Origin: Promethearchaeota archaeon
GTDB taxonomy: Archaea > Asgardarchaeota > Lokiarchaeia > Sigyniarchaeales > SOKP01
Direction: 5' to 3'
DNA length: 37,943 nucleotides
Assembly: GCA_048941285.1 (NCBI GenBank)
Contig: JBHLNS010000034.1
Coordinates: 1-37,943, forward strand
Part shown: piece after piece, positions 1 through 37,943 of the stretch
Position numbering within the stretch: position 1 is the stretch's first letter
How the letters are laid out: the number at the start of each line of letters is the position of its first letter
Notes under the pieces: generated by a model
What the model saw: the letters and a program-made list of their open reading frames with translations, nothing else
Told to the model about the DNA's origin: nothing
The model's database searches: none
Translations under genes and position numbers: made by a program

Positions 1-198
1 CGCACTATCAAATTCAAATCTACCTCTTACAAATGAAGAGGCAAAACCACCTGGGACATTATGTTTTTCTAGTAACAATACTTTTTTTCCTACTGAAGTA
101 AGTTGACATGCCGCACCAAGGCCTCCAAGTCCAGCTCCAATAACAATAACAGGATAAGTATCTACTACTCTACTTTTATCATAAATACTATCATTCAT
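1..198 (-). CDS. FAD-dependent oxidoreductase, phytoene dehydrogenase/retinol saturase-like (N-terminal part; runs off the left edge)
   Basis: Manual translation from ATG at 198: MNDSIYDKSRVVDTYPVIVIGAGLGGLGAACQLTSVGKKVLLLEKHNVPGGFASSFVRGRFEFDSA. Contains a Rossmann GxGxxG and the EKHNxPGG..F.R..FEFD motif of COG1233-like proteins. Not in the ORF track. Confidence 0.85.
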   Translation of the reverse strand, partial: MNDSIYDKSRVVDTYPVIVIGAGLGGLGAACQLTSVGKKVLLLEKHNVPGGFASSFVRGRFEFDSA

Positions 199-306
199 AA
201 AAAATAATTCTATTGGATAACTTTTAAAACTATAGATTTTAAACTATATTTTTAATAAATAAGAAAAAAGTAAAGAGAAATTTTTCATCTTCGTTAATAA
301 TCTTAT

Positions 307-1122
307 TTAACGTCCTATAAATACAGGATCTCTCTTTTCTTTAACTGCTTTCATAAATTCATTGAAATCTTTTGAAGCAAATGTTTTTCTTAATCCTCTA
401 TTTTCTAAATCTAAGGTTCTTTCTAATATATCTCTAAAATATGCATGCATGGTCTTTTTTATCAATTTTAATGATAAAGTGGCACCTTTAGGTGGTATTA
501 GTTTTAAGGCTTGTTCTTTCGTATATGGTATTAAATCTTCTGGTGGTAGAACTTTATTCACAAGATTAAGTTCAAGTGCTTTCTGTGCAGTTATTTTTTC
601 ACCAAAATAAATTATTTCTTTTGCTTTTTGAAAACCGACAAGTAAAGGTAAAAGAAATGAACAAGCGAATTCAGGGATAATCCCATTTCTTGAGAAGAAA
701 AATCCTAACCATGCATCTTCTGACATGTAAATTAAATCAGCACATGCTAAAGGCATTGTAATACCTCCTCCAATAGCCATTCCATTAATGGCAGCTAAAA
801 CTGGTTTAGTAAAGTTCCAAAATTTCATGCATACCTTTTTTTGGGCAATATCCATAAGATCGATTTCAGGATATTTTTTCATTTTTTCCATCATTTCTGG
901 TTTAAAATAACCTCCAGAAGTGAAAGCATTACCTTTAGGATCTCCCGTGATAATAAGTACTTTAGAACTTCTGTCTTTTTCCATATCTTCTAAAACATAA
1001 AATAATTCCAAGAAACTTATGTAAGTTACAGCATTTCTTGCATCCGGTCTCGAAATGGTGGCAGTACATATACCATTATCTTCCTTTTCATAAATAATAT
1101 CTTCAAAATCTTGTATTTGCAT
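307..1122 (-). CDS. Enoyl-CoA hydratase/isomerase (crotonase) family; resembles delta3,delta2-enoyl-CoA isomerase types
   Basis: Motifs RPDARNA, KPVLAAINGMAIGGG and FSRNGIIPEFACS. Lacks the two canonical hydratase Glu but has the later PE Glu seen in ECI2-like isomerases. Confidence 0.9.
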   Translation of the reverse strand: MQIQDFEDIIYEKEDNGICTATISRPDARNAVTYISFLELFYVLEDMEKDRSSKVLIITGDPKGNAFTSGGYFKPEMMEKMKKYPEIDLMDIAQKKVCMKFWNFTKPVLAAINGMAIGGGITMPLACADLIYMSEDAWLGFFFSRNGIIPEFACSFLLPLLVGFQKAKEIIYFGEKITAQKALELNLVNKVLPPEDLIPYTKEQALKLIPPKGATLSLKLIKKTMHAYFRDILERTLDLENRGLRKTFASKDFNEFMKAVKEKRDPVFIGR

Positions 1123-1240
1123 AATTGAAGTTAAATTTTATTTTTAATATGAATAATCTAACGATTATTGAATATTTATACTTAAGCCTACAGCCAATTT
1201 AAAGAAATTAGATAAAAAAAATGTTTAATTAATAATATTA

Positions 1241-2959
1241 TTATTTTTTTTCTTCTCGAAGTGCTTTTTTCAATACTTTACCCACCATAGTTAAAGGAAG
1301 TTCTTCCCGGAAATCCCAGATCTTAGGAACTTCATATTTTGAAAGATTTTCTTCAGCGTATTTTTTAATGCTATCTTTAACTTCTTCGGTTGCTTCAACT
1401 CCTTCTTTAAGCTGAATAACAGCCTTTACAATTTCTGCTCCAGGTCTATCAGGATTAGGTACTCCTATTATAGCGAGAATTTGAATATCAGGATGTTTTG
1501 TCATTACTTCTTCAACATGAACACTGTATACCTTAAAACCACTTACTATAAGCATATCTTTTGTACGGTCTACAATCTTTAAATAGCCATCTTCATCGAA
1601 AACACCAACATCGCCTGTGTGAACATAACCATCTTTGTCAAATGTTGCAGCTGTTGCTTCAGGCTTATTATGATATTGTTTAGCAACTGTAGGACCTTTT
1701 ATCAAAATTTCACCTGGTTGTCCGATCTCTTTTATTTCAGCTCCAGATTCTGTATCTATTAGTTTAATCACTGTATCTGGCCAAGGCAATCCAACAGTTC
1801 CAATTTTTTTCTTACCGTACATTGGATTCGCAGTTATAACAACTGCAGTTTCAGTCATTCCATAAACTTCGACAAATTTGTTTTCCGTATGGAATTGTTT
1901 TTCAAATTCTTTTATTGCCTCTGGTGGAAAGGGTGCCGCACCGCTTACATACACAGAAATATTATCTAATACATCTGATGGGATTTTTTTTGACATTGGA
2001 TTATTTTGAATCATTAGAAACAGAGTTGGGACGTTACCAAAACTACTTGGTTTTTTATCAATTATTTCCTTTATTATATGGTCAGTATCTCTAGGGTTTG
2101 CTATTAAGATTTGTGCTCCTCCTAAATAATTTAAAAAAAGTCCTATAAGGAATCCCGCAACATGAAAAAAGGGAAAAGCGGAGAGAAGTATTTCTTTACC
2201 TTTCTCTCTATTTAGCCAGACATCAAATTGATGAATATTTGCCATTAAATTAGTGTGGAGAATTTCTACACCTTTAGGAAGGCCTGTAGTGCCTCCAGTA
2301 TATTGTATTAAGGCAATATCTTTTTTAGGGTCAATATTGACTTTCTTCAAGTCAATTTCAGTGTCTAATGCTTCTAGAAATGGCATAACAGTTTTCCCTG
2401 GCCAAGGGATAATCTTGCCCTTTGGGATTTTCTTTATTAATTTTCCCATAAATACTTTAAATCCCCCAAAACCCATAAATTCAGAAATATTTGTTGGTAT
2501 TATTACTTTCAAATCATTTAAGCGATCATAAATTTTCGAAAAAACTTTTTCATGAAGTATATCCATAGTAATTAAAAACTTTGCTCCTGAATCTTTCATC
2601 TGATACACCATTTCTTCAGGGCTCAACAATGGGGATAATCCTGTGACAGCTCCCCCTGCTATATATGTAGCATATACAGAAAACAGGTATTGAGGGGAAT
2701 TAGGTAGACAGATTGCAAGTACATCTCCCTTAGTTAACCCATTTTTCTGTAGACATGTTGCTAATTTTTGAGAATATTCTAATATCTCCTTGAATAGGAA
2801 TGTGCGGTCCATAAAATAAAAACCAACTTTATCAGCATATTTAGTCATACTTTGAGTTAGCATAGTTCCTAAATCTTCAGTTGGATAGGTTAAAGTATGA
2901 GGTACATGTTTATCATAGGATTTTAACCAAAAATTTTCATTGATCATTTGTTGACTCAT
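1241..2959 (-). CDS. Long-chain fatty-acid--CoA ligase (AMP-binding, FadD-like)
   Basis: P-loop YTGGTTGLPKG, plus YGMTE, TGD, DRTKD and the GKVLK A10 lysine. Confidence 0.93.
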   Translation of the reverse strand: MSQQMINENFWLKSYDKHVPHTLTYPTEDLGTMLTQSMTKYADKVGFYFMDRTFLFKEILEYSQKLATCLQKNGLTKGDVLAICLPNSPQYLFSVYATYIAGGAVTGLSPLLSPEEMVYQMKDSGAKFLITMDILHEKVFSKIYDRLNDLKVIIPTNISEFMGFGGFKVFMGKLIKKIPKGKIIPWPGKTVMPFLEALDTEIDLKKVNIDPKKDIALIQYTGGTTGLPKGVEILHTNLMANIHQFDVWLNREKGKEILLSAFPFFHVAGFLIGLFLNYLGGAQILIANPRDTDHIIKEIIDKKPSSFGNVPTLFLMIQNNPMSKKIPSDVLDNISVYVSGAAPFPPEAIKEFEKQFHTENKFVEVYGMTETAVVITANPMYGKKKIGTVGLPWPDTVIKLIDTESGAEIKEIGQPGEILIKGPTVAKQYHNKPEATAATFDKDGYVHTGDVGVFDEDGYLKIVDRTKDMLIVSGFKVYSVHVEEVMTKHPDIQILAIIGVPNPDRPGAEIVKAVIQLKEGVEATEEVKDSIKKYAEENLSKYEVPKIWDFREELPLTMVGKVLKKALREEKK

Positions 2960-3182
2960 CTATTTTAATACTTTTTAGATGTTTTTTACATTAAAATTAA
3001 GTGATTAATTATTTACTATCTTCGCGAAAGCTTATAAAAATTGACATTTTTTTTGTGAGAATTAATGATTTGTGTCTCTTTTTTGAATTAAAATGAAAGT
3101 TTGTTAACTCTTTGGTTGAATTTGCATTTTTATTAATGTAAAACTGATTTAATAATGATTTTTAAAAAAAAAGAAGATATAT

Positions 3183-4472
3183 TTAAAGTAATTTAAATAA
3201 TTGCCTTAATGTTAAACTCATAATATATTGCTGAATTTGTCTAGTCCCGCCACCTATTTCTTGTATTCTAGTTACTCCTAATAAGTCGTGCATTAAAGTA
3301 TTATCACAAACACCTGCACCACCCATTAGATTAGCACATTCGTATGCTGCTTTCTGACTTAATTTGGCACTTATAGATTTTAATTGAGCTGCTGTGGCTG
3401 CTAAGGCTAAGCTAAATTCTTTTGGCAGGGTTCCAAACTGTTCAACTTTTTTATCAATCATTTGGCATACGTTTAATGCTGATAAAGTGAGATTCATAGT
3501 TTCAGCCCATAAATCTGATAAGGGAAATCCAACTCCTTGATATTTTAAAATTTCTTGATCAAATTGCTTCCTCATATTCGCATATATAACTGCATGAGAA
3601 ACTGCATTCCAAGCTTCAGATGCATTAAGAAGTACAATTCCTAGCCGTTCAATATTCAATCCTTCAAATAGGTATTCTCTCCCTTGTCCTGGTTTACCTA
3701 AAACATATTCTGGTGGGATTTTTAAATTTGTAAAAGTTTCTTTACCTAAGAAAATCCTAGGTGTCCACGGAATATTAATCCTCTCCACATTCCAACCTTC
3801 CCAAGAGGTATCAACTAAAAATTGACCCATTGTGTTTCCATTATTTTTTTCACTAACAGCATAAATTATTGCCCAATCTGCTTTTGGTCCATTTGTCTGG
3901 TAAATTTTTTCTCCATTCACAATAAAGCTTCCATCTTCTTGTTGATCGCAAGTTGTAAGCATATGAACTGCATCAGAACCTCTTTCAGGCTCTGTGATAC
4001 AAATACACCCATTTTTTTGCCCCGTTACTAATTCTTTTAGTGCTTTTAAGCGAATGTCAATATCTTCATTATGTACAAGTAAAGGATTAATTGCTAAAAC
4101 ATTCGCACCCATCCCCATACAAAGTTGAGGATCAAAAAAATCACAAGCTAAAGTTCTCATAAATTCTGTAGTCATTCCGTGCGGCTCATAATTCAAATTA
4201 AGAAATTCAAATTTATGTAACCTCGTAATTAAACCTTCTTTACCAATCTCAGGTATCCAATCATAAAAATCTTCATTATGAGTTATATTATTGTTTTTTT
4301 CAAACCCAATAAAAAATTTTTGAGCTTTTTTAAGAAAATCAAGTTGTTCTTTCGGTAAATAAGACATCAAGTTAAAATTCAAAAATTTGTAACGATTCTT
4401 CAAAGAAAGTTTTTCAAGGATTTCATCATTAACGCATTGAACTTGTCCTTTTTTATTATCCAATCCAATCAA
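3183..4472 (-). CDS. Acyl-CoA dehydrogenase with IVD/LCAD-type catalytic Glu placement
   Basis: Motifs ITEPERGSD, NGEKIYQTNG, GLNIERL, RKQFDQEI, MGGAG and EIGGGT. The start may be the TTG at 4463, 9 nt after AGGAG. Confidence 0.92.
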   Translation of the reverse strand: MIGLDNKKGQVQCVNDEILEKLSLKNRYKFLNFNLMSYLPKEQLDFLKKAQKFFIGFEKNNNITHNEDFYDWIPEIGKEGLITRLHKFEFLNLNYEPHGMTTEFMRTLACDFFDPQLCMGMGANVLAINPLLVHNEDIDIRLKALKELVTGQKNGCICITEPERGSDAVHMLTTCDQQEDGSFIVNGEKIYQTNGPKADWAIIYAVSEKNNGNTMGQFLVDTSWEGWNVERINIPWTPRIFLGKETFTNLKIPPEYVLGKPGQGREYLFEGLNIERLGIVLLNASEAWNAVSHAVIYANMRKQFDQEILKYQGVGFPLSDLWAETMNLTLSALNVCQMIDKKVEQFGTLPKEFSLALAATAAQLKSISAKLSQKAAYECANLMGGAGVCDNTLMHDLLGVTRIQEIGGGTRQIQQYIMSLTLRQLFKLL

Positions 4473-4708
4473 CTCCTAAAATTTAAATTTATTCTTAAAA
4501 TGGTAATGTTGAATTTTTTAAATATTCTTAGAAAAAAAAAGGTTATTTATATAGGAAACCTAGTTTAGAAATTTTTACTCAAACCAAATATGGATAAAAT
4601 AAATTCACTGATGTGTCAGAAATAAAGAGAATTACATGTTTTCAAAATTATTTAAATGTTTAAATCATAATAATAATCATATTAAAATTAATATAAAAGA
4701 AAATTAAG

Positions 4709-5173
4709 ATGAGTGAAGAGAAAATAGTTGTTGCGAATAAGGGGCTGATAAGGGCAGAATTTGCATTTTGGGTGGGTCAATATATGGATAGATTCTATGA
4801 TGCTCTTGAAAATAAGAAAATTATTGGAAATAGATGCCCCAAGTGCGGAGATGTCTTTGTTCCACCAAGAAAAATATGTGGAAAGTGTAATGTAACGATT
4901 CCTTTAGATCAAAACTGGGTAGATTTACCAGATTCAGGAATACTTAAAAATTATACAATTACATACTACAAAATAAATGATAGATCAAGTCGAAAGGTCA
5001 AGAAACCTCAAATTATAGGGATGGTGCAAATAGATGGGAGCAATACAGTAATAATCTATCGGTTATTGGATATTGAACCAGAAGAAGTGACCATGGGAAT
5101 GAAAGTGAAGATCCTATGGGAAGAAAAAACTAAGGGAGACCCTTCTGATATAAAGGGTTTCATTAGAGTATAG
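4709..5173 (+). CDS. DUF35 family Zn-ribbon/OB-fold acyl-CoA-binding protein
   Basis: CPKCG...PPRKICGKC zinc ribbon followed by an OB fold ending MGMKVKILW; adjacent to thiolase-fold genes. Confidence 0.92.
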   Translation: MSEEKIVVANKGLIRAEFAFWVGQYMDRFYDALENKKIIGNRCPKCGDVFVPPRKICGKCNVTIPLDQNWVDLPDSGILKNYTITYYKINDRSSRKVKKPQIIGMVQIDGSNTVIIYRLLDIEPEEVTMGMKVKILWEEKTKGDPSDIKGFIRV

Positions 5174-5188
5174 GGGGTGAAAAACGAG

Positions 5189-6331
5189 ATGCAAAAAGTA
5201 GCAATAGTAGGATATAATCAAGTTAAATTATATTCTGATGCAAATTATGGAAGATATGAAATGGTATTTGAAGCTGTAAGAGGAGCTTTAGATAGTGCTG
5301 GGTTAAAAAAGAAAGATATAACAACAGTCATTTCTGCTACAAATGATTACTATGATGGAAGGACTATCTCAAATTCATTAACTGTAGAACCAGGAGGAGG
5401 TTATCTTGTAGATGAATCAAAAGTAGAAATGGATGGAGCACATGCCGTTTTATACGGATTAATGCGTATTTTATCAGGAAATCATAAACTAGCAGTTGTA
5501 TGGGGCGGAAGTATGGTATCTTCTTTTCCTTATCATTCTACTCGTTTATATGAAACGGATCCAACATGGGAACGACCAAATACGTATGTTAATGATGTTA
5601 CATCTGCTGGTTTTCAAATGAGAGCATACATGGAAAAATATGGAGTATCCACTGAAGAGATAGCAGAAGTAGCTGTAAAAAACAGAAAAAATGCTGCTAA
5701 AAACCCTTTAGCATTAGAAGAATCACAAAATCCTAATATAACTGTAAATGAAGTATTAGAATCTGAGTTATATTCTGATCCAGTAACAGATTTAATGGTA
5801 GCTCAACCCTGTGATGGTATGGCTGCGCTATTACTAGCTCCTGAAAAACAAGCAAAAAAAATTACTGACAATCCTGTTTGGATTACTGGTGTAGGTTTTA
5901 ATCAAGAAACTTATTATCTAGGTGATCGAGATTTAACTACAAGTAGCTCTATGGATTTGGCTAGTAAAATGGCGTTTAAAGCTGCTGGAATAAAGGATCC
6001 AAAAAATCAAATTGATTTAGCTGAATTATTTGAAGCATTTGCACATGAAGAACTAATTTTTACTGAAGCCTTAGGATTTGCTGAGAAAGGTAAAGGTTCT
6101 GAGTTAAACACAGAAATTAAAGGAGATTTCCCTATTAATCCTTCTGGAGGGGCTTTAGGAGGAAATCCACCGTGTGCTACAGGTTTAATAAGGATTATCG
6201 AAGCTGCCAAACAATTAAAAGGGGAAGCAAAAGCATATCAAATTAAAGATGCGAAAAGAGCGATTGCTTCAGGTCAAATTGGAATGTGCGCTCAGAATAA
6301 TATATTATATGTATTGGAGGGAGCTGAATAA
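5189..6331 (+). CDS. Thiolase-fold protein lacking the catalytic Cys; Ltp4-like aldolase subunit
   Basis: Motifs NDYYDGRTIS, ESKVEMDGAHA, ELFEAFAHEE, NPSGGALGGNP and AQNN match my recollection of mycobacterial Ltp4. ATG at 5189 follows SD GGGGTGA; the ORF track starts at GTG 5177. Confidence 0.85.
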   Translation: MQKVAIVGYNQVKLYSDANYGRYEMVFEAVRGALDSAGLKKKDITTVISATNDYYDGRTISNSLTVEPGGGYLVDESKVEMDGAHAVLYGLMRILSGNHKLAVVWGGSMVSSFPYHSTRLYETDPTWERPNTYVNDVTSAGFQMRAYMEKYGVSTEEIAEVAVKNRKNAAKNPLALEESQNPNITVNEVLESELYSDPVTDLMVAQPCDGMAALLLAPEKQAKKITDNPVWITGVGFNQETYYLGDRDLTTSSSMDLASKMAFKAAGIKDPKNQIDLAELFEAFAHEELIFTEALGFAEKGKGSELNTEIKGDFPINPSGGALGGNPPCATGLIRIIEAAKQLKGEAKAYQIKDAKRAIASGQIGMCAQNNILYVLEGAE

Positions 6332-6333
6332 AA

Positions 6334-7581
6334 ATGGGAAGACAAGTATGTATAGCAAGCGCAGGTTTTAGTGAACATGCCTCAAAGCGCTCTGATGTAA
6401 GCATGCCAGAATTGATAAGCGAAGCAATCGAAGATTGTTTAAAAAAAGTACCTAGTATTGAAATAAATGATATTGATGCGTTTGTGAATGGAAATATGCC
6501 CGCATTTGAAGGATCAAACATTCCAGAATTATGGATGACTGATTGGATGGGAGCTAGGAATAAACCTTTAATGAGAGTAACAACAGGAGGCACTACAGGA
6601 GGATCTGTAGCTATAGCGGGATATTATACTGTCACTGCAGAGTTACAAGGCATTGATACAGTATTAGCAATTGCTTTTGAACAACAAAGCCAAGGTGACA
6701 CAGCTACAGGACTTGCTAGTGTTGGATATGGCGAAATTTCAGTATTAAACTCATTAGGAATTCCTTATGAACAGCTAACACTCCTTTTATCTGGTGGAGC
6801 TGCGATAGGAATTGCCTCTTATCAAGCGGTAAATTACATGCGAAAAAGTAAAATAACCGAAGAAGATTTAGCTAGAGTTGTAGTTCAGAATAGACACAAT
6901 GCCGCAAAAACATGGTGGGCTCACCTTAAGATGCCTGACCTTACAATTGAAGAAGTGCTTGATACTCCTTATATTTCATATCCTTTAAGATATGGAATGG
7001 TTTGCCCTGCCTCCGATGGAGCGTGTGCGATATTGTTTACAACTGAGGAGAAAGCTAAAGATCTGTGTGATATTCCTGTATATGTTAATGGTGTAGGCAG
7101 TGTTGCAAATGAAACTGCTCTTATTGGCTATGATGGCAGTGGTTCAGCACAATTAGATCTTTCTGAGCAACTTGGAGCTCAAATAACTTCTGATTTGGCA
7201 TTTAAACAAGCAGGTATTTCTTTTCCAAGGAAGGAAATAGATTATGCCGAAGTATACGCCCCATTTCCTAATCAAGAACTTATGTGGGTTGAAAAATTGG
7301 GTCTATTCGAGGAAAATACAGCTTCAGAAATGTATGAAACCGGAGTAACAGCCTTAAATGGTGAATTACCAATATGTTGCTCTGGAGGTGTTAATTCCAC
7401 TAATGCGATAGGAGCATCAGCAATGGAAAGACCCGCAGTTGCTGCCTTGCAGATAATGGGAAAGGCTAGTAATCAAGTTCCAAAGACTGTACATACATCA
7501 CTAGGGCATGGTTGGGGTGGATATGTTAATTTTGTTACCATGATGGTAATGGCTGATGAACCAGCTAGAAAACTTAAATAA
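6334..7581 (+). CDS. Thiolase-fold protein lacking the catalytic Cys; Ltp3-like aldolase subunit
   Basis: Motifs KRSDVSMPELISEAI, FEGSNIPELWMTDWMGARNKPLMRVTTGG, AFEQQS, CPASDGA, AEVYAPF, NAIGAS and GHGWGG. Closely resembles Ltp3 as recalled. SD GGAGG upstream. Confidence 0.87.
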   Translation: MGRQVCIASAGFSEHASKRSDVSMPELISEAIEDCLKKVPSIEINDIDAFVNGNMPAFEGSNIPELWMTDWMGARNKPLMRVTTGGTTGGSVAIAGYYTVTAELQGIDTVLAIAFEQQSQGDTATGLASVGYGEISVLNSLGIPYEQLTLLLSGGAAIGIASYQAVNYMRKSKITEEDLARVVVQNRHNAAKTWWAHLKMPDLTIEEVLDTPYISYPLRYGMVCPASDGACAILFTTEEKAKDLCDIPVYVNGVGSVANETALIGYDGSGSAQLDLSEQLGAQITSDLAFKQAGISFPRKEIDYAEVYAPFPNQELMWVEKLGLFEENTASEMYETGVTALNGELPICCSGGVNSTNAIGASAMERPAVAALQIMGKASNQVPKTVHTSLGHGWGGYVNFVTMMVMADEPARKLK

Positions 7582-7600
7582 AAAATGGAGGTAATGTAAA

Positions 7601-8131
7601 ATGTCTAAAAGAACGTTAAGAAAGTCAATGGAATATATTAAAAAGGATTATGTAAGGACGCGAACAATGCCAGCAAATTGGTATTTATCTAATTATAACT
7701 ACAAATTTAATATTACTCACATGAAACCCTTCCTAGAAAAATTAAAACAAAAAAAACTAGTAGGACTCCAATGTTCAAGCTGTAATAGAATATTTTTTCC
7801 TCCTAGACTTGTATGTGGTAAATGTATGGTTAAACCTGATCGCTGGGTTGATTTACGTGAAACAGGGAAAGTTGCTTCATATACTATTACTTATTTAAAG
7901 GATCCCGAAACTGGAGAAGTTTTGGAACGTCCAATAGTTTGTGCTCAATTAGATGGAGCAGATACATCATATCCAGCACAATTAGCTCCTAATGTTGAAT
8001 TTAAAGATGCTTACATAGGAATGCCAATAAGAGTGCACTGGGCAGAAAAAATACAGGGGGGATTGATGGACATTGAATATTATGATCCAATTGAAGATGA
8101 TGCCAAAGATTTAGGGTTAAGGAAGGATTAA
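7601..8131 (+). CDS. DUF35 family Zn-ribbon/OB-fold protein
   Basis: CSSCN..FFPPRLVCGKC, QLDGADT and IGMPIRVHW; SD GGAGGT upstream. Confidence 0.92.
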   Translation: MSKRTLRKSMEYIKKDYVRTRTMPANWYLSNYNYKFNITHMKPFLEKLKQKKLVGLQCSSCNRIFFPPRLVCGKCMVKPDRWVDLRETGKVASYTITYLKDPETGEVLERPIVCAQLDGADTSYPAQLAPNVEFKDAYIGMPIRVHWAEKIQGGLMDIEYYDPIEDDAKDLGLRKD

Positions 8132-8133
8132 AA

Positions 8134-8153
8134 TTTTTTTTTTTTCTTTATTT
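8134..8153 (+). terminator. Oligo-T archaeal terminator of the DUF35-thiolase operon
   Basis: T12 run (8134-8145) immediately after the stop codon, in a convergent intergenic gap. Confidence 0.5.
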
Positions 8154-8187
8154 AAAAATATAGGAAAAACAAAAATTTAGTTTTATT

Positions 8188-9255
8188 TCATTTATTATTT
8201 AATAATTTACCCAGAGTATCACCTATTTTTTGCACAGAAAACTGAATATCATCTTCATTTATACCATAATGAGTTACAAATCTAATTTTTTCTTTACTAA
8301 TATTGAAAGATAATATACCTTCTTTTCCAAGCTGATTTACTATTTTAAATATCCGAGTTTTTTGAAGAAGTTCAATAATAACAATATTGGTCTCTGGTTT
8401 ATTTATTTTTATTGGTAAATCGTAAGATTGAATACCTTCAGCAAGTAACTTAGCGTTTTTATGATCCTCCGCAAGTCTATTAATCCAATTTGTTTCAAGA
8501 GCAATTAATCCAAAAGATGCAACTATCCCAGCTTGCCGCATTCCCCCGCCAAGCATTTTCCGATATTTTCTAGCTGCGGTAATGAATTCTTTTGAACCCG
8601 CAACAATTGAACCAACAGGGCATGATAAACCTTTCGATAAACAAAACATGATACTATCGACATGTTTAGTGAATTCTGTAACAGAAATTCCAAGACTAAC
8701 TGCTGCATTGAATATCCTGGCTCCATCCAAGTGTAATTTTAAATTATTGTTGTCTGAGAAATTTCTCATGTCTTTAAATTTTACGGGGGGTATAATAACT
8801 CCTCCATGGTAATTATGAGTATTTTCTACAGAAAATAGGGTTGTAAATGGCTCATGGATATCCTCCTTATCACGAATAAATGATTGAAGTTGACCAAATG
8901 AGGGAATACCATTATTTGAGGGGTAAGTTCTTATCATTAATCCTCCAATTCGAGCTGCACTCCCTACTTCGTTTTTGTAAATGTGACTTAATTCTTCTAA
9001 AAGAATTTCATCACCAGGCTTAGTTTGAGAAAGAAGTGCCACTAAATTGCCTTGTGTTCCAGAAGTCACAAATAATGCTGCTTCCTTGCCAATAATTCTA
9101 GCTGCTTTTTCTTCCAATTCATTTACAGTTGGATCTTCCCCTTCGACATCATCTCCGAGATCAGAATTTTTTAATAACCTAAGCATTTCCCACATTTCTG
9201 GGCTTGGTTTAGTTACTGTATCAGAACGTAAATCAATGATCCTCAATTTCATCAT
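8188..9255 (-). CDS. ltaE: Low-specificity L-threonine aldolase (PLP-dependent)
   Basis: Motifs IDLRSDTVT, SGTQGN, ENTHN, HLDGARIFNA, CLSKGL (PLP Lys) and GGGMRQAG. Confidence 0.93.
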   Translation of the reverse strand: MMKLRIIDLRSDTVTKPSPEMWEMLRLLKNSDLGDDVEGEDPTVNELEEKAARIIGKEAALFVTSGTQGNLVALLSQTKPGDEILLEELSHIYKNEVGSAARIGGLMIRTYPSNNGIPSFGQLQSFIRDKEDIHEPFTTLFSVENTHNYHGGVIIPPVKFKDMRNFSDNNNLKLHLDGARIFNAAVSLGISVTEFTKHVDSIMFCLSKGLSCPVGSIVAGSKEFITAARKYRKMLGGGMRQAGIVASFGLIALETNWINRLAEDHKNAKLLAEGIQSYDLPIKINKPETNIVIIELLQKTRIFKIVNQLGKEGILSFNISKEKIRFVTHYGINEDDIQFSVQKIGDTLGKLLNNK

Positions 9256-9369
9256 GTATTTAATGATTTGTTAAATCTCAATAATGTTTCATTAAATTAA
9301 ATACACATGATAATAAAAATTAAATTAAAATAAAGGAAGAACAGGGATTATTAAAAATACATGGAAAAG

Positions 9370-10101
9370 TCATAATCCAGGGATCGCTGTTCGCTTGTAT
9401 AAAATATCTAAAAGTTTTGAGATAAAAGTAATTATAATTAAAAAAATAATACCCACAATAACATATGTAAGAATTATCGCAAATGTAGCAAAACTTATAA
9501 CATACGCTCGAGCAAAGAGGTCTAAAACTGCTATAAAATATACCGCAACGGTATATTTCGGAAGATATACTGCTTCATTTGACCAAGCAGGAATAGCACG
9601 ACGCAAAGCTTGTGGTAAAATCACACGCCTAATACCACCAAAACGAGACATCCCTAAAGATTGGGCTGCAATTAATTGCTCTGTTCCAATAGACATAATA
9701 GCCCCCCGAAGATATTCTGCTTGGTAAGCTGAACTATTAAGACCTAATGCGATAATAGCAATGAAAGTTCGATTGCTTATCAAACTGACAGAAGCCCGAG
9801 CTGTGATGTTAATACTTAGGCTCCACGGGATTTCTATTCCAATTGGAAGATTGTATAATAATAACAATTGTGCGAGCAAAGGTGTACCACGAATAATCTC
9901 GATATAACCCGTTGCAATACGCGAAAGAATTATTCCACCATACTGACGGAGAATCGCAAAAATAAGACCCAGGAAAAAACCTATTAAAAGTGCCCATAAG
10001 TATAACCACAATGTCATGATTAAACCTGAGAGAAGTAAATCCCAATTTTCCAAAATAGCTAGCAATTGTTCAAATATGTTCAGCTGGGTTTGAAATATCA
10101 T
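9370..10101 (-). CDS. Polar amino-acid ABC transporter permease (HisM/GlnP family)
   Basis: YIEIIRGTPLLAQL, SAYQAEYLRGAI and VILPQALR; SD AGGAGGT upstream. Confidence 0.92.
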   Translation of the reverse strand: MIFQTQLNIFEQLLAILENWDLLLSGLIMTLWLYLWALLIGFFLGLIFAILRQYGGIILSRIATGYIEIIRGTPLLAQLLLLYNLPIGIEIPWSLSINITARASVSLISNRTFIAIIALGLNSSAYQAEYLRGAIMSIGTEQLIAAQSLGMSRFGGIRRVILPQALRRAIPAWSNEAVYLPKYTVAVYFIAVLDLFARAYVISFATFAIILTYVIVGIIFLIIITFISKLLDILYKRTAIPGL

Positions 10102-10103
10102 TA

Positions 10104-10877
10104 TTATACCTCCTTCTTTGACATTTTTAAAAGTTCTTCATGACTTCCATACAACATTTCAAGCTGCTTGAGAAACGTTTTGACTCGTTCAGATTTGGGT
10201 GATTCAAAGAAATGTTTTGGGGTTCCACGTTCTATAATTATACCATCTCCAAGAAAAATCATTTCCGATGCTACAGCTCTAGCAAATCCCATCTCGTGAG
10301 TTACAACTACCATTGTTGTGCCTGATTTTGCAATCTGTAACATTACTTGAAGTACTTCACCAATCAATTCTGGATCTAATGCAGAAGTCGGTTCATCAAA
10401 CAAGATTACATCTGGTTCCATAGCCAAAGCACGCGCTATACCTACACGTTGCTGTTGACCACCTGATAATTCGGCAGGATAATGATCTGCCCATTTTGTC
10501 ATTTTCACACTTTTTAATGTCTCATAAGCTTTTTCTCGGGCTTCTTCCTTTGACAAACCTTTAACACGGTGTAGTCCAATACTGACATTATCTATTGCTT
10601 TAAGGTGGGCAAATAAATTAAAATGCTGGAAAACCATTCCAATTCTAGCTCGCATTGCATTAATATTGACATCTGGATCCATAATATTCTGTCCACGGAG
10701 GTATACTTCACCTTTTTCTGGAGGATTAAGCATATTAATGCACCGAAGTAGCGTACTTTTACCAGAGCCACTTGGTCCAAAAACAACTTTAACTTCCCCT
10801 TCATTTACATCAAAAGAAACACCTTTAAGAACCTCAAGATCCTCATATGATTTCCATAAATCAACAACTCTTAACAC
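10104..10877 (-). CDS. Polar amino-acid ABC transporter ATP-binding protein (GlnQ family)
   Basis: [29 protein letters not shown] and VTHEMGFA. The start may be an ATA at 10889 (see findings). Confidence 0.95.
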
Positions 10878-10891
10878 AGGTAGACTTATGT

Positions 10892-11968
10892 TTAGCCACC
10901 TCCCATTCCTAATTTTTTTAGTTTTTTTGTTTGTCGTTCACCAATTAATTTTATAATAGGATAAGTAAAGAGAAAATAAATAATTGCAGCAACACCCAAT
11001 GATAAAGAAAAAAGCTCTTTATAACTTACAGATACGTAATAAGCTGCCCTAGTCATTTCGATGACTCCAACCTCATACGCAAAGGCTGTATCCTTGAGGA
11101 CCACTGCATATTCGTTAGACCAGCTCGGTATTGCTAGGCGTAATGCTTGGGGCATCAAAATATGTCGAAAAGCCTGAAATCTATTCATCCCTATTGTATA
11201 AGCAGCATCCATTTGTCCAGGGCTCACGGATAACATAGCACCACGGAAAATTTGAGATTGATAAGCTCCACTACGGAGTGCTAATGCAAAAACTATACTC
11301 TCAAGTGGTGGCAGAATAGTTCCGTATGCAAAGAGATAGATTAAAACCAGAAGTGGAACTCCCCGAAATAACTTCTCATAACCAGTTGCTAACCAACGAA
11401 GTTCTACACCACCATAAACTCGCATAATTGCTAAAATGATACCAATAAAAAATCCCCAAATTAACCCTAAAGCAGTGAGAACTAAAGTATTGGTTAATCC
11501 AACTATGATAATAAATAAAAAAATGTAAGGTGGGATTGAAATAAAAATAATTAATACAGCTAAAATAAGAGCAGATATGAAAAGAATTAGTTGAATTTTG
11601 ATATTAAAATCAAATGCTTCTCCCAATTTTTTTTTATAAAATTTAGCAATTACTAGAGAACCAATAAAAACATCAAGAACAATGTAAATTTCAATATAAA
11701 TGAAAATTCGTATTAGAAGAACTATATTATCAATAAAATAATAATTTAGCAAAAAATTAGTCACTATATTTACTAAAAACAAGATCAAATTTACTATAAA
11801 GGCTGGTTTGATTGATATATCCCACTCTTTCCTAAAATCTGTTTTCTTTTTCTTTGCACATCGTTTCATATAGAAAATTCCAATTACAAATGTGATAATT
11901 GAGGCAAAAATCCATTGGTTATTTTCTATAACTAAAGCGATATATTCTAAACTTATTTGAAAAAACAT
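10892..11968 (-). CDS. Polar amino-acid ABC transporter permease with an extra multi-TM insertion near the N-terminus
   Basis: The C-terminal ~200 aa carry [33 protein letters not shown] and LKDT. ATG at 11968 follows SD GGGTGA; the ORF track starts at GTG 11977. Confidence 0.88.
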
Positions 11969-12141
11969 GATTATCACCCACTAAGGAAATATATTTTTTA
12001 TTATTTGGGATATCTACAAGTTTATGATAAATTACTTATTTAATAGACTTTAAAATCAAATGAATTGATATAGAGATGTAAGCTTATTTTGAGCGAGAGA
12101 TGAATTTAAAAAAAAAAGTTTTATAAATTTTAAACTTTCAA

Positions 12142-12948
12142 TTATGTTGCTGTAATATTTAACCATTTTTCGACATTAGCATACATTCTTCCGTCTATAA
12201 AGCTGTCAAGAATAACGTTATTAATCTCATAAAGTAGTTCTGGTTCCCCGTATCTGGTCCATAATACAAATTCTTCAGTCCCAGTTTGAAGTATCATTTT
12301 GAGACCGTATGTTTTTGACCATACAAGAAAAACTGGTTCATCAATATATGCTGCTTCAACTCCTCCACCAATCAAATCTAGCATTAATGCATCAACCGTT
12401 ATATGTGTTGTGATAGTTGTGACTCCAGCAGCAACTAAATCGTCATAAAGTGTAGTACCGGCTTGTACACCTGTATCAGTACCGTCAAGATCCGATAAAC
12501 TTGAAATTGTAAGTGATGAAGAATTTTTTACGATAACAGCTTGACCTACTGTAATGTAGGTACTAGAAGCGGCAAGGTAAGTAGAGCGATTTACAGTATA
12601 TGTCATTGCTGCGGCCACCATATCAACCTTACCTGCGGCACATGCAGCAATTAATCCACCAAAATTTCTGTCACTCCATTGAATTGTGACACCAATTTCA
12701 TCCGCAATCCAACTACATAAATCCACGTCAAAACCTATAATTTCAGGTGGAATAGCAGAAGTGTTCACATACTCAAATGGCGCATAATCTGCACTTGTTC
12801 CTATAATAATATAACCTCTATTTTTAATAATCGATAATAAAGATGGACCTCGTCCACCCCCAATAAAAGGGGAAGGTATAAACCAGCCTCCTAGCAGCCC
12901 TACTGCTAGACAAACCACCATTCCAATTACGGCCATTTCTCTTTTCAT
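12142..12948 (-). CDS. Amino-acid ABC transporter substrate-binding protein (SBP family 3), N-terminally membrane anchored
   Basis: GTSADYAPFEY, GFDVDL, GKVDMVAAAMT and GVQAGTT; hydrophobic N-terminus; SD GAGGT upstream. Confidence 0.92.
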   Translation of the reverse strand: MKREMAVIGMVVCLAVGLLGGWFIPSPFIGGGRGPSLLSIIKNRGYIIIGTSADYAPFEYVNTSAIPPEIIGFDVDLCSWIADEIGVTIQWSDRNFGGLIAACAAGKVDMVAAAMTYTVNRSTYLAASSTYITVGQAVIVKNSSSLTISSLSDLDGTDTGVQAGTTLYDDLVAAGVTTITTHITVDALMLDLIGGGVEAAYIDEPVFLVWSKTYGLKMILQTGTEEFVLWTRYGEPELLYEINNVILDSFIDGRMYANVEKWLNITAT

Positions 12949-13281
12949 TCTTTATACCTCATATTTTTGAATTTTTTTTAATAATAATTACATAATTTGT
13001 TTTTGGATAAATTCTAATGAGATTTAAATTCTTAAGTAGATATATAAATATTTCTATTGGCAAGTTGAAAATATAAGTTTTTCTTCTTGATTTAAGATTT
13101 TAAATATTGATTTAATGAAAAATGAAAATATCAATTTTTAAAGCCGTAATCACTACATCTTAATTCTTTTATATTAATTAGTGAAGATAAAAAAAAAGAT
13201 TTAGAAAATATACAATATTAGAATTCATGTGGAAATTTTGATTTATCAAGGAGTTTGTAATAAAAAGATTAAAGGAATGTT

Positions 13282-15066
13282 ATGAATTTAGATGTTAAGA
13301 ATTATAAGAATTATAAAAAATGGTTCCTATCCCATCTATATAGGCAAAAATATTTAGTATTTTGCGTCATAATAGGGATAATTATTCTTACATTCACAAG
13401 AACTCTCATCCCAGTTGTAATTGGAGATATCATTGACAATTTACTAACAATTCAAGATGTGAATAATTTAATAATAATGGTTTCTATAGGTCTTTCACTT
13501 TATCTTTTTCGAAACGTTATGGATTATATTACCATGATGGCAGGACATTATCTTGGATTGAAAACAGAGCAAAATATGAGGAAAGAGTTTTTTGACACAA
13601 TACAATTAAAACCATTGAGATATTATGATAATGCTCGAACTGGAGATCTACAAGCTCTTGCAACTAATGATTTGCGTATTGTAAATACAATGGTCTCTCA
13701 TGGAAGTTTTTATATATATCCATTCTTTCAAGTAGTGATAACAGTATTTTTATTATTTAGCGTCCTTGATTTTAGACTAGCTTTAATTTCTATACCTTTT
13801 ATTATTTTATACGTTTATTCTATTTTATATTATCGAAAAAAAATTTCTCCATATGCATCTGCAAGGTTATTAAAACACTCAAACTTAGCTGTAGTCTTAC
13901 AAGATAGCATAACCGGTGCTGCTGTTGTTAGGTCTTTCATAGCTGAAAAAGTGGAACGAAAAAAGTTTAGTAAAGCAGTTTATGCGTTTAGAGATAATTG
14001 GATTGGAGAGACAAAAGTTCAATCTAAATATTATCCATTATTAATTTTATATTTCGTTATTGGAATTGTATTTTTAGTCAGTTGCATTTTTGTTTTCCAA
14101 AATACACTAAGTATTGGTGATCTAGCAGCAATAAATTTACTGTTATTAACACTTATCGATCCTACAAATACGATTTTCTGGGCAACAAATGATATGATGA
14201 GTGGTGTTGCAGCTTGTTCTCGCGTATTTAATGCTCTTTCCATAGAAGAGAGTGAACATATCATTGATAAAGTCAGTAATTGGCCTAAAAATCTCAAAGG
14301 AAGAATTGAATTAAAGGACGTTTCATTCGCCTATTTGAATGGAAATAATTCAAATTCTCCGATTCTTAAAAATATTTCTTTCGTAATTGAACCAAACCAA
14401 AGAGTTGCACTAGTGGGCCCTACAGGCTGTGGAAAAACAACTTTAATAAAGTTACTTTTGCGTCTTTATGAACCGCAGAAAGGAACAATATTAATAGATG
14501 GAATAGATATCCGAGAATATCCTCTTCAGATATTAAGAAAGCATATAGGATATATAGAACAAGATATTTATTTATTTTCACGCACAATTAATGAAAATAT
14601 TGCTTTTGGCAAGCAAAAAGCAACACAAAAAGAGATAATTAATGTTGCTAGTCTTGCTCAAGTTGATGAATTTGTACAAGAGTTTCCCGAAAAATATAAT
14701 ACTATCGTAGGAGAAAGAGGAACACGGCTCTCGGGAGGAGAAAAACAAAGAGTTGCTATTGCTCGAGCATTTTTAACAGATCCTGAAATCCTTATCTTTG
14801 ATGATTCTGTTTCAGCAATAGATAGTGAAACTGAAGAAAAAATAGGTATTGCTATGGAAAATGTTTTGAGAGATAGAACTACTATAATAATTACTCATCG
14901 TTTACACACAATAAGGACTTCAGATAAAATAATAGTTTTAAAGCATGGAAGTATTGTAGCTGAAGGTAGTCATAATGAACTACTAGTAAGTTCTGAGGAT
15001 TATCGACGTATTTTTGGTAAGCATCTAGTCTTACCAGAATTAAGAATTAAAAAAAAAAAAAATTAG
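13282..15066 (+). CDS. Heterodimeric ABC exporter subunit (TMD+NBD) with degenerate Walker B
   Basis: Six-TM domain, GPTGCGKTT, LSGGEKQR and IFDDS (Asp replaces the catalytic Glu), as in TM287-type subunits. Confidence 0.93.
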   Translation: MNLDVKNYKNYKKWFLSHLYRQKYLVFCVIIGIIILTFTRTLIPVVIGDIIDNLLTIQDVNNLIIMVSIGLSLYLFRNVMDYITMMAGHYLGLKTEQNMRKEFFDTIQLKPLRYYDNARTGDLQALATNDLRIVNTMVSHGSFYIYPFFQVVITVFLLFSVLDFRLALISIPFIILYVYSILYYRKKISPYASARLLKHSNLAVVLQDSITGAAVVRSFIAEKVERKKFSKAVYAFRDNWIGETKVQSKYYPLLILYFVIGIVFLVSCIFVFQNTLSIGDLAAINLLLLTLIDPTNTIFWATNDMMSGVAACSRVFNALSIEESEHIIDKVSNWPKNLKGRIELKDVSFAYLNGNNSNSPILKNISFVIEPNQRVALVGPTGCGKTTLIKLLLRLYEPQKGTILIDGIDIREYPLQILRKHIGYIEQDIYLFSRTINENIAFGKQKATQKEIINVASLAQVDEFVQEFPEKYNTIVGERGTRLSGGEKQRVAIARAFLTDPEILIFDDSVSAIDSETEEKIGIAMENVLRDRTTIIITHRLHTIRTSDKIIVLKHGSIVAEGSHNELLVSSEDYRRIFGKHLVLPELRIKKKKN

Positions 15067-15075
15067 AGTATTAAA

Positions 15076-16908
15076 ATGGGAATATATTCTGGAATATTTA
15101 GTGAGCAAACAATAAGAAAATATTCAGATCGTGAACTTTTTATTAGATATATAAAACGAGTTGCCCCGTTTAAAAAAAATATTATTCTAATTTCTTTATT
15201 TGTATTAGTATCAACTGTTGCTGAAATTATTAGTCCTCTATTAGTTGGATTTGTTATCGATGAATTAACTAGGATAAATCCAAATATGTTGTTAACATTT
15301 GTGGCGGGAATAGCTTATCTGATTTTATCAGTAATCATCTGGATAATGTTTTTCCTTCAAAGAAGAGAAATTGGTAAATTTGCACCTTTTTTTCTTGATA
15401 AACTCCGGATGGATATTTTTGATAAATTACAAGAACAAGACATGAGTTTTTTTGATAAACATGAAAGTGGTAGATTAAATTCAAGAGTCTCAAATGATGC
15501 ACTAGATTTTGGAAATACAACAATCTTAATAACTGATACAGTGGGTAGTTTTCTTATAAGCATCTTGACCTTTGGAATTCTTTTATGGTTAAACGTAACG
15601 CTGGCTTTAATTACTTTAGCTTCCATACCAATTATAATTATATTGATGTTTTCTTTGAGGAGATTAGCTCGTATTGTAAGTAGAGCTTATAGGAGATCAA
15701 TAGGGAATATCAATGCTGCAATGGTAGAATCAATTGAGGGGATACAAGTATGTAAAAGTTATGGACAAGAAGCTATAGTTTCTGAACAATTTGATCATGT
15801 AAATAAGGAATATTTTAAAACAGGATTTAAGTTAACAGGAACAACTCATATGTGGAGACCATTATTAGAAACTATAGCCGGAATCACATTAATTATAATA
15901 GTGTTTATTGGTAGCCAATTTGTATTCATTGGATATACTAATCCAGGAACGATCTTTATGTTTATCTTATATCTTCAAAGATTTTTCCGCCCAATCATGG
16001 TAGTTGCTCTTTTTTTCCCTCAATTAAGCGCTGGTATGGCAGCATATGAACGCATATTAGACATTCTTGATTCAGAGCCAAAAGTAAAACAAAATTCAAA
16101 AGCTTTTGAAATAAATAAATTGGAGGGAGATATTATCTTTGAGAATGTGGATTTCTCTTACAGAAATGGTGAATGGGTATTTAGAGATTTAAGCCTTAAT
16201 ATAAGAAGAGGAGAAAAACTTGCTATAGTAGGTCATACTGGAGCAGGAAAATCAAGTTTAGTGAATCTCTTATCCCGTTATTATGAATTCCAAGCAGGAT
16301 CTATTAAAATTGACGGGATTGATATTAGAGATATAAAATTGGATTCATATCGTAGAAATATCGGGATGGTTCACCAAGATGTATTTTTATTTTCAGGTAC
16401 AATAGAAGAAAACATCCGCTATGGAAGAAAAGATGCTTCAGAAGAAGATCTCTGGAAAGCCATTAGGACAGTACACGCTGAAGAATTAATAGAGTACTTA
16501 CCAGAAGGATTACAAACGCATATTGGGGAAAGAGGAAGAGGTCTCTCAGCTGGGCAAAGACAACTAATAAGTTTTGCTCGAGCGCTTTTAATGGATCCTA
16601 AAATTCTTATTCTAGACGAAGCAACTTCAAGTGTAGATGCATATACAGAAGCAATAATTCAAGAAGCTCTTGAAGTTTTATTATTTAATAGGACAGCAAT
16701 TGTAATCGCTCATAGATTATCAACTATTTTAAATGCAGATCGCATTATTGTAATGGAAAAAGGGAAAATTATTGAAGAAGGAACTCATGAATCTTTACTT
16801 GCAATGAGTGGTAAATATGGAAAACTCTATAAACAATATTTTGAACATCAAAGTTTGGATTGGTCTCCTGATCATATTATTTCCTCATCAAAAAGCGCTC
16901 AAAGATAG
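15076..16908 (+). CDS. Heterodimeric ABC exporter subunit (TMD+NBD) with consensus Walker B
   Basis: GHTGAGKSS, degenerate signature LSAGQRQ, ILDEATS and IAHRLST, as in TM288-type subunits. Confidence 0.93.
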   Translation: MGIYSGIFSEQTIRKYSDRELFIRYIKRVAPFKKNIILISLFVLVSTVAEIISPLLVGFVIDELTRINPNMLLTFVAGIAYLILSVIIWIMFFLQRREIGKFAPFFLDKLRMDIFDKLQEQDMSFFDKHESGRLNSRVSNDALDFGNTTILITDTVGSFLISILTFGILLWLNVTLALITLASIPIIIILMFSLRRLARIVSRAYRRSIGNINAAMVESIEGIQVCKSYGQEAIVSEQFDHVNKEYFKTGFKLTGTTHMWRPLLETIAGITLIIIVFIGSQFVFIGYTNPGTIFMFILYLQRFFRPIMVVALFFPQLSAGMAAYERILDILDSEPKVKQNSKAFEINKLEGDIIFENVDFSYRNGEWVFRDLSLNIRRGEKLAIVGHTGAGKSSLVNLLSRYYEFQAGSIKIDGIDIRDIKLDSYRRNIGMVHQDVFLFSGTIEENIRYGRKDASEEDLWKAIRTVHAEELIEYLPEGLQTHIGERGRGLSAGQRQLISFARALLMDPKILILDEATSSVDAYTEAIIQEALEVLLFNRTAIVIAHRLSTILNADRIIVMEKGKIIEEGTHESLLAMSGKYGKLYKQYFEHQSLDWSPDHIISSSKSAQR

Positions 16909-16985
16909 TTTTTTAAGTTAATTTTTCCATTTTTAGGTTAAATATTCCCAAATTTAAGAAAAATAAAAATGTAGTAGAAATTTTT

Positions 16986-17357
16986 TTATTTAATTTTTAG
17001 TACAATAGTAATTGCTCTTGTAAGACGGATGACATCCATTACTTTTCCTTTTTCAACAGTTATATGTTCCCTTGAGATTGCATGAGTAAAATCTCCTTTT
17101 CCCTTACAAATATTCATGAGAGCATCAGATTGTCCAGACAATACGATTATAGCATCTGACTTTATACCTTCAGTCAGTATAGCCTTACGATTTTTAATTT
17201 CTAAGAAAAAAGGATCTTCATTATTCAGTTTAAATTGAAAAGACATTTCCCAATCTACGTCTTTTCCTGCAATATTAGTTACAAAAACTTCTTGAGCTTT
17301 TGGAATCGTATTTAATTTTTGTATAATCTTGCTTAAGTTTTCTTTAGTCTTTCCCAT
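16986..17357 (-). CDS. SCP2 sterol/lipid-binding domain protein
   Basis: 123 aa with the pattern FQFKL..PFFLEIKNRKAILTEG..DAIIVLSG..DALMNICKGKGDFTHAISREHITVEKG; coupled to DUF35 by a TAATG overlap. Confidence 0.75.
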   Translation of the reverse strand: MGKTKENLSKIIQKLNTIPKAQEVFVTNIAGKDVDWEMSFQFKLNNEDPFFLEIKNRKAILTEGIKSDAIIVLSGQSDALMNICKGKGDFTHAISREHITVEKGKVMDVIRLTRAITIVLKIK

Positions 17358-17854
17358 TATTGTCTACCTCCTTCAAATTCAGGTTTTGATATCCAACTTT
17401 TATATTCATCCTCTGGAACAAAGAAGAAATCAGTCATTTTACCTTCTCTTTCTCTGTTAAATACTGCTCTAACCTTTTTACCCTTCTTTATTTTAGAAGG
17501 AACTAAATTCTCAGAGAATATTCCTTGAAGTAAAGCAGTTTCCGCATTATCAAGTTTTATAAATCCTATTCCATAAGGTATTGCTTTGATAAAAGCTGAA
17601 GTAGTATACCACACTATGGTGCTAACCTCTATTGTTCCAGTCTGTTTAAGTTCTACCCAATCTGCAGTAGTGTAACAATCAGAACAATTAATTCTTGGAG
17701 GCATCCATGTTTTACCACATTTGGTACATTTTGTACCCAATAACTTCTTATTCTTCATTAACTCAATAAAAAATTTGGATTGCCCTCCCATTGTATATTT
17801 ATAGTTGATCTTTATTATATCTCTTATTTGATGGTTCTGAAATTCTTCATTCAT
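17357..17854 (-). CDS. DUF35 family Zn-ribbon/OB-fold protein
   Basis: CTKCG..WMPPRINCSDC, IKLDNAET and KGKKVRAVF; ATGA overlap with the upstream thiolase. Confidence 0.92.
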   Translation of the reverse strand: MNEEFQNHQIRDIIKINYKYTMGGQSKFFIELMKNKKLLGTKCTKCGKTWMPPRINCSDCYTTADWVELKQTGTIEVSTIVWYTTSAFIKAIPYGIGFIKLDNAETALLQGIFSENLVPSKIKKGKKVRAVFNREREGKMTDFFFVPEDEYKSWISKPEFEGGRQ

Positions 17855-19107
17855 AATTTTTTTCGTCCCTCCTCATTTGTCATTACAATAACAGCCGCAT
17901 ATGCTGCTCCAGGCCCTCCGATTGAATGTGAAATTGCTCGACCTTTTTCTATTGTAACTTGATGATCTCCTGCTTCAACCCTTAATTGAAGAGCAGCTTC
18001 TCCTGTACTCATTATCCCCGTTGCACCTACTGCATGCCCACAACCTATTAATCCTCCAGAAGGACAACAGGGTAATTCTCCTTCTAACCATGGACCCTCA
18101 CCTTGCTTTTCAAATGAACTTTCAATCCATGGACCTCCTTCCCCAAAAGGAACAAAACCAAGTTCTTCATAACTAATAACTTCTTGTCCACTAAATGCAT
18201 CGTGTAACTCTGCTAAGTCTATTTGTGTTTTTATTTTATTATAGTCTAATCCTGCCATTTTATAAGCTGCTTTTGCCGCAAAAATGTTTGAGTATAAGCG
18301 CCCCATATCTTCTCTATTTCCTATAAAGCAATCGGTATTTGCAGCAGCTACACCAGTGATCCAAATTGGCTTTTCTACCTTTAATTCTTTTACTTTTTCC
18401 TCACTTGCTAGAATCAGCGCAGCAGATGCTTCAGAATATAAACAACAATCTAATAATTTGAAAGGGTAACAAATTATTCTCGAATTCATGACATCCTCAA
18501 CAGTTATCTTCATTGGAGATTGTGCTTTTGGATTTTTGATAGCATTTTCGTGGTTTTTAACGCTCACATAGGCCATTTGCTCTTCAGTGGGATTACCAAA
18601 TTCTTCATAATGCGCATTGACCATCGATACATATGAACTTGCTGCCATCATTCCCATGGGATATTCATAAGTCATATCAGCGGAATAAGCAATAGCATTT
18701 AAAACTTCTGGGGTCGTCACACCCGTTTGTTCGTCATAACAATCATTGCATTTTTCAAGACCTATACAGAGGCATAAATCAGATAATCCCGATGCAACTT
18801 CTGCATATGCCATTCGAACTGTATATCCACCAGTAGCTCCACCTGAGGCAATTCTAGTACCTGGTTTATTGTTCATACCTAGATATGAATTAGTAAAAAT
18901 ATCTGGCATAAATTGACGTTCAAAAAGTTCATTATATATCCCATAAACAGTTGATTGAAGATCTTTATGCGTGATTTCAGCCCCATTTTTATTGGCATCT
19001 TCTAGTGCTATTTTTGTAGCATCAAAAGCTAATTCAAAGTAAGTCCTATCAAGATACCTTGCTTTAAAGGGTGTTATCCCTATACCTATTATAGCAACTT
19101 TTCGCAT
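17851..19107 (-). CDS. SCP2-type thiolase-fold protein with the nucleophile Cys replaced by Gly
   Basis: RIASGGATGG at the usual xxCASG site, plus KNHENAIKNPKAQ, LLDCC, ELHDAF and GHAVGATG; SD AGGAG upstream. Confidence 0.9.
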   Translation of the reverse strand: MRKVAIIGIGITPFKARYLDRTYFELAFDATKIALEDANKNGAEITHKDLQSTVYGIYNELFERQFMPDIFTNSYLGMNNKPGTRIASGGATGGYTVRMAYAEVASGLSDLCLCIGLEKCNDCYDEQTGVTTPEVLNAIAYSADMTYEYPMGMMAASSYVSMVNAHYEEFGNPTEEQMAYVSVKNHENAIKNPKAQSPMKITVEDVMNSRIICYPFKLLDCCLYSEASAALILASEEKVKELKVEKPIWITGVAAANTDCFIGNREDMGRLYSNIFAAKAAYKMAGLDYNKIKTQIDLAELHDAFSGQEVISYEELGFVPFGEGGPWIESSFEKQGEGPWLEGELPCCPSGGLIGCGHAVGATGIMSTGEAALQLRVEAGDHQVTIEKGRAISHSIGGPGAAYAAVIVMTNEEGRKKL

Positions 19108-19390
19108 TATTTACTCCTTTATTAATTTTCTTTATTTTTTTTTTGATAATTATTAATTTGATTTTATTTTAATTAAATTTTAAAAAAATTTATACTAAAT
19201 ACATGATTGTATGTCAATATACCTATGATGGAAGCACTGATAACTGATGAGATTCCTAATATTTTTAAATTATTACAGTAAATAGCTCTGTTTAATATTG
19301 GTTTTTTATATGATAAAAACTAATAAAAAAATACTTGAATAAAATAGGTTTTTTGATAAGAAGTTTTAGAAACAATGAAGAATATTTAAT

Positions 19391-20560
19391 ATGTTAAAAT
19401 TATTGGTATTTTCTCCGAATATACTAGAGTTTGGTCGAGGTGGAGAGATATCTTCAATGGAATTAGCTTCGGGGTTAAATAAGTATTATAATGTAAGCTT
19501 TATGGACACAAACATCTCTCCTGGTGACAAATTGTTATCAGTAAAAGCTATAAATAAAAAGCTTGGAAATATTAAAACTCGCAGTCAAATGAGATTTGCT
19601 ATGCTGCATTTAGGCCATTTAACATTTACTTTTCCATATCCCTGGGAAATCTTAAAATTATTGAAGAAAATAAAAAATAATCGGATTATCTATATTTCGT
19701 ATTCAGATTTTAAAACCAGTGTTCTTTTTATATTAGGAAATTTACTTTATAGAAAAACAAAATTAATAATAGGATACCGAAAACCTCTATATAGTCCAAA
19801 AATTATCTCACTTTATAATTTAAAATATAGAAGTTCGCTCCTTATACTTTCACTTTTCAAAAAGCGGATATATCATCATACTCTTTCTTATTATGCTAAA
19901 AAGTTTTTAGAAAATTTTTTTCCTCAAGAAAAAGTTATCCATATAATCCATGGTATTAACCTTGAAGATTTTATAGATAGTGATCTTACGAAGAAAGATA
20001 ACGAGATCTTAAATTTTCTTTATGTGGGTGAATTAATAGAAATTCCCAAGGGATTTGGAGTTCTTATAAATGCAATTACCCAACTTTTAGAGGAGAATAA
20101 AAATTTAAAAGTACATTTTGAATTTTGTGGACTTGGTCCTCTTGAACATAAAATAAAAGAGTTAGAAAAAAAATTTCCAAATTATATTAAGTATCATGGA
20201 TATGTGAGTAATGATTTAATCCCTGAAATTTACAAAAGAAATGATGTTTTCTTATTTTCTTCTCGTAGGGAACCTTTTCCTAGAGTGCTTATGGAAGCAT
20301 TAGCAGGAAATTTAGTAATATTATGTAGTAAGACAATTGGTTCGATTGAATTATTAAAAGGAAAGGAGTTTGCGTTCTTTTTTCATGAATTAACGCCAAA
20401 AGAAATCAAAGAAAAGATTCTTAAGATTTATAGACTATGGGAAAATGACTACCTAACATTTTCAAGGTTACAAATTTCAGCGAAAAAATATGTCTTTAAT
20501 AACTTCTCCCATGAAATTGAAATAAAAGGGTTTAGAACTCTAATAAATAATATCAATTAA
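19391..20560 (+). CDS. Glycosyltransferase family 4 (GT-B)
   Basis: GRGGE N-terminal loop, HGINL, YVGEL..KG and SRREPFPRVLMEALA (ExF-x4-E motif). Confidence 0.9.
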   Translation: MLKLLVFSPNILEFGRGGEISSMELASGLNKYYNVSFMDTNISPGDKLLSVKAINKKLGNIKTRSQMRFAMLHLGHLTFTFPYPWEILKLLKKIKNNRIIYISYSDFKTSVLFILGNLLYRKTKLIIGYRKPLYSPKIISLYNLKYRSSLLILSLFKKRIYHHTLSYYAKKFLENFFPQEKVIHIIHGINLEDFIDSDLTKKDNEILNFLYVGELIEIPKGFGVLINAITQLLEENKNLKVHFEFCGLGPLEHKIKELEKKFPNYIKYHGYVSNDLIPEIYKRNDVFLFSSRREPFPRVLMEALAGNLVILCSKTIGSIELLKGKEFAFFFHELTPKEIKEKILKIYRLWENDYLTFSRLQISAKKYVFNNFSHEIEIKGFRTLINNIN

Positions 20561-20754
20561 GCAAGAAACTGATGGGAAAATCCTTAATGCTCTATTTGAA
20601 ATTTCTTTTTTCTCTCAAAATTTCCTAAAATAAAAGCTTAAATATAAATTCTACTATAAAATTTGTGTAAAAATTCGTTCTAAATTGCTAATAATTTCAA
20701 TTATTCAAATTCCGAGTTTTTACTATAATTATATTTACTACTTGAGATGAGGAT

Positions 20755-20760
20755 GAGGTG
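20755..20760 (+). promoter_or_regulatory. Shine-Dalgarno GAGGTG preceding a probable ATT start at 20769
   Basis: GAGGTG, 8 nt spacer, then ATT TCT CAA; in-frame TGA at 20754-20756 just upstream. Confidence 0.6.
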
Positions 20761-20768
20761 TATTAGTC

Positions 20769-21416
20769 ATTTCTCAAGATGAATTAAAAGATCTTACATC
20801 AGATTTAGACGACAAAGTTGTAAAAGCTCTACAAAATAAAGTTAGTACATACGAAGCAAATATCAACGAACTTAAAGAAATTATAGAGAAAAAAGATGAA
20901 GAAATAGAGAATTTAGGAAATCAATTAGAAGGATTACGAAATAAACTTTCTAGTTTAGACACTCAAACACATAATCTTGATAAATTGAACAGCGAAGTTT
21001 ATGATTTAAAGAAAACGATTACTTTAAAAGATGAAAAAATCAATAAATTGAGGGCAGAAGTGGATGAATTCAAACCTAAAATAGCTGAATTAACCAAAAA
21101 TAATGAAGAATTAAAGAAAAATTTAACAGAAAGAGAGAATAGGGTTAAAGAATTAAATGATAATCTTGTTGAAAAAGAAAAAGTATTAAGTGAACAAGCT
21201 AGCAAATTAGAAAAAGCGGAAACAGAATTATCCGCATTGAAACCAGCTACACCTGCTGTGTTTACGAGCGAAGAACGTCTAGTTTGTCATAATTGTGGGG
21301 CGAGAGGAAAAGATTTAAAAGTTGAAGAAGATAAGAGTAAAGTCCTCAGCTATGTTGGCCACAGCCCACTTTATGCTAAAGTAAATGTGTGTAAGAAATG
21401 TGGTTATAAATTTTAA
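20769..21416 (+). CDS. Coiled-coil protein with C-terminal CxxC...CxxC zinc ribbon (215 aa if started at ATT)
   Basis: The frame is open for 72 codons upstream of the ORF-track TTG (20985) and continues the heptad pattern (SQDELKDLTSDLDDKVVKALQNKV...). The C-terminus is CHNCG...EDKSKVLSY...YAKVNVCKKCGYKF. Confidence 0.8.
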   Translation: MSQDELKDLTSDLDDKVVKALQNKVSTYEANINELKEIIEKKDEEIENLGNQLEGLRNKLSSLDTQTHNLDKLNSEVYDLKKTITLKDEKINKLRAEVDEFKPKIAELTKNNEELKKNLTERENRVKELNDNLVEKEKVLSEQASKLEKAETELSALKPATPAVFTSEERLVCHNCGARGKDLKVEEDKSKVLSYVGHSPLYAKVNVCKKCGYKF

Positions 21417-21547
21417 TTATTCTATTTTTATTCCTTTTCTATTTTTTATTTGTAATAATCCAAATTTGATTAACTAATAGATTCAATTTAGATAACTTTT
21501 TTACATCTAAAAAGCAAGTATAAACTATCATAATTTTAGCTTTCTAT

Positions 21548-22582
21548 GTGAAAAAAAAGTTGATTAAAACAAGAATAACTGAAAATTTTGGGATAAAATA
21601 TCCTATTATTAGTGCTCCGATGGGCCCTTTCTATACGACAAAATTAGCAATTGCAGTTTCAGAAGCAGGTGGATTAGGAGTTGTAAGTCATGCAACATTG
21701 CGAGGTAAAAATTCTGTTAAGGATTTTAAGGAACAATTGGACTATTTTGTAGAGCATTCTGATAAACCTTTTGGTATAAATGTGCGTGTTGCTCGAATCC
21801 AGACTGATCACCGGGTTTTATTAAGAAAAATTCCACAATGGCGTAAAGAGAACCCTAAATTAAGAGAGCAATTAGTTTACGCCTTAACCAGTGCTGGAGG
21901 TCCTCGAGTTGCAGGAAAAATGTGGAAGGAAAAAGCACCCGATATGTATCATTTTCATGTTGGTCCCGCTTTATGGCTTGTTGATAAAATAGTAGAATCA
22001 GGATGTGATGGGATAGTTGCTACAGGAACCGAAGGTGGTGGTCATCAAAGTTATGAAGAAGTTACAACATTGGTATTAATACAACAAGTTGCTCGAAAAT
22101 ATCCCGATAAAATGTTAGTTGGATGTGGAGGATTTGCAACCCCAGAGGGCATAGCTGCAGGATTAGCCATGGGTGCTGATGCTATTGCTATGGGTACACG
22201 ATTTATTGCTTCTACTGAGAGCGAATTTCATCAAAATTATAAAAATCTTATTCCTCCTGCTACAGCTCAAGATACTATGCTTACAACTGGAGGATTTGGC
22301 CCAATTAGATTATTGAAGAATAAATTTTGTTTAGAACATGGTAAAGTGATGACCAGAGATGAAAAAATATCTCAAGAATTAGCCTATGATATGGATGAAT
22401 ATCTTTCAGACCTAATTGCATATGAGCTAGTCTATACCAAGGGGGATACTGTAGATGGAGCAGTCCCGGTAGGCCAGACTGTTGGGTTAATTGATTCAAT
22501 TTTGGATGTTGAGGATATTGTTTCAGGATTCACAAATAAAGCAGAAAAAATATTGAAGAATTTATGTTCAAGAATTTCATAA
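21548..22582 (+). CDS. Nitronate monooxygenase / FabK-like enoyl-thioester reductase family flavoprotein
   Basis: YPIISAPM, AVSEAGGLG, KPFGIN, EGGGH, GADAIAMGTRF and GQTVGLI. Confidence 0.9.
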   Translation: MKKKLIKTRITENFGIKYPIISAPMGPFYTTKLAIAVSEAGGLGVVSHATLRGKNSVKDFKEQLDYFVEHSDKPFGINVRVARIQTDHRVLLRKIPQWRKENPKLREQLVYALTSAGGPRVAGKMWKEKAPDMYHFHVGPALWLVDKIVESGCDGIVATGTEGGGHQSYEEVTTLVLIQQVARKYPDKMLVGCGGFATPEGIAAGLAMGADAIAMGTRFIASTESEFHQNYKNLIPPATAQDTMLTTGGFGPIRLLKNKFCLEHGKVMTRDEKISQELAYDMDEYLSDLIAYELVYTKGDTVDGAVPVGQTVGLIDSILDVEDIVSGFTNKAEKILKNLCSRIS

Positions 22583-22664
22583 ATAATTACTAATTTTCAT
22601 TTCTTTATTTTTTAAAATAAGATACTTATTTCACAATTAGATATAAAATTAAAAAGAAAATTAA

Positions 22665-24470
22665 TTATTCAGTTTCTTTTCTTAATTCTCGTCTTAAAAT
22701 TTTACCTATGATAGATTTTGGTAATTCAGGAACAATCTCGATCATTCGTGGAAATTTATAAGGACTGATATTAGTTTGACACCATTCCAAGAGTTCTTCT
22801 TTGGTAATTTTACCTTTATATTCTGGTTTAAGTGAAATAAATGCTTTTATTTCTTGTCCGGTTTCTGGATCTGGGACTCCAATGACTCCAACTTCACTTA
22901 CAGCTTCATGCATGTATATTAAATCCTCAACTTCTCTTGGAAAGACACCATGGCCTTTTCTTTTAATCATATCTCTTTTTCTATCTTTAATATGTAAATA
23001 ACCATCTTTATCTATACATCCAATATCAGCAGTATAATACCATTTAACACCTTGAGAATCCTTTCTTAATGCATAATTAGTATCCTCTTTCCTACCTAAG
23101 TATCCATTCATAACTTGTGGACCAGTGCAACATATTTCTCCAATATATTGGAACTCATCCTCACCACAATTCTCACAACTTTCATTTGGACAGTGAGATA
23201 GTAATTTTGTACCATTATCAGCATCTACTATTTTGAGTAACGTATCAGATAGAGGAAATCCGACTGTATTAACTTTTTGAAGTATTTTTTTGAATGGATT
23301 CAAAGAAACTACAGGAGAACATTCTGACATTCCATATCCTTCTACAATACTTACACCAGTTAATTTTTCAAATTCATTTTTAACCTCTTCAGCTATTGCT
23401 GAAGCAGCACTTATACAAGCTATAAGTGAATTCAATTTGCCTTTATATTTACTGGAATTAGGATCTTCATTAATTTTTATATAAAGTGTAGGGACTCCTG
23501 GCATGTATGTAGCTTTCTCCTTCATCATTATTTTTAAAATATTTGATATTTTTTCTGGCGGTCGGGGTAACAAGATCATTTTCCAGCCCTCAAGTACCGA
23601 CACAGTCATACCAATATTGCCAAAGGCATGTGCAAGTGGAATTACTAACATCATTGCTCCTTTTCCTTTCAAATCATTCATTTCTGGTAATTGCGTTGAA
23701 GCCCACATATCAGTTTGAAGTACATTAACAACCATTGAGTAGTGAGAGGTCATTACTCCTTTTGGAACTCCAGTTGTACCTCCTGTATATATTAAAACAG
23801 ATATATCTTTTTTAAGATCTAAGTTTACTTTTGGTACATTTATTGGAAGTCCATCATCTAAAATTTCTTGGAATTTATGGAATGTTATTTTTCCAATTTT
23901 TTCTGGCCATTCTTTCATTCTTGGAACTTTACCTAATGCAGTTCCTAGCTTTGCTTTCAGTGGTGGTAAGTATTCTGCTAATCCCGTCAAAATTATATGT
24001 TTTAACGTAGGCATTTTGCCTAAATCCTTATCAAGAAGGTATTCTTCATACAAATAATCAAGAATTACTAATGTATTAGCTTTTGAATCATTTACTTGAT
24101 GAACAATCTCAACAAAGCGATTTACAGGTAATATTGGATTAGATGTTGCACCAATTCTTACTACTGCCCAGTGAGCTATAACATATTGGGGAATATTTGG
24201 CAGATCAATACATATAACATCTCCTTTTTTTATTCCTAATTTAGATAAAGCTGTAGCAAATTGATCTACTAGAGTATCTAATTCTAGATATGTCATTCTA
24301 AAACCTTCAAAAAAAATTGCTTCAGAATCTGGAAACTTTAAAGCTGTTCTACTTAAAAGTTGTCCTAAGGGAATAGCATCATATTCAATATGTCTAGGTG
24401 TTTCTTTTGGCCATTTCTTATCAATTCCGTAAAATTTTATAAGATCTTCTTTGCTCATTTGTATATTCAC
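22665..24470 (-). CDS. Long-chain fatty-acid--CoA ligase with a short Cys-rich insertion
   Basis: YTGGTTGVPKG, EGYGMSE, TADIG, DRKRD and GKILRR. The start is probably the ATG four codons after the GTG. Confidence 0.93.
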   Translation of the reverse strand: MNIQMSKEDLIKFYGIDKKWPKETPRHIEYDAIPLGQLLSRTALKFPDSEAIFFEGFRMTYLELDTLVDQFATALSKLGIKKGDVICIDLPNIPQYVIAHWAVVRIGATSNPILPVNRFVEIVHQVNDSKANTLVILDYLYEEYLLDKDLGKMPTLKHIILTGLAEYLPPLKAKLGTALGKVPRMKEWPEKIGKITFHKFQEILDDGLPINVPKVNLDLKKDISVLIYTGGTTGVPKGVMTSHYSMVVNVLQTDMWASTQLPEMNDLKGKGAMMLVIPLAHAFGNIGMTVSVLEGWKMILLPRPPEKISNILKIMMKEKATYMPGVPTLYIKINEDPNSSKYKGKLNSLIACISAASAIAEEVKNEFEKLTGVSIVEGYGMSECSPVVSLNPFKKILQKVNTVGFPLSDTLLKIVDADNGTKLLSHCPNESCENCGEDEFQYIGEICCTGPQVMNGYLGRKEDTNYALRKDSQGVKWYYTADIGCIDKDGYLHIKDRKRDMIKRKGHGVFPREVEDLIYMHEAVSEVGVIGVPDPETGQEIKAFISLKPEYKGKITKEELLEWCQTNISPYKFPRMIEIVPELPKSIIGKILRRELRKETE

Positions 24471-24586
24471 TATCTTTTACATTTTTTAGAAATATGTGAT
24501 ATTATTCATTTCGATATTATTTAAAAGTTTTAATAAATAAGTAAAGAAGGATTATTTTTTTATTACATTTCAACAGACAAATTAGC

Positions 24587-25024
24587 TTAAATTCTTAATT
24601 TGTATAAATCTTTATCTGGAACATAACTCATCATAATTAGGTCATCTCTGATCTCCCAATCCAAATTGAGATAGAACTGAACAACTTCTTTATTATATTT
24701 TTCAATAAATAAATGAACTTTATGGACTCCCATTTTACGAAATCTTACATCCAATTCATCTATAATCATTTTTCCATATCCCATTTTTTGATAATCTGGA
24801 TCTATGGCAAGGTGATGAACGTATCCTCTCCTCCCATCGAAGCCTCCCATAACCACACCTATTAACTTTTGATTTATTTTTCCTATTAAGAAAAGCTGAG
24901 GATTTCGTTTAAGCATTCTTTCAATTTCTTCTTTCGTGTCAGTGGATCCTACATTAATTCCAGTTTTTCTCCAAAGTGCAATAATTTCATCGTAAGATTC
25001 CATTGAGAATTCTTCGATCTTCAT
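24587..25024 (-). CDS. GNAT family N-acetyltransferase (YpeA-like)
   Basis: MGGFDGRRGYVHHLAIDPDYQKMGYG (acetyl-CoA binding loop) and N..VVQFY. Confidence 0.9.
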   Translation of the reverse strand: MKIEEFSMESYDEIIALWRKTGINVGSTDTKEEIERMLKRNPQLFLIGKINQKLIGVVMGGFDGRRGYVHHLAIDPDYQKMGYGKMIIDELDVRFRKMGVHKVHLFIEKYNKEVVQFYLNLDWEIRDDLIMMSYVPDKDLYKLRI

Positions 25025-25077
25025 ATTTAATAAAAAACCACAAGGATTTTGAAATTATGTAATTTTCATCATAATTT

Positions 25078-25360
25078 GGAAATCCTTACGAAAGATTAAA
25101 AGATAGGAATCTTCTCTAGGAGCATAAAATTTGTGAATAGAATGTAAAAAAAAATGAAATTGTTGTTGTGTCTTCCACGGGTCCTTTTTTTTGTTAATTT
25201 ATCCCATGAACTAAAAGGTAAAAATGTTGAACCCGGAATGCTAGTAGCATTAAATTAAAGAACATTTGACGTGAATTAAATATTACCTATACCTAGCGAA
25301 CAATTAAAGAAAGTAAAAGAATTAATTTTTTTAACAGAACTTACTTTAAAAAAGGAATAA
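25078..25360 (+). pseudogene. Decayed fragment resembling the OB domain of proteasome-activating nucleotidase (PAN/Rpt)
   Basis: Manual translation: EIVVVSSTGPFF (25156-25191), frameshift in a T8 run, then VNLSHELKGKNVEPGMLVALN*RTFDVN*ILP (25193-25288). This matches the PAN pattern SSTGPxFxVN...EPGxxVALNQxTFxIxExLP. The 5' boundary is uncertain. Confidence 0.7.
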
Positions 25361-25364
25361 ATAA

Positions 25365-27449
25365 TTAATCGTACAAGTAATCTAATGTTAGATTTCGAAT
25401 TTGATTGCGAATTTTCTTTTTTTCCTCTATAATATTTCTCATTTGTCTCGAGATGTCTACTCTTTTATTGATATTAGAAGGAATTGGTAGAACTACTTCC
25501 ATTATTCTATTTCCAATGGTAGCAATAGTTCCTTGCACAAAAGTAATTGCTTGTATTTGTTTTTGGACGATGTCTAAATTTAATAGATATAAAAGGAGGT
25601 AAGAATCTATAAATTCATCATTTTTTATAGCTTTGATTTGAAAGATATGACTTTGAATAATAATAGAAGTATCTAAATCTGTTATATATGCTGTTTTCCC
25701 AATCAAGTTTGGACCACCATCTTTGACTAATAGAATATCACCTTCTTCAACATTTTGTTTTAGTTTATACTGTTCATATACTTCCTTGCTTGTTTTTTTA
25801 TACGAGTCCAAATTTATTTCCCAGTTATTTAAGTCACTAGTTCTTATAAAGGGAACATCTCCTAAACCGTAAACATGAGAACCAATTTCATCTCCTCGAG
25901 GAAGATATCCCCCCTTATTAGTATAAATTACTTTTTTTTCTGCAAGATCTTTAATTGTGTAAAGATTGAAATTTTTATCATTAGAAAGCTTTTTTAAAGT
26001 CTTTTCAACCCCTGTATAATAATTTGGGATGAAAATTTTGTCCTTAATTTGGCTTAATTTTATTTTGAAGACTTTTTGTTCCTTTAAATAATCGATGAAT
26101 TCAGCTTCTTTAATTTTTAGATGTAAATTTATTAGATCGTCATTCAGGATCGGGTCTCCATTAGAATCCAACTTTTTGCTACCATCCTTTTTTAATTTAT
26201 GTAAAACCTTCCCGTCTTTATCATGCCCCACATTTTCAACAATTGCAAAATCAATTACATAATCTTTTGGTGTATTTTTTAACTTTTCAAAAAATAAGAT
26301 ACTGGTTTTATTGCACGTATAAGGCTGAAAAGTATTTTGATCCAATGAAATAATTCCCAAAATTTTACCATTAGAAATTAAATATTCCCATATATATCGA
26401 TCTGTTGGATTTCCGAAAATACCTTCCGGTAAAACTATAGCTAATTTTCCTCCATTATTAAGTAACTGAATACATCTTTCAATGAATAATACTTGAGGTG
26501 CTTGTTGTTTTAATAATTTATTTTGAATTTTCCATTTATCATCAATATTCTTCCAAATATGTCCTAATTGAAAATTTGAAAGAACATCTTTTTTATTAAT
26601 TGGAATTTTAACTCCAAAAGGAGGATTGGTAAAAATATAGTCAAAAGAGTCATTTTTTATTATCGCACTTGTTTGAGATTTAAAGCTCTTTGGATCCAAG
26701 GAGTCTTCACAAAAAATATTAGATTTTCCATTGCTTAATATTTCCAAATATAATTTACTGATTTTTGCCAAGAATAAATCCTTATCTATGCCAAAAAGAT
26801 TTGAAATTGATGCAATTCTTTTATTTTCTGAGACAATTTTTGACCATAAGACATCTTTTGCTTCAAGCAGGAACCCTCCATGGCCACATGCAGGATCTAA
26901 AACTTTTGAATCGACTTCAGGATCTAAATAATTAACCATAAATTTTACAATATTATGTGGAGTAAAAAATTGTCCTGCTTCATCTTTTAATATCTTACTA
27001 ACGAATATTTCAAAGGCATCACTTAAAATGTCTTTGGATGACTGAAGTAGAGAAATATACTCTAATTCTCTTACTATTAAATAAAGAAGTTCCTTATTCA
27101 ATGCGATCTGCTCATTTTCATCGATAATATCTTTATACTTTTCCCTTACATTCACATTAAAAAAAGTTTGAAATCGCCTGTATAATTCTTTATCAGTTTC
27201 GCTATCTTTAATACAAAAATCTACTTCGTCCTCAGGTTTCTTATTAATTTCATCAACCAATTTGCAGAGAAGTAGATTAATAATCTGCTTAGAACGTGTC
27301 CTAGTATCAGTATCGATATATTTTAATTTTCCATATAAATGTTGGTTAATTGTTGTAAAAACCTGCTTTAAGTTTAGTGATTTTTTTAAATCTTTCTTCT
27401 TTATAGGGCTAGATTTTTCCTCTAAAAATTCAGTTATGTGAACTGGCAT
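25365..27449 (-). CDS. N6-adenine DNA methyltransferase (HsdM-like) fused to a C-terminal HsdS-like target-recognition domain
   Basis: GQFFTP, DPACGHGGF (motif I), NPPFG (motif IV) and LAIVLPEG; TRD-like C-terminal part VPFIRTSDL...EGDILLVKDG..IGK...VVLPIP. No evident nuclease domain. Confidence 0.9.
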   Translation of the reverse strand: MPVHITEFLEEKSSPIKKKDLKKSLNLKQVFTTINQHLYGKLKYIDTDTRTRSKQIINLLLCKLVDEINKKPEDEVDFCIKDSETDKELYRRFQTFFNVNVREKYKDIIDENEQIALNKELLYLIVRELEYISLLQSSKDILSDAFEIFVSKILKDEAGQFFTPHNIVKFMVNYLDPEVDSKVLDPACGHGGFLLEAKDVLWSKIVSENKRIASISNLFGIDKDLFLAKISKLYLEILSNGKSNIFCEDSLDPKSFKSQTSAIIKNDSFDYIFTNPPFGVKIPINKKDVLSNFQLGHIWKNIDDKWKIQNKLLKQQAPQVLFIERCIQLLNNGGKLAIVLPEGIFGNPTDRYIWEYLISNGKILGIISLDQNTFQPYTCNKTSILFFEKLKNTPKDYVIDFAIVENVGHDKDGKVLHKLKKDGSKKLDSNGDPILNDDLINLHLKIKEAEFIDYLKEQKVFKIKLSQIKDKIFIPNYYTGVEKTLKKLSNDKNFNLYTIKDLAEKKVIYTNKGGYLPRGDEIGSHVYGLGDVPFIRTSDLNNWEINLDSYKKTSKEVYEQYKLKQNVEEGDILLVKDGGPNLIGKTAYITDLDTSIIIQSHIFQIKAIKNDEFIDSYLLLYLLNLDIVQKQIQAITFVQGTIATIGNRIMEVVLPIPSNINKRVDISRQMRNIIEEKKKIRNQIRNLTLDYLYD

Positions 27450-27561
27450 TTATATTTATTTAAAAATTCCCTTACAATTTATCATCTATTAATACTCTAT
27501 AATTCATTTATAATGAAGCAATTTATTATTGTTTTTTATTAATTGAAAATTAATGTAAATT

Positions 27562-28338
27562 ATGTCTTCAAACAATTTACAATTTGGAGAATATATTGAT
27601 TTTACAATCAAAAAGCGATTTGGTATTATTACTCTTAATAGAGTTCATAGATCAAACGCTTTTGACATTACCCAATTTGAAAATTTAAAAAAAGCTATTA
27701 ATTATTGCCAGAATAATCAGAAAATTCGAGGCTTAATTTTAACTAATAATGGAGATTCTTTTAGTACAGGTGTGGATTTAGGAGCTATCAATGGGAGTGA
27801 TCATAAAGCAGTAAAATATTTGGAAAAAACTGCTGCAGATATTTGTAAATTAATTTATAATGGAAAACCAGCTATTTCTGCTATTAATGGAAGGACGCTG
27901 GGAGAAGGGGTTGTGTATGTAGTGTGCTGTGATTATCGAATTGCTACAAAAGAAAGTTTTTTTCAAATGCCAGAAATCTTTTCAGGGATCTTTACTGGTA
28001 CAGGATGTTTAGTTTTATTTTCAAAAATTTTAGGAATTCCTTGGACTAAAAAATTATGCATGTTTTCTGAGAAAATTGGGGTAGAAAAAGCACAAGAAAT
28101 TGGATTAATAGATCAAATTGTAAATGATAGAGAGGATTTAATTAAAGCTGCCCTAAACAAAGCCAAGTTTCTTTTTACTAAAAATCAAACCGTTTTGAAC
28201 GCAATTAAGCTATGTAGCAATCATTTAGCAGATAAATCATATAGTATTGCTTATGAATTAGAGAAATTTGGCTCAAACTGGTATGAGTTTGAAGATAAAG
28301 AAGAGTTTGTAAAGGAATTTAGAATAAAATTTGAATAG
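27562..28338 (+). CDS. Enoyl-CoA hydratase/isomerase family protein (tandem paralog 1)
   Basis: LNRVHRSNA, FSTGVDL, KPAISAING, CDYRIA, MPEI and GLIDQIV. Confidence 0.9.
   Translation: MSSNNLQFGEYIDFTIKKRFGIITLNRVHRSNAFDITQFENLKKAINYCQNNQKIRGLILTNNGDSFSTGVDLGAINGSDHKAVKYLEKTAADICKLIYNGKPAISAINGRTLGEGVVYVVCCDYRIATKESFFQMPEIFSGIFTGTGCLVLFSKILGIPWTKKLCMFSEKIGVEKAQEIGLIDQIVNDREDLIKAALNKAKFLFTKNQTVLNAIKLCSNHLADKSYSIAYELEKFGSNWYEFEDKEEFVKEFRIKFE
28204..28243 (+). repeat. 40-bp exact repeat, copy 1 (copy 2 at 29001-29040)
   Basis: ATTAAGCTATGTAGCAATCATTTAGCAGATAAATCATATA is identical in both crotonase paralogs. Confidence 0.9.
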
Positions 28339-28358
28339 AAAAATACAAAGAAAATATA

Positions 28359-29135
28359 ATGTTATCAGAAAATTTAGATTTTGGAGAATTTATTGAATTT
28401 TCAATAAAAAAAAAGTTTGGAATTATTCATTTGAACCGAACTTATAGAGGAAACGCAATTACGATTGAAATGGCAAAAAATTTGAAAAGAGTTATCGAAT
28501 TTTGTCAAATTTCAGAAAAAATAAGAGGTATTATATTAACTGGATATGGAACATCTTTTACTACGGGCATGGATATTGATGGGATTGATGGTAGCAATCA
28601 TGACGCGGTAAAAGAATATGAACAAACAGCAGCAACTATTCAAAACTTGCTGTATTATGGAAAACCTGTCATTTGTGCTATAAATGGTAAAGCAATGGGA
28701 GATGGTGTAGCGTATGCATTATCTTCTGATTATAGAATAGCAGTTAAAGATTGCTATTTTATGATGCCTGAGATAAATTTAGGTGTCTTTCCTGGTACAG
28801 GGATAATAGTGTTAATGACAAGAGTTATTGGAATTCCCTGGGCTAAAAAAATCCTCATGTTTGCTGAAAAAGTAAGTGCTGAAAAAGCACTAGAAATAGG
28901 ATTAATTGATCAAATAGTAGAAAATCAAGACGATTTAATGAAAGTTGCTTTCGATAGAGCAAAATTTCTCTTTACTAAAAATCAAACAGTTTTAAATGCG
29001 ATTAAGCTATGTAGCAATCATTTAGCAGATAAATCATATAATGATGCCTATGAATTAGAGAAGATTGGCTCAGCATGGTACGAATTTGAAGATAAGGAGC
29101 AATACATTAAGGATTTTAGAAAAAAATTTTTTTAA
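28359..29135 (+). CDS. Enoyl-CoA hydratase/isomerase family protein (tandem paralog 2)
   Basis: Same length (258 aa) and collinear with paralog 1; FTTGMDI, KPVICAING and MPEINLGVFPG. Confidence 0.9.
   Translation: MLSENLDFGEFIEFSIKKKFGIIHLNRTYRGNAITIEMAKNLKRVIEFCQISEKIRGIILTGYGTSFTTGMDIDGIDGSNHDAVKEYEQTAATIQNLLYYGKPVICAINGKAMGDGVAYALSSDYRIAVKDCYFMMPEINLGVFPGTGIIVLMTRVIGIPWAKKILMFAEKVSAEKALEIGLIDQIVENQDDLMKVAFDRAKFLFTKNQTVLNAIKLCSNHLADKSYNDAYELEKIGSAWYEFEDKEQYIKDFRKKFF
29001..29040 (+). repeat. 40-bp exact repeat, copy 2
   Basis: Identical to 28204-28243. Confidence 0.9.
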
Positions 29136-29388
29136 ATTATCGTTTTCTTATTCAATCAACTTTATTAATTTACTCTAACCTACTTTTTGTTTTAGTTTTT
29201 ACTAATTAATTAATCTAATAAATTAGAGAAAACAAAAATAAATTGCATAACATTAAAATCTAAACTTAGTTTATTACACATAGTTATCTATAGATGATTA
29301 ACCTAAGATAATCTGCAATTAAGGAAAACAAAAGAACCTAACTAAAAAAAAGAAATATTTAATATAACTAGCGATAAGGTGATAATTT

Positions 29389-29676
29389 TTGGCTAAAAAA
29401 GAAGATGATTCAAAAGTATTTATTGGCAGAAAGAAATCGATGGCTTATGTGATGGCTGCTATGGTCGTTTTAAACGATAAACCAGTGAGATTATTAGCTC
29501 GAGGTAGGTCTATTTCTCGAGCAGTAGATGTAGCTGAAATTTTAATAAACAAGTTTGTATCAGGAAGCAGCTATGGTGAAATTCTGATTGGGACTGAGAC
29601 GATTACAAATAGGGATGGAACTAATAGCAATGTCTCATCTATCGAGATAGAAATCCTTCCGCCAAAAAGGAAATAA
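29389..29676 (+). CDS. albA: DNA/RNA-binding protein Alba
   Basis: VFIGRKKSMAYVMA, LARGRSISRAVDVAE and NVSSIEIEI; TTG start after SD AGGTGA. Confidence 0.95.
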   Translation: MAKKEDDSKVFIGRKKSMAYVMAAMVVLNDKPVRLLARGRSISRAVDVAEILINKFVSGSSYGEILIGTETITNRDGTNSNVSSIEIEILPPKRK

Positions 29677-29698
29677 AGTAATAACTAAATATTATCAG

Positions 29699-29745
29699 GA
29701 GAAAATCAGGAGACTTTCTCGCTTCTTTTTTTTTATTTTATTTTT
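29699..29745 (+). terminator. Short hairpin plus oligo-T after albA
   Basis: GAGAAA (29699-29704) can pair with TTTCTC (29715-29720), followed by T9 and further T tracts. Confidence 0.45.
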
Positions 29746-30021
29746 AAATATCGATATAATTTCATAATAATTTTGATTTACGTCAAGATTGTATTTTTTA
29801 AGATATTTTATTTGAAGTTGGATTAATTAAATCTGTAAATAAAGACCAATGTTTTATTTCCTTCTTCTATGAAGAATTTACTTAATTTCAATTCATCAGT
29901 TTATTGGCAATGGAAACCAAGAGGAGTAGTTTAAACTTAAATATCTAATTATTTCCTAATTTTTTGACTTCGGTTAAAAGGTTAGCAAAACTATAAATAG
30001 ATAACTATAATTTTTACAAAG

Positions 30022-31782
30022 ATGACAGTTAAAAAATCTTTACTGTTAATTCTAACTATTTTTTTCATGAGTTGCGCTGCAAATGTTAATATGACCAATT
30101 TTTCAAACCAACAACATGATATAAAATCTCAATCTATTAAAACTTCTGCAACAAATGGAAACATTGATTATTTAATTATAACAACTGAATACTTTAAGCC
30201 GCTTCTTGAATCGTTAGCAGAATGGAAAACCCAAAAAGGCGTTGTGTCTAAAATAGAGATTTTAGAGGATATAATAGATAATTATCCGGGAACAGGTGTG
30301 CCCAGAAGGATTAAAAATTGCATTCTAGACTATTATACCAACAACAATACAAAATGGGTTCTTTTAGCAGGAGATTCGAATCACATTCCCCCTAAATATA
30401 TAGAGTGTATTGAAGGTTATCCCAATGATGGTGACGTAGTTATTTGTGATTCTTTTTATGGAGATATGGACAACGATTGGTTTGAAGTAAATTTCGATTA
30501 TGAAGCTGAGGTATATGTAGGACGATTAACAGCAAATAATTATGATGAAATGTATAATTTAGTTGAAAACATATTGAATTACGAAAAGAATCCAGTTATA
30601 GGAGATTGGATGACGCATGCATTATTTGTGGGTGATATTCTTCAATTTGATATAGATTGGAACGGTGATGATATGTTAGATTACGGGGAATGTGATGGAA
30701 ATCGACTTCATAACTATATAAACAGTACCTTATTACCAGATAATTGGACTAGTTACTTTCTTGCCCAAACTCATGGTATTAAAGACACAGACTATTATAG
30801 TGATGCACAGATAGGATATATTAATTTTAGAGATGCTATTAATCAGGGATGCAGTATTGGTGCTGTTACTGCCCATGGTAGACCAGACAGAATTAGTATT
30901 TCTGAATGGATCACTGATTATGATGGAGATAACCTTTTTGATTATACAGCAAATCCATGGGAAGCAGGAGGAAGTGCAATTGATCAAATGGTTTGGAATA
31001 TTCTTTTTGATATATATGGAACTGAAATAATTGAAGAAGATAAATTAGGAATGTACTTTTTAGGAAGTTGCTCTGTAGGAACATTTGACTATTCAGATAA
31101 TTGTGTTGCTGAATATTTCTTAAAAAATGCGGCTATTGGATGTGTAGCCGGTAGTCAAGTAGTTTGGGGAGAAGATCAATGGTATGAACGCGTTCATGGC
31201 GGGTGGTTCGTGGAAGGCCTAAATTTTCGTTTCTGGGAACAACTTTTCCAATATAATCAACCAGGTAAAGCTTTAGCTTTAGCTAAAGCAGATTATGCTT
31301 CAGATAGACTCATTGATCCTGAGCCAATTGAATATCCAGAGTGGGGAAATAAAACACTTAAACAATTTAATTTGCTTGGTGATCCTGAAATTCCAATTTG
31401 GCTTTCAATCCCTAAACAACTTGATGTGAACATTGATCAACCATATAATTCGAATACAAATACAATGACCCTTAAGGTCACTGCTAGTGAAAAACCAGTT
31501 CAGGGGGCTACGATCACTTATACTGAAGATAATACGCTTCTCTGGAAGGGTGAAACAAACGATAATGGGACTATTGAAGTACCTTACCCTCAAATAATAG
31601 TAAATAACAAGGTTTTTACAGCAAGTAAAAATGGTTTTATCCCTTTTCAAGCAAATTTATCACAAAATGGAGGTTCGGACTCAGTACCAGGATATGATAT
31701 CATTTTGGTTTCTTTCACTCTTTTAGGCATGATTTGTATTATTTCAATACATAACAAAGTGTCTCTATCCAAAAAAAATTAA
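30022..31782 (+). CDS. Secreted C25 (gingipain-like) cysteine peptidase with a Loki-CTERM-like C-terminal anchor
   Basis: Signal peptide; DYLIIT, LAEWKTQKG, WVLLAGD, EVYVGRL, catalytic AHG and GSC, FNLLGDPE; C-terminal VPGY, TM helix and basic tail. Confidence 0.88.
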   Translation: MTVKKSLLLILTIFFMSCAANVNMTNFSNQQHDIKSQSIKTSATNGNIDYLIITTEYFKPLLESLAEWKTQKGVVSKIEILEDIIDNYPGTGVPRRIKNCILDYYTNNNTKWVLLAGDSNHIPPKYIECIEGYPNDGDVVICDSFYGDMDNDWFEVNFDYEAEVYVGRLTANNYDEMYNLVENILNYEKNPVIGDWMTHALFVGDILQFDIDWNGDDMLDYGECDGNRLHNYINSTLLPDNWTSYFLAQTHGIKDTDYYSDAQIGYINFRDAINQGCSIGAVTAHGRPDRISISEWITDYDGDNLFDYTANPWEAGGSAIDQMVWNILFDIYGTEIIEEDKLGMYFLGSCSVGTFDYSDNCVAEYFLKNAAIGCVAGSQVVWGEDQWYERVHGGWFVEGLNFRFWEQLFQYNQPGKALALAKADYASDRLIDPEPIEYPEWGNKTLKQFNLLGDPEIPIWLSIPKQLDVNIDQPYNSNTNTMTLKVTASEKPVQGATITYTEDNTLLWKGETNDNGTIEVPYPQIIVNNKVFTASKNGFIPFQANLSQNGGSDSVPGYDIILVSFTLLGMICIISIHNKVSLSKKN

Positions 31783-31807
31783 ATAATTTTTTTTAATTTT
31801 ATATTTT

Positions 31808-32098
31808 CTACCTTAATTTATCAATAGCCTTATGAAAACTTTCAATTAAATCTGATTCTACTTTATTATCTTTGATATTTTTTATGAAATTAATGAATTC
31901 TTTTATTAATGGATGTTGGATTACAACACACTTCTGATTTAAAGTATTCACATTAAAAATTAACGCAGAATTCAATTTTTCACCCATGCCTAACACATCC
32001 TTTAAAACTAATTCATTATTTTCCGTGTATGACAAGATTAAAATATCTTCAGCAATCTGAGAACCATCAGATTTATCTATTATTTTAAATTCGCACAT
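31808..32098 (-). CDS. cooT: CooT family nickel-binding protein with a C-terminal helical extension
   Basis: Starts MCE (Cys2 is the Ni ligand in CooT); IAEDIL, LVLKDVLG and IFNVNTLNQK; lies near cdhB/cdhC. Confidence 0.75.
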   Translation of the reverse strand: MCEFKIIDKSDGSQIAEDILILSYTENNELVLKDVLGMGEKLNSALIFNVNTLNQKCVVIQHPLIKEFINFIKNIKDNKVESDLIESFHKAIDKLR

Positions 32099-32203
32099 TT
32101 ATTATTTTCGTCTCTAAAAGAAAATTTCTGATATAATTTAAAAAATAATATATTTATATTAAATGTTCATTCATTATATTTGAAATCCTAAGTTTCATAT
32201 TCT

Positions 32204-32249
32204 ATTGAAATTACTGTGGAACTATTGGGAGCTCAATTATAATTTCAAT
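32204..32249. repeat. 10-bp perfect inverted repeat with an internal short hairpin in the divergent cooT/amidase gap
   Basis: ATTGAAATTA (32204-32213) and TAATTTCAAT (32240-32249); internal ATTGG-GAGC-TCAAT. Confidence 0.5.
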
Positions 32250-32302
32250 TATATCTTGCTATTTATTTAATTTTTGAAATGAAGTATAAATAATTAAGCC
32301 TC

Positions 32303-33763
32303 GTGAATATGGTAGAAATGAATAAAGAAGATATTTGTTATATGTCTGCTTATGATATGGCAGAAAAAATAAAGAACCAAGAAATAACTTCAGAGGAAGT
32401 AACCGAAATAATTATCGAAAGGATAGAAAATATAAATCCTTTAATAAATGCGTATTGTACTACTACTTTTGATTTAGCCCGGGAGAGTGCTAAAACAGCC
32501 GATAGAGCTGTAAAGAATGGTGAAAAGCTAGAATTATTACATGGTATACCAGTGTCTATCAAAGATGAAACAGAAACTAAAGGGATTAGAACTACTTTTG
32601 GATGTTTATTATTTAAAAATAATATACCTAGGAATGATGAAGCTATAGTTAAAAGAATAAAAAGTGCTGGAGCTGTGATTTTAGGAAAAACTAATACTCC
32701 TGCATTTGGATATAAAGCAGAAACAGACAATATGATTTTTGGGGTTACAAGGAATCCTTGGAATTTGGAAAGAACCACAGGAGGGTCTAGTGGTGGTGCT
32801 GCTAGCGCAGTGGCTTCAGGATTAGGCCCCATTGCTACAGGATCAGATGGAGGAGGGTCCATTAGAATACCTAGTTGTTTCTGTGGGGTTTATGGCTTCA
32901 AATCTACGTACGGACGTGTTCCCCAAAATGGTATGCTATTGATGGGTTACCTTGGTACATTAGTCCATAAAGGCCCTCTTGTAAGATATGTAAAAGATGC
33001 AGCTTTAATCTTAGATGTAATAGCAGGTCAAGATGATTCTGACAGATATTCAGTTCCGAAACCGAGATATAGTTATTTAGAAAGGCTCGAGGAAAAACCT
33101 AATAATTTAAAAATTGGATATTCTTTAGACTTGGGTTTTGCAGAAGGTCTCGATCCTGAAGTTGAAAAATCAGTTCTAGCTGGGATTCAAAAGTTTGAGG
33201 AATTCGGTTGGCCAATTGAAAAAACTAGAATAAAATTGAGGAATGCTGAAACTATTTTTTTAACTATTTGGTGTTCAGGATTTGCTTATACTTTAGGACC
33301 TTATTTAGAAACAGAGAAGGATAAATTTGATCCTTATCTTGTGGAACTGATCAATCTTGGATATAAATTTTCTACCAATGAAGTAAAAATCGCAGAAATT
33401 CAAAGAGAAAAGATTTATGAAGAAATATGTAAAGTATTTAGAAAAGTTGATATTTTAATAACTCCAACCTTGGCATGTCCTGCTTTTAAAATTGGTAGTT
33501 CGCAAATTATTGATAGGGAAAATAGGAGGACGAATATTATCATTAATGGAAGAAATATAACTGAACTTGGATGGTTGCCATTTACTTATCCTTTTAATTT
33601 AAGCGGTCATCCGGCAGCATCAATTCCGTGTGGTTGGTCTAGTGATGGTATGCCAATTGGCATGCAAATTGTTGGAAAAAGATTTGATGAATTACTTGTA
33701 CTTCAAGTTTCAAACGTTTTTGAAGAGCTTGCTCCTTGGCAAGATAAAAAACCAAACCTATAA
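32303..33763 (+). CDS. Amidase signature family enzyme
   Basis: GIPVSIKD (catalytic Lys), GGSSGG, GSDGGGSIRIP, TYPFNLSGHPA and PIGMQIVG. The start is probably the ATG at 32318. Confidence 0.93.
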   Translation: MNMVEMNKEDICYMSAYDMAEKIKNQEITSEEVTEIIIERIENINPLINAYCTTTFDLARESAKTADRAVKNGEKLELLHGIPVSIKDETETKGIRTTFGCLLFKNNIPRNDEAIVKRIKSAGAVILGKTNTPAFGYKAETDNMIFGVTRNPWNLERTTGGSSGGAASAVASGLGPIATGSDGGGSIRIPSCFCGVYGFKSTYGRVPQNGMLLMGYLGTLVHKGPLVRYVKDAALILDVIAGQDDSDRYSVPKPRYSYLERLEEKPNNLKIGYSLDLGFAEGLDPEVEKSVLAGIQKFEEFGWPIEKTRIKLRNAETIFLTIWCSGFAYTLGPYLETEKDKFDPYLVELINLGYKFSTNEVKIAEIQREKIYEEICKVFRKVDILITPTLACPAFKIGSSQIIDRENRRTNIIINGRNITELGWLPFTYPFNLSGHPAASIPCGWSSDGMPIGMQIVGKRFDELLVLQVSNVFEELAPWQDKKPNL

Positions 33764-33909
33764 TTATTGATAAATTTTTTTACATGTTTCTATTTTTTTA
33801 ATCCTTTTTTAGGTTAAACTATATAAAAACAATTTTTTTAAATTGTCTTTAATAATTCTAATTATTAAACAATTTTGAAATTTACAGCTAAAAATAAAAA
33901 CAGAGGAAA

Positions 33910-34449
33910 TTGAGTGAAATGGCACGTCCATATCAAAAAGCAAACATTCCTGGCCCTGAGATGGGTACTTCTGTTTCAGATCCAACAGTGATGGCAAATT
34001 TACTTAAGAGTCCTAAGAAGAGAGTAATGATAATTGGCGCTGAATCTTTAAATTGGCAACTTGGTGAAAAGAAGGTAGCGGATTATTTAATAGACATTGC
34101 GAATAAAATAGATTGTCATGTTGTCAGCACGGGTCATACATATAGTTATTTAAAGGAAAAAATCATTAATGGGAAACTATATGATATGTCATTGATTAAT
34201 ATTACAAATCGATTATGTGATAAAGAATGGACTGGTTTGGATGGAGAAGGTCAATATTCTATGGCAATTTTCGGTGGACACTTAGTTTTTTACGTCTCAC
34301 AAGCATTATCTCGGATCAAAAACTTTACAAACTGGGTAAAAACTGTAGAATTAGATAAATATTCGCATCCTAATGCCAGATTTAGTTTACCAAATCTTAG
34401 CGATGAAGATTGGAAATTATTTTTAGAAAATTTAATTGAAAAATTATAA
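33910..34449 (+). CDS. cdhB: CO dehydrogenase/acetyl-CoA synthase complex epsilon subunit
   Basis: PYQKANIPGP, VVSTGH, LCDKEWTGLDGEGQY and ELDKYSHPNARFSLPN; directly upstream of cdhC. Confidence 0.88.
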   Translation: MSEMARPYQKANIPGPEMGTSVSDPTVMANLLKSPKKRVMIIGAESLNWQLGEKKVADYLIDIANKIDCHVVSTGHTYSYLKEKIINGKLYDMSLINITNRLCDKEWTGLDGEGQYSMAIFGGHLVFYVSQALSRIKNFTNWVKTVELDKYSHPNARFSLPNLSDEDWKLFLENLIEKL

Positions 34450-34484
34450 AAGAATATGAAAAAATTAAAGAGGAGTAATTAAAA

Positions 34485-35921
34485 ATGAGTTTTGCTGATA
34501 TGCCTGTAGATGTTGGACCTGTGTATGAAGGTGAAAGAATTCGAGGAAATCAAATGTATGTGGAACTTGGTGGACCTAAGATCGAGAGACATTTTGAGCT
34601 CGTTAGAGTTAAACCGGAGAAAGAGATTGAGGATGGAAAAGTAAGGATTATTGGCCCCGATCTTAAGGATATGGAAGAAGGATCTAGATATCCAATAGGT
34701 ATTTTGGTTGAAGTTAGTGGTCCTGAACTTGAAGAGGATTTAGAAGCCGTATTTGAAAGGAGAGTTCATGAATTCTGTAATTTTGTTAATGGAATAATGC
34801 ACTTAAACCAGAGATATACCAATTGGATGCGTATTTCTAAATCTGCTTTTGAGAAAGGGTTTAACTCCTTCAATATGCTGGGAACAATTCTTATAAGATT
34901 ATATAAAGCTGAGTTACCAATCATTAAGAAAGCACAGGTTACGATTTATACAGATCCAGATAAAATTAAGGATCCATATGATTTCGCAATTGAAATCTAT
35001 AAAAAAAGAGATGAAAGAGCGCGAAGCATTAATGATGATGATGTGGAAATGTTTTACGGATGCGTTCTCTGTCAATCATTTGCTCCCACTCATGCTTGTT
35101 GTATAACACCAAATCGTATGAGCCTATGTGGTTCGATTTCTTGGTTTGATGCTAGAGCTGCAGCAAGAGTAGACCCTAAAGGCCCACTTTTTGAAGTTCC
35201 ACCCGGTGAGACTATAAATAAAGGAGCTGGAGAATACTCTGGAATTAATGAAATGATAAAGAAGAGATCCTTAGGGGAAATTGATCGAATTTATCTTTAT
35301 TCGGGCATGGAGTTTCCACATACCTCCTGTGGATGTTTTGAAGCAATTGATTTTCTCATTCCTGAAACAGGAGCAGGACATGGTATAATTGATAGAAGTT
35401 TTGATGGTGTGGCTATCAACGGATTACCTTTCTCAGCGATGGCAAATCAGACAGGTGGTGGTAAACAGATGCCAGGTTTCAATGGGATTAGTATCCAATA
35501 TATAATAAGCCCAAAATTTCAACAGTACGATGCAACACAGATAGGACTAAAAGATGGAATTGAATTGGTAGTTTGGATGGGAAAAACAGTTAAGGATCGC
35601 GTAGCAGAATTTCTTCCGCCTGATCTTGTAGATAAAATAGCAACTGAGGAAGAGGTATCAGATTTAAGCCAATTGCCTGCTTGGCTAGAAAAAGTTGGTC
35701 ATCCAATCATACAGACTGAAGAATATAAAGCTGCTGTAGGTGGAGTAGAAGAGGAAGAAGAATGGGAAGAAGAAGGTGCTATGGTCCCAATGGGTACCGT
35801 TGGAATGACTATCCCTGGTGTAGGTGGAGCCGGAGGGTTTAAAGTAATCCTGAAAAACTGTAAAATCCATGCTGAATCAATAATAATCAAGAAGATTGAT
35901 GCAAAGAGAAAAAAGAAATAA
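34485..35921 (+). CDS. cdhC: Acetyl-CoA synthase (ACDS beta subunit)
   Basis: DVGPVYEGERIR, ERRVHEF, HLNQR; A-cluster ligands CVLCQSFAP...LCG and HTSCGCFE; acidic linker and GGFKVILKNCKI tail. Confidence 0.96.
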   Translation: MSFADMPVDVGPVYEGERIRGNQMYVELGGPKIERHFELVRVKPEKEIEDGKVRIIGPDLKDMEEGSRYPIGILVEVSGPELEEDLEAVFERRVHEFCNFVNGIMHLNQRYTNWMRISKSAFEKGFNSFNMLGTILIRLYKAELPIIKKAQVTIYTDPDKIKDPYDFAIEIYKKRDERARSINDDDVEMFYGCVLCQSFAPTHACCITPNRMSLCGSISWFDARAAARVDPKGPLFEVPPGETINKGAGEYSGINEMIKKRSLGEIDRIYLYSGMEFPHTSCGCFEAIDFLIPETGAGHGIIDRSFDGVAINGLPFSAMANQTGGGKQMPGFNGISIQYIISPKFQQYDATQIGLKDGIELVVWMGKTVKDRVAEFLPPDLVDKIATEEEVSDLSQLPAWLEKVGHPIIQTEEYKAAVGGVEEEEEWEEEGAMVPMGTVGMTIPGVGGAGGFKVILKNCKIHAESIIIKKIDAKRKKK

Positions 35922-36024
35922 TTTTGCATACTAAATTTTTTTTAATATTTATTTTATTTATTTCAAGGGTTTTTTATAGTTCGTGTTTCTTTGAGAAAAT
36001 TTAATTTTTACGAATCAAGTTTGC

Positions 36025-36831
36025 TTAGGGGACAGGTATAATAACAGGCCTAAACAGAATGGGGAGTATATAAAAGAAAAAAACCATAACCAATGCATAA
36101 AGTAGACCAAATATAACCATTTTTTTAATTCTCTCTTTAGATGAGTTAATTAAATAACCTTCTATAGCGCCTAGACCTGATAATATTATCGCTAGTAGAA
36201 TTCCCCCAATAAAATAACCTGCAATTGCCCCAATACTAATAAATAATGGAATAGCTAATAAATTAATTGATAGACTCTTTCCGTAAATTTCGCGTTTTGT
36301 AATTATCAAAACGTTAATTAAAAATAGGAGTACTAAGTAATTCAAGGGAAAAAGCAAAAACCATCCCGCTCTATAACCTAACTCATTTGAAGAAATCATT
36401 TGAATTAGACTAATTCCACACAGAATAATAGCTAAGGGAAAATATGCCCAGATCCACTTTCCTCCAATTAGAGAAACAGCATAGATGACAATTATAATAC
36501 CCATTAAGTAGGCGGGAGTAGCAAGGGCTATTGCATATATTCCACTCCACCCTCCCAGTGATTTAAGCCCAAGATCGCCCCATACTGCAAAACATGTAAA
36601 ACCTATAATGATTGTGCCAATATTAAATGAAATTATAATCTTTTTCTTTACTAGTTCTGGATTATCTTTCCATTCTGATTCAGTAGAAACTCCAAATGAA
36701 GAAAGATAAATTCCCACAATAATACAAGCTATACTAAGAAATATAAGGTAAACTAAAAAAAATAATCCAACAGGAATTAATACTATTCCCAAAATAATAA
36801 GAATTATACCTAGGATCTTGCGATTTTCCAT
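36025..36831 (-). CDS. Hypothetical polytopic membrane protein (about 8 TM)
   Basis: 268-aa ORF of alternating hydrophobic segments; no family recognised. Confidence 0.75.
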   Translation of the reverse strand: MENRKILGIILIILGIVLIPVGLFFLVYLIFLSIACIIVGIYLSSFGVSTESEWKDNPELVKKKIIISFNIGTIIIGFTCFAVWGDLGLKSLGGWSGIYAIALATPAYLMGIIIVIYAVSLIGGKWIWAYFPLAIILCGISLIQMISSNELGYRAGWFLLFPLNYLVLLFLINVLIITKREIYGKSLSINLLAIPLFISIGAIAGYFIGGILLAIILSGLGAIEGYLINSSKERIKKMVIFGLLYALVMVFFFYILPILFRPVIIPVP

Positions 36832-37189
36832 TTTAACATCAAATACTCATATAAGATTTCGACTTGATAATTTACACTTACGTGATAATGTTATTTAAGT
36901 CTTTTTGTTGATATGAAGTAGCCATAAAGAATTGCATGTTCTTTAAGGAAGAATCAATTATAATTCAAAAATTTGGCTTAATAAGGAAAAAGAATTAATA
37001 ACTTTCTGATTTTTATTGTTTTTCGACATAAAAAATTTTTGACATTTCTATCGTGTTATGGTGACGCAAAATCTTTTTAAATACTTATATTTAAATATGT
37101 GAATTTCGTCGAGTATTAGTGGTATTCTTATAGGAATATTATTAAATAGCGATTTGGCTTAATTGCCCCATTATTTCTCATAATTCATC

Positions 37190-37645
37190 ATGTTGATTCG
37201 AGAAGCTGGTATACTCTTCCATGGGATTCCCATTATATTCACTAGCTATCATAGGGCTAGTAAAGATCAAACTAATTTAATTTGCTCAAGTGGATTAATG
37301 AGCGGGCTATTGAGTTTTGCTGAATGCCTAATGGAGCCAGTAGAATATTTTGAAAGTGATAAATATTCAATAGTTTTTAAAAAAGGCATAATAAAAGATT
37401 TCTTCAGAGATCAACAGGAGATTGTTGCATTCATCATTTTGGAAAAAGATTATAGGCTAGAGAAATATCTGCATAAGACAATTTTACCCTTATTGGAAAA
37501 ATTATTAAAAAGATTTATTACTCAATTTAATGGCTGTAACATGACGAAGGTTGGCCAATTCGAATCCTTTAAAAGCACAATTAATAAAATTTTCGGGACT
37601 GGTACACAAACTTTTGAAGAAAAAGTACTCTCTCTATTATCATAG
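37190..37645 (+). CDS. Longin-like domain protein (candidate eukaryotic signature protein)
   Basis: Beta-beta-alpha-beta-beta-beta-alpha-alpha pattern: GILFHGIPIIFTSY, helix SGLMSGLLSFA, VEYFESDKYSIVF, LLKRFITQF and FESFKSTINKIF. Confidence 0.6.
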   Translation: MLIREAGILFHGIPIIFTSYHRASKDQTNLICSSGLMSGLLSFAECLMEPVEYFESDKYSIVFKKGIIKDFFRDQQEIVAFIILEKDYRLEKYLHKTILPLLEKLLKRFITQFNGCNMTKVGQFESFKSTINKIFGTGTQTFEEKVLSLLS

Positions 37646-37746
37646 TTAAATCCTTGAAAAACTAACAATAAGAGGCTTTAATGTAAATTTAATGAAATTT
37701 AAATAAATTTAATTGAGTAATTTAAAAGCAGAGGGCTCTTTTAAAC

Positions 37747-37943
37747 TTAGGTTATAAACTGTTGCTTTATCCTATTAAAAAGAGGTTTTATTGAGTCTAT
37801 GCAATTTATATCTGACAAATTATAATTTTCATTTGGATAATAGACTAGTACTATTGAATCACATAAAGTCCCATTTATGTTATTAAAGCCAATATCATAA
37901 CCCACTATCTTAAATCCTTTCTTCAAGGCAAGAGACATTGAAG
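37747..37943 (-). CDS. C-terminal part of a gene entering from the right edge; possibly GNAT-like
   Basis: The frame is open to the window edge; (x)SMSLALKKGFKIVG resembles the GNAT motif B (AS..LA.K.GF...G). Confidence 0.5.
   Translation of the reverse strand, partial: SMSLALKKGFKIVGYDIGFNNINGTLCDSIVLVYYPNENYNLSDINCIDSIKPLFNRIKQQFIT

Follow-up and report, generated by a model that had tools for sequence, protein, structure and literature searches.

The window analysed here, a stretch of 37,943 nucleotides from a Promethearchaeota archaeon, carries two coupled thiolase-fold genes without a nucleophilic cysteine, enclosed by two DUF35 genes, and raises the question of which reaction such a four-gene cassette may serve if not thiolysis. 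The original prediction had read it as an archaeal counterpart of the actinobacterial Ltp4-Ltp3 machine, a candidate retro-aldolase complex for branched acyl chains. The features of the locus are the following.

307..1122, minus strand: crotonase-type enoyl-CoA hydratase (Pfam ECH_1, 7.5e-46)
1241..2959, minus strand: AMP-forming acyl-CoA ligase, long-chain type (Pfam AMP-binding)
3183..4472, minus strand: gene of the acyl-CoA dehydrogenase family, pointing away from the cassette (Pfam Acyl-CoA_dh_M and Acyl-CoA_dh_1)
4473..4708, no strand: presumed promoter region, AT-rich and intergenic between the divergent acyl-CoA dehydrogenase gene (minus) and the cassette (plus) (sequence and ORF map)
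4709..5173, plus strand: DUF35a (P0001, 154 aa), CxxC...CxxC zinc ribbon and OB fold
5177..6331, plus strand: Ltp4-like thiolase-fold protein (P0002, 384 aa from GTG 5177), Thiolase_N and Thiolase_C_1
6334..7581, plus strand: Ltp3-like thiolase-fold protein (P0003, 415 aa), Thiolase_N and Thiolase_C_1
7601..8131, plus strand: DUF35b (P0004, 176 aa), CxxC...CxxC zinc ribbon and OB fold, extended by about 40 residues at the N-terminus
8134..8145 (approximate), plus strand: terminator-like run of about 12 T right after the DUF35b stop codon (sequence)

The ORF map and the Pfam matches agree on the arrangement of two closely coupled thiolase-fold genes between two DUF35 genes. The four ORFs lie on the plus strand with gaps of only 3, 2 and 19 nt, and sequence inspection located a Shine-Dalgarno-like GGAGG/GGGGGTG upstream of each of the three downstream ones; judged from the sequence, ATG 5189 is a more likely start for P0002 than GTG 5177. 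The outer ORFs match zf-ChsH2 and OB_ChsH2_C (DUF35), with values of 9.5e-07 and 2.1e-09 for P0001, and of 3.1e-08 and 4.6e-05 for P0004, the last at 23.7 bits and thus below the cut-off of 27.1. The best PDB sequence matches of P0001 were 3irb (DUF35), 6esq_E and the ChsH2(DUF35) chain 6ok1_B, while P0004 matched 3irb, 6esq_E, 5m3k_B (PhlB) and 6ok1_B. Across the related loci, DUF35a and DUF35b form separate paralogue classes.

The motifs from which the prediction started are present in the translations (ESKVEMDG, FEAF and GGNP in P0002; RVTTGGTTGG, YAPF and TNAIG in P0003), and alignments to solved thiolases showed that the nucleophile Cys, the His and Cys of HDCF and the GHP His are absent from both proteins. 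In P0003 they are replaced by Gly86, Tyr308, Pro310 and Asn357, respectively: the nucleophile Cys of 7yvy pairs with Gly86, the AEVHDCF of the Trypanosoma brucei SCP2-thiolase 4bi9 aligns without gaps with AEVYAPF, which sets Tyr308 opposite the HDCF His, and Asn357 takes the GHP His position in the alignments to solved thiolases, 4bi9 included. Gly86 was kept in 77/77 cassette homologues of P0003, and Tyr308, Asn357, Cys224, His197, Arg366, Gln373 and Gln381 were each kept in 78/78. Gly86, Tyr308 and Asn357 were also invariant across a 26-sequence alignment spanning 28-82% identity to P0003, which argues for a conserved active site without fixing the reaction itself. In P0002, the Cys-loop region carries a 3-residue deletion relative to solved thiolases, which accounts for the missing nucleophile, the HDCF His is Phe (FEAF) and the GHP His is Asn (GGNP). 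Its sites matching Tyr308 and Asn357 vary among 75 homologues (Phe 55, Ser 10, His 4, Tyr 3, Thr 3, and Asn 63, Asp 7, His 3, Lys 1, Tyr 1, respectively), and Glu80, Lys82, Glu84, Asp86, His290 and Glu292 are invariant. We presume that P0003 is the catalytic subunit and P0002 a catalytically silent partner. Their AF2 models have pLDDT values of 88 (pTM 0.91) and 85, respectively.

The synteny survey proposed with the prediction covered 79 related loci, in Asgard genomes and beyond; leaving out 6 cut by a contig end, all four genes were found together in 73/73. By eye, the Ltp3-like and Ltp4-like portions of the tree group the loci alike. The hosts comprise Asgard lineages and Archaeoglobi, but also Dehalococcoidia and Actinomycetota (the last two represented by MAGs), so that the description as an archaeal operon does not cover the cassette as a whole. 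Acyl-CoA genes next to the cassette, where present, encode acyl-CoA dehydrogenases, hydratases and, for activation, ligases or CoA-transferases: an orthologue of the acyl-CoA dehydrogenase adjoins it in 11/79 loci, a ligase homologue of at least 55% identity occurs in 11/79 and a crotonase-type hydratase in 9/79. Two observations speak against the retro-aldolase reading: 4 loci have an upstream SDR that might serve as a hydroxyacyl-CoA dehydrogenase, and the neighbours at most Asgard loci have no link to acyl-CoA metabolism (SepF, LSM, amylase, nitroreductase, PAP2). The best NCBIfam long-chain-fatty-acid-CoA ligase models for the window ligase all scored under their cut-offs.

The expected phylogenetic grouping with Ltp3 and Ltp4 was recovered, since P0003 falls inside an Ltp3-like clade (58 tips, SH-aLRT 99) and P0002 inside an Ltp4-like clade (54 tips, SH-aLRT 98), both of which also contain the actinomycete double-DUF35-ltp4-ltp3 clusters. 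The cassette's own clade, which holds P0003, has supports of 99 and 100/100. Exclusive sisterhood of the cassette clade and the actinomycete clade was rejected (AU test, p = 0.007), and the window proteins scored below the cut-offs of the sterol Ltp3 and Ltp4 NCBIfam models (355 vs 514 and 202 vs 419 bits); membership of, or orthology with, the sterol subfamilies is thereby ruled out. The prediction is partly supported: it holds for the common clades, but not for sterol-subfamily orthology, and its retro-aldol activity and substrate class (sterol, hopanoid or isoprenoid) are conjectural.

A comparison with actinobacterial clusters from Tsukamurella (L080) and Streptomyces clavuligerus (L081) illustrates both sides. 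In Tsukamurella, the proteins at the ltp4 and ltp3 positions exceed the NCBIfam cut-offs (PRK07937, 593 vs 419 bits; PRK08313, 734 vs 514 bits), and the pair sits behind a gene with two DUF35 domains (hmmsearch) and beside an EchA19 equivalog; the actinomycete cluster carries an EchA19-type hydratase and a ligase. We take the corresponding Ltp3-Ltp4 and double-DUF35 genes to be those numbered Rv3521-Rv3523. Three of the actinobacterial motifs cited in the prediction (ESHVEMDAAWA, AEIYVPF and SSNPIGAS) occur verbatim in the Tsukamurella proteins and a fourth with one change (PLLRVHTAG for PLIRVHTAG), but GGALAANP is absent as written, the sequences being GGALVGNP in Tsukamurella and GGALAAHP in S. 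clavuligerus. Like the cassette, these clusters have adjacent thiolase-fold genes, ltp4-like then ltp3-like, two DUF35 domains per pair and a ligase and crotonase nearby, and the motifs ES[KH]VEMD, R-V-x-T-[AG]-G without Cys, E-x-Y-x-P-F and N-[PA]-IGAS are common to both. In contrast, the DUF35 domains of the cassette are separate flanking genes instead of one double-DUF35 gene, and both keep the four zinc-binding Cys, which in the actinomycete fusion are missing from the N-terminal half. The cassette hosts are anaerobic archaea and bacteria in which no sterol genes were seen, whereas the actinobacterial genes are those of sterol C24-branch removal; a sterol is an unlikely substrate here. The primary paper for the aldolase role of Ltp3/Ltp4 is Wilbrink 2012. 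In reviews, the ltp3/ltp4 products are termed a heteromeric aldol-lyase (PMC6678751, PMC10832528, PMC8708139), and this role appears there as a genetic inference (PMC6678751). Our literature searches returned no direct assay of any Ltp3/Ltp4-type protein and, as the prediction had supposed, no characterised archaeal example.

The closest solved structures in sequence and fold are ST0096 of Sulfolobus tokodaii (4yzo) together with 7yvy and 6esq, two archaeal thiolases of the DUF35 type, the latter named an acetoacetyl-CoA thiolase. ST0096 resembles the cassette in having no Cys at the nucleophile position, where it carries Ser, but it keeps the HD and GHP histidines, and no function for it was given in the papers found; 7yvy, unlike the cassette, has the Cys and keeps HD and GHP. 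The steroid side-chain aldolases Ltp2-ChsH2(DUF35) (6ok1) and Sal-Shy(DUF35) (9myr) share with the cassette a DUF35-capped SCP2-type thiolase fold (TM-scores of about 0.76-0.81), the absence of the nucleophile Cys, with Gly in Sal as in P0003, and a Tyr heading the HDCF-equivalent motif. According to PMC12329534, this Tyr is the catalytic base of TcLtp2 (Y294DHF) and CtSal (Y302DCY), and Gly is found at the nucleophile position of CtSal. However, Ltp2 and Sal are distant in sequence (E = 2.8e-09 and 3.1e-15 for the two cassette proteins against 6ok1) and are homodimers with DUF35 fused to a hydratase, whereas the cassette is a predicted heterodimer with free-standing DUF35 proteins. Neither their YD Asp nor their second catalytic residue (Tyr344 or Cys304) is kept, which counts against the aldolase reading: Tyr308 is followed by Ala or Ser in the cassette homologues, as opposed to Asp in Ltp2, Sal and SLP, and the position of the CtSal catalytic Cys304 is Pro310. 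Asn357 may be equivalent to Tyr344 of TcLtp2 or Gln352 of CtSal, judging by spacing.

The model of the P0002-P0003 complex scored 0.94, while none of three controls, all of them pairings with unrelated proteins, exceeded 0.00. It passed a mark that 58/80 solved complexes and 2/110 mismatched pairs also passed, although this may mirror likeness to thiolase dimers, which have already been solved. The runs agreed in at least 91% of contacts, with partner pLDDT of at least 85, and the predicted interface includes the conserved loops of P0002 (56-85) and residues 74-86 of P0003.

Taken together, these results lead us to favor, with a probability of roughly 0.55, a retro-aldolase built as a heterodimer under DUF35 caps, with a single active site and with non-oxidisable 3-hydroxyacyl-CoAs as substrates. 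The four genes would encode one enzyme complex, in which the Ltp4-like and Ltp3-like proteins would pair as a thiolase-type heterodimer and one DUF35 zinc-ribbon/OB protein would cap each subunit. Instead of acting as a thiolase, the complex would carry out a retro-aldol cleavage of a 3-hydroxyacyl-CoA between C2 and C3: Tyr308 would take the 3-hydroxyl proton, cleavage would yield an aldehyde or ketone and a short acyl-CoA enolate, and the latter would be stabilised near Asn357 and backbone amides and then protonated. The Ltp4-like subunit would have a structural role, its invariant loops packing on the active-site loop of the Ltp3-like one. Such an enzyme would be needed for bulky substrates or for those whose 3-hydroxyl cannot become a ketone, beta-branched chains being an example. 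The neighbouring enzymes of this genome could provide the substrate, with possible roles of the ligase in activation, of the acyl-CoA dehydrogenase in an upstream step and of the hydratase in supplying the 3-hydroxyacyl-CoA.

The same site could also serve an acyl-CoA enzyme with other Cys-independent chemistry, such as synthetic aldol-type condensation of a ketone or aldehyde with acetyl-CoA, decarboxylation of a malonyl-type CoA or thioester hydrolysis, a possibility to which we give clearly less credence. Aldol reactions are reversible, the invariant Gly86, Tyr308 and Asn357 would suit more than one reaction type, and catabolic neighbours are missing at most Asgard loci. Furthermore, the related TbSLP is described as showing only very slow malonyl-CoA decarboxylation and having no known substrate, but the same source reports that CtSal does not show this activity (PMC12329534). 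The functional data cited for the wider clade are solely catabolic, namely C24-branch removal (PMC6678751), and the flanking ligases or CoA-transferases, dehydrogenases and hydratases, where present, fit degradation. That the pair is a pseudoenzyme, a non-catalytic scaffold or acyl-CoA/lipid-binding module organising other enzymes, seems improbable: all canonical catalytic residues are gone from both subunits and DUF35/ketothiolase cores are described as recruiting other enzymes (bioRxiv 10.1101/2024.07.05.601840; PMC12329534), but the thiolases of known scaffolds are themselves active, the replacement residues of the Ltp3-like subunit are invariant even among distant homologues, and Tyr308 corresponds to the proven catalytic base of relatives. 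Analogues of such a scaffold would be the DUF35/thiolase cores in the archaeal assemblies of HMG-CoA synthase and fatty-acid synthase.

A true thiolase with an unconventional nucleophile is harder still to defend. The candidate would be Cys224, the sole conserved Cys of P0003 in the homologue alignment, whose column is Cys in 45/51 Ltp3-like rows. Yet in seven canonical Cys-bearing thiolases this column is Cys three times and Ser four times, and in the Gly/HD/His group it is Cys in 8/9 rows, which makes it a feature of the whole family and no replacement nucleophile; besides, the GHP His has been lost as well, as has the acid/base Cys. Least probable of all is a DUF35-linked thiolase of the BbsA/BbsB or archaeal acetoacetyl-CoA thiolase kind, despite the common architecture of DUF35 and SCP2-type thiolase fold and the presence of 7pxp, 6esq and 6et9 among the sequence and fold matches. 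BbsB-type and acetoacetyl-CoA thiolases require the nucleophile Cys missing here, and the family scores contradict this identity (NCBIfam scores vs cut-offs, in bits: BbsB, 93 and 67 vs 750; BbsA, 19 and 21 vs 250; AcCoTHIOL_METTL, 161 and 104 vs 600). HMG-CoA synthase families were absent from the Pfam matches of both middle ORFs.

Automatic annotation does label such genes as acetyltransferases, as anticipated, with close homologues called 'acetyl-CoA C-acetyltransferase' at JGI. Ketothiolase/DUF35 pairs are reported to be abundant in Asgard archaea (3.8 per genome, 67% of 62 genomes), and the proposed archaeal fatty-acid synthase pairs of the Saci_1121/1120 type, which like the cassette join a thiolase-fold gene to a DUF35 gene, are described as active ketothiolases performing Claisen condensation (bioRxiv 10.1101/2024.07.05.601840). 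In contrast, P0002, P0003 and a third DUF35-adjacent thiolase-fold protein within the window, P0125, have no nucleophile Cys, and thiolase/DUF35 pairs in Asgard genomes are not simply countable as ketothiolases. A natural fusion adds to the case for the favored reading: P0196 (731 aa) combines a thiolase fold of the Gly/Tyr/Asn type with two DUF35 domains.

The cassette consists of four co-directional genes:

4709-5173, forward strand: DUF35 protein P0001, with Pfam zf-ChsH2 plus OB_ChsH2_C
5177-6331, forward strand: Ltp4-like thiolase-fold protein P0002, with Pfam Thiolase_N plus Thiolase_C_1
6334-7581, forward strand: Ltp3-like thiolase-fold protein P0003, with Pfam Thiolase_N plus Thiolase_C_1
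7601-8131, forward strand: DUF35 protein P0004, with Pfam zf-ChsH2 plus OB_ChsH2_C

Successive ORFs are separated by 3, 2 and 19 nt, those of P0002, P0003 and P0004 are preceded by Shine-Dalgarno-like sequences of the GGAGG type, and a run of about 12 T directly follows the last stop codon. The GTG at 5177 falls within the Shine-Dalgarno-like GGGGGTGA (window 5177-5189), while translation from the ATG at 5189 would yield MQKVAIVGY, where several Asgard homologues also begin (MQKV, MEKV or MDKV), with the exception of the homologue in locus L048, which retains a longer N-terminus. To judge from these signals, the ATG at 5189 is likelier than the GTG at 5177 to be the start of the Ltp4-like gene. 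Among the 120 best homologues of P0003, identity ranges from 82 to 93%, and every one with a lineage name belongs to a Promethearchaeota, Thorarchaeota or Hodarchaeota MAG, in keeping with the Asgard origin of the window. NCBI labels the operon “hypothetical protein” and JGI “acetyl-CoA C-acetyltransferase”, which is the miscall that the original prediction had expected of automatic annotation.

That label on a highly conserved Asgard operon is misleading, as the cassette is not a thiolase by its residues. In alignments to solved thiolases, Gly86 of P0003 lies opposite the nucleophilic Cys (alignment with 7yvy), and its AEVYAPF stretch matches, in an ungapped alignment, AEVHDCF in the Trypanosoma brucei SCP2-thiolase (of which 4bia is the C337A mutant of the HDCF Cys), which places Tyr308 opposite the HDCF His and Pro310 at the HDCF Cys; Asn357 occupies the position of the GHP His. 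In P0002, the Cys loop is shortened by a deletion of three residues, the HDCF site reads FEAF, with Phe for His and Ala for Cys, and Asn again replaces the GHP His. The residue set of a thiolase (nucleophilic Cys, HDCF His and Cys, GHP His) is thus absent from both proteins, so neither can be a thiolase, and the motifs first read by eye in this pair were correctly assigned. Across the 141 sequences of our tree set, the nucleophile column holds Cys in only 9. Cys224 of P0003 was discarded as a candidate replacement for the nucleophile, the same column being Cys or Ser in canonical thiolases.

The site of P0003 resembles in part those of the thiolase-fold aldolases. According to PMC12329534, the catalytic base of these enzymes is a Tyr at the HDCF motif (Y294DHF in TcLtp2, Y302DCY in CtSal), the nucleophile position of CtSal is Gly, and TbSLP, with YDCF at the same motif and a catalytic architecture in common with CtSal, is proposed by the authors as a possible aldolase. 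Like CtSal, P0003 has Gly at the nucleophile position, and like TcLtp2 and CtSal it has Tyr as the first residue of the HDCF-equivalent motif, a likeness restricted to P0003, since P0002 has Phe. In contrast to TcLtp2, CtSal and TbSLP, however, no Asp follows this Tyr, and the second catalytic residue (Tyr344 in TcLtp2, Cys304 in CtSal) is missing, Pro310 standing where CtSal has Cys304. To judge from spacing, Asn357 may correspond to Tyr344 of TcLtp2 and Gln352 of CtSal.

The original prediction had equated the pair with the actinobacterial proteins Ltp3 and Ltp4. P0003 carries the residue signature of the Ltp3 type (Gly or Ala-Gly, Tyr and Asn at the positions of the Cys, the HDCF His and the GHP His); P0002 has the short, Cys-less ES[KH]VEMD[GA] loop of the Ltp4 type and is encoded directly upstream of the Ltp3-type gene; and two DUF35 domains, each a zinc ribbon plus OB fold, are encoded together with the pair. 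These domains are divided between two genes in the window, whereas the comparator clusters of Tsukamurella (L080) and Streptomyces clavuligerus (L081) have one two-domain gene. At the level of curated families the correspondence is looser. P0003 scored 355.3 bits with the NCBIfam model NF006180 (PRK08313, Ltp3), below the curated cut-off of 514, although its next-best model was about 170 bits lower; true members, namely the homologue P0131 and the L080 and L081 proteins, scored 704-734 bits (L080 734, L081 713). P0002 reached 202.4 bits with NF005924 (PRK07937, “lipid-transfer protein”, Ltp4), where the cut-off is 419 and the ltp4-position proteins of L080 and L081 scored 593 and 550 bits, and it scored slightly higher with PRK06065, PRK06064 and PRK06066 (225-213 bits), each time under the model's own cut-off. 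We take PRK08313 and PRK07937 to represent the genes ltp3 and ltp4, respectively, consistent with the name “lipid-transfer protein” and with the crotonase beside the L080 cluster, which scores 428 bits with the EchA19 equivalog, above the cut-off of 400. The actinobacterial motifs quoted in the original prediction were found in L080 and L081 with small corrections: GGALAANP reads GGALVGNP in L080 and GGALAAHP in L081, and PLIRVHTAG reads PLLRVHTAG. L080 and L081 are actinomycete plasmid records, found with the representative P0222, and both have a ligase gene beside a row of one “OB-fold” gene and two thiolase genes; by hmmsearch, the “OB-fold” product consists of a pair of DUF35 domains, of which the N-terminal has no zinc-binding Cys.

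A search of representative proteins gave 2936 matches with E no higher than 0.001, of which 913 have an E of at most 1e-10 and 68 of at most 1e-30. They include a large radiation with the Gly/Tyr/Asn signature (51 of the 141 tree-set rows) and a second one with the shortened ES.VE.DG loop. In the tree of 141 rows (IQ-TREE quick, LG+G4, SH-aLRT), the Ltp3-like clade (58 tips, including P0003) and the Ltp4-like clade (54 tips) were supported at 99 and 98, respectively, and the cassette subclades at 99 each; P0002 fell within a 29-tip subclade alongside actinomycete Ltp4-position proteins (SH-aLRT 97). The sister relationship of the cassette clade and actinomycete Ltp3 had a support of 18 in this tree, and in a second tree of 45 rows, under a mixture model, other lineages intervene between them. 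An exclusive clade of the two, named as a group from the first tree before the second was built, was rejected by the AU test (p = 0.007), and we therefore regard the window proteins as cousins of Ltp3 and Ltp4 in the same two families, not as orthologues. The predicted grouping with Ltp3/Ltp4 thus survives at the level of the wider clades and fails at that of orthology, which the NCBIfam cut-offs also deny. The sterol-branch enzymes appear to be one twig of a wide radiation common to anaerobic archaea and bacteria. The actinobacterial Ltp3-type representatives P0163, P0222 and P0260 were excluded from both trees; they match PRK08313 partially and look frameshifted or chimeric, and the match of P0222 to actinomycete DNA is split into two pieces that span 46-47% of the protein.

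Related loci were collected from one genome per species with an alignment of four sequences as query, which gave 79 loci; given so narrow a query, most of these (68 of 79) are close relatives from Asgard archaea, and the genomic context described here applies to the cassette and not to the wider Ltp3-like radiation. The 68 are 79-96% identical to P0003, their records being titled with Asgard lineages (54), “uncultured archaeon” (13) or Nanopelagicaceae (1). The remaining 11, at 40-50% identity, come from Archaeoglobi (3), another archaeon (1), Dehalococcoidia (2), Actinomycetota/Acidimicrobiia MAGs (4) and another bacterium (1). The record titled “Candidatus Nanopelagicaceae bacterium” (DATKTW010000129.1), with a cassette 81% identical to P0003 and neighbours as in Asgard loci, is probably a mis-binned Asgard contig. 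The order seen in the window (DUF35, Ltp4-like, Ltp3-like, DUF35) was found in 70 loci, and three others (L068, L077 and L078) have the same four genes in a different order; contig ends interrupt 6 of the 79, and all 73 complete loci encode the four genes, including both DUF35 classes.

The flanks of the cassette vary. In the majority of Asgard loci they hold unrelated genes (SepF, two HGD-D subunits, LSM, amylase, nitroreductase, PAP2), the ECH-ligase-ACAD block of the window (307-4472) recurs in 9-11 loci, and BKACE plus SDR genes lie beside the cassette in some. Among the non-Asgard loci, L078 has a CoA-transferase and three ACADs, L072 a MaoC hydratase, an ACAD, a ligase and a second cassette, and L071 and L073 have ligases nearby. 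In some Hodarchaeota and other Asgard loci (L012 at 1750-5199, also L036 and L055), a second module of like composition lies directly upstream of the cassette, comprising two DUF35 genes and the genes of two thiolase-fold proteins, one PRK06066-like and in the Ltp4-like clade, the other PRK06065-like (Gly/YDP/Asn). A pair of Cys-less thiolase folds together with a pair of DUF35 proteins is therefore a recurring unit. Two features follow the cassette in the window and recur together in 25 of the 79 loci:

8188-9255, reverse strand: GntG-family PLP-dependent aldolase (383 bits against a cut-off of 230), which also resembles low-specificity threonine aldolase
9370-12948: amino-acid-type ABC transporter, after the GntG-family aldolase

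The GntG-type aldolase was considered as a possible functional partner of the cassette; it is transcribed convergently and is missing from most loci.

AlphaFold2 models of P0003 (pLDDT 88.1, pTM 0.91) and P0002 (pLDDT 85.3) were confident, with the invariant DGRTIS loop of P0002 (residues 58-77) ill-defined in the monomer. Foldseek matched them only to DUF35-type and SCP2-type thiolase folds, with 4yzo, 7yvy and 6et9 on top; the Sal-Shy structure 9myr ranked 10 for P0002 and Ltp2 (6ok1) ranked 30 for both. No Ltp3/Ltp4-type structure was present among the PDB sequence and Foldseek matches, and the papers found to mention 4YZO publish no function for it. When P0002 and P0003 were predicted together, as these two chains only, the complex scored 0.94 and the best of three controls 0.00. 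The pair thus passes a mark that 58 of 80 solved complexes attain, as do 2 of 110 mismatched pairs, counts that hold only roughly for runs in which our own alignments were used. At least 91% of the contacts agreed between runs, with a partner pLDDT of at least 85. The predicted interface joins residues 56-85 of P0002, which comprise its invariant loops, to residues 74-86 of P0003, the former nucleophile loop. The controls were unrelated proteins, not homodimers, and the pass may reflect mere likeness to solved thiolase dimers. As for the DUF35 partners, in a natural fusion protein of 731 aa (P0196) a thiolase fold of the Gly/Tyr/Asn type precedes two DUF35 domains, the second with a degenerate zinc ribbon, which independently links these parts. 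The fusion search, weak as evidence, gave one 329-aa double DUF35 among longer relatives of P0004, nothing among longer relatives of P0003, and no ChsH2/Shy-type hydratase-DUF35 fusion among close relatives.

Taken together, the best-supported reading of the cassette is a heterodimer, capped by the DUF35 proteins, that would cleave a 3-hydroxyacyl-CoA at a single active site. This site would lie in the Ltp3-like subunit, where cysteine-independent C-C cleavage, most likely retro-aldol, would use Tyr308 as the base. The conservation of the two subunits is consistent with such a division of labour. Gly86 is kept in 77 of 77 cassette Ltp3-like copies, and Tyr308, Asn357, Cys224, His197, Arg366, Gln373 and Gln381 in 78 of 78; the motif is Y-[AS]-P-F across these copies (position 309: A28, S45 and others; position 310: P76, G2), and G86, E306, Y308, N357, R366, Q373 and Q381 are invariant in an alignment of 26 sequences spanning 28-82% identity to P0003. 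In the 75 Ltp4-like copies, the HDCF-His position drifts (F55, S10, H4, Y3, T3), as does the GHP-His position (N63, D7, H3, K1, Y1), with E80, K82, E84, D86, H290 and E292 invariant. In the steroid-side-chain heteromers ChsE4-ChsE5 and ChsH1-ChsH2 an inert partner makes room for bulky substrates, and by analogy the logic of the cassette would mirror theirs. Ltp3-Ltp4 itself is described in reviews (PMC6678751, PMC10832528, PMC8708139) as a heteromeric aldol-lyase that removes the C24 branch, a role for which they cite the genetics of Wilbrink 2012.

Several other readings have to be set against this heterodimeric lyase. Some other cysteine-independent chemistry at the Gly/Tyr/Asn site is unlikely but deserves to be kept in mind. 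That the pair is a pseudoenzyme scaffold is quite improbable: the drift at the old catalytic positions is confined to the Ltp4-like subunit, and the Ltp3-like set is retained throughout. An unconventional thiolase is very unlikely given the loss of the catalytic residues from both proteins. We give hardly any credence to complexes of the BbsAB or mevalonate type, in which a thiolase-fold protein would likewise be found, because the family scores are far below the cut-offs: 93.3 and 66.5 bits with BbsB (cut-off 750), 19.1 and 21.0 with BbsA (250), and 161.4 and 103.6 with AcCoTHIOL_METTL (600). Neither middle ORF had a Pfam match to the HMG-CoA synthase family. To our knowledge, no heteromer of the Ltp3/Ltp4 type has ever been assayed or had its structure solved.

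With regard to the substrate, the sterol side chains named among the candidates in the original prediction are unlikely: a survey of 8,277 genomes from bacteria, archaea and fungi (PMC4810484) found no putative steroid degraders among the Archaea, and our analysis turned up no steroid genes. Acyl chains that are beta-branched or bulky would be a fair guess. It is tempting to speculate, although we consider it rather improbable, that the cassette is the key C-C lyase in an oxygen- and carboxylation-independent breakdown of beta-branched acyl-CoAs, particularly 3-methyl isoprenoid acids from archaeal lipids or phytol, in Asgard archaea, Archaeoglobi and Dehalococcoidia, converting 3-hydroxy-3-alkylacyl-CoA directly into a ketone plus acetyl-CoA. 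If so, it would be the first enzyme of archaeal isoprenoid-chain recycling, and the sterol-branch Ltp3/Ltp4 would be a late specialisation within a much older family. A literature search that was thin on subscription journals yielded no paper about Ltp3/Ltp4-like cassettes in archaea. For biochemistry and structure, the cassette clade offers many sequences from non-pathogens, at 79-96% mutual identity, and a clean signature: one subunit has Gly86, Tyr308 and Asn357, and the site of its partner is degenerate.

Further genes of the window include a third thiolase-fold gene with its own DUF35 neighbour, other acyl-CoA-type genes and some unrelated to the cassette:

17851-19107, reverse strand: thiolase-fold protein P0125, with Gly at the nucleophile position, retaining HDAF and GHA
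17357-17854, reverse strand: DUF35 protein P0126, next after P0125
within 16986-19107, reverse strand: 123-aa ORF after P0126, with a weak SCP2 match in its homologue cluster (5.1e-05)
21548-22582: NMO/FabK-like enoyl reductase
22665-24470: second long-chain-type acyl-CoA ligase
27562-29135: two tandem crotonases
25365-27449: Eco57I-type N6-adenine DNA methylase, unrelated to the cassette
30022-31782: peptidase C25 homologue, unrelated to the cassette
33910-35921: CODH/ACS epsilon and beta subunits, unrelated to the cassette

P0125 falls in a separate Gly/HD/His clade, close to canonical thiolases. All three thiolase-fold genes that adjoin DUF35 genes in the window therefore encode proteins without the nucleophilic Cys, so counts of ketothiolase/DUF35 pairs overstate ketothiolase capacity. 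The abundance of such pairs in Asgard archaea has been read as a sign of a capacity for fatty-acid synthesis in a preprint (bioRxiv 10.1101/2024.07.05.601840), and the inclusion of Cys-less proteins among them bears on inferences of this kind. The SCP2-like ORF occurs in 8 of the 79 loci, next to thiolase-fold and DUF35 genes in every case where the contig is long enough, and NMO-family genes lie near the cassette also in L070 and L074, as they do near the cluster of the Tsukamurella locus.
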